Virus record (IMG/VR): IMGVR_UViG_3300030329_003230
Coordinates: 1 to 64,000 of that record
Source: a virus
DNA length: 64,000 nucleotides
Reading direction: 5' to 3' (one strand)
Below the pieces are notes generated by a model. The model searched no databases and had not been told where the DNA came from. It was given only the letters and a program-made list of their open reading frames with translations. Below are positions 1 through 64,000 of this stretch, piece by piece. Both the position numbers and the translations under genes were made by a program. How positions within the stretch are numbered: position 1 is the first letter of the stretch; each line of letters starts with the position of its first letter.

Positions 1-352
1 TCAAATTCTCTATTGCTTTCGTAAAGATTAATTTCTCTTCTCCTTTCAAGGTCCGTCTATGTTTCTTCAAATCTTTAACAATAGCAGGGATTGTTTTGTC
101 ATTAATACGATATTCTTTAGGGAAAATATCTAACTGTGATTTTGCTTCAGTCACATTCATATTGTATTTTTTAGATACACTCATAGCAACTTCATAATCG
201 TCCATTATTGGTATAGTAGATACCCAATTTTGAATGGTGTCAATTTCACTAACAATGTCTTCCTCTTCATCTTTTAAATTAGCTAGTTCCTCAATAGTCT
301 TAGCCTGTTCCCTGAGGTTATCTCCCTTCTCCCCTTTAGAAATTGATGCCAA
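1..352 (-). CDS. Hypothetical protein downstream of terL, runs off the window edge
   Basis: Open frame read by hand from TTG at 352 (LASISKGEKGDNLREQAKTIEELA...) to base 1; overlaps the terL stop; G-rich RBS-like sequence upstream. Confidence 0.7.
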   Translation of the reverse strand, partial: MASISKGEKGDNLREQAKTIEELANLKDEEEDIVSEIDTIQNWVSTIPIMDDYEVAMSVSKKYNMNVTEAKSQLDIFPKEYRINDKTIPAIVKDLKKHRRTLKGEEKLIFTKAIENL

Positions 353-1784
353 ACATACCACCCCCTGCAAGCATTGGCTGAGGCTCCTTACTATCAAAGA
401 TTTCCATGTCATCCAATAAAATAAATGATTCTAACATATCATGAGTTGCAGAATTAGCAATAGCAAGTCCCATCACTAAATCATCATGTGCTCCCACACC
501 TTCGAACTTACCGTTTTCTGTTATACTGAACATAGATAATTCTTCAATAATATTATCTGTAACTTTTCTTGATTCATCGTTACCCCTTGGAAAAATAATT
601 TTACCATTCTCAATATTCATTTGTAGATTCAAAATAATTTCTTCTTTTTTACGTCGAGTCATAGTGACATCTCTAATGTTTAAATCAGTTTCATTTCGTA
701 ATTCTTGAGTGAATGATTTAGCAAAGGTATTAGTTTCAAAATAAATTGCGTCGGGCTCAAACAATTTACCAATCATTTTTATTTTATTGATGTTTTCTCT
801 AAATTCTACATTCTTTTGTCTATCAATATATATGACTCTCTTGTTTCTATCTTCATCTACCTCTAACACAATAATAACATTGTAATCACCATCAGTAGAA
901 ATAGCAGGGTCAACCCCCACGTAATATGAATACCCTGAATCTTTCCTGTGTCTGAGTCTAAGGATATCGTTTTTACCTAATTGTTTACAATTGTCTATGT
1001 GCTCCTGCCCAAATAAGGCAGTTCCTGTAGATATAGGAATACAAAGATATTCTCTAGTAAACTTAAGAGAACCAACCTCTTGCTTCCTCTGCATTAAATT
1101 ATCATAACTCCACCTTTCAGGCCATAAGGGTTCATTATTTTGATTAAGACAAGGGTAAGTTCTAACAGTATATACCTTAGAATATTCTTCACTTGCTAAT
1201 AAAGCAAAAATATCTGTATAAGTAAAGGGAGTTCCAATCATTCTCAATGTTGCTGTGTGGTGAAGTGTAGGAATCATGTCACCAAAAAACCAATCCGTTA
1301 CTTTCTTGATAGCAGTAAGACTGAATTCTTTCAAAGGGTCGTCAATAATTATTTCTTGAGGATGAAGCCCACGAATTTGAGAACCAACTGAACGCTCAAG
1401 GATAGAATTACCATTAGTGAGAGTAATGTTACCAACAGCCCATCCCCTTGATGGGCGAAAATGAGCAATAGTATCATTGTTAAACATTTTATCTATTTCT
1501 CTCATGTGAACCATTGTCTGTTTATGGTTAGAAGAAATGTATAGCATCTGATATGGGGCAGGCTGAAAGCATAACTGCCATACAGCCCAAGAATGCATAA
1601 ACACAGATTTACCGTGGTCACGACTACAGATTACAACAGTTCTATCAGTAGATTTCATTAAATCTAACCACTCTTGATGAAAAGAAGTAAAGTCAAACCC
1701 TAGAACTTCAGTAAAAAAATATGGAAAGGAGTTCTTGGACATCTCCAAGTCCATTTGTTTACTGAAATCTAAATCTTCTAACAA
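336..1784 (-). CDS. terL: Terminase large subunit
   Basis: Walker A SRDHGKS, Walker B IIIDD, motif C IGTP, RNase H-like nuclease GVDPA...D and C-terminal HDDLVM. Confidence 0.95.
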   Translation of the reverse strand: MLEDLDFSKQMDLEMSKNSFPYFFTEVLGFDFTSFHQEWLDLMKSTDRTVVICSRDHGKSVFMHSWAVWQLCFQPAPYQMLYISSNHKQTMVHMREIDKMFNNDTIAHFRPSRGWAVGNITLTNGNSILERSVGSQIRGLHPQEIIIDDPLKEFSLTAIKKVTDWFFGDMIPTLHHTATLRMIGTPFTYTDIFALLASEEYSKVYTVRTYPCLNQNNEPLWPERWSYDNLMQRKQEVGSLKFTREYLCIPISTGTALFGQEHIDNCKQLGKNDILRLRHRKDSGYSYYVGVDPAISTDGDYNVIIVLEVDEDRNKRVIYIDRQKNVEFRENINKIKMIGKLFEPDAIYFETNTFAKSFTQELRNETDLNIRDVTMTRRKKEEIILNLQMNIENGKIIFPRGNDESRKVTDNIIEELSMFSITENGKFEGVGAHDDLVMGLAIANSATHDMLESFILLDDMEIFDSKEPQPMLAGGGMFGINF

Positions 1785-1788
1785 AGAA

Positions 1789-2319
1789 TCACCCTCTTAG
1801 ATTAATAAACCACTTTTGAACATCCCAATTATTACCATAATGTTCTCTAAAATGCTCAAGAACAGCATCTGGAATTACTTCATCAACTTCAGGTTGTGTG
1901 CCTGTTTTCCATTGAGAACCAGCAGTAGTGTATCCAGAAATAGTTGGCACTGAAGGTTTGTTATCAATGGCTTTATCTCTGGCCATTAAACCGTATCCTT
2001 CTCCTAAAACAGAAGCCTTAGTGCCTCCCTTGTAAGCATACTCTTTACCTTCTTTACCTTGTCTTACAGCAAAACCACTAATGGCTACTAATCTATGTTT
2101 ATCTCCTTGTTGAATAATGACCCCAAACCATTCATCTACAGGATATTCTGCTGTTCTTGTTTTACTACCTCTTAATTCATAAAGGTCATCTGGATTACTT
2201 ACATCCCACATTTCCTTCACTTTAGATTCATCATCACCTAAAGCAATAACTTTCAATTCTTCCCCGCCAGAAAGTCTTCTTAATTCTGGATGGAATTTTA
2301 ACGTATCAAACCAATTCAT
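1789..2319 (-). CDS. Hypothetical protein with MxW tag, possibly GNAT-like fold
   Basis: Starts MNWFDTLK; GEGYG after beta strands resembles GNAT motif A; ends KWFINLRG. Confidence 0.5.
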   Translation of the reverse strand: MNWFDTLKFHPELRRLSGGEELKVIALGDDESKVKEMWDVSNPDDLYELRGSKTRTAEYPVDEWFGVIIQQGDKHRLVAISGFAVRQGKEGKEYAYKGGTKASVLGEGYGLMARDKAIDNKPSVPTISGYTTAGSQWKTGTQPEVDEVIPDAVLEHFREHYGNNWDVQKWFINLRG

Positions 2320-2321
2320 AA

Positions 2322-2588
2322 TCACCAATCCCTACAAGCCATACATCTTGCTGAATAATCATTCCTCTCACACGTTTCACATTTATGCCTCGCTCGAAAA
2401 GATTTCTTACGCTTGGTATTACCTTTTTTCCCAGTAACAGAAACTCCCTTTTGGCCCCAATGGACTTTCTTATATCCTCCTTTTCCGTTAGGAACGCAGG
2501 CCATCCATTTCTTTCCTTTACGGTCAGAACTAGTTTTCTTAGTTCTTTTAGTACAAGTGGATGCCTTTAGGGTTTCTTGCCAAGACAA
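2322..2588 (-). CDS. Small basic Cys-containing phage protein with MSW tag
   Basis: Likely start TTG at 2588 (LSWQETLKA) after GGAGG; WGQKG...RKKSFRARHKC...ACRDW resembles a widespread phage protein family. Confidence 0.65.
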   Translation of the reverse strand: MSWQETLKASTCTKRTKKTSSDRKGKKWMACVPNGKGGYKKVHWGQKGVSVTGKKGNTKRKKSFRARHKCETCERNDYSARCMACRDW

Positions 2589-2601
2589 ATTATTTCCTCC
2601 A

Positions 2602-4884
2602 TTACCTGAATAATGCCTTAATCGTATATACTGATTCCTCATTTATTCCAAAATTAGCGGCAATAGACTCGTAAGAAGATACAGCCTTAACTATTTTATC
2701 AACTTCAGTTGCGGTCAATTCCATACTTTGTTCAAGGTGTAATTTATTTATAATTAAATCCATATCTTCAATTGAATTTAAAGACAAATTAGCATGGTAA
2801 ATTGGTTCATTATTCATTTTTCTAATAGTATCATGAGCTTCTAGCATCACTTGATTTATTTCATCCATTTTATAGAAGTCATCAAAAGCAGAATCTAATC
2901 TTTTAAGTTCCTTATACATGTCTTTATCTTTAACAGATAAACCGCCACTGTCTTTATCTAAAGAGCCAAACATAGTAGTAAATTCTGGAGTATTAATTGC
3001 GTATCTTAATTGTTCAATGGGGTAAATTTCACCCTGAGACTTCAAATAATTATCATAGTGTTCTTTGATATCTTTCCAAAACGGATATTTCTTTACCATC
3101 TCAGATATATCTTCATCACTATACCTTGATTTTTTAGCCATATCATAAATGATATAACCTACAGATTGCATATTTTTCTCTTTAAATCTATCACCGAATA
3201 ATGAATTAAGGGCTAATACAGCCATTCTACCGTTAAAGAAATACTTGTTATCCCAAGTTTTAGCTCCTGCCCTTTTCACTGATAATATAAAATTAGTTAA
3301 TGCTTTTAATTGTCTAAGGTCTATAATATCGTCTAAAGAGCCTTCTATGGTTTTACCTAAAAGATACCCTATTGGGTTATTTTCTTCATTTTTAATAGCT
3401 ATCATGTAAGCAGTGTGACTGTTAGCCCATCTTGGGAGTTCTTTAGGTGAGAAAAAATACTTACTACTAATAGGGGAGATATAATAAGAATCCATAGCCT
3501 TTAGGAAATTATTCCAAGGGGCTTTAAATTTAGCTAATTCTTTTGATGGAGTTCCCATTGCTGCTGGCTGTTCAGTTTTTCTACCTACCTGTCGTAGCCT
3601 TTGAGCAGTTTGATATTGACTAGCTGTTGGCTCTAAATTTACTTCACTCCTCTCTTGGAAGATTGAAAATTTTGTTTTCTTATCTTCTAAATATTCTCCA
3701 ACATCTTCTATGAAAGTCTTAACTAATTCATCTTGCTCAGTAATATCTACGTTTTCATCAACATAGTCCTTACCTACATTAATAACCCAATCTGAAATTG
3801 GTAGGCTAAATGTCCCATTATATTGTTCATCTTCTTGGGTTTCCTCAATAAATCCATCAAACCAATTGTCAAAATCTTCTAATTCTGCATCTGTAAAAGC
3901 AGCGTATTTTAGAGGTGAAGTTTTTACTAATTCTCTAACCTTAGAGACTTCAGATTTAGGAATCACAATATCTTCATAATCTCTATGATATTTGTAATAA
4001 AAGATAGGGTCTACATCTAACCTCTTAAAATCGCCCTCTTGTATTTTAATATCTTCAAATTTCAAACTAGGGTCAGAACCAGTTCTTATTTTATTGTAAT
4101 ATTCTATAATTCTAAGAGCAGTAAGAAGGGTGTTAGGTGCTCTCATTTTGATGCCCACACTTCCTAAATCAACGATATAACTTGGTGGAGTTTCAAATGT
4201 AAATAATTCATTTAACCGATAATATTTATCTCCTCTTTTTGAAGTTTTAATCTCTTTCCATAAATCACTATCTTTATACTTATTTTTCAAAGTGGCAAAA
4301 GCATCATCTAATGCTTTCTTTTCTTTATTATCAATACTGGACCAATATTCATAAATTGCTTTTCTATTAGACCAATCACCTAAAGGTAAATCTCCTATTT
4401 CTCTAGCCCAAGATAAATAGAGTTTAGTCTTTATTTGTTTACTCGAAGTTTTACCTGATTGTTCTTTATTAAGATAATTAATTCTTTTAATCAAATCTTC
4501 TAAATTATTACTGGTATTGGCATCAGGCGACATTTCAATATATTTTTCTAAATTAACTATTACATTAGGAATATTACTTCTCATACCCACTTGTAACTTA
4601 ACTAAAGAAGAATTAAAATTACTATCCTTTAAATCCGCCACTTCTAACTTGTCGTTATTATAAGAAAAAGTATTTCGTAATAATTTAGTTATGTCTGTTT
4701 CTAATGTTAAAAACTCTTTATCTTTTTGTTTTTCTTCAAATTCAGTAGAGAGATAATCTTTTATTTCTTGGTCTGATGAATCAGGATTCTTACTTTTTAT
4801 TTCTTGTATTAAATCGTCAGGTATTTCTTCCCCTGACCTTAAAGTGCTCATAATTTTCTTTTTCAATTTTCTACCAATTATCAT
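2602..4884 (-). CDS. Large hypothetical protein (760 aa)
   Basis: Long ORF translationally coupled to the upstream gene; no motif recognised. Confidence 0.8.
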   Translation of the reverse strand: MIIGRKLKKKIMSTLRSGEEIPDDLIQEIKSKNPDSSDQEIKDYLSTEFEEKQKDKEFLTLETDITKLLRNTFSYNNDKLEVADLKDSNFNSSLVKLQVGMRSNIPNVIVNLEKYIEMSPDANTSNNLEDLIKRINYLNKEQSGKTSSKQIKTKLYLSWAREIGDLPLGDWSNRKAIYEYWSSIDNKEKKALDDAFATLKNKYKDSDLWKEIKTSKRGDKYYRLNELFTFETPPSYIVDLGSVGIKMRAPNTLLTALRIIEYYNKIRTGSDPSLKFEDIKIQEGDFKRLDVDPIFYYKYHRDYEDIVIPKSEVSKVRELVKTSPLKYAAFTDAELEDFDNWFDGFIEETQEDEQYNGTFSLPISDWVINVGKDYVDENVDITEQDELVKTFIEDVGEYLEDKKTKFSIFQERSEVNLEPTASQYQTAQRLRQVGRKTEQPAAMGTPSKELAKFKAPWNNFLKAMDSYYISPISSKYFFSPKELPRWANSHTAYMIAIKNEENNPIGYLLGKTIEGSLDDIIDLRQLKALTNFILSVKRAGAKTWDNKYFFNGRMAVLALNSLFGDRFKEKNMQSVGYIIYDMAKKSRYSDEDISEMVKKYPFWKDIKEHYDNYLKSQGEIYPIEQLRYAINTPEFTTMFGSLDKDSGGLSVKDKDMYKELKRLDSAFDDFYKMDEINQVMLEAHDTIRKMNNEPIYHANLSLNSIEDMDLIINKLHLEQSMELTATEVDKIVKAVSSYESIAANFGINEESVYTIKALFR

Positions 4885-7064
4885 TAGTTCACAACCTGTA
4901 TCATATTGTTTTCTCTTAAAACGTTTAAGATATCTTTCTTTTCTTTTTCATAAGTGGGGACGTGCTCAATAATGTCTTTTACTTTTTCCTCAACATCCTT
5001 GATTATTCCTTGTCTAATTTCTGGAACTATATCTTCTAGTAATTTTGATATCTCTTTAATTTCCTGCTCATAAGGTGGCTCATTAGATAAAATTAAATCT
5101 TCTATATTTTCTGTTGGCTCTACTTCTTCTGAAATAGTAAAAATCCTATTTCTTTTATCTTTAGAATATCCAACAGCAAGAGAAAGAATGTTCGACACTA
5201 TCTCTGTTAAATCTAATGCTCCTTGAATTAAAGTGGTATCTGTGTCAAAAAGAATATCTGCTAAATTCTCAGGTTTTTTCTTCAAGAAACCCATGTAAGC
5301 TATTTCTGCCATATATTTCTCAACACCAGAGAATTTATCCAAATTAAAATCTGTTGAAAAATCATAATCTCCTTTTATTTTCTGTATATCAATATCTAGA
5401 CTTTTACCTTCTTCCTTTACATCTTCTTCAATTTCAGAATATAAATTTGTAAAGTTAGTATCTCTCATACCTTCTCTAAAGAAATCAATAATTAAACTTC
5501 TGTCATTACTTTTAGGCATTAAAAAGTAAGTAACATTATCAAAAGTAGTCTCAACTAACCTATCTTCTATCGATTTTAATTTGTCTTCCCCTGTTTTATT
5601 ACCTAGGAGTTCTCGATATAAATTAGATATTATTTTATTATTATTCAATATTTTACTAATCTCAATTTTATCATCCTCATCGGGGTCTAAAAATAGCTTT
5701 AAGAATTCTATCTTAGCTGCGCTTAAAGAGTCATTTAGTTTAGATAATGAGCGATTCTTATTTTCTAATTCTCTAACTAATTTCCTTTTATCAGACATTA
5801 ATAGATTTCTAATAGTATCCTTATATTTAGGCCAGTCTTTTTCCTCATCTAGTCCAGAATTATCCTCACCTTCTAAAATAACATAATAATCGCTGTCTTT
5901 TTTCTGTCCAACTGAGTCAAGCCAAACTTTTCTCATAGTAAAAGCAGTTATCATATCATCACTTAGAGTAGTTCTACCTTTCATATCCCCAATAAAATCC
6001 TTAAACATCTTATCATCTATAGTAAAATCAGGTGATAAAAGTTCCATAATGACTCTACGCTTATCTTTCCAATTATCTTTTCTTCTTACATTAGGTTTTA
6101 ATTTGTCAGGTCTTAATGAACTAGTGATTTTGGTATTAGGACCAGCAATTTTAACAAAATATAATCTTGCTTTTTCTGCATCTATATTTCCAGATAGGGA
6201 AAGTTTAGTTTCAGTTACTTTTTCTTTAGCTTCTTGACCTCCAAACAATATCCAAAGGCGGTGAGAACGAATATCTAACTTAACAGAAGAATCCAACTGT
6301 TGAACTTGAGAAGATATTAGATTATTAGGGGTAGATTTAGTAAAGTTTTTCACCCATGTATTATTCATTTTTTGGTAATTTAAGGTGTTAAAATCTTTAG
6401 AACTAGAGAAAGATACCTCTTTTAATTTATCATAAGTTACGTCTTCAGGACCAGTTTCTGTATCTTCCTTTAGTGTAAAGGTGGGTAAAGTTGATTGTTT
6501 AAGATAAGGAACTACTACATCAGCATAATTTTCTGTTAAGAAATCTCTGAATTTAGTTCTAGTATCTTTAGATAATATAGACAATTGCTCAATAATATCC
6601 TCTTTCTCATTATCAGATTTATTTTCAAACCCATCCAATAAATTAGCAAATCCTTCTTCAGTCATTGAAGAACTAACTGTTGGTTTTGCGGTAGTTTTTG
6701 ATTCCTTGAGTTTCGTCTCAAGAATAGGTAACACTTCATTTATTATTTTGTCAATTCTAACTTTCATATCAGCAATATGTTGGTCTTGATATATTTCTCT
6801 ATAAATAGAACTTATTTCTGGAATATCATCAAATGAAAGCCTGTCATCTCTCCATTGTTTAAGGGTAGAAATAGTTGCTGTAATTCCTTTAGTTTCATAT
6901 TTACCATCTTTAATTAATTGAATGAATTCCTCTGCTTTACTATCGTTAATTAAATATGGCTGCCATCGCCCTCCGACATTAGCAGGTAAAGGAATAGTTT
7001 CACTCTTAGTTATTAGACGAATATCAGGATATCTTGTATCCTTGAGTACTTCCATCCAATGCAT
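4884..7064 (-). CDS. Large hypothetical protein (726 aa) with MxW tag
   Basis: Starts MHWMEVLKD after GAGG RBS. Confidence 0.8.
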   Translation of the reverse strand: MHWMEVLKDTRYPDIRLITKSETIPLPANVGGRWQPYLINDSKAEEFIQLIKDGKYETKGITATISTLKQWRDDRLSFDDIPEISSIYREIYQDQHIADMKVRIDKIINEVLPILETKLKESKTTAKPTVSSSMTEEGFANLLDGFENKSDNEKEDIIEQLSILSKDTRTKFRDFLTENYADVVVPYLKQSTLPTFTLKEDTETGPEDVTYDKLKEVSFSSSKDFNTLNYQKMNNTWVKNFTKSTPNNLISSQVQQLDSSVKLDIRSHRLWILFGGQEAKEKVTETKLSLSGNIDAEKARLYFVKIAGPNTKITSSLRPDKLKPNVRRKDNWKDKRRVIMELLSPDFTIDDKMFKDFIGDMKGRTTLSDDMITAFTMRKVWLDSVGQKKDSDYYVILEGEDNSGLDEEKDWPKYKDTIRNLLMSDKRKLVRELENKNRSLSKLNDSLSAAKIEFLKLFLDPDEDDKIEISKILNNNKIISNLYRELLGNKTGEDKLKSIEDRLVETTFDNVTYFLMPKSNDRSLIIDFFREGMRDTNFTNLYSEIEEDVKEEGKSLDIDIQKIKGDYDFSTDFNLDKFSGVEKYMAEIAYMGFLKKKPENLADILFDTDTTLIQGALDLTEIVSNILSLAVGYSKDKRNRIFTISEEVEPTENIEDLILSNEPPYEQEIKEISKLLEDIVPEIRQGIIKDVEEKVKDIIEHVPTYEKEKKDILNVLRENNMIQVVN

Positions 7065-7073
7065 TTCTATACC

Positions 7074-7340
7074 TCAAAAAGAAAAATACTCCTCTACTCT
7101 AGTTCTAACTTTCATATTATCTATAGCTTCGTGAACTGCACCTTTTCCACCTTGAACTATTTCTATCATAGTAAGAACATCTTCGTATTCCTTCTGCCAT
7201 TTGTAGGGCTTTTCAAAATATCTTAAGACATCTTCAACATTATTCAATTGTCCAAATTCTACTAACACATGAGCGAAAGCAACTGTACTATCATAAGAAT
7301 TTAATTTATCGGCTTTCACCAATTCTTCCTCCCAACTCAT
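7074..7340 (-). CDS. Small MSW-tag protein
   Basis: Probable start MSWEEELVKA at 7340 with GGAG RBS. Confidence 0.75.
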   Translation of the reverse strand: MSWEEELVKADKLNSYDSTVAFAHVLVEFGQLNNVEDVLRYFEKPYKWQKEYEDVLTMIEIVQGGKGAVHEAIDNMKVRTRVEEYFSF

Positions 7341-7351
7341 TGTGATTGCTC

Positions 7352-7552
7352 CTAATCCCATGCTGATGAAGTGGGGGTTTTTTCTCCACTAATATATTCT
7401 ATTCTTTTATCAAAAGTTCCTAATTTTTTTAATTCTGCTGCAATTGAATCTTTAGTATATGGGCCTCTTCCATCAACATGGCCCATAATTTTCTCTTCAC
7501 TAAGCCAATTAATTACGGGGCCTTCTTCTTTTAACACACTTTTCCAACTCAT
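7352..7552 (-). CDS. Small MSW-tag protein
   Basis: MSWKSVLKEE; GGAG RBS; ATGA overlap with upstream gene. Confidence 0.75.
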   Translation of the reverse strand: MSWKSVLKEEGPVINWLSEEKIMGHVDGRGPYTKDSIAAELKKLGTFDKRIEYISGEKTPTSSAWD

Positions 7553-7812
7553 TGTAATTTCTCCTTTAATTCAGGGTGGAATTTAAAAACTACTTTCTTA
7601 GCATCCTTCTTGATAGATTTCCCATCAACCAAAATTTCAATTGGATATGGTTTATACTCGTCTTTCCAGTATGCAACTTCATAGCCTCCATCTTTCAAAA
7701 GTTCAACAAGCAAGCCCCTATTATTTTTCTTGTCCTCGGCTTGTAGGATTTTCTGAGTTCCTCTTGGTAAAAATAAATCAGGTTTCTTTTTTAGAATATT
7801 TTCCCAACTCAT
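7549..7812 (-). CDS. Small MSW-tag protein
   Basis: Probable start MSWENILKK at 7812 with GGAGAGG RBS. Confidence 0.75.
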   Translation of the reverse strand: MSWENILKKKPDLFLPRGTQKILQAEDKKNNRGLLVELLKDGGYEVAYWKDEYKPYPIEILVDGKSIKKDAKKVVFKFHPELKEKLQ

Positions 7813-7825
7813 TGCAACCTCTCCT

Positions 7826-8083
7826 TCATTCCTTTTCAAAGTAATCTAAGTAGTCATCCATAAAGTAACCGTAACCGTCATCTAATCTATCTTCAAACAT
7901 ATCTCTTGCATCATCTTCGTTCATCAAAATCGAGCCTTCTTTAGCGGGCGAAGTTAAGATATAACTTCCGTAGTGTGGTTCAATTTCATAATATGCTAAG
8001 TGTTTATATTTAGGGTGAAAACCCTTAACATGTTTAACATCGTGGTCAAATCGTTCTTCTTTTAATATATCTTTCCAACTCAT
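7826..8083 (-). CDS. Small MSW-tag protein
   Basis: MSWKDILKEE; GGAG RBS. Confidence 0.75.
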   Translation of the reverse strand: MSWKDILKEERFDHDVKHVKGFHPKYKHLAYYEIEPHYGSYILTSPAKEGSILMNEDDARDMFEDRLDDGYGYFMDDYLDYFEKE

Positions 8084-8369
8084 TGTAATTGCTCCTGCAT
8101 CTTTCTAGTTATCATAACCATTTCATTATAGGAATCCCTCGCTTCATCTCTATTTTTTGCATTTTTTATTTTATCATAATATATTTTATATGTTTCAACA
8201 AAATCGTTCTGTTTCTTTTTCCAAAATTTATTTGTGATAAAAGGTCTAATATTGGTTTCCATGTTTTCTATTTGGTTTTGAATCCATTGGTAGTCGGGGT
8301 TTGATGCTCTTTCCCTAATGCTAATTTTAATTATATTTTTCCAACTCATTGTAATTGCTCCTGCATCTT
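8072..8369. repeat. 32-bp exact direct repeat TTTCCAACTCATTGTAATTGCTCCTGCATCTT at 8072-8103 and 8338-8369
   Basis: Read directly; degenerate copies at about 7331, 7544 and 7803. Confidence 0.9.
8080..8349 (-). CDS. Small MSW-tag protein flanked by a 32-bp direct repeat
   Basis: MSWKNIIK; ends KMQEQLQ, identical to the end of the upstream gene. Confidence 0.75.
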   Translation of the reverse strand: MSWKNIIKISIRERASNPDYQWIQNQIENMETNIRPFITNKFWKKKQNDFVETYKIYYDKIKNAKNRDEARDSYNEMVMITRKMQEQLQ

Positions 8370-9011
8370 CTCTTTAATATCCAACCAAACTTGAGGGTGT
8401 TGTTGTGCTAACACTTCTTGAACAACTTGCATCTGATGAACAATAATTGTATCTTGTCTCTTATGCACAAGTTGCCCTTTGAATTCCAACATATACTTCA
8501 GAGATTCACGAATCTCCTTTGCAAGTTTGGTTAGACTATCAATGTATTTCGGATTAAGGTCATCTTCAGCAAACAACAACTCAATCTTTTCTTCTAATCT
8601 ATGGATATTATCTGAAAGTAAATCTATCTCATTCAAATCTCTCTTCATAATTTCAACTGCTGCGGATTTCTGAACAAGGGGTTTGAGATGTTTTGACATG
8701 TGTTTCATAATTTGCTGTCTCGTTGTGTCTAAATCGTGAGCAGCTTTTGTTGGCGATAACTCCCCCTCATGTATTGCCATTTCTAATTCTTTTCTCTGTG
8801 GGCTTACACATAAGGCACAACGGGGGTTTGATTGGTCTGTATATTCGGTATTCATATGATTCCTCAAATGCCTCGCTGAGATTCCACTTGTCCAACCCAT
8901 CTCACTATCCAAATCATCTGGAGTAGTTTTAGCAGAAGCTAGTCTTTCCTCTAATTGGTCCCTATCTTCACTTTGACAAATTTTACAATGTCTTCGGGTC
9001 TTAGGCATCAT
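8346..9011 (-). CDS. Probable terminase small subunit / Zn-HTH DNA-binding protein
   Basis: Two CxxC...H-x3-H HTH-like repeats followed by a coiled coil; upstream of terL on the same strand. Confidence 0.55.
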   Translation of the reverse strand: MMPKTRRHCKICQSEDRDQLEERLASAKTTPDDLDSEMGWTSGISARHLRNHMNTEYTDQSNPRCALCVSPQRKELEMAIHEGELSPTKAAHDLDTTRQQIMKHMSKHLKPLVQKSAAVEIMKRDLNEIDLLSDNIHRLEEKIELLFAEDDLNPKYIDSLTKLAKEIRESLKYMLEFKGQLVHKRQDTIIVHQMQVVQEVLAQQHPQVWLDIKEKMQEQLQ

Positions 9012-9319
9012 TCGTCACCTGTCGGATAAATTACATTTAAGTCCTTTCCAAACTCTTCATTCCAAGTTCTAATCCAAGCTTTCAATTGCTCTCCTTCAGG
9101 ATTATAGCCTAATATTCTCCCTCTAGGAGTAGTAATTAATTCTAAATGTTCTTTATCATTGAAGCCTTCTCCTCCAATCTCAGCATCATCTCTTGCTTTT
9201 TGAGACTGCCAAGCCCAACTTCTGTACGTTAAATAATCTACAACTTTTTCAGGGTTTGTATCTACTTCTCTACCATCAGAAGTTTTACCTTCCAATTTTA
9301 GAATACTTTCCCAACTCAT
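9008..9319 (-). CDS. Small MSW-tag protein
   Basis: MSWESILKL. Confidence 0.75.
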   Translation of the reverse strand: MSWESILKLEGKTSDGREVDTNPEKVVDYLTYRSWAWQSQKARDDAEIGGEGFNDKEHLELITTPRGRILGYNPEGEQLKAWIRTWNEEFGKDLNVIYPTGDE

Positions 9320-9325
9320 CTTTAT

Positions 9326-10576
9326 TCATCCCCACAAAGAATTTATCCATCTTTTCTTAATTTGTGAATCTTGCACTGCTTTATCATAAGCAGCAGACCA
9401 AGGTTGACCATCTGTTTTTCTCCCACCACCTTCTGAAGACAATACGAATGGTTTTCCATTAGCACCAAGATGGGGAGGTACTACGAATTGAGGTCTAATC
9501 CACAGATTGATTAGCCTATTAAGTGCGGGTTTTCTGATATTAATTTTAAAAGTTTTAATGTCTTCAGAACCAACTACATCTTTTAGTTCAGGAGCAATAT
9601 CTCTCAAATATTTAGAAGAGGTTCTGTTACTCTTAAATTGATGATTTTTAATTCGGTCTAGTAGAGCACCATAATTTACTATGTGACCTCCACCACGATA
9701 AATTGATTTATCTTTCATAAGTTTAGTTAGAAGAGTTTTCAATGCTGTTAGTTTAGATAATGAGTTTATTTTCTGTTCAAAATTACCAACATCATCAATT
9801 ACAACACTTTCAAGATGAGCATTATCAAGTGAATTTTTGAAATTCTCAAGAATCTTCAAAAGACCTTCATCGAATAAATTACCTTTCTCACCACCTACTA
9901 CTTCAGAACCAGAATAAATCGCTTGCCACATAGGAGGCTTTGCTTCATTTTTATTACCACTATACCAAGAAGAATGAACTGCGGGACCACCTGCTTCTTC
10001 TTTTTTACCATCTACCAATTTTCTTTTCCTTATGTAATCTGGAGTCCTATAATGACCATAAACTTTCTCTTTACTAACAACTACCCATTTACCGCCTTTC
10101 TTTTCAATATCTGTAGGGTTATCAAATCTAATATTTCTTGGGTCACTATCTCCTCCAGACATAGAGTTTAATCGCCTTACGAAAACCAATAAGTTATCAT
10201 TTTCTTTCTCATCTATGATAGAATCTTCATCTTGAATTAATTTATTTATACCTTGTAAACTATTTTGCCAAACTCCATCTCTTCCTTCCTGTCCCGGCCT
10301 TTGTTTTTCTGGCTGAACATGAAATTCCAAATGCTCAAATAAATTTGAACTACCTTTACCACCTTCTTTAGAATGGCCTCTACCAGTAACACCAATATCT
10401 GATAATGAAAGACCTTCACATTTCCTCTTCCAAGCTATATACGCTTTCTGAATACTCTTAACTTCAGTTCCTAATTCTTGGTCTATAAGTACGTTGTTTA
10501 CTCTAACCAATCTCTTCTTTTTTACTCTCTTAAGAATCTTTGAAGAATGTTTTCTTAACGTTAAATTCCAACTCAT
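9326..10576 (-). CDS. Basic hypothetical protein (416 aa) with MSW tag
   Basis: Starts MSWNLTLRK; ends KRWINSLWG. Confidence 0.8.
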   Translation of the reverse strand: MSWNLTLRKHSSKILKRVKKKRLVRVNNVLIDQELGTEVKSIQKAYIAWKRKCEGLSLSDIGVTGRGHSKEGGKGSSNLFEHLEFHVQPEKQRPGQEGRDGVWQNSLQGINKLIQDEDSIIDEKENDNLLVFVRRLNSMSGGDSDPRNIRFDNPTDIEKKGGKWVVVSKEKVYGHYRTPDYIRKRKLVDGKKEEAGGPAVHSSWYSGNKNEAKPPMWQAIYSGSEVVGGEKGNLFDEGLLKILENFKNSLDNAHLESVVIDDVGNFEQKINSLSKLTALKTLLTKLMKDKSIYRGGGHIVNYGALLDRIKNHQFKSNRTSSKYLRDIAPELKDVVGSEDIKTFKINIRKPALNRLINLWIRPQFVVPPHLGANGKPFVLSSEGGGRKTDGQPWSAAYDKAVQDSQIKKRWINSLWG

Positions 10577-11028
10577 TCGTCCTCATCCTCTTTCTTCTTT
10601 TTCTTCCTACTAAAAATTGGTCTTGTTGCTATTCCGGCAGTACTCGTCGTAACTGGTCCTCCTTCCTTTAACATATTAAACCAACGATTTTCATTCCTAA
10701 CCAATTTAGCCAATATGGACAAATCCTTTTCTTTAGCAATCTGCAACTCAGCTTCTTGTTGACTCATAGAATCCATCTTCCCCTTTAATTCCCCAATTAA
10801 TTGCGGATACTGTTTAACAAAATCAGTCTCAACAACTGCTTTCTTGAAATATTCTATTTGCCTAAGACGCTTTTCCGCATCTTTCTTATTATCGTATTCT
10901 CCCATATTTCTACCTCCTTTAGACTCTACTCGATATTTATCACCAATTCTTCTAATCAGCTTTCCACCACCTTCTTTCAGTAGTAGCACCAACATGTCTC
11001 TTCTTCGGACTTCCGGTATAAATGTCAA
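10573..11028 (-). CDS. Hypothetical protein with a phage head-associated-type module; start uncertain
   Basis: IRRIGDKYRVES...GEYDNKKDAEKRLRQIEYFK resembles small modules in phage head genes; internal RWFNMLKEGGPV. Confidence 0.6.
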   Translation of the reverse strand: MTFIPEVRRRDMLVLLLKEGGGKLIRRIGDKYRVESKGGRNMGEYDNKKDAEKRLRQIEYFKKAVVETDFVKQYPQLIGELKGKMDSMSQQEAELQIAKEKDLSILAKLVRNENRWFNMLKEGGPVTTSTAGIATRPIFSRKKKKKEDEDE

Positions 11029-11272
11029 AAACGCCAGTTTCGTATTTCCTAAGAAAACGAGTTATTTCCGCTTTCGTTGGAATATTCCTACCTGTCAATC
11101 TACCATATTTTTTCTTAGCAGTCTTATTTTGCTCATCTATAAAATTCCACATATCATCTAAAATCTCACTTATTGTCCTCTTCTTACCGTCTGACAATAT
11201 GATATTGATTGTGTCTTTTCCCCACTGAGACATACCAAGATTTCTTTTTACTGATAGTCCCATTTCATTCAA
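10952..11272 (-). CDS. Winged-helix DNA-binding protein (putative)
   Basis: IILSDGKKRTISEILDDM...PTKAEITRFLR followed by a beta-wing with W. Confidence 0.55.
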   Translation of the reverse strand: MNEMGLSVKRNLGMSQWGKDTINIILSDGKKRTISEILDDMWNFIDEQNKTAKKKYGRLTGRNIPTKAEITRFLRKYETGVFDIYTGSPKKRHVGATTERRWWKAD

Positions 11273-11388
11273 CTCTTTTGGGGGTAATTATTCTCACCTA
11301 ACTTTTTCAAAAAATGACCTGTAATTTGTGTGGGACTAGCAAAAAATTTTTTTCTCCTTTTCATCTATTTCCAGCCAATAGGCGTTAA

Positions 11389-11712
11389 TCACAAATCGTT
11401 TATCATCTCGGTAATAACTTGCAAGTCCAACTTTTGTTTAGCAACAAAAGTCTCATTATTAGCATGGCGGGAATCATCATTAGATTTTAGTGGTAATTGG
11501 GTTTGGGCATCTTCTCTCACGTATTCCCTTATACGCCCAATCGCATTACTTAATCTCTGTTCTACATTCTTTAACTCAGAGCGAACACCTTGCGCTTTTA
11601 TTGAACTGGCAATTTTATTTATTCTACTCAATGTTTCAATTAAATACGTTAATTTCGAATTAAGCATATCAATATCTTGTCTTCTTTGTTCATCTACTGT
11701 CAAAATAATCAC
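11389..11712 (-). CDS. Hypothetical coiled-coil protein
   Basis: First ORF of the minus-strand block; heptad pattern. Confidence 0.55.
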   Translation of the reverse strand: MIILTVDEQRRQDIDMLNSKLTYLIETLSRINKIASSIKAQGVRSELKNVEQRLSNAIGRIREYVREDAQTQLPLKSNDDSRHANNETFVAKQKLDLQVITEMINDL

Positions 11713-11863
11713 AACACATTAGCAGGGTTATATTTACTCATATATCCGAACTGCATGTTAAAAACGCAAGGGAATCTGATTAATAGAAGTATGGTTTAGG
11801 CATTCTGCTAATAATTGTCTTTTATCGATTAATGATTTTTGTTAAAATAAATTTTTCTGCAAA

Positions 11864-11920
11864 GCCATATGGTTGTAACTTTGTCAACAACCTTAATAGA
11901 TGGTAAATGAACAAGGGCTG
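11864..11920 (+). promoter_or_regulatory. Palindrome + BRE/TATA-like AACCTTAATA + AAGGG start element
   Basis: TATA-like box begins 11893; ATG at 11921, 28 nt later. Confidence 0.65.
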
Positions 11921-12124
11921 ATGGACGAATTACAAGCAAGGACAAGGAAAACGATAGCGAGTCTGGACCCTCAACAGAAGATGGAAAGGATGTGTAAGAT
12001 ATTAAAGGACACATCTCAACATCAATCGGTTAACTCTAAGGTTTCATACCTCGTTACTTTCTGTGGAATACCATTTGTTGAGGTTATGGAAGCAATGAAT
12101 AGAATCAATACGGGAGTTGAATGA
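11921..12124 (+). CDS. Small hypothetical early protein
   Basis: Start placed at ATG 11921 from promoter spacing (track start 11900). Confidence 0.6.
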   Translation: MDELQARTRKTIASLDPQQKMERMCKILKDTSQHQSVNSKVSYLVTFCGIPFVEVMEAMNRINTGVE

Positions 12125-12127
12125 AGA

Positions 12128-12331
12128 ATGAGCGATTTCCATTTGAAATTTACCCAATGTCACGGATGTAAAGGGTTTGATAAATATGAAGAGATGATTT
12201 GGGATTCAAAAAATCGGGCATTTTGCACCGAAGAATGTAAAGATGAAGCAGAGATTGAAGAAGCACACGATAATCATCAAGATTATCTTATGTTAGTAGC
12301 AAAAGAAGAGAGGAATGGTATTTATGATTAA
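12128..12331 (+). CDS. Small Zn-finger protein
   Basis: CHGC...FCTEEC. Confidence 0.65.
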   Translation: MSDFHLKFTQCHGCKGFDKYEEMIWDSKNRAFCTEECKDEAEIEEAHDNHQDYLMLVAKEERNGIYD

Positions 12332-12392
12332 GATGTGTTTTTGTACTTGGGATAAAACATGTTTAAGATGTTCAGAATTTGGAGATGATTAA

Positions 12393-12728
12393 ATGGTTGA
12401 TAGATACGAAGGACATACACTAACATCACCTATAGAAATGGACGAACCAGATAATACGGGACATATGGAGATGCTTTGTAATGGAGGAATAATAGGTTGG
12501 TTAAAAATGGGTAATTACCCAAGCGCTGATGTCAATGCTAAATTATTGATTGATGCCCCTCGTTTATTATTAGAAAATAGCGTTCTATCAGCAGAAAATA
12601 ACTATCTAAAACTAAAAGATGAACATTTGAGAAACGCATTAGAAGTAATGAGGGATTTAATTAAGAATATGGAAGTACCAAGGGCTCAAATTATTGTGAG
12701 CCAGTTGAATGACATATTAGAAGTATGA
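12393..12728 (+). CDS. Hypothetical phage protein
   Basis: GGAG RBS; NAKLLIDAP motif typical of small phage proteins. Confidence 0.65.
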   Translation: MVDRYEGHTLTSPIEMDEPDNTGHMEMLCNGGIIGWLKMGNYPSADVNAKLLIDAPRLLLENSVLSAENNYLKLKDEHLRNALEVMRDLIKNMEVPRAQIIVSQLNDILEV

Positions 12729-12816
12729 ACCTTAGGGTTCTATGGTGACAAAGTACCGAACCATATGGTAAGCAACTTTGGGAGACGAACCTTATGAACT
12801 AATTATCTAATTATGG

Positions 12817-13161
12817 TTGATTAAGATGATAGATAGTGTAACAGAGAAAGAATTTGTATTAAGATTTGAAAAAATAGGAAGAAGTGATAATTTCACCCCT
12901 TGGGGTAGAGTTGCGCTGTTTAATTACTTAGAAGAATACGAAGAGGCAACAGGTCAACAAATAGAATTCGACCCTATCGCCCTATGTTGTGAATTCTCAG
13001 AATATGAAAGCCTTGAGGAATTAAACGAAGCCTACGGGAAAGAATTTGAAGATTTAGAAGAAGTTAGAGACTATACTCAAGTTATAGAGATTGAAGTTAT
13101 TGGAGTTGTAGAAGGAGAACTCTCAAGATATAACAAAGGGTTCATCGTGCAGGATTGGTGA
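12817..13161 (+). CDS. Acidic hypothetical phage protein
   Basis: FDPIALCCEFSEY motif; follows the element at 12749-12780. Confidence 0.7.
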   Translation: MIKMIDSVTEKEFVLRFEKIGRSDNFTPWGRVALFNYLEEYEEATGQQIEFDPIALCCEFSEYESLEELNEAYGKEFEDLEEVRDYTQVIEIEVIGVVEGELSRYNKGFIVQDW

Positions 13162-13165
13162 TATA

Positions 13166-13345
13166 ATGTTTCAAAGACGACATTTTGAGGCTATGGCTAA
13201 TGAGGTTATGACATGGGAAAAAACCATGACAAAAACCCAAATAGTGGATTATTTATGTTCCTTATTTGAATATTATAGCCCACACTTCAAACCTGAGAAG
13301 TTCAAAAAAGCCTGCGAAAGCTTTGAAGGGGAGTTGTCGGGGTAA
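13166..13345 (+). CDS. 59-aa hypothetical protein, not in ORF track
   Basis: MFQRRHFEAMA...PHFKPEKFKKAC read by hand; GGTGA RBS; hairpin follows. Confidence 0.65.
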   Translation: MFQRRHFEAMANEVMTWEKTMTKTQIVDYLCSLFEYYSPHFKPEKFKKACESFEGELSG

Positions 13346-13573
13346 TACCCGGCTTCACTCCTAATTCCCAAAGTTAGTAGCTACGCCTAAGACACATTAC
13401 CATATGGTAATAAAATTTAGATATGTTACTGAGGATATAGTTTCACTTTCACATACAGTACATTTTTCAAACCATATGGTCTTACTTTGTCAATGACCCG
13501 TTATAAAATCAAGGTTCCCGCTTAGGTTGAGAGGCACAACAAACGAAAACCCTTGAAATGGAGTTGAAAAGAT

Positions 13574-14098
13574 ATGGCAGATTATACAATGGACGATGAA
13601 AAATGGAATAACAGGGTTTCCCTCATAGAAAGCCACATGGAGCACTATGATGTTGGAGACATGGAACCTGTTCTAAAATGGAACTTGTCAAAGGGACAAG
13701 AAGATGTAGAAAACAGAAAGAGATACTGGGCAAACATTACCAATTTGTTTGCAACAGTAGAGAACTCACCTATCGTTATAGGAAAGAGGTCGAACCTCCC
13801 CCAAGGAGTACAGAACTCACTGACTACGATTTGTGCAGTATATGCAGAAGGACATGCTGCGCTTTTTGCGAGTCACCCGCTTTATGGTGAAACGCTAAGA
13901 GCACGTGGCCGTGCAGGATACACACCTTACGAGTCTGGTGAGGCATATGGAAAAGCAATGGCAAAGAATCTACGTTCACGACTAACCACAATGTACAACA
14001 ATTACGTGAACAAGGCAGAAGAAGAAGTTCAGTGGGACGGAACAGTTGATGAAGACGGTTCCCCAACTGGAATTATTTATCCGGAGGTTGAGGAGTAA
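13574..14098 (+). CDS. Hypothetical protein (174 aa) in its own transcription unit
   Basis: Element at 13471, TTATAAAA at 13501, GGAG RBS, downstream TTCG hairpin. Confidence 0.8.
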   Translation: MADYTMDDEKWNNRVSLIESHMEHYDVGDMEPVLKWNLSKGQEDVENRKRYWANITNLFATVENSPIVIGKRSNLPQGVQNSLTTICAVYAEGHAALFASHPLYGETLRARGRAGYTPYESGEAYGKAMAKNLRSRLTTMYNNYVNKAEEEVQWDGTVDEDGSPTGIIYPEVEE

Positions 14099-14130
14099 GC
14101 CTGTTTGGGGTGCCTCTCACCTTTTGATTT

Positions 14131-14161
14131 GGCTTGGCCCTCTTCGGAGGGTCGGCCATTT
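14131..14161 (+). terminator. CTTCGG-loop hairpin ending a unit
   Basis: GGCCCTC-TTCG-GAGGGTC; similar TTCG hairpins at about 14499 and 15718, each just before the next palindrome. Confidence 0.5.
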
Positions 14162-14248
14162 CATACTTATCGGGTACGTTCAAAGCAGTACCATATGGTT
14201 CTAACTTTGGGCAATGAACCTTGAATAATGAATATGGGGAATAAGGGT

Positions 14249-14497
14249 ATGAACTGGAATGAAGAAGTTGAGGAGTATAAGAAACAGTATGATGATGAAG
14301 ACGGGATTTATGAATACGTTGAAAGTTTAGTGCCTGTATATTATAATGACATCTCAAACACTTTCAATGATATGTCCGAATTGATAACGGCTGATGATGT
14401 AGCTGTTCCTATTTGGCAAGTGATGACAAAACACATCTTTAATGACTATCTTGAGTCATTTATGGAGGCGTGGACTCCTTTTGATGAAGAAGAATAG
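14249..14497 (+). CDS. Very acidic small protein, probably leaderless
   Basis: TAAGGGT-ATG 28 nt after the TATA-like box at 14221. Confidence 0.7.
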   Translation: MNWNEEVEEYKKQYDDEDGIYEYVESLVPVYYNDISNTFNDMSELITADDVAVPIWQVMTKHIFNDYLESFMEAWTPFDEEE

Positions 14498-14589
14498 CAC
14501 CCTTCGGGGTCAATATTCCCAAAGGTATGACCATATGGTTCTAAACTTTGAGTAATAGAACCTTATGAAGTCAAAATAAACATTAGGGT

Positions 14590-14844
14590 ATGAGCGTAAT
14601 ATATGAAATACTAAAAGATGGACAAAGGCTGGGCGGAGGGAGTTTTTACTCCCAAAAAAACAGAGCACAGGAAAAAGTTGACCAAATGAACAAAAACGTG
14701 ATTCAAAGAATCATGTTTGAAGCAAACCGAATGAATGGAGCAATCAGAGGAGCAAACAAAGACGAATTCAGAAACATGATTGACCAAGTAGCGAAACCCC
14801 CATATACAGTCAAAAAAGTACTCGTAGATGATAGTTGGCGCTAA
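14590..14844 (+). CDS. Small hypothetical protein, probably leaderless
   Basis: TAGGGT-ATG 27 nt after TTATGAAG at 14563. Confidence 0.7.
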   Translation: MSVIYEILKDGQRLGGGSFYSQKNRAQEKVDQMNKNVIQRIMFEANRMNGAIRGANKDEFRNMIDQVAKPPYTVKKVLVDDSWR

Positions 14845-15014
14845 TTATCTCAAGCACAAGGCTACTTGGGCAGAGAACACCTAAGCATGTGTATAAACTG
14901 CTTTTCTTCGGAAGATGTGAATCTTCCACCATTTAAGGTCTTGATTTCAAAGTTAAGACCATATGGTAGTGACTTTGTAAACTACCTTAAAAAACAAATA
15001 ACGACTGTAAGGGT

Positions 15015-15258
15015 ACAGCACCCAACCGGCGTTCGGTTAACTCAGTTCGTTAATTGTGTGCATATAGGACATGATTCAAGAACATCACAACTCGCACACG
15101 TCCCTCAAGTAGTCACGGTAATGAGCCAACATTTTTCTAGAGAATGAAGGATGCACCTCAAAACCAAGAACTTCTTCGCACACGTCCCTCAGTTAGTTAT
15201 GTTCCTCTAAATCAGTATTCGATGGAGATGGCCTCCCATCGGATACAATTGTCCGGCT
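15015..15258 (+). ncRNA. Putative non-coding RNA with a duplicated 16-nt motif
   Basis: Full promoter cassette (14948-15014) followed by ACAG instead of ATG; TCGCACACGTCCCTCA at 15092 and 15176; 3' hairpins at 15220-15254. Confidence 0.45.
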
Positions 15259-15409
15259 TGATATACAAAGTTAGAGCCATATGGTTGTGAAAGATGTGAA
15301 CATACCTGCGTAAAAAAACTAAAAAATAAATAATGTTGAAATTCTATTACCATATGGTCTTAACTTTGGGTTCTTCTCAGACCCTGAAATAGAAATCATC
15401 AAGGAAGGT

Positions 15410-15592
15410 ATGAGAGATATGATAGCGTGTGAGATGTGTAGAAGAGTTGAGAGTGTGAGTCCAATGATGAGAGAGACATTGCCTGTTGATATGGTGGGTG
15501 TAAGACTCCCCGTACCATCAGGATTTGGTAGGCTGGTAGAGTGGCATGATGGCCCCTGCGGTCTTTGCATTGAAGAGTTGAGAGGTGATTGA
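15410..15592 (+). CDS. Small Zn-finger protein
   Basis: CEMC...CGLC; AAGGT-ATG start. Confidence 0.6.
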   Translation: MRDMIACEMCRRVESVSPMMRETLPVDMVGVRLPVPSGFGRLVEWHDGPCGLCIEELRGD

Positions 15593-15804
15593 ATATGGAA
15601 AAGGAATTCATTACCGAACTCCGTAGGATTGTCAATGATAGCCTTTGGGCCGTCCTTTATCCACTTTGCAACGAGGAAAATATGGAGAAATTCGACAGGC
15701 AGGTGAGAAAAAATAACGGCCTTCGGGTCATTATTTTCAAAGTTATGACCATATGGTTCTACTTTGTCAGCAACCATATATGAACTCAATTAGTGGTTAA
15801 GGGT

Positions 15805-16011
15805 ATGAGATGGTGGAATAAGAAAAACACGATAGAAGCAACAATGGCAGAGCAAAGATTTGTTATTGAAGTTGGACATAATAGAAACAATGACCTTATC
15901 ATTAAAAAATTGAGAGTGAGCGGTGATAATTTAGAAAACTGCATATCTGATTTGCAATTAGCACTTCAGGATTTTAAGGTGCTACAATTTGAAGGAGGGG
16001 TACAAAAATGA
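15805..16011 (+). CDS. Small hypothetical protein, probably leaderless
   Basis: TAAGGGT-ATG downstream of the element at 15738. Confidence 0.65.
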   Translation: MRWWNKKNTIEATMAEQRFVIEVGHNRNNDLIIKKLRVSGDNLENCISDLQLALQDFKVLQFEGGVQK

Positions 16012-16054
16012 AGCGACCTACCTTGAATAGCATGATAAGAGATGAACGGATTAA

Positions 16055-16351
16055 GTGGCTATCAAAAGAGGAAAGAATGCTTCTTCAAGAAATCAAGGAG
16101 GAGAAAACATGGCTTACTCAGATGAACAAGTAAAAGACATTTTTGAATTAATGACTATAGTAATAGAAAATGCGACAGGGAAATATTCAGAATACGCTAA
16201 GACATACGCAGAGGCATCATTTGAAGCGTTCGTAATATACGCCGATGATGGATTAAGAATGCAAATACCTTACGTTCTCGCTAACCTTCAAAACTGGAGG
16301 GGAGAAGAGGCAAGGTTTACAAAATCAGCCTTAAAAGAATATATACGTTGA
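16055..16351 (+). CDS. Small hypothetical phage protein; true start probably MAYSDEQ
   Basis: GGAGG RBS before the internal ATG; YVLANLQNWRGEEAR motif. Confidence 0.65.
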   Translation: MAIKRGKNASSRNQGGENMAYSDEQVKDIFELMTIVIENATGKYSEYAKTYAEASFEAFVIYADDGLRMQIPYVLANLQNWRGEEARFTKSALKEYIR

Positions 16352-16619
16352 TGGTCGGTATTTAACGACCTTTGCCCACCAAAAACGTAGTTCCATGCTC
16401 ATCCCACCCCCTAAGAGGCAAAGGTCAACTCTTATGGTCACTAGCAAAGCAGAACCATATGGTTTGGTACGCAGTTAAAACAGAATTGATTTTTATTAGG
16501 AGTTTAACGTTCCGTTCATTTTGGTCCCGCCGCTCTTTATATACTCTAGAGGTAGGTATGGGTAGAAATGCAGAAATTCACACATTTTCTCTATTCTCAC
16601 ATGAAGAATGACCTCTTCA

Positions 16620-17110
16620 GTGCGAGTAATACCAATCCTCAATATAACAGCCACCTACCACATGGGAGTCATTTTAACTACCAATTTTCAAGGTAGTTTA
16701 TTTTGATATACTTCAATTGGACATATACAGTATTGTATAATGTATAAATATAAGTACAAAATATCAAATATTGTCATAAAAGTAAAGAAAACGATTTATT
16801 ATTATCATCATTATCATCGAATGATAATAATTTTTGAAAAAAAGTGTTAGTGGTAAGTAATATTTTATTATTATTCTATTATTATCATTATTATCATATA
16901 TTATACATACTATACTCTCTTTTTCTCTCTCTTTCTCTTATCTTACATACATAGTATATGAGAGATGATAATAATGAGAAATATGATAATAATGTGAGAA
17001 TGTAGAGCAGCACAGCATTTATTTTCTCATTTTGCGAAAATGATAATGATAACTGATGATAATAATGAAGATTTTTCAATTATAGCGAAAATAATTATTT
17101 TTAATGAGAG
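16620..17110. other. AT-rich non-coding region with opposed TTATTATCAT / ATGATAATAA repeats; candidate replication origin
   Basis: No credible ORF; TTAT(TAT)CAT runs at 16797-16896, ATGATAAT runs at 16965-17067, CT-rich tract at 16913-16938. Confidence 0.45.
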
Positions 17111-17232
17111 GTATTCTCAATGATAGAATGTAACTGTCCAATATGCCAAGATAGGAAAAAAGGCGGGAAATTGTATCTTGCTTTTTTCCATCATGCGTGT
17201 AAAATGGAGAAATATTATTCGGGGGAGTAGTT

Positions 17233-17505
17233 TTGGAAGAAATACAAAAGAAAATAAAAGAAACAGGTAAAGAAATCACAGACTTCTTGTTAAAGAAAAA
17301 TAAACAATACGGTAATTCCGTTTTTGAGCCAATGGGAATCTTTTCCAAAGGAACTCCACAAGAGGGATTGCGAGTTAGAATTGATGATAAGTTAAATCGA
17401 CTTATGCAAGGTAATGACTCAATAGAAACAGATGAAGATATCGTAAAAGATTTGATTGGATATCTCACATTATTACTAATAATGATGAGGGTAGAAAATG
17501 ATTAG
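17233..17505 (+). CDS. DUF1599 / nucleotide-modification-associated domain 1 (Nmad1) protein
   Basis: KKNKQYGNS...RIDDKLNR...DLIGY. Confidence 0.75.
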   Translation: MEEIQKKIKETGKEITDFLLKKNKQYGNSVFEPMGIFSKGTPQEGLRVRIDDKLNRLMQGNDSIETDEDIVKDLIGYLTLLLIMMRVEND

Positions 17506-17845
17506 ACAAGAATGTAGTGTATGCGATACACCTGTAGAGAAAGCAGGTGGAAAAATGATTATTCATTGGCCTGAATCTCAAATGTTCATGGGTCGTTCTA
17601 ATGTGGAAATAGCTAATCCTGAAGTTTATGGTTCAGCATCATATTGGGTTCCAGAAGAAGTAGTAACTGGAGAAATAAACGAAATGCGAAAAGAGATAAC
17701 AGATTTATGTGAAATTGTTGATTTGTTAATTGATGAAATAGGAATTAAAAGAGTTAGTGAAATTGTAAAGACCGATAATGGTCTATGTGAAAGACAAAAG
17801 AAGAATACGATAATTAATTTTGTCCTTAGCGATAATGAGGAATAA
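17498..17845 (+). CDS. Hypothetical protein
   Basis: Coupled ORF with N-terminal CSVC. Confidence 0.6.
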   Translation: MIRQECSVCDTPVEKAGGKMIIHWPESQMFMGRSNVEIANPEVYGSASYWVPEEVVTGEINEMRKEITDLCEIVDLLIDEIGIKRVSEIVKTDNGLCERQKKNTIINFVLSDNEE

Positions 17846-17847
17846 TA

Positions 17848-18393
17848 GTGAATATATTTGTTTTAGATGATAATCCGTTTTTAGCAGCAGAGATGATGAT
17901 GGACAAACATGTTGTTAAGATGCCCACAGAAAGCTTACAGATGGTTTCGACCATAATGGATATGAATGGTTTCAACTCCCCTTTCAAACCCGTTATGGCG
18001 AACCATCCTTGCACTATTTGGGCAAGAGAATCATCAATTAACTTTAATTGGCTAATAGACCACACTATCGGTTTATGTAGAGAATACAAACATAGATATC
18101 AAAAAACTCACAAAGTTGAAACTCTTTTATCCAATTTCAAATATGATATTGAAGAAGCCTCAGCATTATTGAGTAATAGAGGTCTTACAGAATTTGCTCA
18201 AGCAATGCCTGATGAATACAAGAATGAAGATGCAGTAATAGCATACAGAACATATTATCTAGAGGATAAATGGAGAATAGCAAGTTGGAAATTTGGTTCA
18301 CCCAATTGGTGGCCGAATGACCACATAAAGAAGAAATCAAAAGAATGGTACGATTACCTAAATCAAGAAAACAAAAGAATAAGAGGAATTTAA
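17848..18393 (+). CDS. Pyrimidine-dimer DNA glycosylase (DenV/endonuclease V-like)
   Basis: MNIFVLD...DKHVVKM..ES.QM, NHPCTIW, AYRTYY. Confidence 0.85.
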   Translation: MNIFVLDDNPFLAAEMMMDKHVVKMPTESLQMVSTIMDMNGFNSPFKPVMANHPCTIWARESSINFNWLIDHTIGLCREYKHRYQKTHKVETLLSNFKYDIEEASALLSNRGLTEFAQAMPDEYKNEDAVIAYRTYYLEDKWRIASWKFGSPNWWPNDHIKKKSKEWYDYLNQENKRIRGI

Positions 18394-18394
18394 A

Positions 18395-18634
18395 ATGAAT
18401 GACAAATACTTTACAAGAATAGAAACAGAATTAAATGATGTAATCAAGAATTTAGCAAATAATATGCTTGATGCAATTAAAGATGATGAGTGGGAAGCAG
18501 TCCTACTATCAGCAGGAGCAATCATGGATTGTGTAAAAACAATCTATCCAACAGCGTCCGGTAATTTACACCGAGTAATGAGTGGTAAATATAACGGACA
18601 TAACAGTGAGCCAAATGAAGCTTTATTTGGTTAA
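18395..18634 (+). CDS. Hypothetical protein
   Basis: ORF with GAGG RBS. Confidence 0.6.
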   Translation: MNDKYFTRIETELNDVIKNLANNMLDAIKDDEWEAVLLSAGAIMDCVKTIYPTASGNLHRVMSGKYNGHNSEPNEALFG

Positions 18635-18641
18635 ATAAAAC

Positions 18642-18726
18642 GTGGATGTAGCCGAGTGGTCAAAGGCGAGAGGCTTAAGACCTCTTACATAATGTTTCGT
18701 AGGTTCAAATCCTACCATCCACACCA
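18642..18726 (+). tRNA. tRNA-Leu (anticodon TAA) with encoded CCA
   Basis: Acceptor GTGGATG/CATCCAC, anticodon arm AGAGG-CTTAAGA-CCTCT, variable arm, GGTTCAAATCC T-arm, 3' ACCA. Confidence 0.95.
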
Positions 18727-18727
18727 A

Positions 18728-18892
18728 GGGTCTATGGCGCAGTCAGGTAGCGCAGCGGGCTTTTAATGACGGTTTGTTTAATAAAAAGAAAAAATCAACT
18801 CTCTTACCCCAAACAAAGGAAAATGCCAATCATCCTTTTTCTTTACGTCAGAAGATACCCGTTGGTCGGGGGTTCGAATCCCTCTAGACCCG
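18728..18892 (+). tRNA. tRNA-Lys (anticodon TTT) with a 91-nt intron at 37/38 (18766-18856)
   Basis: Acceptor GGGTCTA/TAGACCC; GGTTCGAATCC T-arm; bulge-helix-bulge with CTTT/GAAG helix, TAA and ATA bulges and TGACG/CGTCA intron stem. Confidence 0.93.
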
Positions 18893-18927
18893 CCTTATTT
18901 TCAAAAGAATACAAAGAAGTGATATAA

Positions 18928-19176
18928 ATGGAAAAACAAATAGAATTTAGATTGATAGATAATGCAGCAATGCCACCAATTGTAATTACAGTTGGTGAGA
19001 ACAACGAACCTAAAGTAATCTTGAACTCCCATTACAAGATTTGGATGGGATGGAAAAGAAAGATGATTGGGGGAGTTGCTAAAAGTCTATATGATAAGAT
19101 AGACGAACTATTAGATGCATACTTAGCAGACCAACACGCCTTTATGCAGATGGAAGAAGAAGAATTCGGAGAATGA
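18928..19176 (+). CDS. Hypothetical protein
   Basis: ORF coupled to the next gene. Confidence 0.65.
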   Translation: MEKQIEFRLIDNAAMPPIVITVGENNEPKVILNSHYKIWMGWKRKMIGGVAKSLYDKIDELLDAYLADQHAFMQMEEEEFGE

Positions 19177-19412
19177 ACATGAGAATTTTTAGATACTTAA
19201 AAGAACATAATTTGGAATTAGAGAGGACAGAAAGCAAACATCACGTTTTCACATGTACTCATTGTTGGGAAAATGAAAGAGTAATTTATGATGTAAAGGG
19301 TAAGTTTGCCTGTCAAGACTGTATTCATAGTGATTCATTTTATGAAAAGATGCAGAAATTAGTACAGAAAATAAAAAGAAGAAAATTACCATTAATGGAA
19401 ATTAGGGAGTGA
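19173..19412 (+). CDS. Small Zn-finger protein
   Basis: CTHC...CQDC. Confidence 0.6.
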   Translation: MNMRIFRYLKEHNLELERTESKHHVFTCTHCWENERVIYDVKGKFACQDCIHSDSFYEKMQKLVQKIKRRKLPLMEIRE

Positions 19413-20680
19413 ATAGAATGAATAGAGCAAGACACGTAAGGATGAATGATAGAGAATTTATAGCCACAGGAGATATTATTTCAGATGCTGTTGGAGGTAA
19501 ATGGCACAATCCAAGTGGAGCATATAACGTTGCACTGAAGGACAATTTAACTGAATTATCAGTATCCGATGATTGGGCAGAAGCAAGAAAAGAATGGAAA
19601 GCAACAGGTAACGTTTGGTATATACCTTTGAATCATACAATAAACGATGTATTACCAGAACCACATAATAATGCTCATCCACACGAATGTATTTGTGGAC
19701 ATAAAATCGCTTGGCATTTTGAGATAGAGAATACCGAAAATGGTAGATTAGAAATTGTTGGTAGCGAACACATTGGTTTTTGGATGATTGTTCGTCACTT
19801 GATTGAAAATCTAAATATTCCAGAAGATATGGTAACTCAAGAAAGAGTGAAAGAATGGATTACTGAAGCCGTTAAATCAATGAAAGCTGAATGGTGGTGG
19901 AAGACTCATGGAGAACAATTTGAAGAGTGGTTTAATGCAGTTAAAGAACTTGATTTGATTATCAATACCAGAAAAGGTAAGACATATTGGGATACCGATA
20001 CTGGAAGAAATGAGCATCAAATTCTTCTGAGAAAGAAGTCTGAAGGAACATTAGGGACTCCTGATTACCAAATGGCATCTATCGTTTGGAGATGGAATCA
20101 TCCTGATAATGATAAAACTGCTCAGATAAACACCAGAGGTTATCCTAATGACCGATTATGGAATGACCTAATGATATTCTACTTTAATCTAGAAAAGCAT
20201 CAAAATACATTTGATGAAATGAATAGAGAAAGAGAAGAAAGAGTAGCACACATTGTTGAGGAAAGAAGACAAGCAGCAGAGCGAAGAAGACTTGAACAAG
20301 AACGTTGGGAAGAACAAAGAAGAGTCAGAAGAGAAGAAGCAAATGCTAGAGAAGAAGAACAACAGAGACTCAAAGACGCTGCTCTGGAAACCTTCTGTCA
20401 AGACAATGAGATTAATGAATTTTCAGCAGATAACGGAAGAAATGATTGGGAGAAGTCGTTTTTAAGAGAAATGATTTACAGAATCAATAATCTTCAATAT
20501 TTATCTGAGAAACAGAGAAGGAGAGTCATTAAAATCATTAACCGTGAGGACGAGAAGGCAACGGAGAAGCAGTTAGCATATATTAGGAAACTTGGCGGAA
20601 CCCCAAATCAATATTTAACCAAAGGAAAGGCTAGTAAGCTTATAGAAGAGTTATTAGAAGGAGATAAAAATGAAGTGTGA
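19409..20680 (+). CDS. Hypothetical protein with Zn-ribbon-like motif, coiled coil and C-terminal ATEKQ module
   Basis: CICGH...VGSEH; ATEKQLAYIRKLG...TKGKASKLIEEL. Confidence 0.8.
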   Translation: MNRMNRARHVRMNDREFIATGDIISDAVGGKWHNPSGAYNVALKDNLTELSVSDDWAEARKEWKATGNVWYIPLNHTINDVLPEPHNNAHPHECICGHKIAWHFEIENTENGRLEIVGSEHIGFWMIVRHLIENLNIPEDMVTQERVKEWITEAVKSMKAEWWWKTHGEQFEEWFNAVKELDLIINTRKGKTYWDTDTGRNEHQILLRKKSEGTLGTPDYQMASIVWRWNHPDNDKTAQINTRGYPNDRLWNDLMIFYFNLEKHQNTFDEMNREREERVAHIVEERRQAAERRRLEQERWEEQRRVRREEANAREEEQQRLKDAALETFCQDNEINEFSADNGRNDWEKSFLREMIYRINNLQYLSEKQRRRVIKIINREDEKATEKQLAYIRKLGGTPNQYLTKGKASKLIEELLEGDKNEV

Positions 20681-20809
20681 TATTTGTGATAAGAACTACG
20701 TTGGTCTTTTTAGAATGTGGTGTGCTGAACACCGAGTATGTTTTTCTTGTATAAATTTCCTTATTAAAAGAGAAATAAAAGAAAAAGAAGAATGGAGTAA
20801 AGTGATATA

Positions 20810-21100
20810 ATGAGTGATAAAACAAAAAATGAACTGAAGAAAGATTTGAAGAAATTAACAGAAAAAAATGAATTTCTCTTAAAAGAGAATGAAATGATAC
20901 ATCAATCTTTTAAAGATATGACCCAAACAAGTGACAATTATCGCACAGCAATTGTTCAATTACAGAACAAGTTACAAGAGGTAGCGAATATTGTCAGTCA
21001 TTACGAGAAAACCATCTTAGTGATGAGCGGGCGAATCCAAGAGAAAGACACTTTGATAAGTGAACAAAGAATGAAAATAGAAGGAGGAAAAATAGAATGA
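20810..21100 (+). CDS. Coiled-coil protein
   Basis: Heptad pattern; coupled to the Ubl gene. Confidence 0.65.
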   Translation: MSDKTKNELKKDLKKLTEKNEFLLKENEMIHQSFKDMTQTSDNYRTAIVQLQNKLQEVANIVSHYEKTILVMSGRIQEKDTLISEQRMKIEGGKIE

Positions 21101-21300
21101 AACTGAGAATTTTGAACGAAACAGGACACACTGAAATGTCAGTAGCAGTAGAGGAAATTATGGACCACATTAACGAACACGCAACACATTGGGTTTTCGT
21201 GGATGGTGAAATGATTAACCGAACAGACATCTCAGAAGTTAACTGGGATGACGTATCAGATGTAGACTTAGTTCCCGCTATTGTTGGCGGAAACTGCTAA
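21097..21300 (+). CDS. Ubiquitin-like beta-grasp protein (ThiS/MoaD/SAMP-like) ending GG-NC
   Basis: 67 aa; WVFVDGEMI...DVDLVPAIVGG matches the VxVNG...DxVxIVPxVxGG pattern; GGAGG RBS. Confidence 0.85.
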   Translation: MKLRILNETGHTEMSVAVEEIMDHINEHATHWVFVDGEMINRTDISEVNWDDVSDVDLVPAIVGGNC

Positions 21301-21313
21301 ATCTAATACGTTA

Positions 21314-21364
21314 GTGGTTTGCCAGTAATAAGGGATTTATTGGTAATTTTATTCCCTTATCCAC
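21314..21364 (+). ncRNA. Bulged-hairpin 3'-UTR element, copy 1
   Basis: GTGG/CCAC stem, one-sided bulge TTTGCCAGTA, ATAAGGGA/TCCCTTAT stem. Confidence 0.55.
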
Positions 21365-21496
21365 ACCCAATAGGTTTTCAACATTGAAAATAAATGTTGT
21401 AAATCTAAACCCTTTTTTCACTCTCTAAAAAAAGAGGGGTATCCTTCATATAGAGCAAAAAAGGTAGAGCAGTTTACCTGTTAGGAGTGATTTGAG

Positions 21497-21916
21497 ATGT
21501 ACAAGATGATAGAATTTATTGGAAAAAAATCAAGAAAACATGAGAGAATAGTTAGGTATTTGTCAGAAAATGGAGAACAATCTACTCATGATATAGTTAA
21601 ACTGTTTGAAACAGGAAAACTATGTGCTACTACTAATGAAATAGCCAATCTCCTCAAAAAGAGCGGACTATTCACAATAAGTGGACAGACTAACGTATCT
21701 AAATTTACTTCCCTTAGGAATTCATATTCAATATGTAAATGGGATTTAAATTATGAAGGACTAGTAAGAAAATATGAAGTTAAAGAGTTTGGTAACAGTA
21801 ACAAAGGTAAGTATATTTTCAATACTACCAATAAAGAATTATATCATCTTCCTACATTAAAAAGAGAAGGGCTATGGGAAAGCATAGAAAAAGAATTGGA
21901 AAAGGAAAAAAGATGA
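21497..21916 (+). CDS. Winged-helix DNA-binding protein (putative)
   Basis: IVRYLSENGEQSTHDIV...TTNEIANLLKK...WDL. Confidence 0.6.
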   Translation: MYKMIEFIGKKSRKHERIVRYLSENGEQSTHDIVKLFETGKLCATTNEIANLLKKSGLFTISGQTNVSKFTSLRNSYSICKWDLNYEGLVRKYEVKEFGNSNKGKYIFNTTNKELYHLPTLKREGLWESIEKELEKEKR

Positions 21917-22221
21917 TATTTGATAATATACAACAATTAAGAGACTGTATGATAGAAGTATTACCCGAAATAATACCTCCAAGGCAATTAGATTCGGTAA
22001 TATCATACATTGATAAAATTAAACAATTGGATTTACAATTAGAGACTAAAGAAGTGCTATGTAATTCAGAAATAAGGAAAGTGTTGATAAAGAACAAAAT
22101 TGTCCCATCATATGAAATAAAAGATTGGTTACATCAAAGGCGAGAAGAATATCTCGAATTAATGGAATATGTCAAGAGGGATAATGAATGGAAAACCAAA
22201 CACAATATCGATACAGAATAA
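21874..22221 (+). CDS. Hypothetical protein; start probably MIFDN
   Basis: ORF in coupled array. Confidence 0.6.
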   Translation: MGKHRKRIGKGKKMIFDNIQQLRDCMIEVLPEIIPPRQLDSVISYIDKIKQLDLQLETKEVLCNSEIRKVLIKNKIVPSYEIKDWLHQRREEYLELMEYVKRDNEWKTKHNIDTE

Positions 22222-22353
22222 GTATCTGTAAAGCGAATGGAAGTGTTTGGATGGAGGAGTTTGATACTCAAAATCTCCTTATTCAGCAAATAGATGAATT
22301 ATTAGAAAAACACCCGCATCTTCTTATCTCTAAACAAAGAGTGAGTGATAAAA

Positions 22354-22506
22354 ATGAGAGACAAGAATCCCGAATATGTTAAAGGGCGAAGAGGAAATAT
22401 AGCAACTAAATGCAGAATTTGTGGTGGGGCTTTAACCCATCCAGACGATATGAAACAGGAGATACATTCTCCCTGTCTCAGAAGATATAAGAGTAAATTG
22501 AGGTGA
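22354..22506 (+). CDS. 50-aa Zn-finger protein, not in track
   Basis: CRICGGALT...HSPC read by hand. Confidence 0.6.
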   Translation: MRDKNPEYVKGRRGNIATKCRICGGALTHPDDMKQEIHSPCLRRYKSKLR

Positions 22507-22510
22507 TAAC

Positions 22511-23770
22511 GTGCCAGAATTAAAAATTAAAAGAGCCGATGATTCAGGGGAATATGATTCCACACTAGTTTTATTTGGTGGAGAAACGAGTTATAGAACA
22601 GAAACTATTTCTCCAACCATGTATAGAAAGGCTAACAATCCTATGATTGAGGCCATAAAAGTGTGGTTAGCGGGTAAACTAAAGATAACCAGAAAACACA
22701 TCTATGGTGAATCTTGGAGGAGAAATAGAAGACATAGAGGATTCTATACTCCCAACAACCAAATTGTTAGTAAAGAACCTGAAGAAAATAAACCAGAAGT
22801 AAACGAGTTTTCCCACACAATATCAATTGGAGATGAAGGCTACGTTGTTCTTTTTAACAAAGTAGGAACACGTTATTTCTTAAACGGAATAATGGGTAAC
22901 AAGTCAGTATTGATTGCTGCATTAGCAAGGACAATTTACAAGTCTTGTTTCTCTGATGATTCTCTTGAATTAGATAAGTTCCTAATTAAACATATTCAGC
23001 TCCCTGAAAATGTTCATTATGCTCTTGAGAATAGAGCACCTTACTATTTTTATTTGGAAGCAGAAGATGGGTTCCATTCTAAAAGGATTGAATGTCGATT
23101 AAAAGTCAACTTGATTAGCGACACTAAAGTAGCAGTCGAGATTTCAGATGGCATTTGGGGAGAATTAACTATTAGACAAATGAATGTCTATATGAATACT
23201 TATCTTAACAAAAAGAAGCAAGGCAATTGGAGTAACCTAAGCCCTGCTGCTTTATGGGAAAAGGTAATGAAAAGACTACCAACCGAATCTGAAGAACAAT
23301 TGATGGTAGCTTTCCTTCACCAGAATAGAACTTCAAAGGTAGTTAGAGAAAGAGCAAGAGATTTGATGATTCATATTCAATCTCGATATCCAGACAGAAT
23401 CAAGATTAATTGGGGAAGTCCTGACAAGTTACTAGATGTTTCAGAAAAGCCGACTATTATGTACATTAATGGTAAAGTTGCTGATTGGAAATTAACAGAC
23501 CGAGGATTAAAATCCCAAGGACAACAAAATGTTTCAACATACGTTTGGGTGGAGAAAGAAGGGATAGAAAAGGGAACTTGGAGTGGTCCTATTTGTGTGG
23601 ATAACCTCGATAATAAATCCCCAACAGGCGACCAGTTCGTAACAAGAGCGCTGGGATTACTGAATGATGACTTGTTAATTCAAAGAGTATCAACCATCAA
23701 AGGAAGATTAAATAGCGGCCATAAAGTGGGACAAACTGACCAAAGAATTTCGCTGTTCCAAAAGGAATAG
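22511..23770 (+). CDS. Hypothetical protein (419 aa) with C-terminal GPICVDNL motif; E2-like candidate
   Basis: GAGGTGA RBS; long ORF; function is inference only. Confidence 0.75.
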   Translation: MPELKIKRADDSGEYDSTLVLFGGETSYRTETISPTMYRKANNPMIEAIKVWLAGKLKITRKHIYGESWRRNRRHRGFYTPNNQIVSKEPEENKPEVNEFSHTISIGDEGYVVLFNKVGTRYFLNGIMGNKSVLIAALARTIYKSCFSDDSLELDKFLIKHIQLPENVHYALENRAPYYFYLEAEDGFHSKRIECRLKVNLISDTKVAVEISDGIWGELTIRQMNVYMNTYLNKKKQGNWSNLSPAALWEKVMKRLPTESEEQLMVAFLHQNRTSKVVRERARDLMIHIQSRYPDRIKINWGSPDKLLDVSEKPTIMYINGKVADWKLTDRGLKSQGQQNVSTYVWVEKEGIEKGTWSGPICVDNLDNKSPTGDQFVTRALGLLNDDLLIQRVSTIKGRLNSGHKVGQTDQRISLFQKE

Positions 23771-23795
23771 AGAAAAGAAACGGTCATCCTTCGGG

Positions 23796-24659
23796 GTGGC
23801 AAAAATGAAATGCGACGAATGTAAAGGCGATATTGTAGAGATAAATGGAGAATGGTCTTGTAATATCTGTGGGTTAATCACAGGTAGTATAATGGATTCC
23901 TCCCTTTTCAAAAACCAAGAATTAGTTAAACATCGAGATGGGAACTCTACTAGATTAGGGAGTCACATTGGTAAAGAAAAGATAAAGGGAGCAGCCAGAC
24001 TCAGGAGATTGGCAGTTATGCATAGTTTATCTAAAGAGCAGAGATTAATGAAAAAAGCTGAGTTTTACATGAATATGGTTCTCAGTGAATTTCAATTGTC
24101 AGATTGTGCTAAAAAGGACATAATGATTTATGATTCCACTTTAAGAAGAAAAGGTGTGTTTACTTCTAAAATGACATTAGAAGAAAGAGCAGGTGCTTTA
24201 GGGTATATAATTTTGAAAGAATATGGAAGAGAATATACTCTACAAGAAGTATCTCAAATATTAGAACTATCACCTAAAAGGTTGAGTAAATTAGCTAAAT
24301 TGTATGCAAGGCATTTGAATAAATCATACGTGTTTTCTAACATTAACGTGCCTTCATTGTTGGAGAAATTTTGTCTGAAATTAAATAAAGATAGAGCTTT
24401 CATTAATGATTGCGTAAGTCTGTATTATTACTTAGATAAGATAGAACCTAAACAGCCTAATTCAGCACATCTATCTGGCATTGTTTATTTTGTAGAGACA
24501 ACTAATACTAAACTAACTATGAGTCAGAGTGAAATAGCAAAGGAATTCAAAATTGGTTTGACTTCATTAAAAAATAATTACAAAAGAATATTGTCAATAT
24601 TGAAGATTGATAACGCATTTAATTTAACAGTGAGTGATATAATAGAGGGAATAAGATGA
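23796..24659 (+). CDS. tfb: Transcription initiation factor TFB (TFIIB-like)
   Basis: N-terminal Zn ribbon CDEC...CNICG, RLGSHI linker, two cyclin-fold repeats ending MSQSEIAKEF. Confidence 0.85.
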   Translation: MAKMKCDECKGDIVEINGEWSCNICGLITGSIMDSSLFKNQELVKHRDGNSTRLGSHIGKEKIKGAARLRRLAVMHSLSKEQRLMKKAEFYMNMVLSEFQLSDCAKKDIMIYDSTLRRKGVFTSKMTLEERAGALGYIILKEYGREYTLQEVSQILELSPKRLSKLAKLYARHLNKSYVFSNINVPSLLEKFCLKLNKDRAFINDCVSLYYYLDKIEPKQPNSAHLSGIVYFVETTNTKLTMSQSEIAKEFKIGLTSLKNNYKRILSILKIDNAFNLTVSDIIEGIR

Positions 24660-24904
24660 GAGCAAAAACAGTGATACATGTAGAATATGAGATATTAAAA
24701 AATATATTACAATCGAAAGAAATAGGAATGGTAATTGAAAGAGTGAAAGCCAATATGGTTCCTCCTAATGACCCAGCCGCTGAGAAAAGATTCAATGCAG
24801 GAGTGACTTCTTCAGCCCAATTGATTCGCAATATAGTAGATAGAAGAACACACAGAATTCCTCAAAACCATCCCGACTTTAAGGTGAAGTCTAATGATGA
24901 CTGA
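24656..24904 (+). CDS. Hypothetical protein
   Basis: Coupled ORF. Confidence 0.6.
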   Translation: MRAKTVIHVEYEILKNILQSKEIGMVIERVKANMVPPNDPAAEKRFNAGVTSSAQLIRNIVDRRTHRIPQNHPDFKVKSNDD

Positions 24905-25250
24905 TGAATTGAAAGAAGAAATAAATTCCTTGATAGAACAATTAGATGAAGAGAAACCCCCTTCATCAATTAAAGAAGCAGATAAGGCGATTAAAACTAA
25001 TCTGCTTGTTTATCTAAGAGGATATGTTGCTGATGATTTTTGGTATAACGGCTGGAAAGATGGGCCTAAGAATAAATTTGATTCTGCAAGAGTAAAACTC
25101 ATGGAAAGATTAGTGAGTGAAATAAAAGAAACACCATTTATACCTTTAATGGTGGAAGAAAGTGAATCTAATTCTGCATTTGAATTTGATGTAAAGGAAA
25201 TAAGAGAAGACGTATTAACGTTACAAGATTATTTGGAGATGAATGAATGA
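24894..25250 (+). CDS. Acidic hypothetical protein
   Basis: Coupled ORF upstream of E1. Confidence 0.6.
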   Translation: MMTDELKEEINSLIEQLDEEKPPSSIKEADKAIKTNLLVYLRGYVADDFWYNGWKDGPKNKFDSARVKLMERLVSEIKETPFIPLMVEESESNSAFEFDVKEIREDVLTLQDYLEMNE

Positions 25251-25810
25251 AAAGAAAGATATTGATTATAGGAACTGGAGGTATAGGAAGTTTTCTTATT
25301 CCTCTTTTAGATAAGACTGAGTTATACAATATTACAGCCCATGACCCTGATATTATAGAAAAGAAGAATATCTCTTATCAGAATTTTAATACTGGTGAAA
25401 TAGATAAGAAGAAAGTCATGGTTATGAAAAACAGATATAGTTCAATAAAGAAGGCAGAACCATTTCTTGTTCTTACAGAAAAACAGATTCAGGGATATGA
25501 TTTAGTCGTTTGTTGTGCAGATAATCTTGATGTTCGTAGACTCCTTTATAGGTCATCAACTCGATGGCTGGATTTGAGAGCACAAGGAAGGAATGGGGCA
25601 TTGATTAGTTATAAGACCCCTAAAGATATGTTTGATGTTGTCCTTGCAGGACCAGATGGTAGTTTCTCTTGTCAAGGAACAGATTGGGCGGGAGATAATT
25701 CTGGATTACATTTTACTCATGTAGCAATTGCAGGTATGGCAGCGGAATGGATTCAAAGGTGGTTTATCAGCGATAGTGATGTTTGTGATTATAAGGTTGT
25801 GAATATTTGA
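25247..25810 (+). CDS. E1-like ThiF/MoeB-family adenylyltransferase
   Basis: GTGGIGS Rossmann motif, DPDIIEKKNISYQ, CCADNLDVRR, WLDLR, candidate catalytic Cys in FSCQ. Confidence 0.9.
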   Translation: MKRKILIIGTGGIGSFLIPLLDKTELYNITAHDPDIIEKKNISYQNFNTGEIDKKKVMVMKNRYSSIKKAEPFLVLTEKQIQGYDLVVCCADNLDVRRLLYRSSTRWLDLRAQGRNGALISYKTPKDMFDVVLAGPDGSFSCQGTDWAGDNSGLHFTHVAIAGMAAEWIQRWFISDSDVCDYKVVNI

Positions 25811-26037
25811 AAGAGAAAAAGGAATTTCGACGAGAAGTTGGCGACGTTGTAGATGTCTTAGAAACAGATAATGGAACGTATTTTGATTGTGAAATAGTAT
25901 CTGTTACTTGCCCTGCCTGTGGAGAATCCTTTACTGGAATTATTAGAGAAGCAGGTGGTTTTATTGCTGGGCATCAAACATATCACGAATTCACAAATGC
26001 TCAAGACGTTATGATAAATGCTATGGGTGGTGCTTGA
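25807..26037 (+). CDS. Small Zn-finger protein between E1 and JAB
   Basis: CPACGESF...GHQTYH. Confidence 0.65.
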   Translation: MKEKKEFRREVGDVVDVLETDNGTYFDCEIVSVTCPACGESFTGIIREAGGFIAGHQTYHEFTNAQDVMINAMGGA

Positions 26038-26541
26038 ATGGAAGCTTGGATGAAAGATATACAGTCTAGTTTTAACGATGGAAATGGACTTAAGAGTATA
26101 TTCCATAATGAAAGAAATACATTTCTCCATGAAATCTGGAATCAAAGTATGAATGGATTTGATATCCCAAGGGAAATCCAAGTAGTTATAGATTCTAATA
26201 ATGAATTATTTATGAGTGTAGGAAGTCCTTCTTTTGTATCATTTAATGGACAAGATGAATCCCTTTATGGTAAGAATAATGAAAAGAAGATGAAACTACC
26301 AATCAAGTGTTGGATACATACTCACCCTTTTGGTAAAGCATATTTCAGCGGTACGGACATTTCAACAATCAATACTTGGAAACCACATATGATGTCAGCC
26401 ATAGTTTTAGGGGATAATGAACACCAAGTTTGGCAGAAGGTGAAACCGGATATTGCAAAACATGTTAGATATATTACTGAGACGATTATAGAATTAGGAA
26501 CTAAAAATAAGATAGATAAAATGGTAGAGGAATTGATATGA
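26038..26541 (+). CDS. JAB/MPN+ metallo-isopeptidase
   Basis: Upstream Glu (REIQ) and WIHTHPFGKAYFSGTD, matching HxH-x7-S-x2-D. Confidence 0.9.
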   Translation: MEAWMKDIQSSFNDGNGLKSIFHNERNTFLHEIWNQSMNGFDIPREIQVVIDSNNELFMSVGSPSFVSFNGQDESLYGKNNEKKMKLPIKCWIHTHPFGKAYFSGTDISTINTWKPHMMSAIVLGDNEHQVWQKVKPDIAKHVRYITETIIELGTKNKIDKMVEELI

Positions 26542-26765
26542 AATTAGAAGCATATGGTGAAACGATAGTTTGTAGAGAAGCAAAGACGAAAACAGGTCAT
26601 TTCGTAATGACTGAGAATAATAAAGCAGAAGTCATTTCAGTTGGTGATAAAGTTGAGAATTTGAATGTAGGAGAATTCATCTTCTATGAACCAAATAAGA
26701 AAGAAATTATTGGTGAATTTTTTGTTATTCATTTTCAAAGTGTGTTATGTAAGGTGATGGAATGA
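26538..26765 (+). CDS. groES: Co-chaperonin GroES-like
   Basis: KTKTG...AEVISVG...LNVGEFIFY; next to groEL. Confidence 0.75.
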   Translation: MKLEAYGETIVCREAKTKTGHFVMTENNKAEVISVGDKVENLNVGEFIFYEPNKKEIIGEFFVIHFQSVLCKVME

Positions 26766-26838
26766 GTGAAGAAGATTATGAAGTTAGTAAACAAAGACAA
26801 GAAGACAAAGCAGCGAGTTATAATAAGGGGGAATAAGA

Positions 26839-28413
26839 GTGATAATAATAGGAAATGAAGCAAGAGAAAAAATGTTACAAGGAATAAATCTTACCGCCAA
26901 TGCGGTTAAGCCTACCCTTGGGCCTATGGCAAGAACAGTTGTTTTGAAAGAACGCTCTAAACCAATTATTGTTAATGATGGAGTAACTGTAGCAAAGGCA
27001 ATTCATCATGAAGATGAATTCGTAGATATGGGAGCTAAATTATTGATTGAAGTTGCAACTCAAGCCCAAAACTTAGCGGGTGATGGTACAACTACAGCCT
27101 GTGTTCTTGCCCAAGCCTTCTGTCAAGAAGGAATGAAATTAATAGAAGAAGGTAGTAATCCTGTAAAGATTGCAGAATCTTTGAAGGAAATAGTACATGA
27201 AATATCTGATTCTCTTTTAACGAAATCTCATCTTATTGAGAACTCTGATGAAATAAAACACGTAGCAACAATTGCTGCTAATAATGATAATTATATCGGA
27301 GGACTTATCGCTGAAGCAATAGAAACAGTTGGTAAAGATGGAGTAATTACTGTTAATGAATCTAAAGATATGAACACTACAATTGAGGTAGTTCAAGGAT
27401 TAGAAATAGATAGAGGTTATAGAACCCATCACTTAGCAACAGATAAAGAAAAGAATCAAACTGTTATGGAGAACCCTTTAATTCTGGTATCTAATTTTAA
27501 CATTATACGATTTCAAGAGATAATTCCAATCCTTGAGAAAGTTTCTGCAACTAAGCGCCCACTGTTACTTATTTCAAGAGGACTTGAGCAACACGCTATC
27601 AGTAATTTGATTGTCAACGTTATGGGTGGAGTAGTACAATGCTGTGCAATTGAATCGCCAGATTATGGTTTTGTATCTGATACACTTCTAGAGGATATCT
27701 CTATTGTTGTTGGGGCTAAATTCCTTGATTATCAGACCAATATCAAAATGGAAGAAGTACAAATCGAAGACTTAGGGGAAGCAGAAAAAGTGGTAGTAGG
27801 TGAACTAAGAACTACTATCATTAATGGTTCTGGAGATGAAGAGAAAGTAACAGAAAGAGCAACTATGATTACTAATCACATCAAAGACGCTGATAATGAA
27901 TTTATGGCTGATAAAATGAGAACAAGGGTAGCTAAACTGTTAGGCGGAGTAGCAGTCCTAAATGTAGGTGCAGCCTCTGAAGTAGAGATGAGGGATAAGA
28001 TGGAAAGAATAGATGATGCCCTTAATGCTACTAGAGCAGCAATAGAAATGGGAGTTATTTCTGGAGGAGGAACAGCTCTTGCGGAACTTTCTATGGCAAT
28101 GTCAGATAAGACTGAAGAAGTAGAAAAGGCAGTATTACTGGAGTGTCTATTAACTCCCTACGAACAAATATTGACTAATGCTGGTATTGATTACACTGAA
28201 AAGAAATATCAGAAAAAGAAAGTAAAATTACCACACATTAATGCTAAAAATGGAGAACTTGGAGATATGTATTCACTGGGAATTATAGACCCAGTTAAGG
28301 TTACTATTTCTTCTCTTAATAGTGCTGCTTCAGTAGCGGCTCTAGTATTAACATCAGAAGTATTAGTTGGAGAGGAAGAAAATGAGACTATGCAATCACA
28401 GGGCATGTTTTAA
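26839..28413 (+). CDS. groEL: Group I chaperonin GroEL
   Basis: TLGP, NDGVTVAK, AGDGTTTA, VGKDGVITV, LLGGVAV, DALNATRAA, GIIDP. Confidence 0.95.
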   Translation: MIIIGNEAREKMLQGINLTANAVKPTLGPMARTVVLKERSKPIIVNDGVTVAKAIHHEDEFVDMGAKLLIEVATQAQNLAGDGTTTACVLAQAFCQEGMKLIEEGSNPVKIAESLKEIVHEISDSLLTKSHLIENSDEIKHVATIAANNDNYIGGLIAEAIETVGKDGVITVNESKDMNTTIEVVQGLEIDRGYRTHHLATDKEKNQTVMENPLILVSNFNIIRFQEIIPILEKVSATKRPLLLISRGLEQHAISNLIVNVMGGVVQCCAIESPDYGFVSDTLLEDISIVVGAKFLDYQTNIKMEEVQIEDLGEAEKVVVGELRTTIINGSGDEEKVTERATMITNHIKDADNEFMADKMRTRVAKLLGGVAVLNVGAASEVEMRDKMERIDDALNATRAAIEMGVISGGGTALAELSMAMSDKTEEVEKAVLLECLLTPYEQILTNAGIDYTEKKYQKKKVKLPHINAKNGELGDMYSLGIIDPVKVTISSLNSAASVAALVLTSEVLVGEEENETMQSQGMF

Positions 28414-28506
28414 TCTCGCTCACAGGGGGTTTAGAAAATGCTTATCCTGTTTGAAAGGAAACACACCAGAACAAAAAGAAAAGGATAGAAAAAGGTTGGA
28501 AGAAGA

Positions 28507-28770
28507 ATGAGGAATGAATTAATAACAAGAGAAGATGGGCTATACATTAACGAAAAGAAAGTAATCAAAGGTTGGGAATCAATGTCGGGTTGGTATTGGT
28601 TTGCCACAGAAATAGAAATGGAAGACTATCATGGATACCCCATATGGTTTGGTTTAGTTCAAGGTATTGAAGAAGAATGGGGAAGTTTTACTCAAATAGA
28701 ATTAGAGAATCAATCTTCTATTTGGGAAATAAAAGAAGGCGATTTACCTCATGCTGGGAGGAGAAGATAA
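28507..28770 (+). CDS. DUF2958-like protein
   Basis: WYWFATE...FGLVQGIEEEWGSF...EL. Confidence 0.6.
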   Translation: MRNELITREDGLYINEKKVIKGWESMSGWYWFATEIEMEDYHGYPIWFGLVQGIEEEWGSFTQIELENQSSIWEIKEGDLPHAGRRR

Positions 28771-28912
28771 TGGATAGATGGGAAAGGTCAGCCAAGAAAA
28801 ATAGAAGAAAATTCTTGAGATTATGTTGTCATGGAAATTATAGTACATGTGAAAATTGCCCAACCGCTGCAAAGAGCGAACATTGGGTAGACTTACCGGA
28901 AGGTGGGACTAA

Positions 28913-29131
28913 ATGACTGAAGAATTGAAGTTCCCTACAGTAGCAATACAGCTAACTACAGATGCTGGGATTCCTATAGATATGCCAGATGATTGGTTAG
29001 ATGCTGTCATATATATTGCAAGTATGATTAACAAAAAATATTCATGCGGTGTAGATATAGTGTATGGTTTAGCAAGTAAAAAGGGATTTAATATTTTAGA
29101 TAAAGAAGTAAGGAGGAATGAATATGAGTAA
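28913..29131 (+). CDS. Hypothetical protein
   Basis: Coupled ORF. Confidence 0.55.
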   Translation: MTEELKFPTVAIQLTTDAGIPIDMPDDWLDAVIYIASMINKKYSCGVDIVYGLASKKGFNILDKEVRRNEYE

Positions 29132-29630
29132 AGAAGAAAAAATAGGTGTTATTTTGAAGAAAGGAGAAGAGGATATGAGTAAGATGGAACAATGCGTTTC
29201 ATTTATTCTTTCAATGCGGGGTCAACTAATTATTGGACAAGCCCTTGCTAATTCAATTAAAGCAATGGAAAATAGATTGCCTGAAATGTGGAGAGAACCA
29301 AGTAATATTAAAGATATGAAATATATCTTGAAAAACTTCGGTATAGCAAAAGCAGTAACTGACTCTAAAAATAAAGACACAAGATATTTCGTCAAGAAGA
29401 ATGGAGAAATTATTGCAACTTATGATGATGCTGTTTACAATGGTGTTTTGGCTGTAGAAGTAGCAAAGAATATGCATTCTGTTGATACGTCCAATTATTA
29501 TGCAGCAAGTGTTGAGGTAACATTCAGTCCTGTGTTGATTGATGGTGGAGATAAAGAACCCACCGAGATTGCTATCTGGAGTTCTGATTCAGTAGCAACA
29601 GACGATGAGTTCGATTTTGATGGGGCCTGA
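29118..29630 (+). CDS. Hypothetical protein
   Basis: GGAGG RBS. Confidence 0.65.
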   Translation: MNMSKEEKIGVILKKGEEDMSKMEQCVSFILSMRGQLIIGQALANSIKAMENRLPEMWREPSNIKDMKYILKNFGIAKAVTDSKNKDTRYFVKKNGEIIATYDDAVYNGVLAVEVAKNMHSVDTSNYYAASVEVTFSPVLIDGGDKEPTEIAIWSSDSVATDDEFDFDGA

Positions 29631-29632
29631 AG

Positions 29633-29851
29633 ATGAATGATGATGATGAATTATTAGGTCGTATTCCTAGAGACGCAAAGAAAGAATGGAAAGTAGTTAG
29701 AGGTAAATATTGGAATACTGAATACGTTGATATTCGTCTTTATGAAAATAATAAACCTACTAAGAAAGGAGCAAGATTGAATTTAGAAGAGATAGTATAT
29801 CTTAAACAAATACTAACTAAAATAAATATATTTAACGAGGAGGAAGAATAA
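29633..29851 (+). CDS. PC4/p15-family ssDNA-binding protein
   Basis: YVDIRLY...PTKKG. Confidence 0.8.
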   Translation: MNDDDELLGRIPRDAKKEWKVVRGKYWNTEYVDIRLYENNKPTKKGARLNLEEIVYLKQILTKINIFNEEEE

Positions 29852-30244
29852 ATGGAAACTGGATTATTTTGGAAATATAGTGATGATGCTTATAATGACT
29901 GGGTAGAAGAACACATGAATTGGATGGCGAATAATGTTCCTTCCCAAGTATGTGAGGCCTTTGAAAATGAAATAGAATCTCTAATTAATGATACAGATAG
30001 ACACGCCTTTATGTTGTATCATCTTTTACACATGTCAACTCTAGAAAATGATGATATGTACAAATTTAAAGAAGATGCTTCTGACATATGGAATTTAACA
30101 ATACCACTAATGCAGGCCTTTAACACCCTAATGTTAGGATTAGCAGCATCTGCTGGTGATGAAGATACAGTAAATGCTATTGGTTTATCTAACGCATTAA
30201 TGTTGAGAATGTTCGTCCCTAAAATCGGTGATAATGATGAGTAA
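29852..30244 (+). CDS. Hypothetical protein
   Basis: GGAGG RBS. Confidence 0.6.
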   Translation: METGLFWKYSDDAYNDWVEEHMNWMANNVPSQVCEAFENEIESLINDTDRHAFMLYHLLHMSTLENDDMYKFKEDASDIWNLTIPLMQAFNTLMLGLAASAGDEDTVNAIGLSNALMLRMFVPKIGDNDE

Positions 30245-30449
30245 TTTTAGTTACAATAGAGACTGGGAAGAGATAGAAATCATGCTAGATTTTGCAGAAA
30301 GAAAACAAAATAAACATTATTCTGAAATGCAAAATTGTAACAAAGGAGAACGAATGTACCATATGAGAAATTACAAAGCATTAGAAGGAGTAATTAAATC
30401 TCTTAGGTGGGTTTTAGGGGATAAAAATATAGAACACCCTTTAGAATAG
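30228..30449 (+). CDS. Hypothetical protein
   Basis: C-terminal LRWVLG motif seen in small archaeal virus proteins. Confidence 0.6.
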   Translation: MIMMSNFSYNRDWEEIEIMLDFAERKQNKHYSEMQNCNKGERMYHMRNYKALEGVIKSLRWVLGDKNIEHPLE

Positions 30450-30539
30450 GTGAATAGATGAAAAGGTGTGCTCATAAATATAAGTGCCACTTGAGGGGGA
30501 TGTCTTGGTGTACCGTCTGTGGATTAACTTTGTTAGAGA

Positions 30540-30779
30540 GTGAAAAAGATGAAAAAAAAATATGAAACTATACTAAATAGAGTCAAAGAATATATTTCTG
30601 AATATGGCCCAGTTACTTCTGCTCAAATTAGTGATTGGTATGCGGAAAAGTTCGGGGTAAAACAAGCACCTGCTCCCGGACTTATTTCTTCTATACTTAG
30701 AATATATGGGGAAACAATAGACATAATGGGTTTTAAGAAAAACGTTTCTGGAGTCTATTTATGGAGGGATAAATTATGA
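30540..30779 (+). CDS. Winged-helix DNA-binding protein (putative)
   Basis: EYISEYGPVTSAQISDW...ISSILR...YLW. Confidence 0.6.
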   Translation: MKKMKKKYETILNRVKEYISEYGPVTSAQISDWYAEKFGVKQAPAPGLISSILRIYGETIDIMGFKKNVSGVYLWRDKL

Positions 30780-30862
30780 GTTGGTTAATTATGATAATTA
30801 TAATTTTAACTTACGGAACAACTTTAGCATGGTCTTTGATAAAACACAGGAGTTTTGATTAA

Positions 30863-31144
30863 ATGTCTTTAATGTATCATTATGTAACTATTGCAATTGA
30901 ACATGTAGATAAAGCACTCGTTCTATGTGAAGAGTTAAGAAAAAGAGGAGTAACTTTTGACACTGGTTATAGCACAGAAGGAATGAATTGGGAATTAGAT
31001 TGGTCGATACAAGGTTATATGTCTGCCCAAGATATTCTTTTAGAGTTAGAGGAATTAAAGATTAATTATACCGTAAAAATGATTCCAGATAAAAAGAATT
31101 CTGCTTGGTTGAATAGGAGGAGTTTACATAAGAAAGAAAATTAA
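30863..31144 (+). CDS. Hypothetical protein
   Basis: GGAG RBS. Confidence 0.55.
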   Translation: MSLMYHYVTIAIEHVDKALVLCEELRKRGVTFDTGYSTEGMNWELDWSIQGYMSAQDILLELEELKINYTVKMIPDKKNSAWLNRRSLHKKEN

Positions 31145-31248
31145 AGGATGTTGGTGTCACGGTAATTCGGTTACTTGTTTTGAGTGTATGAAGAACTGTA
31201 CTTGTTATAAACCAACTGAAAGGGAAGATTACTATCAAAAGGGATAAT

Positions 31249-31506
31249 ATGTTGGAAAAACAAAAAGAAAATAATATGAAACATACAGTAAGTCTTAGAT
31301 GTGAAATATGCAACGGTGTTAGAGGAAGTCAAAAAAAGAGCCGCAAAGTGAAGAATAAATGGTTTATGTGTTCAGAGTGTATGAACAGTACACCTCCAGA
31401 TGAACATAGATGTAATGGCCAGACTGTGAATAAGCAAAGATGTAAAAGATGGACTTTAGGAAGAAAATATACACGTTGCTCTATACATGAGGATAAGGAA
31501 TGTTAG
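31249..31506 (+). CDS. Cys-rich Zn-finger protein
   Basis: CEIC, CSEC and C-x8-C...CSIH. Confidence 0.6.
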   Translation: MLEKQKENNMKHTVSLRCEICNGVRGSQKKSRKVKNKWFMCSECMNSTPPDEHRCNGQTVNKQRCKRWTLGRKYTRCSIHEDKEC

Positions 31507-31620
31507 GCGTTATTGTTTTTATGACGTGTTTTGGTTTTTCTTACTTCATCATACCACTATCTGTTTGGTGGGCTAAAAAAATAGAACAGAAGAATATTCA
31601 AGAATTATGGAGAGAAAAAA

Positions 31621-33138
31621 ATGAAATGGGTAGAATTCAGCAGATTAAATCAAGCAATAGAAATGTTAACGCCGACAAAAACAATTAGAATGTTATCAAA
31701 GGATTATCCAGAAGAGTATTTATCATTCATTAAAATATTATCTTTAGAACTACCCGCAAATAATTTAGCCAGCAAGAAGGCTATGAAATGGATAACTAAT
31801 GCTTTAGAAGTGTTTGATGATGAAATAGAATCTGCTATCTATATTCATGGAGATATAGGGGAAGCAATGTATCATTTTACTGAAGATGCACAAGACTCTA
31901 ATTTTAGCCTTGAAAGAGTTATAGATTTTTTATCTATGGATTGTAGCAAAGGTGATGGTGAGTCTTTTTCAACATTTAAGAATGTCTTTTCTTCTATGTC
32001 AGCATTAGAAAAGAAATGGTTTCTAAGGTACTGGTTAAGAACACCAAGGAATGGAATTAACTCTGGATTAGTGAAGAAGTTATTAGCCAAGGTGTATGGT
32101 AAGAAAGTAGGAGATATTACTAATCATCACCAACTACATTCTTTATCTGATATTGCTATGTATTACAATAAAGGACAAGAACCACCTAATGATTTGGAAA
32201 TTGGTAGATTTATTTCTCCAATGTTAGCTAAGGTAGTTCCTAAAGAAAAATGGCCTATGTTATTCATTATTGAATACAAGTACGATGGGGCAAGATATCA
32301 AATCCACAAAGGAGATGCAGTCATCATTTTCAATCGTAAAGGGAAAGTAGTTACAGAAAAATTCCCTGATATAGTAGAACAGGTTATTGGTTGGAATATA
32401 CCTGAGTCTTTCATTATTGATACTGAAATTTATCCGGTTGAGGATAATGGACGGCCAGCCCCTTTCAAGAAAATGGGAACTCGTATTCATTCTAAGAATG
32501 TGCAAGAGGCTATTGAAAAATGCCCAGTAAAATTAGCAGTGTTTGACTGTATGATGTTTAATGATGAAAATCTAATGGGTTTACCTTTAGAAAAGCGGCT
32601 TAAAATAATAGATAAATTTCCAGACTTAACGGAAAGAACTCCTCAAATGAAACATGATATATTCTATAATTTAGCAATTAATGATGGTTATGAAGGAATA
32701 ATGATTAAAGATTTGAATGCTCCATATGAAAGTGGTAAGCGTTCAATTGCTTGGGCTAAACATAAACCACCTAGATTCGAATTAGACGTGGTAGTTACTG
32801 GAGTTAGATACGGAGAAGGAAAAAGGGCAACAGTGTTTAGTTCATACGATATTGCTGTTAAAGATAAAAATGATTTCATTTCCATAGGAAGCATAGGTAC
32901 GGGTTTTTCAGAAATAGATTTAATCTATTTAACCAATGAAGCAAAGAAGATAATTCTATCAGTTGAGAATGGAACTTATACCCTCTCACCAAGAATAGTT
33001 TTAGAAGTAACTTGTGATTTAATAACTCAAGATAATGAAGGTAATTTAGGGTTAAGATTCCCTAGATTACTTAGAATAAGAAATGATAAACCTGTATCTG
33101 ATATTAATACAATTGAAGATATTGAAAATATGGTGTAG
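31621..33138 (+). CDS. lig: ATP-dependent DNA ligase
   Basis: EYKYDGAR, IDTE, VFD, EGIMIK, RFPR. Confidence 0.95.
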   Translation: MKWVEFSRLNQAIEMLTPTKTIRMLSKDYPEEYLSFIKILSLELPANNLASKKAMKWITNALEVFDDEIESAIYIHGDIGEAMYHFTEDAQDSNFSLERVIDFLSMDCSKGDGESFSTFKNVFSSMSALEKKWFLRYWLRTPRNGINSGLVKKLLAKVYGKKVGDITNHHQLHSLSDIAMYYNKGQEPPNDLEIGRFISPMLAKVVPKEKWPMLFIIEYKYDGARYQIHKGDAVIIFNRKGKVVTEKFPDIVEQVIGWNIPESFIIDTEIYPVEDNGRPAPFKKMGTRIHSKNVQEAIEKCPVKLAVFDCMMFNDENLMGLPLEKRLKIIDKFPDLTERTPQMKHDIFYNLAINDGYEGIMIKDLNAPYESGKRSIAWAKHKPPRFELDVVVTGVRYGEGKRATVFSSYDIAVKDKNDFISIGSIGTGFSEIDLIYLTNEAKKIILSVENGTYTLSPRIVLEVTCDLITQDNEGNLGLRFPRLLRIRNDKPVSDINTIEDIENMV

Positions 33139-33140
33139 AA

Positions 33141-33638
33141 ATGAGATTTGCTGCAAACACAATATGTTATTATTCAGGAACTGTTAGGAACGGACATATC
33201 CTCTGTGATAAATTTCTAACAGATACTAGAATTACTCCTGATAAAGACATAGTTAATTGTCCAGATTGTTTACGTATATTAGGAACTAAAGTTAAACAGA
33301 AATATCATATTCATTTAAATTATAATTTTCTTAAAGAGGGCAAACTGAACCAAGATAATATTCTAGAATTTTCTGAGTATGAATCTAATCCTGATGATAA
33401 ACTAATATGTAATATACCTAAAAATAAAACTCATTATGTTACTAATGACCCAAGAGAAGCGACTTGTTCCCATTGTAGAAGTTATAAGTGGGGAAAGAAA
33501 GGTAATAGAATTTTCATTTTAACAGGGCTTCTGATAGAAAGTGGTTTAGAGTTAAGTAGACTCAATAAACTTTCTGAGTTTAGCACCAAAGAATTGGAGA
33601 AGATGCTAGATGTTTATCTTCACGGTGGCAAGGTATAA
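33141..33638 (+). CDS. Cys-rich protein with two similar Zn modules
   Basis: ILC...VNCPDC and LIC...ATCSHC. Confidence 0.6.
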   Translation: MRFAANTICYYSGTVRNGHILCDKFLTDTRITPDKDIVNCPDCLRILGTKVKQKYHIHLNYNFLKEGKLNQDNILEFSEYESNPDDKLICNIPKNKTHYVTNDPREATCSHCRSYKWGKKGNRIFILTGLLIESGLELSRLNKLSEFSTKELEKMLDVYLHGGKV

Positions 33639-33669
33639 GGGGTGAGATTATTACTACCATAAGACGGCG

Positions 33670-34050
33670 GTGACTAGTTGGATGGTGGTGAATTTGGAGA
33701 TTCATGAGAGTAATAGGATAAAGCAAAGATGGACTGATATTTACGGAAAAATCACCGTCATTAATTACATGGTTTATGGTGATATAGGACAAAGAGATAT
33801 GTCCGTCATTAATTATGCTCTAAAAAAAACTTTTAATTTACATAAAACAGTTCAAATTGTGGAGCATATTGATTTCGAAATGGCAGAATTATTTGACATA
33901 TATCAAGGTACACATGTACAATGGATATTTCCAGATGAAATAAAAAATAAAGATAAAGTTATCCATCTAATAAAAGAAGGGTTAGAATTTCAAAGAATAA
34001 AAAGTGAATTTATGGGGGCTACAGTAGATGTTTACCAAAGAACAACTTGA
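33670..34050 (+). CDS. Hypothetical protein
   Basis: ORF in replication block. Confidence 0.6.
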   Translation: MTSWMVVNLEIHESNRIKQRWTDIYGKITVINYMVYGDIGQRDMSVINYALKKTFNLHKTVQIVEHIDFEMAELFDIYQGTHVQWIFPDEIKNKDKVIHLIKEGLEFQRIKSEFMGATVDVYQRTT

Positions 34051-34471
34051 AGGGATTATTGTTGCGTTAGCAAATCCTGAGATATCAATAGAGAAAGATG
34101 ACAAACAATCTATCGGTTATAGAATACGATTGAGAATTCATTTTAGGGCTATGAATGAAGATTTCATTTTAATACTAAAAGAAACATTAGAAGAACACGG
34201 TATAGATACTTATTATAGAAATAGAGAAAAAGAAACTAGACCTTACCCTTTACTTAGAATAACTAAGGTAGATAACATGTTTAATTTATTGAAGTTAATT
34301 CCTAAGAACTTAGAGTGGAATAGAAACTTTTCAAGTTTTTTAGAAGTATTAACCATAGTATCAAACAAGCACCATTTGGTGCAAAAAGGATTCGATAGAA
34401 TAGTAGAAATTAAAGAGGAGGCGAGCGGTTGGCGTTGGTGTCGATGGGAAATAAAGAAAGACCTATATTGA
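34028..34471 (+). CDS. Single-domain LAGLIDADG-fold protein with degenerate catalytic helix
   Basis: GYRIRLRIHF, LRIT and HLVQKGFDRIVEIK typical of LAGLIDADG homing endonucleases. Confidence 0.6.
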   Translation: MFTKEQLEGIIVALANPEISIEKDDKQSIGYRIRLRIHFRAMNEDFILILKETLEEHGIDTYYRNREKETRPYPLLRITKVDNMFNLLKLIPKNLEWNRNFSSFLEVLTIVSNKHHLVQKGFDRIVEIKEEASGWRWCRWEIKKDLY

Positions 34472-35280
34472 TAACTGGAAAAACCGGCACAGGTAAAACC
34501 ACTATGGCTAAATCTTTAGTTAATGATAATCATATTATGTATTATGCTAATGAAATAGAAGATAGAGATTGGAAATCCATAGAGCAAGATATCGTTATTG
34601 AGGAAGTACATTACAAGCCTAAAAAAGATATTATCATGAACATAATACGTCACTGTAAAACTACTATTGTATTAACTTCTAATAATGAAAAGGACGTACC
34701 TGCTGACATTAAGAATTCATGTAAATTAAGAAGGGCAGGAACTGTCCCTCATTCTTTAGAAGAGATTAAGAAAATAGCACCAAGGAGTCAAAATCCTAAA
34801 AATAAAGATATGAGTGTATTTGAGTTAGTTCAAGATTATTTGAAGAACACTAATAGAGATGAAGTTGCTAGTAATCTGAAAGAAAACAAACCAGCAGATG
34901 TTCAGATAATGACTTGGTTAGGTATGAATCTTAATCCAAATAAATTAGCATTCGTTGATGGTAGAGTCAAAAGAAGATGGTCACAGAATTACTTCTATGA
35001 ATTATTATCTTACTGCCATGATGGTAGAATGCATTCTAAAATTAATTATCCGAAAAGAGGAGCATATTCCAAAGTACCAACTATATTGAGGAAATTGAAA
35101 ATAAAACCAAACCAAGGTTATTTGTTACCTCAGTTATTACAAGACGAAGATTTTGAGGGATGGGCAAAGAAGAGACTAAGAAGCGATGAAAGTAGAGTGA
35201 TAGGTATGAAAGATAGAAAGAAGAAAAGAAACGCACCAATTACACCAGATAGAACTTTGAAATTAGAAGGATGGTTTTAG
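34429..35280 (+). CDS. Clamp loader (RFC) large-subunit-like AAA+ ATPase
   Basis: GKTGTGKTT, VIEEVH, LTSN; adjacent to RFC small subunit. Confidence 0.65.
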   Translation: MALVSMGNKERPILITGKTGTGKTTMAKSLVNDNHIMYYANEIEDRDWKSIEQDIVIEEVHYKPKKDIIMNIIRHCKTTIVLTSNNEKDVPADIKNSCKLRRAGTVPHSLEEIKKIAPRSQNPKNKDMSVFELVQDYLKNTNRDEVASNLKENKPADVQIMTWLGMNLNPNKLAFVDGRVKRRWSQNYFYELLSYCHDGRMHSKINYPKRGAYSKVPTILRKLKIKPNQGYLLPQLLQDEDFEGWAKKRLRSDESRVIGMKDRKKKRNAPITPDRTLKLEGWF

Positions 35281-36194
35281 ATATGTTATGGACAGAGAAG
35301 TATAGACCCAAGAGTATTCATCAATTGATTGGACAAGAGGGTTTCAAGTTAGATGCTGAACATTGGATTGAGAACAAAGATATGCCAAATGTATTGTTAC
35401 ATGGCCCTGCTGGAGTAGGAAAAACTGCCGCAGCCGGTATTCTCGCATTAGAGATATTGAAACAAGAAATAGATTCTAATTTCTTTGAGATTAATGCAAG
35501 TGATGATAGGAGACTAGAAGTTGTAAGGACTACTATCAAAGATGTAGCACAACAACAAGCAATAGGTAATGTTCCTTTCAAGATTATTCATCTTGACGAA
35601 TTAGATGGTATGACTCCTGATGCTCAAAATGCATTAAAGAGAATTATGGAAAGGTATGCACATAACGTGAGATTCATCATAACTGCTAACGATAGAAGTA
35701 AGATAATTTATCCACTACAATCTCGTTGTGCTAACTATTATTTTTCAATATTAGATAACGATACAATTTCAACATTATTGATGACAATTATTCAAAATGA
35801 AGAATTATCACAACCATCAGAGACAGACTTAGCCACTTTTATAAGTCACTATAATGGTGATGTCCGTAGAACAATAACGGAGTTGCAAGCCGCATTTGCA
35901 AGTGGAATAAGCCTAAGAAAACAGACCGACAAAAGTTTGGAGCGTTACGACGAAATATTGAACTTATTAGTGGAGGAAAAATATAATCAAGCATTAATAA
36001 GATTACACGATGCTATTTATTCTGGAAAAACTGTGAAAGATATTTGTTATGGATTACACGAAGTTATTGTTAAAAGTGATATGACTGATAATCTAAAATT
36101 CAAATATCTAAGAGCGGTTGGTGAAGCAGAATGGAGAGGAAATTCAATGACCCCAAGAGTATTAATTTCTTGGGTAGTATCTCAATTGAGGTAA
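35271..36194 (+). CDS. rfcS: Replication factor C small subunit
   Basis: WTEKYRP, GPAGVGKT, EINASD, LDELD, QSRC, GDVR. Confidence 0.95.
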   Translation: MVLDMLWTEKYRPKSIHQLIGQEGFKLDAEHWIENKDMPNVLLHGPAGVGKTAAAGILALEILKQEIDSNFFEINASDDRRLEVVRTTIKDVAQQQAIGNVPFKIIHLDELDGMTPDAQNALKRIMERYAHNVRFIITANDRSKIIYPLQSRCANYYFSILDNDTISTLLMTIIQNEELSQPSETDLATFISHYNGDVRRTITELQAAFASGISLRKQTDKSLERYDEILNLLVEEKYNQALIRLHDAIYSGKTVKDICYGLHEVIVKSDMTDNLKFKYLRAVGEAEWRGNSMTPRVLISWVVSQLR

Positions 36195-36241
36195 GTAAAG
36201 AGTAAAAAAAAAAGAATAGAAAAAAAAAGGAGAATGATAAA

Positions 36242-37468
36242 ATGGAAGAACAAATGAAAGAAGAAATAGAAAAATATGCTGAAGTTATTGGCATTACGGT
36301 TGAGGATGCTTCAAGCATCTTTGATGGTATTGTCAAAGATAATAGTTTGGACGTAAGCACTGAAGAGGGACTCTTAGTAGCCCGAAGTGTCTTTAGGTCT
36401 AAATTTGCACAAACTAGAGCACGACTGAAGAAAGAAGAAGGTGGAGAAGAACAAACAACAACTGAATACACTGGCCCTACCTATACTCAAAAGGCAAAAG
36501 GATTCTTTTGGGCTGTAGAAAATGCTACTGATTGGGAAGAAAGAAACAGAAATAGTATTATGGCCGAATACCAAAGAGATGCTGATTCAGTTTTACAGAC
36601 TGGAAAAGCAGCGATAGCAGTTCAGCTATCTGATGGTAGGTATGAAGTTACTCTTGTATTAGATGGAGAAACCAATACTAAAGTTATGGAAAAACTACCA
36701 GAAGTAAGCCCAATGCAAGTTGATGATGACCGCTGGATTATACCAGTCGATAATCGTAAAGCTTGGGGAAGTGGTCAATCAAATCCATCTTATGGTAAAC
36801 CTCTACCCGCTAACCGATGGCAAAGAACTCTAATGTTTATTGGTAGTGTTGGTGATGGAGAACCTCAGAAATACCAGTTACGAGTTAATGGAGAACAAGC
36901 AATAGATTTCCATCCAAGGACTTTTGCTCTGTGTGAATTTGACTGTGTTCCTAATTCTAACAACCCTTCTAACCTTAGTGCAAGAAAGGATGGAAGTACA
37001 GTTAATTCCCTATCTTATTTAGATGAAGAAGTGGATATATTGAACATAGTTCAGGAACTATTAGGAGATAAGATTTCAGCATTAATTGCTCTAGACTCTT
37101 ATCATTCTGATAATTCACATAAGAATTATTCTGAGAGAATTGTAGTTACAGATGGTAATGTTGCTAATATGAATCTACAACCTTATGATAATGGGAACCG
37201 AGTTATCTATCTAAGTGACTTGAATGCAGACTTCGATTATGAAGGAGAAGGTTTCTCTTCAACTGCATGTTGGGTTCCTTCTACTATTGAAATCGATTTT
37301 GGAATCGGCAGCAACATTATTGTTGTTGGTCGTACCTCCCAAAGAGAAGTTGATGGCGAACTATCAAATGTTAGTATCAACGTTCTAGGGTTATATGTTG
37401 TGGATAGACATGGTAGTGCAGATGTTCCTGTACAACCAGAGGAGGACGACGATTACAGTTGGTTCTGA
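36242..37468 (+). CDS. ssDNA-binding protein (RPA/OB-fold, putative)
   Basis: C-terminal OB-like strands (FGIGSNIIVVGRT), acidic-aromatic tail EEDDDYSWF, replication context. Confidence 0.6.
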   Translation: MEEQMKEEIEKYAEVIGITVEDASSIFDGIVKDNSLDVSTEEGLLVARSVFRSKFAQTRARLKKEEGGEEQTTTEYTGPTYTQKAKGFFWAVENATDWEERNRNSIMAEYQRDADSVLQTGKAAIAVQLSDGRYEVTLVLDGETNTKVMEKLPEVSPMQVDDDRWIIPVDNRKAWGSGQSNPSYGKPLPANRWQRTLMFIGSVGDGEPQKYQLRVNGEQAIDFHPRTFALCEFDCVPNSNNPSNLSARKDGSTVNSLSYLDEEVDILNIVQELLGDKISALIALDSYHSDNSHKNYSERIVVTDGNVANMNLQPYDNGNRVIYLSDLNADFDYEGEGFSSTACWVPSTIEIDFGIGSNIIVVGRTSQREVDGELSNVSINVLGLYVVDRHGSADVPVQPEEDDDYSWF

Positions 37469-37469
37469 A

Positions 37470-37587
37470 TAAGATAATTTAGGGGGTTTTGCCCAGTAAT
37501 AAGTAGGGGCCATCATCACCATGTCAGGGCATTACGGTCACTTTATCGGTTTTTGTGACTGTATTCTACTTCCCCCCACTTATCTTA
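37470..37587 (+). ncRNA. Bulged-hairpin 3'-UTR element, copy 2
   Basis: TAAGATAA/TTATCTTA and GGGGG/CCCCC stems, bulge TTTTGCCCAGTAAT, AAGTAG/CTACTT stem. Confidence 0.55.
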
Positions 37588-37600
37588 AGGAGAGATAATT

Positions 37601-38485
37601 ATGGGATTAACATCAATGAGTAAACCAAAACAAAAACAAGCAGTCGATTCTGAACTACAAAAAGAACTACAATATCAGAATTGGAAAAAATTAACTGCGG
37701 AAGCAAGGAAAGAACAACTATCAAGGAAACATTCTTTCATGGTTCTATCAATAGAAGGACAAGCAAAGAAAGGAAAATCTGGATTAGGTCTTGATATTAG
37801 AACAGAAAAAGAAATAGAAGAAGGACATCTTATTCGTTTCTTAGATTTTGATGACGGAGCAGAAGCGACTTGGAAAACCTGTTGGGATTCCGATGAGAAT
37901 ATTTTCGTTTATTGCCCTAATCATTACAATAGCGACGGAACAGAGAACTATTCTTTAACAATGCAAAACGCCATGAATTTCATTAGAGAAACAGAAGAAA
38001 TGATTGCAGATGAAGAAACTAATGTTAGAGCAATTATTGTTGATGGAATGGATAAATGGAATGATTGCGTTACTAATAAATTACGATATGAAAGAGTAAA
38101 AGGTGATAGAAAGAAAATGCAAGAACCAATCCCTCCAACAGCATATGGAGCTAGGAATATTGACCATAATGAGTTGTTTATTAGTGTCTTGAAATTGAAT
38201 TGTGATAAAGTATTCATAACTCATTTGAAGCCTACATTTGGCGACCATATGAACCCTACACCAACAGGTTATGTTGCTTCTTGGAATAAAGACGTTCCAG
38301 ATAAGATGCTTCAAATGATTAGTATTAGAGATGACAGTGTAGGTAACAATATCAAGTATGTTGCTAGATTGAAGGCAAGTAAAACCAATCCACACATGAT
38401 TGGTAAAACTTGGACTATCTTTGAATCTAAAGGGAATAAAGCCACATGGAATGGTATCCCTGAAATGCAAACGAGGGAGATTTAA
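37601..38485 (+). CDS. RecA-fold ATPase, Sak4/AAA_24-like recombinase
   Basis: GQAKKGKS, FLDFDDG, IIVDG, VFITH. Confidence 0.7.
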   Translation: MGLTSMSKPKQKQAVDSELQKELQYQNWKKLTAEARKEQLSRKHSFMVLSIEGQAKKGKSGLGLDIRTEKEIEEGHLIRFLDFDDGAEATWKTCWDSDENIFVYCPNHYNSDGTENYSLTMQNAMNFIRETEEMIADEETNVRAIIVDGMDKWNDCVTNKLRYERVKGDRKKMQEPIPPTAYGARNIDHNELFISVLKLNCDKVFITHLKPTFGDHMNPTPTGYVASWNKDVPDKMLQMISIRDDSVGNNIKYVARLKASKTNPHMIGKTWTIFESKGNKATWNGIPEMQTREI

Positions 38486-38487
38486 TT

Positions 38488-38604
38488 CACTAATTAGGGG
38501 TTTGCCAAATAAAAACAACAGAGTTCGTCTACCCGTCACGTCACTTAATAAGTGTAAGGGCTCGGCAAGGGAGGATGGCTTCTTCCTGTTGTTCCCCATT
38601 AGTG
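38488..38604 (+). ncRNA. Bulged-hairpin 3'-UTR element, copy 3
   Basis: CACTAAT/ATTAGTG and GGGG/CCCC stems, bulge TTTGCCAAATAAA, AACAACAG/CTGTTGTT stem. Confidence 0.55.
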
Positions 38605-38620
38605 TAAACAAGGTGATAAT

Positions 38621-39400
38621 ATGGAAATAGAAGTAAATAAAAAACAAATAGTTGAAGCATTGAAAAATGTAGAAATGAGAGGAAAGTGGGCATCGTCCAG
38701 TGGTTTATCTTCAAAGTCTTTAGGAAATTATATTTATTTTAAATTAGAAGATAATCATTTATTGTTGATTAATTCTGATGAATCTACAACTGTTATAGAA
38801 TCACTATCTGTTGATTCTGAAGATGAAGGTTCTTTCGTTTTAGATATTGAAACTTTAAAGAAGTATTTGACTAAAATGAATGATACGATTACATTTGAAA
38901 TTGGCGATACAATCGTAATGAAATCAGATGGTAAAAGAGCAACAATGCCTATTGTTATTGAACACCCGTATCACGGTAGAATTGGTAGATTTGTTTCACA
39001 GTGGCCAAACCTTTCCTTTGAAGAGGAGTTAGAAAATATACCTAATGTTGGTTCAATGAATCTAACTTGTGCTATACAGATGACAGGAGAACAACTGTTT
39101 GATGCACTTGACGCTTGTGAAATTGTTAACAATGGAGTCTACAAAATTGATTATGTAGAAGAAGATGAGTTAAGTGAATCTAAGTGTGTTATATCCTCTG
39201 AAGAAATCATCTCATCTTATCGGGAAGAGATTGAATATTTATCCTCAATTGGGGAATCTTCCACGGTTCTTTTCAGTGGACCATTACACCGATTCTTCAG
39301 TAAGAAAGACACTATCAATGTCTTCATTGGAGATGACCAACCAATAATTATGATTAGTAATAATAGCGCATTGATACGTGCTCCAAGATTGAATATTTAA
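38621..39400 (+). CDS. Sliding clamp (PCNA-like)
   Basis: 259 aa, acidic, two-domain alpha/beta pattern, GDDQPI and C-terminal APR as in PCNA; near RFC and PolB. Confidence 0.7.
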   Translation: MEIEVNKKQIVEALKNVEMRGKWASSSGLSSKSLGNYIYFKLEDNHLLLINSDESTTVIESLSVDSEDEGSFVLDIETLKKYLTKMNDTITFEIGDTIVMKSDGKRATMPIVIEHPYHGRIGRFVSQWPNLSFEEELENIPNVGSMNLTCAIQMTGEQLFDALDACEIVNNGVYKIDYVEEDELSESKCVISSEEIISSYREEIEYLSSIGESSTVLFSGPLHRFFSKKDTINVFIGDDQPIIMISNNSALIRAPRLNI

Positions 39401-39409
39401 GGTGAAGGA

Positions 39410-40564
39410 ATGAGACAAACCTATCGTAATATGCCCTCTATGAGAGAGACACATCCTCATCTTGCTGAGGAATTTCATCCAACTAAGAATGGTGATTTAA
39501 CTCCTGATAATTTAATAGCAGGGACTAGTAAGAAAATCTGGTGGACATGTTCTACTTGTGAAAATGAATGGAAGACTAGGGGTGCTGACCGGACTTCAAG
39601 GGGACGAAAATGCCCACATTGTAGTCTTGGTAGATTACATTCAGATGGTAGAAACTCAATGGCTAACACCCACCCTGAATTAGCCAAAGAATATCAAGGA
39701 GATGCTACAAAAATAATAGCAGGAACGCATAAAAAGTTAGATTGGAAATGCTCTACTTGTGAACATAAATGGAAGACAAAAGGAAACAGTAGACAACAAG
39801 GAAGTGGTTGTGGTTATTGTGCCGGTCAATGTCTACATTCAGATGGAAGAAATTCTATGGCTAATACTCATCCTCATTTAGCACTTGAATACCAAGGAGA
39901 CGCTACAAAAATAATAGCAGGTACAATGAAGAAACTTCCTTGGAAGTGTTCCACTTGTGACCATGAATGGATAGCAGCAAGTTCTAGTAGAAGACATGCA
40001 AATCAGGGGTGTCCATGTTGTTCAGGAAGAGCGGTACATTCAGATGGTCGTAATTCAATGGCTAATACTCATCCACATTTGGCCAAAGAATATCAAGGAG
40101 ATGCTACAAAAATAACAGCAGGTACAGACAAACACCTTCTTTGGAAATGTTCCACTTGTGAATATAAGTGGTTAACTAAAGGTAAAGTTAGGGGTGGTAA
40201 ACAAGGCAGTGGATGTCCTTCTTGTGCAAAAAGGGCCTTCCGACCTAATGAAGCAGGTCATGTATATCTTATGAAATATGAAGGAGCAAATGAGAAAGTC
40301 ATTTACAAAATTGGAATATCTCATGATGTGGAGGAAAGGAGGAAAAAACTTCTTTCTAAGTATCTACAGAAAACACACTCTGAAATAAATATAGACATCA
40401 TTGACACAATGTACTTTGATACTGGTAAAGATGCAATGGAAATGGAAAAAACATTTCACGCAATGGAAGAACACCGTTTTACACCGAAAAAGAAATTCGA
40501 TGGTTGGACTGAGATGTTCAAAGCCTCGATTGTAGATGTATGGAATAGGATGGTAAAAACATGA
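39410..40564 (+). CDS. Zn-ribbon repeat protein with C-terminal GIY-YIG (T5orf172-like) nuclease
   Basis: Four THPxLAxE...WxCSTC...W...CxxC repeats; GHVYLM...YKIGIS...E...GWTEMF. Confidence 0.8.
   Translation: MRQTYRNMPSMRETHPHLAEEFHPTKNGDLTPDNLIAGTSKKIWWTCSTCENEWKTRGADRTSRGRKCPHCSLGRLHSDGRNSMANTHPELAKEYQGDATKIIAGTHKKLDWKCSTCEHKWKTKGNSRQQGSGCGYCAGQCLHSDGRNSMANTHPHLALEYQGDATKIIAGTMKKLPWKCSTCDHEWIAASSSRRHANQGCPCCSGRAVHSDGRNSMANTHPHLAKEYQGDATKITAGTDKHLLWKCSTCEYKWLTKGKVRGGKQGSGCPSCAKRAFRPNEAGHVYLMKYEGANEKVIYKIGISHDVEERRKKLLSKYLQKTHSEINIDIIDTMYFDTGKDAMEMEKTFHAMEEHRFTPKKKFDGWTEMFKASIVDVWNRMVKT
39638..40230 (+). repeat. Intragenic tandem repeats of about 200 bp
   Basis: CATTCAGATGG...ATGGCTAA at 39638, 39836 and 40037. 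Confidence 0.85.
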
Positions 40565-40664
40565 GAAGAAAAACATTCGCACGTTGGTCATTGAAAAATC
40601 TACGTCAATTCTATCTTTCTAAATTGAAAGTAAAAGTTGTCACTGATGAATATGAATATGAGGA

Positions 40665-42332
40665 ATGGGAATATCAATGATTATATCTTGGATAGATAAA
40701 GACAAATCCATCAAAATAAGATGGAGAGATGAAGATAATAATCGTAAAGAGAAGAGTATAAACGATTTTGAACCATACTTTTTTATCCGTTCTATTGATA
40801 AAAGGCCAGAAACTTACAAGACTAAACATTACATTGGTCAAGGTAAATCAGTAAAACAGACGGGTTTTTTCAAATATAAAACTGGAAAGTATTACAATTT
40901 GAATAAAGAATCATTAACTAAAGTGTTCTACTCTCATCCTAAAGATGCAAAGAGTGCAAGAAATAACTTTTCTGCTACTTGGGAAGGAGATGTTCCTATT
41001 CTCCGTAGATATTGTGTTGACGAATTAAAGGCGGTTCCTGAATATGAATTGCGTAAATGGTATTGGGATATGGAATGGCTACCGGATGAACATGAACACG
41101 GTGGAGCAATTACTGCCATTAGTGTATATGATAACTATACTAATAAAATCAAATTATATTGGTGGAGCCATTGGCACGATAAGTCAAACACAATTATGAG
41201 AAGATTTAATTCAGAAAAAACAATGCTTGAGTCCTTCGTAAAAGATATGCAAAAGCAAGACCCTGATATGTTAATTGCTTGGTGGGGATTACAGTCTGAC
41301 GTTCCTAAATTAATTCAAAGATTATTTGATAATGGTATTGACCCAAGAGGACTTTCTCCCTATAAAGAAGTGAAGGGTGTAGGTTTTAACCATGTTAGTA
41401 AGTTAGATTACAGCGGAATTGAACAACCCATAAAAGGTAGATTATGTCTTAACTTAGATTTAGCATTTGAAAGACAATGGATGGATGCTCAAAGGGGAAC
41501 TCTACCTTCAACATCATTAGAATACTGTGCAAGTGTTTCTGTAGGTGAAGGTAAAAAGAAAGAGTCTAAATTTAAAGATAGAAATGAATTCTTTATGAAA
41601 GCGTGGGAAGAAGATACAACTAATTATCTTGAATACTGTATGCAAGATTCAGAATTACTTTATCGAATAGATGAGGAAATGGGATTAAGTGAAGGAGTAT
41701 TAGCAATTCAGAAACTAGTTAAAACACCCTTTGAAGATTGTTTCTTTGTTAGTCACATGGGAAGTACATATTTCATGAGAAACGCATGGTGGAAAGCCCC
41801 AACTGGGAAACATGCTGAAAAGAAAGAATATGATGGAGCATTAATCTATAATCCTCTTGACGAGGGAACTAATGGGTTACATACTAATGTAGCCGCTTTT
41901 GATTTCGCTTCTCTTTACCCATCGTGTATTCTTGCAAGGAATATATCTTGGGAAACTAAGAGTGAAACAGAAACAGAATTTGCTGTTAACATAAGAACAC
42001 CTAGAGACTTTTCAGATGTCACCCAAGAAGATTGGAAATACTATAAGACGGATGAGTTAGGTCTTTTACCAAATGCTATAGCTACTTTAAAGCCATTAAG
42101 GAAAGAATATAAAATTAAAATGTTAGAGGCTCTAAAATCAGATAATAAGAAAGACTACATTAAATGGAATTCAATGCAAATGGCAACAAAGCGACTATTA
42201 GCTTCTTTTTATGGAGTAGTTGCTTTACAGGGTTTTGGATGGTATGACGTGGATTTGGCTGCAAGTATAACAGCAAGTGCGAGAGAAGCAATTAGAGAAG
42301 CCGCATTTAAAGTGAGGGAGTTATCAGTATGA
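40665..42332 (+). CDS. polB: Family B DNA polymerase, N-terminal part (3'-5' exonuclease, motifs A and B)
   Basis: WDME, YCMQD, FDFASLYPS, KRLLASFYG; ends before motif C. Confidence 0.92.
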   Translation: MGISMIISWIDKDKSIKIRWRDEDNNRKEKSINDFEPYFFIRSIDKRPETYKTKHYIGQGKSVKQTGFFKYKTGKYYNLNKESLTKVFYSHPKDAKSARNNFSATWEGDVPILRRYCVDELKAVPEYELRKWYWDMEWLPDEHEHGGAITAISVYDNYTNKIKLYWWSHWHDKSNTIMRRFNSEKTMLESFVKDMQKQDPDMLIAWWGLQSDVPKLIQRLFDNGIDPRGLSPYKEVKGVGFNHVSKLDYSGIEQPIKGRLCLNLDLAFERQWMDAQRGTLPSTSLEYCASVSVGEGKKKESKFKDRNEFFMKAWEEDTTNYLEYCMQDSELLYRIDEEMGLSEGVLAIQKLVKTPFEDCFFVSHMGSTYFMRNAWWKAPTGKHAEKKEYDGALIYNPLDEGTNGLHTNVAAFDFASLYPSCILARNISWETKSETETEFAVNIRTPRDFSDVTQEDWKYYKTDELGLLPNAIATLKPLRKEYKIKMLEALKSDNKKDYIKWNSMQMATKRLLASFYGVVALQGFGWYDVDLAASITASAREAIREAAFKVRELSV

Positions 42333-42719
42333 AAAGAGGCGAAAGAAAAGACGGTAGCGTTGAAAAACACTGCGGAATTCGTATAGCGTCTAAGTGGAAT
42401 TACTGCCCGATGTGTGGTAAGAAAAAAGAAAAAGAGGTGATTAAATGGGTATAAAATATAAAATAATTACAAAGGTGATAGCATAATGAAATTTCATATT
42501 GTTAGTTTGTTAATTATAATAATTAGTGCTATATCTATTCTTTGGGCTTGGTGGAAAGGGAGAATGGGGGATTAAATGTTAGTTAAATGTCAAGAGTGTT
42601 CAACTCAATTTAGTATTAATATGTGGTCAACTATGAAACATCTATGTGGTAAGTGTTACCTTGAATATAAAAAGGAAATAAGAGAAGGCAAAAGGAATAG
42701 ATTAGGGAAGATGATATAA
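42329..42719 (+). CDS. Four micro-ORFs between the polB halves (42329-42454, 42445-42486, 42486-42575, 42576-42719)
   Basis: Read by hand: Zn finger (HCG...YCPMCG), 13-aa peptide, membrane peptide MKFHIVSLLIII..., Zn finger (CQEC...CGKC); all abut or overlap. Confidence 0.6.
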
Positions 42720-43645
42720 TGGACGTAGTTTATGCACATACAGATTCCCTTTATGTCCCTATACCATCAATAGAAGTTGCTCAAGATGTTCAAAAAATAT
42801 TGAATAAACACATACAAGAAGTAGTGTTTCCTAATATTATGAATTTAGAATCTCATCCTATGGATTTAGAATTCGAAAAATACTATTCTGTATTAGGAGT
42901 AGGAGCAACAAGAAATAGAAATGCTGGTTACATTAATTGGAAAGATGGAGTATATCTTGCTGAACCTGAGTTCTTCGCTACAGGGTTCTCCGTTAAGAGA
43001 ATAGCTGAATCCAAATTAGCGAAAGAGGTACAGAAGAAAACCTTGGAGATGTGGATTAATCAAAAAACAGAACAAGAGATTGTTACCTTTGTTAAGAAAA
43101 AATATAATGATGTTCTTAAAGGTAGAATAGATAAATTAAACTTAGTTAAAAGAAGTAGAGTTAAAGAAAATAGAATGACTCTAAAATGCAGGTGTAGAAA
43201 GAAATACAATGTAGATTATGTTAGAAAATTGTTGAGTGTATTACCTGAATCCTTATGTGAAAAGGATAATTGTAATAGTAAATTAATCTCTTGTACCACT
43301 GTAGAAGATAAAAGACCCTCTTTCGGTGGAGGGTTTGCTGGTATGTTATATTATAATGAGCACATTAATCCTCAACAAAAATTAGATGATTCGTTTTACC
43401 ACATTAAGTGTAAATTTGGTATTAACCAAAAACAGACTTTTACTAATTGGAATGGTAAAGAGAATAAAGCTGGATATATAGCGGTTAGAAATTTAGAAGA
43501 ATTAGAACCATTTGAGCCAGATTGGCCATTCTTAGCAGAAGCAGAGGTTCTTAAAAAAGTGAAACCTATATTCGAAGCGATGGAATGGGATATATCTCAA
43601 ATAAAAATAGATGAGAGTCAAACAAGTTTAGGAGATTGGTTTTAA
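42719..43645 (+). CDS. polB: Family B DNA polymerase, C-terminal part (motif C, thumb, PIP box)
   Basis: YAHTDSLY, LEFEKYY, C-terminal QTSLGDWF. Confidence 0.9.
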   Translation: MDVVYAHTDSLYVPIPSIEVAQDVQKILNKHIQEVVFPNIMNLESHPMDLEFEKYYSVLGVGATRNRNAGYINWKDGVYLAEPEFFATGFSVKRIAESKLAKEVQKKTLEMWINQKTEQEIVTFVKKKYNDVLKGRIDKLNLVKRSRVKENRMTLKCRCRKKYNVDYVRKLLSVLPESLCEKDNCNSKLISCTTVEDKRPSFGGGFAGMLYYNEHINPQQKLDDSFYHIKCKFGINQKQTFTNWNGKENKAGYIAVRNLEELEPFEPDWPFLAEAEVLKKVKPIFEAMEWDISQIKIDESQTSLGDWF

Positions 43646-44490
43646 TGGAATTTACATATCAATGGAACCCTGAATGGGAAGAAGACCCATCAATGCCTCA
43701 ATTAAAGGTTACAAAATCATCTTTGAATACGTTTGAATTCTGTAGAAAACAATATCAATTTAGCTACATAGAACGTATGAAGAGTGAACCTAACGCTGCA
43801 ATGGCAAGAGGTTCAGCAGTTCACGATTCCTATGAAAACTTCTACAATGAGTTTGACCTTAGAAAAGCAGAAAACTTAGACCAAAATAGCCTTTTTCAAT
43901 ATTGTATAGGTCTATTTCCCATAGATGATTACGGTGAAGTTTACCAGACTATGGCAGCGTTTGAAACTGAGAGGTTCTTCTCTTCAAAGGTAGAGAAATC
44001 TTTAGACAATTATCTACCAGTTGGTAATGAGGTAGCGTGCAATGCTAAACTCTTAATTAAGAAAGACATAAATCCGAAATTCGAATTAAAAAGAGATTAT
44101 ACAGTTCATATTCAAGGAATAATAGATAGAATTTTTAGAGAAGGTGATGGATACATCCCTGTAGAATTAAAGACAGGAGTTTGGAAAGATAGAAAACAAA
44201 CTCATATGAGAAATGAAATGGCTTTTTACAAAGTTTTGATGGATGCAGACCCTGATTGTAATTTTGACCCAGTAACTCATTGGGCTTGGTATTATCCAGA
44301 TTCAAATTATTTTCAAGTAGAAGAAGTGAAGAAAAGAAACCAAACTAATATTCCTAAGAGAATTTCTAAGTTGATTTATGCTTATGAACAAGGAATATTT
44401 CCAGCTTCTTACTTCCCAAATAAGTGTCAATTTTGTTCCTTCATAGGAATATGCGACTCTGCTCAACAAGCGGAACTTTGGTCGTGGTAA
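43636..44490 (+). CDS. Cas4-like PD-(D/E)xK exonuclease
   Basis: FC...RGSAVH...GIIDR...VELKTG...CQFC...C. Confidence 0.85.
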   Translation: MVLMEFTYQWNPEWEEDPSMPQLKVTKSSLNTFEFCRKQYQFSYIERMKSEPNAAMARGSAVHDSYENFYNEFDLRKAENLDQNSLFQYCIGLFPIDDYGEVYQTMAAFETERFFSSKVEKSLDNYLPVGNEVACNAKLLIKKDINPKFELKRDYTVHIQGIIDRIFREGDGYIPVELKTGVWKDRKQTHMRNEMAFYKVLMDADPDCNFDPVTHWAWYYPDSNYFQVEEVKKRNQTNIPKRISKLIYAYEQGIFPASYFPNKCQFCSFIGICDSAQQAELWSW

Positions 44491-44648
44491 GATGTCCTGC
44501 AAAAATTGTAGAAAACCACTCGAAGAAATTCTAATAGAAAGTAAAACTGACACATGTTTGATTTGTGGAAAAGAGATAGCTCACTATAATAGAGAGTTGA
44601 ATTTTTGGGATAAAATAAAAATTAAAATTAATACTTGGAGGAATAAAA

Positions 44649-45113
44649 ATGAAAGATAAAATATTAGAAAAAATAAATAGTAAAGATTGGAAATTCCATG
44701 AACTTCTTAAGTTAAGAGAAGCAGCGCAAGGAGTCGCTAAAGAATTGTATCATGAATTAGAAGTAACTTCCCTATTAGAGATGATGTGGGAGAAGAAAAT
44801 AGGTAGTGAAACATGGGGTTTTGTATTCAAAAAACACGCTATTGAAGAACTGGAAGAAGAAGTAATGAAAATTTTTCAAAAAAAGTTTGAATCAGCCACA
44901 GTTAATTTCGATGAAGGTAAAGTGGAACCAGTAGTAGAAATAACTGCTGAAAAACCAGCTTCATTAACAGAAAAATACACTAAAAGTGATGACCCGATGA
45001 AAGATTTAATCGAAGGTAAAGATGTTATTCCTGAGAAGAAAGAAATAAAGTTAGAAGAAAAAGATGGAATGGTTAAGACTAGAGCAGGCAATGTAAAGGT
45101 AAAGAGGGTATAG
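44649..45113 (+). CDS. Hypothetical protein
   Basis: GGAGG RBS. Confidence 0.7.
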   Translation: MKDKILEKINSKDWKFHELLKLREAAQGVAKELYHELEVTSLLEMMWEKKIGSETWGFVFKKHAIEELEEEVMKIFQKKFESATVNFDEGKVEPVVEITAEKPASLTEKYTKSDDPMKDLIEGKDVIPEKKEIKLEEKDGMVKTRAGNVKVKRV

Positions 45114-45351
45114 AATGGTATTTGATGAACTATTAGACGGACAAAGAAAACTAACAGAAACAATGGAACAAATACATACCACTTTAAAATTCAGTAACCG
45201 AATAATCATGATGGTAAATGTAGTTAATATTGCAACTATTATTGTAGTGGGTTTGGTGTTATTGAAATGACCCTTGCTAGATTAGCAATTAAATGTACTA
45301 TTTGTTCAAACATATTTCCTATAATGAAAGTTTACAGGGAAAAAGTAGGAA

Positions 45352-46482
45352 TTGATGGACACTTCTGTTCAAAAGAATGCTGGGATGAAGGTGTTAAAAA
45401 TGAAATTCCCTAGAGAGGTTTGGCCAAGCGCAAACAAACAAACTAATTCCTTTGCAAGTAAAAGAAAATTAGTTAAGAGCCAGAAAGAGTTCAATGATTT
45501 CGTTAAATTATATAATGGAAAAATGAACTGTTTTACATCAGTATATGATTACAAAACTTATACTGAAAAACAAGCTATAGTTAACACAGTTATTCTAGAT
45601 AGAGTATTTTTAGATTTTGATGCTCATCACGGAGAAGTAAACAAAGCAACTGGAGCCCAATTAATTAACCCTGAAGAAATAGGAAAATGTTTAGAAGATT
45701 TATTTTTAGTTTTAGATTATTTACATTCTAAGGATTATAAATACGATATGTCATTTTCAGGTAGAGGGTTTCACCTATATGTTTACGGAGAACCAATAAA
45801 GGATATTCGTAGATTAACAGCCTTTTTTAATCAAATAAAGAAATATACTGTTAATGGTACATTAGATAGTTCTGCTATTTCCAGTAGAAGATTAAGACGT
45901 ATTCGTAACACTATGAATATGAAAGCATCATATGGAAAGGGATGTTATTATTGCATACCTCTATCTTATTCTGATTTAGAAGAGAAAACATTCATTGATG
46001 ATTTATTGGATATGGCTAAAAAACCTAACTTTACTTCTATTAATTATAGAGGGAACAAGTTAGTATCTTGGCCAGAAGTACCACCTATTGAAGAATCTGA
46101 AATAGAAGCCGAAGTAATAAATGTAGGAAACTTACCTATGCCACCTTGTATGCATAGTGCTATAATGATTGAAAACCCAACGGACCAATCAAGAGCATAC
46201 TTAGTTAGTTGGTATAAGGATTTATTATTATGGACTGACCCAAATGTGGGATTTATGGATAGTAAAGCTACACCTAGTTTTGATTCCCGCAATAAAATTA
46301 CAAATAAAATAGTAGCAGAGATTAAACACTTACACGAAGAACATGATGTTTGGTTAGATTTTAAAGAAGAAGTCACTAAATACCGAGTTAAATATATTGT
46401 AGATGGGAACTATAGTTTCCCTAATTGTGATAAACTGATATCTAACGGATATTGTATAGGAAAATGTTGGAGGATGAAATAA
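45352..46482 (+). CDS. Archaeo-eukaryotic primase, PriS-like domain fused to PriL-like Fe-S domain
   Basis: FLDFD, SGRGFHLY, RRIRNT, PPCM...C...C...C; start probably MKFPREVW. Confidence 0.85.
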   Translation: MMDTSVQKNAGMKVLKMKFPREVWPSANKQTNSFASKRKLVKSQKEFNDFVKLYNGKMNCFTSVYDYKTYTEKQAIVNTVILDRVFLDFDAHHGEVNKATGAQLINPEEIGKCLEDLFLVLDYLHSKDYKYDMSFSGRGFHLYVYGEPIKDIRRLTAFFNQIKKYTVNGTLDSSAISSRRLRRIRNTMNMKASYGKGCYYCIPLSYSDLEEKTFIDDLLDMAKKPNFTSINYRGNKLVSWPEVPPIEESEIEAEVINVGNLPMPPCMHSAIMIENPTDQSRAYLVSWYKDLLLWTDPNVGFMDSKATPSFDSRNKITNKIVAEIKHLHEEHDVWLDFKEEVTKYRVKYIVDGNYSFPNCDKLISNGYCIGKCWRMK

Positions 46483-46584
46483 ATGAAAGAAGGAAGACAA
46501 ATGACGTTATATGAATTTGGATTAAAAATGAAAGGACAAACTAGCTTATTGGATTATGGATTAAAGTTGGATGAAGAAGAATGA
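46483..46584 (+). CDS. 33-aa peptide with two tandem PIP-box-like motifs, not in track
   Basis: MKEGRQMTLYEFGLKMKGQTSLLDYGLKLDEEE; GGAGG RBS; abuts primase stop and overlaps next ATG. Confidence 0.75.
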   Translation: MKEGRQMTLYEFGLKMKGQTSLLDYGLKLDEEE

Positions 46585-47276
46585 CTCTAATAATAGATAG
46601 TAGAGAATCCTCTGATTTATCTGAAGAAGTAGAAGATAAAGCCAGAAAGATGAATATTATCACCAAAAAACAATGGATAGAAGTAGGAGACTATGTTATT
46701 GGTAATGTCTGTTTTGAGGCAAAATCTACTCATGATTTCTTATCTTCTATAGTAAGTAAAAGATTGTGGACTCAATTAGATAACATGGATAGGTGTTATG
46801 AAAATAACATAGTAATAATTTATGGTAGTCTACAGCACGCACTTACTTACACCAAATATTCTGCTAAATACAATAACATGCCAAGAGAAAGAAAAATACA
46901 ACTACTAACAAACAATTTCTATGGTGGTATTAGTAGAATAATTTTAGATTCAGATATTAAACCAGTTTGGGTTAAAGACGCATATGCAGCAGCATCAATT
47001 ATTTGCAGCGTTGCTAAAATGCAACCTGTAGATAGACCACCAATTAAGCCTCATATTTTCAAGAGGCAAACCACTGATGACATCAGAATAAACATGTTAA
47101 CGAGCATAAAAAGTGTTAGTGAAAAGAAAGCAAAGACACTTTTAAAACACTACGGGTCACTTATGGAAATAGGTGATTGCGACAAAAGGGAACTATGTTC
47201 TTTAGAGGGCATAGGAGACACAACAGCAGATAGAATATTATCTGTTTTCAATTCCGAAAAGGAGGTTAAACAATGA
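46581..47276 (+). CDS. ERCC4/XPF (Hef-like) structure-specific nuclease
   Basis: IDSRE, GDY, EAKS, C-terminal tandem HhH (GIGDTTA). Confidence 0.9.
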   Translation: MTLIIDSRESSDLSEEVEDKARKMNIITKKQWIEVGDYVIGNVCFEAKSTHDFLSSIVSKRLWTQLDNMDRCYENNIVIIYGSLQHALTYTKYSAKYNNMPRERKIQLLTNNFYGGISRIILDSDIKPVWVKDAYAAASIICSVAKMQPVDRPPIKPHIFKRQTTDDIRINMLTSIKSVSEKKAKTLLKHYGSLMEIGDCDKRELCSLEGIGDTTADRILSVFNSEKEVKQ

Positions 47277-48832
47277 ATTATGATGAAGAATATGGCTACA
47301 ATGAAGAAGTATTAGATGAAGAACAAGAGTTAGTTAGGGAAATTGATTTACCAGCTATTGTAAGAAACTGGGAAAAGGTAGCTACTTCTTATTCTAGAAA
47401 TAATAACATACCCGCAATAATAGGTTTCTATTCTTTATTGGGTGATATGGTAAAGAATATGGTAGAGATACCTTTTAAGGATACAACAATAGATACAAGA
47501 ATACATTTTTGTTGGATTCAAACAGCAAGGACTGGTAAAACCACTCTACTATCTTATGTTCTTAGCCCTGTAGCTAAAGAAATATATGAAAAATTAGCAG
47601 ATGATAAATATGTTAATTCTAAAGTAGTTAATTTTGCAGACTATACTACCGCCGCATTAATTGGTAGTCATACTGAAAATAAGAAATTCAACGAAGATGC
47701 TGAGGAATTATGCCAACAGGAATTGGACGCAATAGATAATAATGAAATGTTAGATGTTGATGAAAGAACAAATAGAATTAATGCTGCCATTAAGAAAAGA
47801 GATAGAACCAAAGATAATTGGCATATACATTTAGGCCCCATTCACGGAGAAGGGATATGGATAGCTGATGAATTTGAAGGTAGTGGTATTTTCAAAGAGA
47901 AAAGTCACAAAGAGAATATGAATATTGTATTTCAAACTTTAATGAATAATTTCCATAGTGGTGGAAATGTATATGAAAAAATATTGACTGGAAAACCAAC
48001 TATTACTCTTGATTCTAGATATACTATTATTGCTAGTACTTTTACTCCCGAACATTTATTAAAAACAGTAGCACAAAAAGGAACTCTTCAAAGATTTTTA
48101 CCTTTTGTATGGGATGTTCCTGACGATATCATTACTACAATGAGAAAGAAAGTTATCAGTGGGTTTGGAATAATACCTGAAAGAAGAGGACCGCCTCTAC
48201 AATTAACTGAAGGTTTATTGAATATATACAAATTAATGAAAGAGAGGTTTATTTCTGTAGACAAAGATATGTTCCGAACTATAACCTACGATGAAACAGT
48301 TGGAGATAGTTTAGATTTAGAACATAGTAATTTACTTAGATATATTAAAGATGTTAATCCTAAAATAAGAAGTATAATTAGATTATTTGAGCAAAATCTA
48401 GTAGAATATATTGCTAAATTAGCTGTATTGAATTGTATAGCTATGGCAAGGGGAATCAGTAATGAAAATCAAAGATTTATTGTTATGCCACAAAATGTAA
48501 GACAAGGAGCATATATTGTAAGGAAATGCTACATGGCTTTAGTCGATTGGTTAGAGAATGCTATTAAAATCGATAGACGTAACTTAATTACAAAAAGTAA
48601 CTGGCCAGAATTTGAAAAGGCATATGGCATAGCTAAGAAAAATGCGAAATCTGCGGAAACTTTAGATGGAGGTTATGTCTCGAAAACATTAGTACTGTTT
48701 GAAGCAGGTAAAATAATCCAAAGAGCCCCCGCACAAGTGTATAGGAATTTTGATAAAGTAAGTGAAATGTTTGAGAGTAAAAAGACAGGAAGAATAGTGT
48801 ATATTAGGCCGAAAATGGAGGAAGAGAAATGA
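47273..48832 (+). CDS. P-loop ATPase, probable replicative (MCM-like) helicase
   Basis: TARTGKTT, WIADEFE, GTLQRF arginine-finger-like motif. Confidence 0.6.
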   Translation: MNYDEEYGYNEEVLDEEQELVREIDLPAIVRNWEKVATSYSRNNNIPAIIGFYSLLGDMVKNMVEIPFKDTTIDTRIHFCWIQTARTGKTTLLSYVLSPVAKEIYEKLADDKYVNSKVVNFADYTTAALIGSHTENKKFNEDAEELCQQELDAIDNNEMLDVDERTNRINAAIKKRDRTKDNWHIHLGPIHGEGIWIADEFEGSGIFKEKSHKENMNIVFQTLMNNFHSGGNVYEKILTGKPTITLDSRYTIIASTFTPEHLLKTVAQKGTLQRFLPFVWDVPDDIITTMRKKVISGFGIIPERRGPPLQLTEGLLNIYKLMKERFISVDKDMFRTITYDETVGDSLDLEHSNLLRYIKDVNPKIRSIIRLFEQNLVEYIAKLAVLNCIAMARGISNENQRFIVMPQNVRQGAYIVRKCYMALVDWLENAIKIDRRNLITKSNWPEFEKAYGIAKKNAKSAETLDGGYVSKTLVLFEAGKIIQRAPAQVYRNFDKVSEMFESKKTGRIVYIRPKMEEEK

Positions 48833-49056
48833 ACGTGACTTGGGAAAATAAATATGTGGTATTCGATGTACAGGATGGCCCTAAAACTATGATAGAATCA
48901 TTAAACACTGAAGGTATTGACGGTTGGGAAGTAGCATCAATCGTTAGTGTAGCAGGGAATAAATTATGTGCTTTTCTAAAACGTGGAGAATACACTGTAG
49001 AACCTACTGCTGAAGAAGAAAAGAAAGAAGAGATTATGTCATTATGGGGTAAGTAA
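48829..49056 (+). CDS. DUF4177-like protein
   Basis: WENKY...LNTEGIDGWEV...FLKR. Confidence 0.65.
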   Translation: MNVTWENKYVVFDVQDGPKTMIESLNTEGIDGWEVASIVSVAGNKLCAFLKRGEYTVEPTAEEEKKEEIMSLWGK

Positions 49057-49656
49057 ATGCCAAATGTTATGGCGATTGACTTAGAAACTAAGAATTTATC
49101 ATCAGATATTGGTGGTTGGGGTAATACCCATATGTTTCTAGTTTCTACAGTAACAACTTGGAACGGTAATACTGGTACTATTTATGTTGATGAACCAGTA
49201 TCTGATTCTTTTGTTAAGTCAGGGGTCCAGACTAAAACTCTTAACGAATTAAAATTTGATTTAGATGAACACTTCAAAAAAGGCGGATTACTATTAGGTC
49301 ATAACATTATATCTTTTGATTTACCAGTACTAAGAGATGCTATGGATATTTATTGTATTAGAAAATATATGACCCATAAACAATATATCGACACTAGCCA
49401 ATATTTACTAAAAGAAAGGGGAGAAAGATACGCACTAAACAATTTAGTTGACCATACTTTAGGAAGACAAAAGACTCTACACAGTATGGACGCACCCCGA
49501 TTATGGAAAGACGGAGACTATGATGCTGTAGTGGACTATTGTTTAAAAGACTCCCAATTAGTATATGATTTATGGAAATATGGTCAGCAAGAGGGAACAG
49601 TAAAGGCTTTTAATATAGACCAAGAGGAGGAAATAGAGATGGAGGTGAATTGGTGA
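49057..49656 (+). CDS. DEDD-family 3'-5' exonuclease (RNase H-like)
   Basis: IDLET, GHNIISFD, YCLKD. Confidence 0.85.
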   Translation: MPNVMAIDLETKNLSSDIGGWGNTHMFLVSTVTTWNGNTGTIYVDEPVSDSFVKSGVQTKTLNELKFDLDEHFKKGGLLLGHNIISFDLPVLRDAMDIYCIRKYMTHKQYIDTSQYLLKERGERYALNNLVDHTLGRQKTLHSMDAPRLWKDGDYDAVVDYCLKDSQLVYDLWKYGQQEGTVKAFNIDQEEEIEMEVNW

Positions 49657-50148
49657 TGAGTACTGGAGAAGTTTTTGGCTGGATTATGTTCATCATTTTC
49701 ATTAGCATTTTGTTCTTTGCTGCCTTCGGTAGCACTTCCATAACGGAAGAAACTGTTGAAGAATACATCGGTAATCTCATGAGAGATGATGATACGGTTA
49801 TTAAGAGATAAATATGGTTTTGAAAAAGAAATGTATAGCATGTGGAAAATATAGCATACCGAGAAGAATAAAAGGGGCCTACATAGGTTCAAATGATATT
49901 ATCAAAATTTGGGAATGCCGTTCTTGTCTTCATTTATGGAGATAGGAAAAAGATTATACAATTAATCCCCCTGTAAATTCATGATAACCTTGCTAGTCGA
50001 ATTGGCCCTTTTCATGATATTTTTATTTGGATTATATTTCACAATAATGGTACAAATAAACAAGGTATTCGATGAAGCATTAACTGAGTTATTCCAAGAA
50101 GGCGAACTACAAGAGTTAGCTTGGTCAGGACTCCACGATAAAAAGTAG
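49656..50148 (+). CDS. Three micro-ORFs: membrane peptide 49656-49811, Zn finger 49814-49945, membrane peptide 49981-50148
   Basis: Read by hand: MSTGEVFGWIMFIIF..., CIAC...CRSC, MITLLVELALFMIF... Confidence 0.55.
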
Positions 50149-50182
50149 GGCGAGGGGCTTCGGCTCCTTGCTCTTTTTTTTT
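50148..50182 (+). terminator. Terminator of the plus-strand block
   Basis: GGGCGAGGGGC-TTCG-GCTCCTTGCTC hairpin and T tract at the convergence point. Confidence 0.75.
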
Positions 50183-50448
50183 AATTTTATTTTTATTGGG
50201 GTAGATTATTCTTCCCTATTTTATCTTTATTTAAAAGTAAACAGAAATGAAAGAAGACTTTTTTCAATAGAATTTCAACATTGTACTTTTTTTTCTTACG
50301 GCTTATAACGTATGCCGACTTTTTTCAATAAATACCCTATAAATTAAGGTATTTTATAGAGAATTTCTAGTAAATGGCGAAATGCGCTTCCTAATGTGTA
50401 ACCAATGAGTAAAGAAAATATTGAACCCATAACCAAAGACATATTTCC

Positions 50449-52827
50449 TCAAGCAGACGGTAAAGTTATCCAACCTTCAGTTCCGTTTAATCCGTGAGAA
50501 CCACTTGCAGCACCAAATTGCCCATCAGTATAAGCCATTAGAGTTATTGATTGCATAGTAGTTAATGTAATTACATTTGGAGCAGTAACTAATGGATGGG
50601 CAGTACTAGAACCTCCATCTAATACATCTGAACCAGAACCACCAGTACCACTATTATTAGGTATAATTGTAACAGTTCCATCACTAATATTTTTGAATAT
50701 GAAAAACATTTGTGCTACCCCACTTGCAGCAGGTAAACGATAATTATGAGCCGTAGAACTAGCGTGATTTAGACAAACTATTGTTTTACTTAAACTTAAA
50801 CTATCTACTCCACCAGCACCAGCACCTGAATTATTAACTTCTACTGGTTCTAAAGAAGTATAACCATTAGTGATTAATCCAGTAGTAGCAGTAACAGTAG
50901 TACCAGCAGTTATACCACCCGCAACAGATACATTATCTGAAGTATCCATCGTAATTGTGGCTCCTCCATCAGATGCTTGAATTACGTTTCCTGCAACTCT
51001 TAATTTACCATCAGAAGTTATTCTAATTGCTTCCGTTAATGTGCCATTTAAACTAGTTGAAAAAACCATAGCTGAATCTTGAGTACTTCCAGTAGCAGTA
51101 AATGATTGTTCTTTCAAAACTTGTATTTTACCAGAATCAACAGCGTTACCACCAGTATCTTCTAAATCAAACTGTATTGATACTTTACCAGCAGTACTTG
51201 CTGCGTCACTTTGATTGGTTAATTTTAGAGCAATTAATTCAGCATCTGTATCTTTACTTATTTCTAACATGCTGTCAGGGGCTCTTGTCCCAATACCAAC
51301 TAAACCTGTTTTAGTTATAGTAAAATCAGAATCAGTATAAGCACCGGCATCATCTGTAGCAGTGTTATAACCTATATGTAAAATATTATCTTGTGCAGTA
51401 GTTGCAGTACCTATAGCCCAATTATGATGAGTGGACCCATCTATATTTGTCATAATTATATTTGTACCATTATTACCAACATTGTTAGATACTAACTGCA
51501 TTCTTGCATCATCGTCTTCTATGATTAAATTTACATAATCATCAGGGTCATAATTTGATACTGCTGTTTCTTTAATATGTAATTGTGCTGATGGATTAGA
51601 TGCTCCAATACCTACTCTACCAGTTCTAATATGCATTGTGTCATTATCTGCACCAGCAACTTTAGTTCTAAATATAAAACCGCCATCTTCAGTACTATCA
51701 CTTTTATCGAATATTCTACAATAGATGTGAGCATAATCAATTTCTTCAGGCGTACCTGCATCATTCATTCCAGCAAAAATAATTTGACCTACATAATCAT
51801 CATCTGCTGGACTTGAACTTGTTCTTAGGAATTTAATATCGGGAGAACTGTTAGTACCAGCATCTGTGCTTTCTACTATTAACGCTGGTGTAGTGTCAGC
51901 ATTTAATGCATATTTAATGTGTAAAGGAGCATCAGGTGTGGTTTCTCCAATACCTACATGTCCACCATTAAATAGAGCAGCATAATTAGTATCACCACCT
52001 GAAACTGTAACATCAAGACCAGTAACGGTTTGAGTTCCACTACCTGCCCCTACAACATCAACATCCATACCTATTGCAGTTGAAGTTCCTTTACTCGATG
52101 AAGTAACATCTAAATCAATTCCTATATCGTTATGAGCAGCAGTTCCACTATCTTGGGTTGCTCTATCAAAATCAATTTTTAATGTGGTAATATCTTCAGC
52201 ACTAACAACAGTTGCTGCTCTATCTTTATCAATTATAACTCCACCAAGAGTTGGAGTAACTGTAATTCCAGAACCATCACCAGTAATATTACCCGATTCT
52301 GCATAATAACTACCAGCATCATACCCTATAGATACAGAATTCTTTTGTTTATCTAATGTGAATAATTGGAAATCATAATCAGCCTTATCATCATTTGTAC
52401 CTGCGGTAATTTTTACTAAAGCAATAGGAATATATCCTGCTGTGATGTCTGCCACTAAAGGTGTAGCAGCCGCAGTTCCTTGAACAATACTTAGGGATGG
52501 ATTTCCTCCAATATTGGGATTTAATAGAACCCAATCGTATCTAGTATGAGAAGCATGTTGAACGGTTGATGAATATGCCTCATCTAAATTGGTTCCATAA
52601 GTAGCATATTGTCCCTTTGAAGTAAAATGAATAGGTTGGGCTAAGTTATATTGTGTGTATGTTCCACCATCAGTAATTGTGAATCCTGCATGTCCTATAC
52701 ATATATCCCCTTCAGAATAAGCCTGTAATGCTTTAACTATTCCTGAATGAATATTATCTGTTCCGTCAATTAAACCCGCATTTGGTGTTGCTGCTAATTT
52801 AGTTATTTTTCCTTGATTTGCTACCAT
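50449..52827 (-). CDS. Tail fibre / receptor-binding protein
   Basis: G/T/S/A-rich; repeated G.VGIG...P...LHI units typical of fibre shafts. Confidence 0.8.
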   Translation of the reverse strand: MVANQGKITKLAATPNAGLIDGTDNIHSGIVKALQAYSEGDICIGHAGFTITDGGTYTQYNLAQPIHFTSKGQYATYGTNLDEAYSSTVQHASHTRYDWVLLNPNIGGNPSLSIVQGTAAATPLVADITAGYIPIALVKITAGTNDDKADYDFQLFTLDKQKNSVSIGYDAGSYYAESGNITGDGSGITVTPTLGGVIIDKDRAATVVSAEDITTLKIDFDRATQDSGTAAHNDIGIDLDVTSSSKGTSTAIGMDVDVVGAGSGTQTVTGLDVTVSGGDTNYAALFNGGHVGIGETTPDAPLHIKYALNADTTPALIVESTDAGTNSSPDIKFLRTSSSPADDDYVGQIIFAGMNDAGTPEEIDYAHIYCRIFDKSDSTEDGGFIFRTKVAGADNDTMHIRTGRVGIGASNPSAQLHIKETAVSNYDPDDYVNLIIEDDDARMQLVSNNVGNNGTNIIMTNIDGSTHHNWAIGTATTAQDNILHIGYNTATDDAGAYTDSDFTITKTGLVGIGTRAPDSMLEISKDTDAELIALKLTNQSDAASTAGKVSIQFDLEDTGGNAVDSGKIQVLKEQSFTATGSTQDSAMVFSTSLNGTLTEAIRITSDGKLRVAGNVIQASDGGATITMDTSDNVSVAGGITAGTTVTATTGLITNGYTSLEPVEVNNSGAGAGGVDSLSLSKTIVCLNHASSTAHNYRLPAASGVAQMFFIFKNISDGTVTIIPNNSGTGGSGSDVLDGGSSTAHPLVTAPNVITLTTMQSITLMAYTDGQFGAASGSHGLNGTEGWITLPSA

Positions 52828-52828
52828 C

Positions 52829-53191
52829 TTATTTCACCTGCACCACAATTGTAAATTCTAAAATATCAGTTGCCGTTATTGGCCCCACACCATCAAAATC
52901 AATTCTGTTTAACATATTACCACTACTATCAAAAATTCCTACTTCTGTTATTGTATATCCAGTTAACGCCGAAGCACTTCCTAAGAAACTCGCCTTGAAT
53001 TCCACTCCTGTATCATTTGCTAATGTTGATGAAATATTACTTGTTACCGTTGGTACTCCATTTGTTGTTCTTGGTGAATCTAATTCATTTGCGCTTGGAT
53101 TAGTACTATCTGTTCCTGTTCCTACATCCATACTGGCAAAATTAGTTTTAATTAACGTTGCTATCTGTTTCTTTCCTTCTTCTGTTATCAT
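52829..53191 (-). CDS. Small baseplate/tail structural protein
   Basis: MITEEGK...VGTGT...ITEVGIFD..GNML motif of fibre-attachment domains. Confidence 0.7.
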   Translation of the reverse strand: MITEEGKKQIATLIKTNFASMDVGTGTDSTNPSANELDSPRTTNGVPTVTSNISSTLANDTGVEFKASFLGSASALTGYTITEVGIFDSSGNMLNRIDFDGVGPITATDILEFTIVVQVK

Positions 53192-56100
53192 TCAAACGCC
53201 TTCCCTTTAGTTAAATCTAAATCCAACATTAATGTCTTATTGGATAGTGTTGCTGTTCCTCCACTCAAAGTAAATCCTAATGTGGTACTGAATCCTAATA
53301 ATGCCCCCGAAGAGAAACCTAAATTTGTACTTGCGTCTGCTGGACAATACAATAAGTCTCCTTTAGTTAAAGTGACACTGAGAGGAGTAACAAGAGTAAT
53401 CTGAGTAGAACTTACTGATTCTATAACCCCTAAGTTAGTACCAGCGTTTGTGTAGAGGTTCGCTCCAGCAAGGAAAGTGCTACTAATATCAATAGTTGTT
53501 GAAATTTTATCACCACTAGATACAGTAGCAGCAACGCCGGTATAATTCATATCAGCACTAGTAGTTATTTTATGAACTTGTAATGTTACTTCTCCTATCT
53601 CTAATTCATCAAATAAATCGATATCTTGGTTAAGAGTTTCTGCTATATCTTCTTTGAAAGTTCTATCTAATCGTTTAATTTCAGTAATATTTTCAGCCAA
53701 CAATTGACCCAATCCCTTTGAATATTTACTCAAAGTTAATTTGACAACTCCATCTATAGAATAGTCAATTCCAGTTATCATATAATTCGAACGAGGAATA
53801 TTTTCAGATGGATAATGAACAACTACACTATCTGCAATTTTAACTAATTCAGTACCTCTTCGGTCAGTTTCTATTTTTAATTCTATATTTTCAGAAGAAT
53901 GTAATCTCAATAATTTTTGAGCCAATTGTTCTGCTTGAACTTTATCAGAAATTGTTCTATCTATTCTTTCTAATGTCCTTTTACCTTTTAATTTGATACT
54001 TTCTAAATCTCTTTTTCTGACTTTCAAATCTTTACCATATACCACTACGTCATTGTATAACTCAAAGGTGTTTTTATTTTTGGAAGCCAACATAATATTT
54101 TGAGTATCTTTATTCATTTCATCTATTTCGATAGATGTATTACGTTCAAAATCTTTAGAAGAAGATACTTCTATAGTGTTATTATCAACATATAATTCTA
54201 AGTCTTTGTTACCCAATATAGAACTACAGGCTGAAAATAAGTTAGATTCTCCACCAAGGAATTCAGGAGCCATAAAATAACTTTTAGGGGTTTCTGTCAC
54301 TGAAGTTATATCAGACCTTTTAGTATAATCTATTTCTTCTTTCTTTAAAATATTATTAACTATATCTTCTATCTCTGGAGCAACTGTTACTCCTACTCCT
54401 ATTGATGCGCTTTTTATATCACTCAGAGTAATTCTATCTTTAGTTGTAATTTCAAATATTTCCCCAATAGACAATATCCCTGCCGCCTCTTGCATATTAG
54501 TGAAAGATAATTCTGTACTGTTAGTGGACGCTTTAACTAACATAGTATCTTCCACTCTTATTTCACCATCTGTTTTTAACACATTATACTGAGTATTATT
54601 AGTAAATGGTTTACCAGAACCAAATAAGTTTCCTTTATCTCTACAAACAACATAATCGGAATTATCTGTATCTACATCTAAAGTAACATACATTGATAAT
54701 AACCCTTCATTGAATGGACTATCAATAGAATTATTTGTATTATTAGAATTAAACGAATTATTTATTTGTCCATACATCTCATTAGAGTATGGTTTTTTAC
54801 TCGTTTTTCTACTCATTACATATGTTTCAATATTATTAGGAGTAAAATTATATGTGCAAATTTCAGCGGGTTTCATTATTCTAAAGTGAGTATTTTTAGG
54901 AATATTAACATCATCAGTTAGACTAGAATCATATGCGCCATCAATATAAATTATATGTCGAATAATGTTATCTCTACCTTGAGTACCAGAACCAGTGGGT
55001 TCTTCAGCCTGACTTTTAACCTGAGTTTCGTGAGATACAACATAATATATTTTATCTGGAGTTATTCCTTCTACATTCCTAAAGAAATTACTACTAACAT
55101 CAGTTCCTATGTTCTGTGATATTGTTTCTTTAGTAGAAATTTTAGCAACTGTGGTATCATTCGCATTATTAGAAAAAGCAACATCTACAGTCAAAGCAGT
55201 ATCACTTGTTATACCTGTAATAATTCTAGTTTCTCCACTAACAGTTATTGAATCCCCTACAGATAATTCTGTTAAAAATTGTGTTCCTACTCCAGTTACT
55301 GAAGTAGAAGCAGCAGGGTCTATACTTCCAGTTAATGAATCTGAAGTAGTTCCGCTTAAATTTTTATCAAATAATGCTTCACTAGACTTACTTTCTCCAC
55401 TGTAAGAACCTGCTTCTGATACTAAATACATTCCAGTTAAATCTACAAAATTTAAGAAACCGTTACCTGCGGCTTGCGGTGGTTCACTAGTGTCAAAGGT
55501 ATCAATTTCTATTCTAACTAATTTCTTACCATCTGGAGAATTTTTCCATTCTACATCGGTAATATTTCCAGTAGAATAATTCTTAGAAATGTAATCATAT
55601 AAGAAATTAAATTTTATTTTATTTATGGCTGTGTAAGATTTTTGAGTAATAGTAGAATCATTAGCAGTAGTTGCGGAATAAGAATCATTGTATTTCCCTA
55701 ATGTTAAGGGAGTAGTTAACGTAGAAAATTCAGTGGAAAAGAATCCCATATCTAACATAGAAATATTACTCATTCTAAGTGGATAATATGGGAATTTATT
55801 ACTTGCGAATGTATTAAAATCAGTACCTTCTCTAAATCTATTACCTGATTTTGGATTATAATAATAAAAACTGTAACAAGGCATTACACTACCACTTAAC
55901 ATATTAGGGGTAGGATTAACAGCGGGCAAGTCATTATCAGTTACACTTGTATCTAAAGATAATACAAATACTGGACAGGCAACATATGTTAATGAACTAC
56001 CAGAGTAACCAGTACCTCCATCAGTGGCAAAATTACTAACGCCACTATAAATAGCATTATTAATTGGGTCTAATCTAGTAATGGCTCCACCGGATGCAGT

Positions 56101-59100
56101 AACTCTATACACAGCATTGAATTTAGCATTATTAGTTCTACCACCACTACCAGTAAAATCACTTTCTAAAATTAAAGCAACAACATCATTAGTAACATAA
56201 CCAGTACCACCCGCAGTTATACTAGTAATAGCACTACCCATAGCACTAGAAGTAGTAGTAATCCTTGCCATCTTACCGTATTGGGGGATAGTTCCACCAC
56301 TTGCGCTTCTTGTTGATTGAGTAGGAGTGGCATCACAAGTTTTTATTCCTGTAATAGAATGCCAAACTTGAGAATTATCAGTACCTGCACCAGTTGAAAT
56401 AGGATACAAGAAATTTATTTTCATTCCGTCGATTAAAGGAATATAATCGCTACCTGAATATCCGTTCTGTCTAGGTAAAAATATGAAATCATTACCAGTT
56501 ATTCTAATCATAGTATGAGTTAAATCCTGTGCGTTTGCAGATAAGTTAGGATAAGCCTGACCCTCTATGCCAGTTATGTAATCATTTTGTGCTCCGGTAA
56601 CTGTCGCTACAATTTTACTCATATTAGTTATAGGTAAAGTAGAACCTTGCATTAGTGTAAAGAAATTATTACTTAAATTTCTATAAATTGATTGGTTAGT
56701 TCCTAAATCTTCTAAAATTAATTGAATAGTTCCATCATAAGGTCTAGTGGGTATCATCGGTAAACCGTTAGTTGTACTTGCTCTAGTTGAGAAATCTGGA
56801 TGTTGAAAACTGTGAGAAATTAAACCCTTTCTAATTAAAGATGGTTCTTGTAATCTTCTTATTTCTTCATAAATACTGTAAGGCTTACTTAATGCCGCTA
56901 CTCCTATGTGATTATAATTTCTAAACCCAGTCTTTCCATGAAAGTAGTAATTATTGTAAGGAGAAGCAATCCATCTTTGGGTAGTAGTGCTACCAACGTG
57001 ACTATTACCACTTAATTCTACATATTGGTGTAATAATGGACTAAATTTATTAGATACTGCATCTAATTCTTTGTATTTATCATCTGAATTTAACCAACTG
57101 AAATCGTTTATTTTAGATGGGTCGCCGTTATCACCAAATAAAGAAAGGGCTAATGTAGCAGTATCAGTACTACTTGTAGCAGCATCTAAATCTGGATACA
57201 CTGGAGATTGTGGATTTTTAAGAGCGTTAGTATTTCTAGTGATTAATTTAGTACTAACCCTACTGCCGCCACTTGAGGCTAAAGATGCCATATATACTGG
57301 CCCAATGTAACTAGTAGCGTGGAAAGTTCCAGAAGCCCCACCCTCATGTAATTCTATAAAATGCCCCGAAGCACCAGAAATAGGGTGAGTAGTAACATAA
57401 TTATTCGCTTTACCAATTAATTCTCCAAATCTAGTAAATAAATAATGCCCATCAATACTACCACTCGCTTCAGGGTCTGCATCTAAAGTAAGATATCCCA
57501 TCCTTGTGCCTGAAACGCTATTTGTATAAGCAGTAATTTGGAAATTATTCAAATTAGTACCATCAATATTATCAGGTAAATCTATTGGTTGATTCAAATA
57601 ATAATGTTTGATATCGCTATTATAGAGGCTTTCCTTTACAGTTGGTGGGTTTTCACCATCAATTGGGTTAAATGTAAAATCATAAGTTGCTTCTATTAAT
57701 CTCATTAATCCGAATCTTTTTATTTGGTTTGGGGTTATAGATGCCGAATTAATATCTAGGGTTTGTTGAGAAGTATCCAAATATTCATCTCTTGGGATTG
57801 TTCCTAAATATTTATCTTGTTTTAATTCACCTACTTTTTCTGGACTATGTGATTTTAAAATCAAAGAGTAATCAGTAAATACACTATCAGATAAAAACCC
57901 GATGTGATTATCTCTTCTCATAGATTCAGGTAAAATATCAGAAATTGAAAATAAGAAATAAGTTGGTGATTTTGGGTCAGATACTTGTAGCATATCTCTT
58001 ATTTCTAATATAGAATTGTATCCGTGTCTTGGTAGATGGGGGCTTGCATCACCACTAGTTTCATCATAATGGAAAGAACCAACAGAAAAAGTATTGCTAC
58101 CGGGTATTCCCGCTTTAGGTATCATATAGATTGGAGCCATTAAATCATCATCTTGTAAAAGAGAATTAGAACCTGTAGTAGCAGTATTTGTTTCAGCATA
58201 GAATTTCTCATAATCTCCGAAATTACTACCTAAAATACCAAAAGTTCCTCTTTCGTAGGGGGCTGGATATAAATTTTTAATCATTAAAGAGTTATGAACG
58301 TAATTTTTTGTATAATCTGTTCTTAATTCTTTAGTTAAAGACTCTTCAATAGTAATTCCACCCCTATTTCCGGGGTAAAATTTTACTAATTGGGCTACAC
58401 CTTTAACTTTAGAAGAAGTATTTGAGTAATTTAAATTATGAGAACTTTCAATATAATTTATTTTTTTAATCGGATTTCTATTGAGCGTTCCAGATTTAAA
58501 TCTATTTAAATTAGTATATTTGAAATATAACCCACCATAGGGAAAAAAGGTAAGAGGTACTGGAATTTTATAAGCATTAGAAATATTAGAGCCTTTTATT
58601 GAATCAATAGGAGCGATTATACCCCCAACAGGTAAACCTTGAGTGTTAATTAAATATAAGTGGTCTGTATTATTTTCACCTAACACCTGAATACTAGTGA
58701 CTCCTGACATTGAATCTTGGATATTCCTATCCATTTCTATTACATAATAAACTACAGAAGTATCGGCTGTAGCATCTAAAATGTGAGTCTCAAAAAATCT
58801 TTTTCCTGTACCTAAATACACTCCAGAAGTATTGTAAATTGGACCTAATAACCTCTTTAAAGTGGCATCACTCATAGCAGAAGGTAAAAAACCAGTGATT
58901 CTATTACCTTTACAATAAGCATGAATTGTAGTTAAACTATCATCAGCAAAAACAGAATTACTAGTTTCATTAGGGTTTTGGTCTACTCTTCCTAAAATGA
59001 CGGGGAAAGTTGGGGCTACTCTAATTGTAGTGCTAGCATCAGAATTAGGATTAAATGATACTATAGTATATTCTGATAAACTATTAGGGGAATAAGAGTT

Positions 59101-62100
59101 TACACCATCAAAGGAAGCACCACTTTCATCTCCCAATTTACAATAATATTTGGTTTCATTTTTATGAATAGAAGAAACATCATTTATGTAAAATCCTCTA
59201 GTTTTAGTATCTAACGATTTAAGTGAAGTGGAATTATTATTATATGATGTTCCTACTAAATCTTCACCAATAGCAGTATTTGCTGAACTAGTTCCATGTA
59301 TTCCCATAGTTATACTATTACCAGAAGTAAATACTACTCCCTTACCCGATGCTCCTCTTAAATTACTAAATGTATTTTCAGCACCAACATCTGATGAAAG
59401 TGCTTTACCTAAAAACCAATTATTAGGATAACTTTCAGTACTAGTATTATCATAAGGTTTGATGTATAAAACAGGACCAGATTCAACATTGATTGTTATT
59501 TCAGCAGAAGCAGTTGCTGCTTGAGAAATAGTAATAGTATTAGCATCTGTTATACCTGTAATAGTAGTTCCTGAAGGTATTCCACTTCCACTAATATTCA
59601 TTCCTACTTTTAATTCAGTAGTCGCATTTATTGCGATGCTATCTATAGTAGTATTACTATTAGTATCCGCTATAAAGGAACCCATTACTGTTAATGCGCC
59701 GGTTTTTAATTCTAAATTAGCAAGATTTTGCTTCGCACATTCCCCAAGGAATTTATTATCTGAAGTGAATAACCACCCATAATGAGTAGCTGTTCCTCCT
59801 CCAGTTGCAAACTCAAATTGTTTATCTCCAATATTAATAACTACATTTGGTGCTAATTTTGAGCCGCACTCTACTAAATTCATTACAGGACCTTGATTTG
59901 AATAAATATAATCTTCAGAATGAAGATAATTCTTGTTGACAACTGGACCTAATAATTTAGCCATTTTATCCATTCCTAAGAAAGTTAAAATTGGCTGTCT
60001 GTCTTGTGTTTCCGTATGAATTTCCTCTACTTCTCCTTCATGAACCGCCCTCTGAATTTTACATTGTCCTGAGAAGAAATCAAGATAATTACCAGCACCA
60101 GTAAACTGAGAATAAAGAACTTTATTTTCGTTCTGGAAATACACTACCCCGTTAGCCCTATCACCATAATCAATTAATAGTCTATCACCGGAATATTCTG
60201 CATCTCGTAATACCATCTCTAAATTATATATCCTCGCTCTAGTTTTAGATGTAGTAGTGTCATTTACTTTGTAAGTTGTAACAGCATGACTGACATCTAA
60301 ATCTGTATATGTTAAATCTGTATCAATTTCAAAATCTACTATTAAATTCTGACAAACACTAGACCATCTTCTTCTATATGCTGTAGCGGCAGTATAATTT
60401 GCCTGTAAATTACCTGAAGCATAAGCACCTAAAGCGTTAACTGCTCTATAAGAACCAACAGTGATAGTTTGGGAACCGCCTGAAGGCGCAGTAATAGCAG
60501 ATGGAATGTAAAAATAATCACCTAATTTGAATGATTCAAAAGTAGAACCATTCCTCAAAAGTGCTCTTAAATCTTGACCGTCTTTTAATTTAGTAACAGT
60601 TAGAGTACTACCACCACTACTACCCGCAAAACTTCCAAAAATAGCCGTGTCTTTTTCTTTAGTTATTTCAAGTTCAAATAAATCTTGATACACTTTGAAA
60701 GTGTCCTGTTCCTGAATTTTACTTGCTAAAATTTTCTTATGGTCTAACGCTTGAACTTTACATAAATTACCTACAGAGCCATACCCCTTTGATACACTTA
60801 TATCTAAAACTGTATTTACTATGTTAGTCTTAGTTGGTGAAATTTCATAATGTAGATAACGAGTAGGCCCATTGAAATTACCACTAGCGGCGGCACCACC
60901 AGAAGCATATAACCCATTACTACTTCTTTCACCATTAACCATAAAGGAGTGAGAAGAAGTTAAAGAACTAGTGTAAGAAGTAACTTTACCTCTTCCTCCC
61001 CCATCCATAATATTATTATTATATCTATCACTATCATATAATACATCAATTAACTGTGCTTGAGTATTATAAGGTCCAGTATCAACAATCTCTCTTTCGA
61101 AATCACGCCTTGTTCTAAATAACAAAGAAGAATGAGTAGGAGTTCCCCCTATTTCTTTAGATTGATTTAATTGGTATTTAGTTCCAGCATTTAATACATT
61201 CTTTTCATCTAATCTACTATTATAGAAATAAGTTGTGGGTCTAGAAAATTCTGTATATTTTAAATGTCTATTCTCAGAAGTATCTTGTATTAAACCATAA
61301 GCAACTGCTACTGTTTTCGTATCAGTGGTTAATGGACCTTTAAAAATTCTAAATTTAGTGTTAACTTCAATCTCATTTTCCATCGCTGGCTCAAATTCAA
61401 AGGCATCTCCACTATCATCAAAAGATAATAATTTAGTTATTTTAGCAAGATGATGTTTCTTAGCGTCATCGGAATGGACTAAAACAAAATAATCATTAGT
61501 AGTAATATCCATATTGCCATTATGTTCGTAGCCTGTCTCTATTGTGGTACTACCAGACCCTAATTTTATACCAATGTTAGCGGCGTTTTCCTGCCTATAA
61601 CAATGTATTCTATTTTCTCTTGTGGTACTAAGATTAGAAAAATGTAAAGTTATTGTATCTCCAGCGGTTGCATCATAAGGAGCATATACGTTCAATTGTT
61701 CATCTTCATCTTTAGTATTACTTACACCATTAACAGAAGCATCAGAAAGGTCAGCATCAAAAGTAAAGGTTTGATTAGCATTTGTGGCCGTTGTATCAGC
61801 ACTTAAAGTAAAACAAGTAGCGTTGTTAATAGAAGCAATGGTTGCTCCTGCCGGTACTCCTGTCCCTGTTACACTCATACCTACAGCCAATCTTGAAGTT
61901 GAACCCATTGTAATGTGACGTACATTATTAGTAGAACCATCAGATAATCCAGAGGTATGATTAGTATTACAAGTATCATCTGTAAATGAATTATCTATAC
62001 TTATTTCGTAGGAAGCAATACCTCCATTTGAAGGAGTAATTCCATTATCATAGAATACAGGATTTTTACTACTATTTGTATTACAATTAACTGGTGAAGA

Positions 62101-62166
62101 AGAAGCAAAGGTGTTAACTAATGTATCAGTTATTCTTACGCCAGAATTAAGAATATATTGCGTCAT
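53188..62166 (-). CDS. Giant (2992 aa) tail-tip/baseplate-hub adhesin-like protein
   Basis: S/T/N/G-rich beta content; C-terminal NDVVVYG...ESIKLKG...VKIADSVVV...ITGIDY hub-like region. Confidence 0.75.
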   Translation of the reverse strand: MTQYILNSGVRITDTLVNTFASSSPVNCNTNSSKNPVFYDNGITPSNGGIASYEISIDNSFTDDTCNTNHTSGLSDGSTNNVRHITMGSTSRLAVGMSVTGTGVPAGATIASINNATCFTLSADTTATNANQTFTFDADLSDASVNGVSNTKDEDEQLNVYAPYDATAGDTITLHFSNLSTTRENRIHCYRQENAANIGIKLGSGSTTIETGYEHNGNMDITTNDYFVLVHSDDAKKHHLAKITKLLSFDDSGDAFEFEPAMENEIEVNTKFRIFKGPLTTDTKTVAVAYGLIQDTSENRHLKYTEFSRPTTYFYNSRLDEKNVLNAGTKYQLNQSKEIGGTPTHSSLLFRTRRDFEREIVDTGPYNTQAQLIDVLYDSDRYNNNIMDGGGRGKVTSYTSSLTSSHSFMVNGERSSNGLYASGGAAASGNFNGPTRYLHYEISPTKTNIVNTVLDISVSKGYGSVGNLCKVQALDHKKILASKIQEQDTFKVYQDLFELEITKEKDTAIFGSFAGSSGGSTLTVTKLKDGQDLRALLRNGSTFESFKLGDYFYIPSAITAPSGGSQTITVGSYRAVNALGAYASGNLQANYTAATAYRRRWSSVCQNLIVDFEIDTDLTYTDLDVSHAVTTYKVNDTTTSKTRARIYNLEMVLRDAEYSGDRLLIDYGDRANGVVYFQNENKVLYSQFTGAGNYLDFFSGQCKIQRAVHEGEVEEIHTETQDRQPILTFLGMDKMAKLLGPVVNKNYLHSEDYIYSNQGPVMNLVECGSKLAPNVVINIGDKQFEFATGGGTATHYGWLFTSDNKFLGECAKQNLANLELKTGALTVMGSFIADTNSNTTIDSIAINATTELKVGMNISGSGIPSGTTITGITDANTITISQAATASAEITINVESGPVLYIKPYDNTSTESYPNNWFLGKALSSDVGAENTFSNLRGASGKGVVFTSGNSITMGIHGTSSANTAIGEDLVGTSYNNNSTSLKSLDTKTRGFYINDVSSIHKNETKYYCKLGDESGASFDGVNSYSPNSLSEYTIVSFNPNSDASTTIRVAPTFPVILGRVDQNPNETSNSVFADDSLTTIHAYCKGNRITGFLPSAMSDATLKRLLGPIYNTSGVYLGTGKRFFETHILDATADTSVVYYVIEMDRNIQDSMSGVTSIQVLGENNTDHLYLINTQGLPVGGIIAPIDSIKGSNISNAYKIPVPLTFFPYGGLYFKYTNLNRFKSGTLNRNPIKKINYIESSHNLNYSNTSSKVKGVAQLVKFYPGNRGGITIEESLTKELRTDYTKNYVHNSLMIKNLYPAPYERGTFGILGSNFGDYEKFYAETNTATTGSNSLLQDDDLMAPIYMIPKAGIPGSNTFSVGSFHYDETSGDASPHLPRHGYNSILEIRDMLQVSDPKSPTYFLFSISDILPESMRRDNHIGFLSDSVFTDYSLILKSHSPEKVGELKQDKYLGTIPRDEYLDTSQQTLDINSASITPNQIKRFGLMRLIEATYDFTFNPIDGENPPTVKESLYNSDIKHYYLNQPIDLPDNIDGTNLNNFQITAYTNSVSGTRMGYLTLDADPEASGSIDGHYLFTRFGELIGKANNYVTTHPISGASGHFIELHEGGASGTFHATSYIGPVYMASLASSGGSRVSTKLITRNTNALKNPQSPVYPDLDAATSSTDTATLALSLFGDNGDPSKINDFSWLNSDDKYKELDAVSNKFSPLLHQYVELSGNSHVGSTTTQRWIASPYNNYYFHGKTGFRNYNHIGVAALSKPYSIYEEIRRLQEPSLIRKGLISHSFQHPDFSTRASTTNGLPMIPTRPYDGTIQLILEDLGTNQSIYRNLSNNFFTLMQGSTLPITNMSKIVATVTGAQNDYITGIEGQAYPNLSANAQDLTHTMIRITGNDFIFLPRQNGYSGSDYIPLIDGMKINFLYPISTGAGTDNSQVWHSITGIKTCDATPTQSTRSASGGTIPQYGKMARITTTSSAMGSAITSITAGGTGYVTNDVVALILESDFTGSGGRTNNAKFNAVYRVTASGGAITRLDPINNAIYSGVSNFATDGGTGYSGSSLTYVACPVFVLSLDTSVTDNDLPAVNPTPNMLSGSVMPCYSFYYYNPKSGNRFREGTDFNTFASNKFPYYPLRMSNISMLDMGFFSTEFSTLTTPLTLGKYNDSYSATTANDSTITQKSYTAINKIKFNFLYDYISKNYSTGNITDVEWKNSPDGKKLVRIEIDTFDTSEPPQAAGNGFLNFVDLTGMYLVSEAGSYSGESKSSEALFDKNLSGTTSDSLTGSIDPAASTSVTGVGTQFLTELSVGDSITVSGETRIITGITSDTALTVDVAFSNNANDTTVAKISTKETISQNIGTDVSSNFFRNVEGITPDKIYYVVSHETQVKSQAEEPTGSGTQGRDNIIRHIIYIDGAYDSSLTDDVNIPKNTHFRIMKPAEICTYNFTPNNIETYVMSRKTSKKPYSNEMYGQINNSFNSNNTNNSIDSPFNEGLLSMYVTLDVDTDNSDYVVCRDKGNLFGSGKPFTNNTQYNVLKTDGEIRVEDTMLVKASTNSTELSFTNMQEAAGILSIGEIFEITTKDRITLSDIKSASIGVGVTVAPEIEDIVNNILKKEEIDYTKRSDITSVTETPKSYFMAPEFLGGESNLFSACSSILGNKDLELYVDNNTIEVSSSKDFERNTSIEIDEMNKDTQNIMLASKNKNTFELYNDVVVYGKDLKVRKRDLESIKLKGKRTLERIDRTISDKVQAEQLAQKLLRLHSSENIELKIETDRRGTELVKIADSVVVHYPSENIPRSNYMITGIDYSIDGVVKLTLSKYSKGLGQLLAENITEIKRLDRTFKEDIAETLNQDIDLFDELEIGEVTLQVHKITTSADMNYTGVAATVSSGDKISTTIDISSTFLAGANLYTNAGTNLGVIESVSSTQITLVTPLSVTLTKGDLLYCPADASTNLGFSSGALLGFSTTLGFTLSGGTATLSNKTLMLDLDLTKGKAFE

Positions 62167-64000
62167 TGATTTTTCACCTCTTCAAACCTATAATACAGTA
62201 ACGTGTCTCTCTTTCTTGGGGTTAAAGTGTAAAGAGTATCAAAGGTTTTTCTGGCTCCCTTTGTTATAGAAAAATCATGTAACTGGCCCATAAATTGAGT
62301 GTTTCTCGCTGTTAATCTATATGCATTTTCCCAAGGATTATGAGTAGATGGAATGTTATATTTATTCGCTAATTCCCCTTGAATAGTGTTCGCTTGAGTG
62401 TCAGTAAAATTAGCAGATTCTTTAATAATTATTACCGGCATATTAATTGTGGCCCCTGCTTCTGCTGATGGGTCATTAGTTTGACATCCAATTTGGTCCA
62501 TATTTAGAGTGCCTAAACCAGTAACATCTAATGTTTCGATTAAATTTCCATTATTATACAAATAAGCATCATTACCAGTTTTCTTTATTCTAATAATAAC
62601 ATAGTTAGAATCATCAGCAATTATTTCATTTGTACTTATTTTATTAGAACTATGAGGATGAGCGTATTCTCTAAAACCTATTTTTTTACCAGAAAATAAG
62701 ATTACATCATTCGCTGAACCAGATATATCACCACCTAATATAATCATATCAGAAGCAGTATATTTTGTAATGAGTATAATATCAAAATTAGTCCCTAAAT
62801 TAAATTGGGGATTACTACCATTAAAAACTAATAATCCAGCATCATTAAAATCAATAGTTGGATTACCATTTATTAAATTATTAAAATCTAATAATGGTAT
62901 ATCTGAACCATCTGAGGTTGCTTGTATAAGTGTGCCACCAGCACTACCTGAATTATTTATTCCTGCGAAAGTACCGTGAGCCTGTGTAAGTGGGCTTTCC
63001 CCTGAAGAATTATAACCGTCAGTATCAACCCACCAATCTGCATCTGTTTTTGTTACTGTTTGAGCAAGAGAAGCGTCTTGTCCAATATACGAATCAACTT
63101 GACCCCAATCAAATGTATCAGGATTAGCGTGAGTGTCTATTTGTGCTCTAATTCCATTAATGTAAATAGCCATATCACCAGTTGATTTATCAAAAGTAGC
63201 AGCGATGTGAAATATAGATTCAGCATATATTGCTTGTTTAGGTGCTTCAGTATAGACATTGCCAGAAACCCCACTATCAGGGATGTCCGCTGAAAAATTA
63301 ATCGTAGTTGATGATAAACTAGAAACAGTTCCAATTAACACTCCAGCACTTGTGTATAATTTTTGATTAACAGCAACATATTCTTCCGCAATATCACCAA
63401 CTGTAATTGCGGCATCAGCCGTACCACTTATGGCTAATTTAGTACTACCATCGTTAGTCACAGGAATATATTTCAATTCATCATTTGTAGCCGTATATAC
63501 CCCATCTGTTATGTTATAATATCCAGTAGTTCTTGGTGAAATTAAGGCAGAACTTTCTATTGTTTTTGTGCTACCAGTTGTTATTACTTTGAATACTATT
63601 TTGTAATCTGCTGGTTGATTATGATTAGTAGCAGCAGTAGTATTTTGTAAATATAACTGTACTTTAGAATTGGAGAATAACATCATTTTATGAGTACGCC
63701 TATCACTATAAGTAATGTAATTATAATCTTGATAGTTAGCAGGAGTACCGCTATCTTTAGTATATTGGTCTAAAGAAGGCATAACTTTCTTAGAAGAAAC
63801 AGCAGCAGCATAATTAGTAGTTAATGTAGATTTATTTCTTTCTTCCCCATATCCATTCACATCATATGGTGTAATTACAGTTTCAATAGTAAAGGAATCA
63901 TCGTGGTCCCAAAACCCTCTTACTTGAGAATCAAATGGAATTTTAATATAACCATTAGACATAACTGGAAACACAAGACCGTGTTTCTTTCCAACATAGG
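62163..64000 (-). CDS. LamG/concanavalin-A-domain tail protein, 5' end beyond the window
   Basis: SFTIETVI, FHIAATFD...IYING, FMGQLHDF; frame stays open to base 64000. Confidence 0.75.
   Translation of the reverse strand, partial: YVGKKHGLVFPVMSNGYIKIPFDSQVRGFWDHDDSFTIETVITPYDVNGYGEERNKSTLTTNYAAAVSSKKVMPSLDQYTKDSGTPANYQDYNYITYSDRRTHKMMLFSNSKVQLYLQNTTAATNHNQPADYKIVFKVITTGSTKTIESSALISPRTTGYYNITDGVYTATNDELKYIPVTNDGSTKLAISGTADAAITVGDIAEEYVAVNQKLYTSAGVLIGTVSSLSSTTINFSADIPDSGVSGNVYTEAPKQAIYAESIFHIAATFDKSTGDMAIYINGIRAQIDTHANPDTFDWGQVDSYIGQDASLAQTVTKTDADWWVDTDGYNSSGESPLTQAHGTFAGINNSGSAGGTLIQATSDGSDIPLLDFNNLINGNPTIDFNDAGLLVFNGSNPQFNLGTNFDIILITKYTASDMIILGGDISGSANDVILFSGKKIGFREYAHPHSSNKISTNEIIADDSNYVIIRIKKTGNDAYLYNNGNLIETLDVTGLGTLNMDQIGCQTNDPSAEAGATINMPVIIIKESANFTDTQANTIQGELANKYNIPSTHNPWENAYRLTARNTQFMGQLHDFSITKGARKTFDTLYTLTPRKRDTLLYYRFEEVKNQ

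Follow-up and report, generated by a model that had tools for sequence, protein, structure and literature searches.

The gene block described here raises the question whether a virus of marine archaea encodes a ubiquitin-like modifier system of its own, and what such a system would do. The DNA analysed (the window) is a stretch of 64,000 nucleotides, which is part of the complete 87.4-kb genome of a magrovirus-like virus, a tailed virus of Marine Group II archaea (Poseidoniales). This virus group is common and abundant in the ocean. A sequence-only reading of the window had proposed that the virus runs its own tagging system, with a ubiquitin-like protein (Ubl), an E1-like enzyme and a JAB protease. 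We found that the three genes are one conserved, functionally linked set in a virus of archaea, and to this extent the proposal stands; conjugation as the output is what we infer. In our estimate, with a probability of about 0.6, the virus encodes its own modifier system for conjugation to proteins, consisting of the Ubl, a JAB that would trim it and a stripped-down E1. A literature search found no paper on such a kit in magroviruses. In this abundant group of marine viruses, the three genes together make up a set of core genes. What is new here, as judged by profile comparisons, is that the same Ubl family is also present in the host lineage, Poseidoniales.

Organization and conservation of the locus

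The three open reading frames (ORFs) lie exactly where they had been placed (Table 1), and the 67-aa Ubl ends in VPAIVGGNC. The Ubl start overlaps the stop of the preceding ORF (20810-21100) by 4 nt. The E1 ORF overlaps the stop of the ORF upstream with its start and the following ORF with its stop, and the JAB gene starts at the base right after the stop of the 76-aa ORF. Direct coupling to groES-groEL had also been claimed. The JAB stop does overlap the 75-aa ORF and the GroEL-type chaperonin is solid (found in 68/80 loci), but the likeness of the 75-aa ORF to GroES is weak, with no Pfam or NCBIfam match and a tblastn match in only 8/80 loci.

Table 1. Features of the putative modifier locus and its neighbours in the window
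Feature	Position	Strand	Basis
pro-Ubl, 67 aa	21097..21300	+	ORF; C-terminus VPAIVGG-NC
Zinc-ribbon-like protein, 53 aa	22345..22506	+	directly upstream of 419-aa gene; co-conserved
Conserved 419-aa protein (p419)	22511..23770	+	between Ubl and E1
287-aa protein, N-terminal zinc ribbon	23796..24659	+	between p419 and E1
Minimal E1-like adenylating enzyme, 187 aa	25247..25810	+	Pfam ThiF 8.3e-15
Accessory zinc-binding protein, 76 aa, ends GG-A	25807..26037	+	between E1 and JAB
JAB/JAMM metalloprotease, 167 aa	26038..26541	+	JAMM residues, Prok-JAB family matches
GroES-like ORF (weak), 75 aa	26538..26765	+	phrog_3188 co-chaperonin GroES, E 0.001
GroEL-type chaperonin, 524 aa	26839..28413	+	Cpn60_TCP1 4.8e-48; phrog_5725 3.7e-127

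The order and strand of Ubl, E1 and JAB are constant across related viral loci. In 79 of 80 loci, JAB lies downstream of E1 and on its strand; the remaining locus has only 71 nt of sequence downstream. Co-occurrence of the Ubl, which had been put forward as a check, was counted in the 42 of the 80 loci with at least 7900 nt of upstream DNA, and a homolog was present in all 42. Because magrovirus genomes are broadly syntenic, this co-occurrence alone is weak evidence. The Ubl gene is 4.1 kb upstream of E1 in the window (2.4 to 7.9 kb across loci), with unrelated genes between them. This distance would suit an E1-JAB pair acting on the C-terminus of some other viral protein, as CBASS Cap2/Cap3 act on the cyclase, with the Ubl-like gene a separate member of the same early block. 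The E1 also matches the E1 part of the PADLOC E1-E2 (Cap2-type) models at 3e-8, and crAss-like phages have adjoining JAMM-motif and E1-like proteins; there, no Ubl was detected by our Ubl profiles in the 6 genes tested. However, the presence of the Ubl in every informative locus speaks against this view, as do its C-terminus and the natural fusions described below, and we regard it as improbable.

Between Ubl and E1, p419 is present in 66/80 loci, in every case at this position. It has one invariant cysteine, C362, in the motif GPIC(I/V)DN ... GDQ..R..LLND, and no match was found in Pfam, the PDB or the Atlas. No UQ_con or Prok-E2_B domain is present in the viral genome and no E2 is recognisable by sequence; p419 is a candidate for an E2-like carrier or acceptor. 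The 53-aa gene has a tblastn match in 52/80 loci, always just upstream of a p419 homolog, and its product shows a weak LysW-like zinc-ribbon match only (E 0.034). The 287-aa gene (tblastn match in 39/80 loci), earlier read as TFB-like, gives only weak helix-turn-helix matches (Sigma70_r4 / sigma-70, phrog_20431). The 76-aa gene occurs in only 15/80 loci, at times elsewhere in the locus, and its product has the conserved motif CxxC..GGF.xGH..FH. As a rival Ubl this protein was rejected, since its GG end is not conserved and most homologs end in ELEA or ELEV.

The proposed modifier and its putative protease

In 40 distinct viral homologs, the C-terminal part of the Ubl has an invariant ...A(I/V)VGG, behind which comes a tail of 0-4 variable residues (none in 5 homologs, one in 5, two in 29 and four in 1). 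Judging from this alignment, an invariant GG with a freely varying tail is beyond chance, and it is the look of an E1/JAB substrate, contrary to the view that the pair has another target. The other invariant residues are I5, N7, G10, H11, T12, I25, H28, T30, W32, V56, L58, A61 and V63, which precede G64 and G65. A broad family profile is colinear with ubiquitin as far as the terminal GG; its match to single ubiquitin is weak (E 0.02-0.13), and the best 60 of its 156 PDB matches are ubiquitin chains only, aligned to the C-terminal GG. These matches are a hint of a putative beta-grasp fold. The Pfam ThiS model does not match the window Ubl and is touched at E<=1 by 2/53 family members.

Conceivably, the 67-aa protein acts without covalent attachment, binding or inhibiting a target such as a host AAA+ protease, in the way that T4 PinA inhibits Lon. 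Pfam PinA (PF10465) is touched by 21/41 viral Ubl homologs at E<=10 (best 9.5e-5) and phrog_2167 ('inhibitor of host Lon protease') by 11/41, and the viral-clade Ubl profile gives T4 PinA 14.6 bits. However, the five PinA scores among the matches listed are 12.4-16.4 bits, all under the 27-bit cut-off, the broad family profile gives T4 PinA only 0.5 bits, and PinA has neither the His residues nor the GG end of the Ubl. Inhibition leaves the invariant GG, the tails and the arrays and fusions of the host lineage unexplained, and we consider it very improbable.

The JAMM motif, claimed to be complete, is indeed so: E46, H94-T-H96-x7-S104-x2-D107 are all invariant in 40 homologs. The window JAB reaches 22.5 bits with Pfam Prok-JAB, under the 25-bit cut-off, but 33/40 of its homologs match this model at E<=0.01, and the JAB family profile matches the deubiquitinase AMSH-LP (1.5e-4). 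The two-residue cap had been taken to predict that JAB is required. The variable cap after the invariant GG is real, but five of the 40 Ubls end at GG and JAB is retained. Because the genomes with these tail-less Ubls still carry JAB, the cap cannot be its only reason to exist. This retention fits a role beyond trimming, possibly deconjugation.

The E1-like enzyme and its relatives in the host lineage

The E1 is a true member of the ThiF superfamily (55 bits against a Pfam cut-off of 28.1), with 718 homologs and 241 relatives in IMG/VR. Its motifs (GTGGIGS, CCADN..R, GSFSCQG) and the lack of CxxC pairs are as had been described, but the 'lone cysteine' was a loose term, because the window E1 has four (C89, C90, C142, C180). 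Two of these, C90 and C142, do not vary among 40 homologs, and GxGGIG, D33/D35, N41, Q45, K56, D92 and R97 are kept. In the alignment with UBA5, C142, the one cysteine conserved in viral and host E1s alike, falls on a zinc ligand (the second Cys of the first knuckle) and not on the catalytic crossover-loop Cys; the viral E1 has no cysteine at that canonical position. In the N-x-x-R-Q motif, viral E1s have Tyr and host E1s have His in place of Arg. Of the features of ThiF/MoeB, the viral enzyme lacks the N-terminal helices and both CxxC zinc pairs, and most of the C-terminal domain is absent. Profile matches in the PDB include ThiF-type 9egc, UBA5, MccB, Cap2 (6e-8), UBA3, Uba4, MoeB and ThiF. 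None of the NCBIfam equivalog cut-offs was reached (ThiF, the best match, 43.6 against 275; MoeB 25.8 against 376; UbaA 23.3 bits against 450). In the tree, the compact E1s of viruses and of Poseidoniales share one clade, separate from the MoeB/rhodanese-type enzymes (100/100). Precomputed Pfam lists show the rhodanese domain in the MoeB-type outgroup and not in the compact E1s of either origin.

Poseidoniales have relatives of the Ubl as polyubiquitin-like tandem arrays and as Ubl-E1 fusions. In fusion P0163 a Ubl is joined to E1 by a linker, and P0134 has two Ubl copies and E1; the named members of the fusion cluster are Candidatus Poseidoniales archaeon. Over 168 columns, the E1 half of these fusions agrees with the profile of the viral E1 (probability 99.5, E 1.6e-22), and BLASTP gives a match at 2e-18. 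These are fusions of exactly the two families in question, so Ubl and E1 are linked independently of synteny, contrary to the view that E1 and JAB serve a different target. The arrays have 2-3 tandem copies, mostly ending in (V/L)GG (one pair ends in AG); the tri-Ubl cluster comprises 353 members, and of the 15 listed, those with a name belong to Poseidoniaceae. Such arrays fit a modifier that is consumed stoichiometrically and needs an endoprotease. Since the host archaea also possess the kit, the virus probably tags proteins during infection; and since the host lineage has a diverged version of this kit, the viral genes probably supplement, mimic or subvert a pathway of the host.

Conjugation, sulfur transfer and known systems

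From the sequences, we suggest that conjugation to proteins is the likeliest output. The Ubl would be synthesised with a short disposable tail (NC here), JAB would trim it to expose Gly-Gly, and the 187-aa E1 would adenylate the Gly-Gly carboxylate with ATP. The activated Ubl would then be transferred to lysines of viral or host proteins, either directly through a presumed thioester at C142 or via the 419-aa cysteine protein, and JAB would also take the tag off again. Proteasome delivery, modification of virion proteins and counter-defence, which had been proposed as purposes, would be conceivable uses of such a tag. The invariant GG, the co-occurrence, the fusions and arrays, the intact active sites and the lack of viral sulfur partners together make such a cycle the probable one.

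A less likely possibility is that the Ubl is a sulfur carrier. JAB would trim it, E1 would adenylate it and a host persulfide donor would convert it to a thiocarboxylate, from which sulfur would pass into a tRNA, a cofactor or a small molecule while infection proceeds. Protein conjugates would then be beside the point or a by-product, as they are with SAMP and Urm1. The E1 is nearer to the short ThiF/MoeB type than to multi-domain E1s; it has neither a canonical catalytic Cys nor a partner E2, and host enzymes could provide the sulfur-transfer partners. The Ubl tail '..DG..V.R.....W..V..V.L.P.IVGG' resembles what we take to be the ThiS pattern. One Atlas cluster close to the query, made up of 170-aa Thermoplasmatota proteins, has ThiS on 24% of its members (score 0.83), which is a lead only. 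JAMM-processed sulfur carriers are known as well (QbsE/QbsD, CysO/Mec). The C-terminus of QbsE is reportedly GG-CF, which the JAMM protease QbsD trims before the thiocarboxylate is made, so the two-residue cap is no argument against a sulfur carrier. ThiF/JAMM biosynthesis is described in the accessible text of PMC5925218.

The window had been said to contain no sulfur-pathway genes, and searches of the whole virus agree with this. When the 114 ORFs of the 87.4-kb genome were all scanned with Pfam at E<=1e-4, 32 families matched; thiamine, molybdopterin and tRNA-thiolation families (including MoaE and ThiG) were absent from the best 25 of these 32, the remaining 7 being weaker than 1.4e-5. Six-frame profile searches of the genome gave no match to ThiS, PP-loop ATPase or rhodanese. 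This absence argues against sulfur transfer, as do the compact E1s free of a rhodanese domain and the retention of JAB where no trimming is needed. The host homologs are tandem arrays, and we know of no such poly-Ubl-type arrangement for catalytic sulfur carriers.

Among known systems, archaeal SAMPylation (SAMP1-3, UbaA and HvJAMM1 of Haloferax volcanii) is similar in its small GG-ended modifier (the beta-grasp fold being putative here), single-domain ThiF-type E1, JAMM protease, lack of a recognisable E2, archaeal setting and possible dual conjugation and sulfur-carrier role (available text of PMC4443979 and PMC4895103). In comparison, the viral system is virus-encoded, its Ubl is unseen by Pfam ThiS and its host relatives are arrays and fusions; its E1 has about 80 residues fewer than the UbaA model with its 270 positions, and lacks the CxxC zinc pairs and the canonical crossover-loop Cys. 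Bub (6E/DUF6527), in the available text of PMC11601596, is a true conjugation pathway despite its odd chemistry: like the viral enzyme, its E1 lacks the crossover-loop catalytic cysteine, but it has a Tyr in that loop, its E2 uses Ser (oxyesters), its Ubl fusion is cut by JAB/JAMM before use, and its antiphage operon includes a JAB-E1 fusion and the serine protease BubE. In contrast, JAB and E1 are separate genes here, no E2 is recognisable, C142 is conserved and the location is a virus.

Bil (BilABCD) and Type II CBASS Cap2/Cap3 share the logic of a Ubl or target C-terminus, E1 and JAB in prokaryote-virus conflict. According to the same text (PMC11601596), the E1 BilD has several domains (IAD-AAD-CYS), and both Bil and Cap2 include an E2. 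The viral E1 matches span the Rossmann part only (about residues 2-105), and Bil and CBASS defend cells against phage, whereas the present kit sits in the virus. QbsE/QbsD/QbsC, CysO/Mec/MoeZ and ThiS-ThiF / MoaD-MoeB combine a short adenylating enzyme with JAMM-removed C-terminal residues and no E2. These sulfur carriers are like the viral system in the ThiF/MoeB-type enzyme, the GG-ended small protein with extra residues, JAMM and the lack of E2, but the viral E1 is far under every equivalog cut-off and has no zinc motifs, and its host relatives include poly-Ubl arrays. Finally, Asgard-archaeal viruses (Nidhogg) also have ThiF/E1-like genes, read as hijacking the host ubiquitin system (10.1101/2021.07.29.454249). 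The available text of this preprint describes E1-like genes in Asgard-archaeal viruses with no viral Ubl or JAB, and reliance on host Ubl and E2, whereas the magrovirus-like virus carries Ubl, E1 and JAB itself.

Conserved setting of the viral genes

The window covers the initial 64 kb of a record of 87.4 kb that was rated complete by CheckV. Its virion genes comprise the large terminase, portal, prohead protease, SU10-type capsid protein and tail tube, its replication genes a family-B DNA polymerase, ATP-dependent ligases and RFC-like clamp-loader parts, and the genome also has a GroEL-type chaperonin and a tRNA-Leu. According to the accessible text of the magrovirus description (PMC5434244), magroviruses are assigned to Marine Group II archaea, a GroEL or thermosome subunit is found in about half of the described genomes, and tRNA-Leu is carried by magrovirus group B. 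The gene content matches this published description and, together with homologs in the host lineage, suggests that the window virus is magrovirus-like.

The sequence-only reading had proposed a 67-aa ubiquitin-like protein (Ubl) with the C-terminus VPAIVGG-NC, a compact E1 and a JAB peptidase with a complete JAMM motif. We found all three ORFs at exactly the positions it gave, and the C-terminus of the Ubl as described. The genes also keep company across related viruses, as that reading implied. A large protein collection holds 718 homologs of the E1, of about 185 aa each, and IMG/VR holds 241 relatives, from which 80 loci were drawn for synteny counts by tblastn. JAB had a match in 79 of these 80 E1 loci, downstream of E1 on the same strand, and the sole exception has 71 nt of downstream DNA. 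The Ubl gene lies 2.4-7.9 kb upstream of E1; it was matched in 54 of the 80 loci, and in 42 of the 42 informative loci with at least 7900 nt of upstream DNA. The gene of the 419-aa protein (66/80), where found, was always between Ubl and E1, and the 53-aa zinc-ribbon ORF (52/80) was just upstream of it; at L023, L026 and L062, three of these loci, Ubl directly precedes the 53-aa and 419-aa genes.

The proposed coupling of JAB to groES-groEL stood in part. GroEL is solid, with a match in 68 of the 80 loci, and the 75-aa GroES-like ORF is translationally coupled to JAB and lies just 5' of GroEL, but the GroES identity of this ORF is weak, with a PHROG match at E 0.001 only and no match in Pfam or NCBIfam. 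The absence of GroES from magroviruses was expected in the accessible text of the 2017 paper (PMC5434244).

As a separate observation, 8 of the 114 ORFs have at least three acidic residues among their last four, where 1.1 would be expected from composition. JAB homologs of related viruses end in ..GEEE or ..DEEE in 32 of 40 cases, and the window JAB has no such end. These acidic ends may be a common C-terminal tag.

Positions of the genes discussed, in the numbering of the viral record
Feature	Positions	Strand	Length	Remark
Ubl	21097-21300	+	67 aa	
Zinc-ribbon ORF	22345-22506		53 aa	
419-aa protein	22511-23770	+	419 aa	single invariant Cys, C362
ORF chain	24656-26765			82-aa, 118-aa, E1, 76-aa, JAB and 75-aa GroES-like ORFs, with 4-nt overlaps or abutting
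E1	25247-25810	+	187 aa	
76-aa ORF	25807-26037		76 aa	ends GG-A
JAB	26038-26541	+	167 aa	
GroES-like ORF	26538-26765		75 aa	
GroEL	26839-28413			
Acidic-ended ORF	10573-11028			window
Acidic-ended ORF	13574-14098			window
Acidic-ended ORF	17498-17845			window
Acidic-ended ORF	29633-29851			window
Acidic-ended ORF	29852-30244			window
Acidic-ended ORF	47273-48832			window
Acidic-ended ORF	82236-82577			rest of genome
Acidic-ended ORF	86108-87325			rest of genome

Signatures of the Ubl, JAB and E1

Among 40 distinct viral Ubl sequences, 15 positions are invariant, including G64-G65. The GG is followed by no residue in 5 sequences, by one in 5, by two in 29 and by four in 1, and the sequence of these residues varies freely. 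Such a fixed GG with a dispensable tail classically marks a Ubl precursor. The two-residue cap had been taken to mean that JAB is required. The cap is real, but the five tail-less Ubls are still accompanied by JAB, and therefore trimming cannot be the only job of this enzyme.

At E<=10, neither the window Ubl nor any of its 40 viral homologs matched Pfam ThiS (PF02597), and a six-frame search of the whole viral genome for this family was negative too. In the wider Ubl family, 2 of 53 members match Pfam ThiS and 2 of 53 touch the lambda tail-assembly Ubl family, both at E<=1. A broad profile built from these 53 proteins has 156 PDB matches at E<=10, and the 60 matches listed are all ubiquitin chains. 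Its alignment with ubiquitin is colinear, running across 'LIFAGKQL' up to the terminal GG, and weak for a single ubiquitin (E 0.02-0.13); polyubiquitin reaches very low E-values only as the sum over nine identical weak domains. A beta-grasp fold is thus likely for the 67-aa protein.

The viral Ubl clade has conserved histidines, with H11 and H28 invariant and H31 in at least 90% of the sequences. They lie in the motifs N-E-T-G-H-T and H-P-T-H-W; the second is clade-specific, and the G-H of the first is also present in most of the wider-family members shown. These residues may form a metal- or partner-binding site, which would be unusual for a Ubl. Kinship of the Ubl with T4 PinA, the Lon inhibitor, was considered and dismissed as weak and clade-specific (14.6 bits with the viral profile, 0.5 bits with the broad family profile). 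The 76-aa ORF was likewise rejected as a real Ubl: it had a match in only 15 of 80 loci, sometimes far from E1, conservation does not extend to the GG end, and the motif that is conserved, CxxC..GGF.xGH..FH, is zinc-ribbon-like.

The JAMM motif of JAB, E ... HxHx7Sx2D, is complete, and E46, H94, H96, S104 and D107 are invariant among 40 homologs. The window JAB scores 22.5 bits against Pfam Prok-JAB, below the gathering cut-off of 25 bits, and 33 of the 40 homologs match this family at E<=0.01 (best 2.2e-5). In the PDB, the JAB profile finds the deubiquitinases AMSH-LP (1.5e-4), STAMBP and Sst2, plus an Rpn11-like protein.

The compact E1 belongs to the ThiF superfamily: residues 3-123 match Pfam ThiF (PF00899) at 55.0 bits (cut-off 28.1; E 8.3e-15). 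As described in the sequence-only reading, GxGGIG and DN..R are present and there is no CxxC pair. G9-x-G11-G12-I-G14-S and D92-N93...R97 are invariant among 40 E1 homologs; the E1s of Poseidoniales keep the D and R of DN..R, and N93 is often R in them. GxGxxG is the nucleotide loop of the Rossmann fold, and in ..DN..R the acidic residue binds Mg-ATP. The Arg of (S)N(L)xRQ, a phosphate-binding motif residue, is missing, and the motif reads KN-I-S-Y44-Q in the viruses and SNLG-H-Q in the host forms. NCBIfam and PADLOC matches cover the first ~105 residues only and stay below every NCBIfam equivalog cut-off (ThiF, 43.6 vs 275.25; MoeB, 25.8 vs 376.55; UbaA, 23.3 vs 450). The PDB matches of the E1 profile are ThiF-type, UBA5, MccB, Cap2, UBA3, Uba4, MoeB and ThiF chains; the code of the best one, 9EGC, was found in no relevant paper.

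The E1 begins at the Rossmann strand and stops 45 residues past C142. Of the two structural-zinc CxxC pairs of ThiF, MoeB and UBA5-type E1s it has neither, with S139-F-S-C142 in the place of the C-F-A-C knuckle of UBA5 and no second CxxC pair. Thioester-forming E1s such as UbaA, UBA5 and Uba1 carry their catalytic cysteine in the crossover loop; the loop here (QGTDWAGDNSGLHF) contains no Cys. In the UBA5 alignment C142 falls in the zinc knuckle, just before the crossover loop, and it is present in 22 of 23 aligned viral, host and fused E1 sequences. Because C142 is a lone surviving zinc ligand without a structural reason to persist, we infer that it is a candidate nucleophile. Conjugation driven by an E1 without a catalytic cysteine is described for the Bub pathway in the accessible text of PMC11601596. 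At 187 aa, the enzyme would approximate a minimal adenylating core and could serve as a simple model of E1 chemistry that dispenses with zinc motifs and with the customary catalytic loop.

Host-lineage relatives and the output of the system

Run with HMMER against 1.84 billion representatives, the viral Ubl profile gave 152 proteins at E<=0.001. Three tandem Ubl copies were found in P0122, P0125 and P0126 and two in several others of these proteins, and most copies within the arrays end in (V/L)GG. This is the polyubiquitin arrangement, which by analogy would require an endoprotease and would suit a tag that is consumed. In P0163 the Ubl is followed by a Gly/Ser linker and an E1, and in P0134 two Ubl copies precede an E1. 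Aligned to the viral E1 profile, the E1 part of P0163 gives a probability of 99.5 and an E-value of 1.6e-22; the 168 matched columns take in WLDLR and the cysteine of S-C-Q. P0134 matches the viral E1 by BLASTP at 2e-18. These fusions tie the Ubl family to the E1 family independently of the viral synteny. In P0130, P0176, P0137, P0151, P0168, P0252, P0265 and P0245, the Ubl is N-terminal to other domains of 100-310 aa, always with the GG at the junction, an architecture that resembles that of ubiquitin-fusion proteins.

By their source names, these proteins come from the host lineage. Members of the P0134 cluster are named 'hypothetical protein [Candidatus Poseidoniales archaeon]'. Among the 15 listed of the 353 members of the tri-Ubl cluster, those that carry a name are Poseidoniaceae, and two fusion clusters are on contigs of 1.4-2.0 Mb. 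Poseidoniaceae also have stand-alone compact E1s of 205-240 aa, one of them annotated only as 'ThiF family adenylyltransferase'. In the tree, the compact viral and Poseidoniales E1s are apart from MoeB/rhodanese-type enzymes (support 100/100), and the viral E1s group together (86/94; recovered in 82% of the bootstrap trees); the outgroup row P0404, on a long branch, was placed next to the viral E1s and given no weight. No Ubl-E1 fusion, Ubl-domain fusion or host-clade Ubl was found in IMG/VR, and the phage collection searched for Ubl gave chance-level matches only (E 5-10). Among 185,579 species genomes, the viral Ubl had 3 matches only, all in a single 'Altibacter sp.' MAG, on its contigs NZ_NZTP01000030.1, NZ_NZTP01000027.1 and NZ_NZTP01000016.1. 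They encode different Ubl homologs with 41-61% identity, and the contigs look like magrovirus DNA mis-binned into a bacterial MAG.

In 69 of 80 host-like contigs, the di-Ubl gene has an RFC-like AAA+ gene on its 3' side, in the same orientation and 270-460 nt away (for example L096:8001-9873). The contigs have a GC of 0.38-0.57, and the RFC-like proteins share 52-100% identity with the one of L096. Most of the 11 loci without this neighbour are on contigs that stop just past the Ubl gene. The two neighbours may be a conserved pair, or this may be merely inherited synteny within one order.

We estimate a probability of roughly 60% that the output of the viral Ubl, E1 and JAB is protein conjugation, either alone or alongside a sulfur function of the kind known from SAMP and Urm1. 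Conjugation is favoured because the host lineage has poly-Ubl arrays, JAB is retained where the Ubl needs no trimming, the whole virus is without a rhodanese, a PP-loop thiolase or a ThiS-family match, and no compact E1 carries a rhodanese domain. Rhodanese (PF00581) and PP-loop (PF01171) profiles found nothing in the whole viral genome at E<=1; these two families, MoaE and ThiG are not among the 25 listed of the 32 Pfam families matched by all 114 ORFs, and precomputed Pfam lists give no rhodanese domain for the compact E1s. Sulfur transfer by the same three proteins appears unlikely to us in the face of these results, even though the E1 is short and ThiF-like, no E2 is recognisable, the C-terminal pattern of the Ubl is ThiS-like, and sulfur carriers with a cap removed by a JAMM protease exist. 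In that case host genes could stand in for the absent viral partners.

Beyond conjugation as such, we tentatively suggest, at somewhat less than even odds, that Marine Group II archaea and magroviruses share a new full Ubl cascade, with a viral copy of all four parts retagging host or viral proteins in the course of infection. The tag would be the new Ubl family, in polyubiquitin-like arrays or as capped monomers; a minimal E1 of 187-225 aa would work without the canonical crossover-loop cysteine; the 419-aa protein would be a new cysteine carrier enzyme acting as the E2; and JAB would both mature and remove the tag. The 419-aa family has one invariant Cys, in GPIC(I/V)DN followed by GDQ..R..LLND, a motif that we take to resemble the active-site stretch of UBC enzymes.

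Searches of Pfam, the PDB, the Atlas and genome profiles gave no support to an E2 identity of this protein. UQ_con matched none of 35 homologs at E<=1, neither of the E2 profiles PF00179 and PF14461 has a match in the viral genome, and the C-terminal profile of the family found nothing in the PDB at E<=10. Nor was kinship established with the domains behind the Ubl in P0130/P0176 and P0151/P0168, for which hhalign has the Cys motif in register at a probability of only 0.5-4%. Compared with each other, these two domain sets have a common Cys-containing motif (hhalign E 2.9e-4, probability 40%).

Magrovirus hosts are uncultured. The parts of the system are small and soluble-looking, so that the claims are directly testable in vitro. 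If true, archaeal viruses would have, in a virus-encoded Ubl kit, a new way of taking over the host, and Poseidoniales would own a polyubiquitin-style modifier system so far annotated only as hypothetical proteins. With the shared cascade, if it exists, a complete E1-E2-Ubl-DUB system would for the first time be known from a prokaryotic virus.

Relation to known systems

The sequence-only reading knew of no characterised example in an archaeal tailed virus, and we found none in the papers searched. The text of the two main magrovirus papers does not mention ubiquitin, JAB, ThiF, E1-like or MoeB, though their supplementary tables may list these genes; no paper linking magrovirus with ubiquitin was found, and a search for Poseidoniales and ubiquitin-like gave only unrelated work. 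The nearest published precedent found is in Asgard-archaeal viruses, for which the accessible text describes E1-like genes alone.

In crAss-like Bacteroides phages, an E1-like domain is present in Kehishuvirus 'tikkala' (OQ198717.1, L168:2268-4657) and 33 other records. It sits inside a 383-aa 'thiamine biosynthesis protein' and covers 96-97% of the viral E1 at 25-26% identity (E ~1e-10; 25 matches listed). Directly upstream of this gene is a 411-aa 'metalloprotease' with the JAMM motif H-S-H-x7-S-G-T-D, and thus an adjacent JAB and E1 pair also occurs in bacterial viruses. Ubl profiles found no Ubl among the 6 crAss-like genes tested.

The overall logic of the system is the same as that of the prokaryotic Ubl-E1-JAB systems, namely SAMP, Bil, Bub and the sulfur-carrier sets. 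In the accessible text of PMC11601596, Bil (BilABCD) has a multi-domain IAD-AAD-CYS E1 and an E2, whereas the E1 here is a single domain of 187 aa and no E2 is detectable. In comparison with these known systems, the Ubl family is new to Pfam, the minimal E1 is outside every named equivalog, and the host lineage makes poly-Ubl and Ubl-E1 fusions. Here the three genes are also part of the core gene set of an abundant archaeal virus; magroviruses rank third in abundance in the surface ocean, after SAR11 phages and cyanophages, in the accessible text of PMC5434244.

Follow-up and report, generated by a model that had tools for sequence, protein, structure and literature searches.

Tandem PIP-box-like motifs in a conserved miniprotein gene of a magrovirus replication module

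Between the primase gene and an ERCC4-type nuclease gene of an archaeal virus lies an open reading frame of 33 residues that contains two similar short motifs in tandem, and the locus raises the question of whether this is a gene in its own right and, if so, what its product might bind. The virus record is 87.4 kb long and 100% complete according to CheckV; the 64 kb of it analysed here are called the window. Magroviruses are uncultured tailed viruses linked to marine Poseidoniales and have never been brought into culture (PMC10768690), and the gene set described for the Magrovirales includes PolB, a PCNA-type clamp, RFC, an AEP primase, a ligase, a chaperonin and nucleases (PMC10768690; PMC5434244). 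Domain searches and the fold of the clamp identified the replication genes of this set in the window and record, and by its gene content we assign the virus to the magroviruses (order Magrovirales), tailed viruses of marine Poseidoniales archaea.

The peptide gene and its surroundings

The replication module of the window comprises an ATP-dependent ligase, two RFC-like ATPases, a PCNA-fold clamp, a family B polymerase in two genes, a PD-(D/E)XK (Cas4-like) nuclease, an archaeo-eukaryotic primase, an ERCC4/HhH2 nuclease and a Cpn60/TCP-1 chaperonin. A split DNA polymerase is described as the mark of group B1 magroviruses (PMC5434244), and the split PolB of the window agrees with this trait. Also within the module are an HNH endonuclease gene (phrog_12980, 34028-34471) and a gene for a DUF4379/T5orf172 protein (39410-40564), which look like insertions of the homing-endonuclease type; the structural half of the genome contains an ORF of 2992 aa on the minus strand (53188-62166). 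The features that bear on the peptide are as follows.

38621-39400, plus strand: virus-encoded PCNA-fold sliding clamp, 259 aa, pI 4.55 (phrog_947, 'DNA polymerase processivity factor', E 1.1e-6)
40665-42332 and 42719-43645: the split family B polymerase, its two genes lying 386 nt apart
43619-43642, plus strand: QTSLGDWF, the PIP box of the PolB C-terminal fragment, which the peptide's boxes resemble
45352-46482, plus strand: archaeo-eukaryotic primase (phrog_16345 primase, E 1.8e-9; weak PF04104), adjoining the peptide ORF upstream
46469-46473, plus strand: ribosome-binding site (GGAGG) of the peptide gene, 9 nt upstream of its ATG and within the conserved C-W-R codons of the primase
46483-46584, plus strand: 33-aa miniprotein ORF, ATG to TGA, with tandem PIP-box-like repeats; conserved, pN/pS 0-0.70
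46498-46524, plus strand: box 1, Q6-L14, QMTLYEFGL (family table; AF2 one-turn helix at residues 9-12)
46537-46563, plus strand: box 2, Q19-L27, QTSLLDYGL (family table; AF2 one-turn helix at residues 22-25)
46570-46584, plus strand: acidic tail D-E-E-E with the TGA stop, which overlaps the ERCC4 ATG
46581-47276, plus strand: ERCC4/XPF-type nuclease with an HhH2 domain (PF02732, E 2e-15; HHH_2, HHH_5), adjoining the peptide ORF downstream

A previous, sequence-only reading of this DNA had described the product as MKEGR-QMTLYEF-GLK-MKG-QTSLLDY-GLK-LDEEE, and the ORF list of the window contains exactly this ORF and sequence. Its account of the gene's surroundings was likewise borne out: the ORF fills the gap between primase and ERCC4 nuclease exactly, with the primase stop TAA (46480-46482) immediately 5' of the peptide ATG and the peptide TGA overlapping the ERCC4 start in an ATGA at 46581, and the GGAGG site lies where a ribosome-binding site was proposed. 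Both repeats fit Q-x-x-L-x-x-[FY] (Q6 to F12 and Q19 to Y25), and the PolB tail QTSLGDWF, to which the second had been likened, is found at the end of the C-terminal PolB fragment. Absent from that reading is the observation that in the window the peptide ORF shares the frame of the primase, with one TAA between the two.

The two 39-nt repeat units are identical at 26/39 DNA positions, so both boxes clearly stem from one repeat. Among random 33-mers of the local amino-acid composition, two or more loose motifs arose at a frequency of 1.6e-4, and two strict motifs (Q.[ST]L.[DE][FYW]) occurred in none of 2,000,000. The window has 443 six-frame ORFs with a length of 30 aa or more, and Q.[TS]L..[FYW] was counted six times among them, twice in this peptide and once in the PolB tail. 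No Pfam or PHROGs family was matched by the peptide, and the ESM Atlas, which contains its sequence, yielded no usable neighbour.

Conservation, selection and family breadth

With the ERCC4 protein as query, IMG/VR yielded 146 relatives, 80 of which were kept. Eleven of these 80 loci (L001-L006, L008-L011 and L016) carry a tandem-box ORF of 27-31 aa between primase and ERCC4. A twelfth carrier, the contig of L007, came to light when the peptide alignment served as the query (65 pattern matches, from which 14 loci were confirmed); it appears there as L083, with the peptide directly after the primase. In this contig, two Cys-rich, zinc-finger-like ORFs of 93 and 66 aa (2591-3069) interrupt the tail of the peptide while both boxes are kept; the 66-aa ORF carries the old peptide tail at its own end (...DYGLKPIEE), which places the insertion point inside the flank of box 2. 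The peptide is thus present in 12/12 loci whose ERCC4 identity is at least 73%, and in 0/68 loci at 70% or less. In the ERCC4 tree the carriers fall within one starred clade (97/93), alongside three non-carriers, and the peptide gene may have been gained once in this lineage. Conservation in relatives was one of the checks that the sequence-only reading had set, and the outcome is favourable: all twelve close loci keep the boxes as a separate gene. In a corresponding ERCC4 scan of genome contigs the only match was a 2.1-kb contig (L100) with a magrovirus-type ERCC4 (57% identity) in a MAG labelled Acholeplasmataceae, an assignment that is probably a case of mis-binning.

The signals around the gene are also kept. 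An ATG preceded at a similar short distance by GGAGG or GGAGA was found in 11/11 related loci, and in the relatives the terminal GAGGA codons of the peptide ORF double as the ribosome site of ERCC4. Peptide and primase are read in different frames in 10/11 loci, where the peptide ORF may overlap the primase end; among the eleven, only L001 has the peptide in the primase frame, as do the window and L112, each with a single TAA between. Because the relative frame is not conserved among loci, a fusion to the primase by read-through or frameshifting was rejected.

Substitution patterns point to constraint on the amino-acid sequence. All 27 informative pairs gave a pN/pS between 0 and 0.70 over the 22-codon core, and L005 and L006 differ by five synonymous and no non-synonymous changes. 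Over three phylogenetically non-overlapping pairs, non-synonymous changes made up 10.5 of 25 differences against 19.6 expected, a deficit with a rough binomial P of ~3e-5 to 2e-4, calculated without transition/transversion correction. By these comparisons, the peptide sequence itself is under purifying selection, and the ORF is a real, conserved, selected and separately translated gene.

The junction between primase and ERCC4 differs in content elsewhere, and on comparison of the loci we regard it as an insertion hot spot. In a sister clade (L012-L015 and L047, ERCC4 ~70% identical) the slot at ~2910-3000 holds a hydrophobic ORF of ~29 aa with a conserved W-D-S and no PIP boxes; the idea that this mini-ORF is frameshifted peptide DNA was examined in L012 and L014 and rejected, as the DNA alignment gave no convincing homology. 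In L043, L060, L066, L068 and L074 an ORF of ~110 aa is inserted between primase and ERCC4 (~2680-3001), ending in ...LQEEE in L043, L060 and L074.

To place these peptides more broadly, a profile of nine of them was run against 1.84 billion representative proteins, and 14 matches were obtained at E <=0.001. Twelve of the 14 are miniproteins of 27-52 aa, labelled 'hypothetical protein' or left nameless in their source databases. The other two, P0057 (585 aa, E 1.1e-5) and P0062 (281 aa, E 2.2e-4), are long repeat proteins that were judged unrelated and excluded from the family; P0057 begins with what resembles a signal peptide, and its four or five repeats include ...YGLKIDA.TTV.DF..., which we take as a chance likeness.

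Eight loci emerged from a metagenome scan. The order primase, peptide, ERCC4 recurs in L109, L111 and L112, and a second arrangement, PolB, peptide, a 124-aa ORF and a PD-(D/E)XK nuclease, was seen in L105-L108; the arrangements were read from these seven loci, the eighth, L110, coming from a record of 12,180 bases, equal in length to the contig of L007. In this second lineage the PolB upstream of the peptide is of family B (PF00136, E 1e-45) and unsplit; it aligns with the C-terminal PolB fragment of the window up to the start of the PIP tail and then ends tailless, as ...LFGDENNE in L105 and with similar PIP-less ends in L106-L108. The peptide gene has its own ATG and GGAG site here too, and its frame relative to PolB is inconstant: +1 in three loci, and the same frame in L108 with >100 nt and stops between. 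Taken together, the sequence comparisons indicate that this is a real and hitherto undescribed family of free tandem PIP-box miniproteins.

Motif anatomy, candidate clamp target and alternative readings

The family table holds 35 distinct peptides; two unrelated ORFs of the window (70 and 40 aa, in other frames) that fit the loose two-box pattern were left out of its counts. Box 1 has the consensus Q-x-T-L-x-[ED]-[FYW]-G-[LM] and box 2 the consensus Q-x-[TS]-L-x-D-[FYW]-x. By position, the two boxes read as follows.

Position 1: Q in box 1 and Q in box 2, 35/35 each (imposed by the pattern)
Position 2: variable in both boxes
Position 3: T in 35/35 in box 1; T 28, S 5 and Q 2 in box 2
Position 4: L in 35/35 in box 1; L in 34/35 in box 2
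Position 5: mostly F or Y in box 1; variable in box 2
Position 6: E or D in 33/35 in box 1; D in 33/35 in box 2
Position 7: F, Y or W in both boxes of all members (imposed by the pattern)
Position 8: G in 33/35 in box 1; G 26, Y 5, F 1, I 1, V 1 and Q 1 in box 2
Position 9: L or M in 33/35 in box 1; L in 25/35 in box 2

Since the collecting regular expression imposed Q at position 1, an aliphatic residue at 4 and an aromatic one at 7, the counts of 35/35 at these positions are not independent evidence; in plain alignments the three are invariant or nearly so, with Q invariant in alignments A1 and A5, for which no pattern was used. The spacing from Q to Q is 13 residues in 33 of the 35 peptides, with single cases of 16 and 19, and in P0061 a third, partial repeat precedes the two boxes. 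Such variable spacing, together with the extra repeat, fits independent modules.

A PIP box has the consensus Q-x-x-[LIMV]-x-x-[FYW]-[FYW]. The boxes of the window follow it at position 1 (Q6, Q19) and at positions 4 and 7 (L9/F12, L22/Y25), and depart from it at position 8, where both have Gly. The description of the peptide as two tandem PIP boxes in the sequence-only reading therefore holds for positions 1, 4 and 7 and not for position 8: on their residues, the boxes of the window are PIP-like rather than canonical. Box 2 of 7/35 family members, with Y, F or I at position 8, is a canonical PIP box.

An AF2 model of the free peptide (21-sequence alignment) had a mean pLDDT of 77 and a pTM of 0.26, with no tertiary fold and with helices only at residues 9-12 and 22-25, which coincide with positions 4-7 of each repeat. 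Two one-turn helices without a fold fit two independent short linear motifs. The peptide has a pI of 4.9, and net charge across the family ranges from -7 to 0 with a mean of -3.7.

A motif of the form Q-x-[TS]-L-x-[ED]-W-[FW] forms the very C-terminus of PolB in most of the related loci that reach that gene, and because these PolB ends show the same signature as the boxes, the peptide appears to copy the C-terminal PIP tail of the magrovirus polymerase. A recent copying of the DNA itself from the PolB tail is not supportable, the identity being too low (14/24 for box 2, 11/24 for box 1). Other proteins of the window end in aromatic residues: an RFC-like ATPase (34429-35280) in ...LEGWF, a 408-aa protein (36242-37468) in ...DYSWF, the Cas4-like nuclease (43636-44490) in ...QAELWSW and a DnaQ-like exonuclease (49057-49656) in ...EVNW, the last two tails being conserved across related loci. 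Together they may serve as C-terminal tails for docking on a clamp, a different set from the internal F/Y-G boxes of the peptide.

The virus encodes a candidate receptor for such motifs. The AF2 model of its clamp had a pLDDT of 91.6, and the top Foldseek matches of this model were archaeal PCNAs (E ~1e-12, TM 0.65-0.72), among them entries of PCNA with a PIP peptide and of PCNA with TIP; PDB 5da7 (TIP) and 7evp (Gp168, by its title) were among the fold matches. PF00705 is absent from the virus record.

The reading we lean towards, with confidence a little above even, is that the peptide acts as a free PIP-type ligand in the client pocket of a PCNA-type clamp, in competition with PIP-tailed enzymes. 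On this proposal, a free, acidic and largely unfolded peptide, consisting of little beyond two strung-together short linear motifs of the PIP-box type, would be made from the replication operon via translational coupling between the primase and ERCC4 genes. Each box would occupy the PIP pocket on a PCNA-type clamp, which is also where the viral PolB tail would go; the peptide would thus compete with PIP-tailed clients and serve as a clamp plug or regulator. Binding and its consequence are predicted from the motifs, and the target may be the host or the viral clamp: in the first case host replication and repair would be shut off, and in the second the exchange of polymerase on the clamp would be modulated.

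The adherence of the boxes to the PIP rules at positions 1, 4 and 7, their likeness to the PolB tail, the canonical box 2 of some relatives, the place of the gene behind a PIP-less PolB in the second lineage and the presence of a viral PCNA-fold clamp all argue for a clamp ligand. A precedent is TIP, a small archaeal protein whose PIP motif, likewise non-canonical, mediates its binding to PCNA (PMC6204406). Against a clamp ligand stand the Gly at position 8 in this virus and in most relatives, a place that canonical PIP boxes fill with an aromatic or hydrophobic side chain, and the acidity of both peptide (pI 4.9) and viral clamp (pI 4.55); high-affinity PCNA binding of p21 is described as driven by positively charged flanks (PMC12366268). 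A further point against is that the presumed clamp tails of the virus end in W-F-COOH or W-COOH, whereas the boxes of the peptide have an internal F/Y-G; given this difference, the boxes could prefer another clamp, that of the host.

Between the end of box 1 and the Q of box 2 there are just five residues, a linker that is probably too short to span neighbouring PIP pockets of a PCNA trimer. Occupation of two pockets of one ring by both boxes is therefore unlikely, and the bivalent bridging suggested by the sequence-only reading is doubtful in this form. Of the points around that interpretation, a conserved and selected gene, PIP-like boxes that mimic the PolB tail and a viral PCNA-fold clamp are supported by the present data, and binding to the host or the viral clamp is a prediction. 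The variable spacing and repeat number would instead point to avidity or rebinding, or to two partners.

Two partners are the core of the main alternative, possible but unlikely, in which the peptide would be a detachable clamp tether acting in trans, an adaptor rather than an inhibitor: box 2 would sit on the clamp, and box 1 or the acidic tail on a neighbouring enzyme that lacks a PIP box of its own, namely PolB in the second lineage and, in this virus, the primase or the ERCC4 nuclease. In every case the gene comes after an enzyme of polymerase type that lacks a PIP tail (the primase of the window ends in ...GKCWRMK, and the PolB of L105 was described above), and the ERCC4 nuclease of the window has no PIP tail either. 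The two boxes are also conserved differently, with G at position 8 in 33/35 for box 1 and box 2 being the more PIP-canonical; the acidic peptide contrasts with a basic primase (pI 8.7), ERCC4 nuclease (pI 8.5) and C-terminal PolB fragment (pI 8.3); and translational coupling with ERCC4 suggests matched amounts. Both boxes, however, come from one repeat (26/39 nt) and resemble the same PolB tail, which makes two different partners the less simple reading, and the PolB of this virus already has a PIP tail of its own. The link to ERCC4 is moreover loosened in L083, in which two genes lie between it and the peptide while the boxes are kept. As a variant of the tether idea, two or three boxes may cross-link clamp rings.

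PIP-like motifs can bind partners other than clamps, and the boxes might thus engage another replisome protein, such as an MCM-like helicase, an RFC-like loader or an SSB, the likeness to the PolB tail then reflecting a common partner that is not the clamp. We consider this improbable. The Gly in place of an aromatic residue at position 8 and the shared acidity of peptide and clamp would both be accommodated, but the PIP rules are followed at positions 1, 4 and 7, position 8 is canonical in 7/35 relatives, and, in a virus that has its own PCNA-fold clamp and RFC, a family B polymerase ending in Q-x-x-L-x-x-W-F bears the classical clamp tail.

That the peptide has no function of its own, and is a translated spacer that passes ribosomes from primase to ERCC4 or a filler at an insertion hot spot, appears highly improbable. 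The junction does carry inserts that differ by clade, some loci having larger ORFs and some none, and the terminal GAGGA codons do double as the ERCC4 ribosome site; the conserved positions, however, are those of the motifs and not the ribosome-site codons alone. A spacer is also at odds with purifying selection on the amino-acid sequence, with the occurrence of the same peptide family at another genomic place, behind PolB, and with survival of the peptide after the L083 insertion had separated it from ERCC4. Scarcely credible is a C-terminal extension that would give a fraction of the primase a PIP tail by stop-codon read-through or frameshifting, for the in-frame arrangement of the window, L001 and L112 with its single TAA is outweighed by the other frame and partial overlap of the primase end in 10/11 loci, by the ATG and ribosome site of every copy, and by the second lineage, where three loci have the gene behind PolB in the +1 frame and L108 has it in frame but with >100 nt and stops between.

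Significance and comparison with known systems

A PIP box is usually part of a larger protein, as one of its tails or loops. If the clamp-ligand reading is correct, a free polypeptide of 27-39 aa consisting of two PIP boxes alone would, to our knowledge, have no smaller counterpart among natural clamp ligands and would be an instance of short-linear-motif mimicry in an archaeal virus; if the tether reading were true instead, these viruses would have turned the PIP tail of a replication enzyme into a polypeptide of its own that can be exchanged. Poseidoniales, the hosts of magroviruses, are reported to rank with the most abundant archaea in surface ocean waters (PMC10160649). As magroviruses are uncultured, the peptide in synthetic form, together with two recombinant clamps, would offer a cheap and direct biochemical handle on their dealings with host or viral replication, and a peptide selective for one clamp would provide a natural template for inhibitors of the clamp pocket. 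No description of the peptide was found in the literature on magroviruses with PCNA or PIP, or on tandem PIP boxes in archaeal viruses (supplements aside), and the available portions of PMC5434244, PMC7544198 and PMC10160649 make no mention of PIP boxes.

The nearest comparison is with the PIP tails of PCNA clients such as the magrovirus PolB, with which the boxes share Q at position 1, T or S at 3, L at 4, an acidic residue at 6 and an aromatic one at 7, as well as a predicted one-turn helix at positions 4-7. The boxes differ from such tails in being free of an enzyme, internal or N-terminal, doubled, and mostly supplied with Gly at position 8. In eukaryotes, p21 (CDKN1A) has a disordered C-terminal PIP peptide, a competitor of polymerases for the PCNA pocket, and box 2 of some family members comes near to the canonical consensus that it represents. 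The p21 motif, however, is a single box with positive flanks in a larger regulatory protein, whereas the viral peptide is free, 27-39 aa long and acidic, and has two boxes.

Among archaeal proteins, the Thermococcales inhibitor of PCNA (TIP) is a small protein that carries a PIP motif of non-canonical type and breaks the PCNA trimer, and is described as having one such motif followed by an amphipathic helix of 17 residues (PMC6204406). TIP and the peptide are both small proteins of the archaeal world with a non-canonical PIP motif; action on PCNA belongs to TIP and is only predicted for the peptide, which has two motifs and, in the AF2 model, no long helix, and so falls outside the TIP type. 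A profile search of all PDB chains with alignment A5 at E up to 10 gave two unrelated matches at E ~0.2, with neither a solved PIP-peptide chain nor TIP among them. Twort Gp168 is a phage-encoded sliding-clamp inhibitor that blocks the DNA channel of the bacterial beta-clamp (PMC8565349). Both it and the peptide are small virus-encoded proteins, and aim at the host clamp is a property of Gp168 and a candidate property of the peptide; Gp168 occupies the DNA channel rather than the client pocket, and is unrelated in sequence and in the domain of life to which its host belongs. Set beside these systems, what is new here is probably the occurrence of the PIP-box type of clamp ligand, as judged from its motifs, in the form of a stand-alone tandem miniprotein of an archaeal virus.
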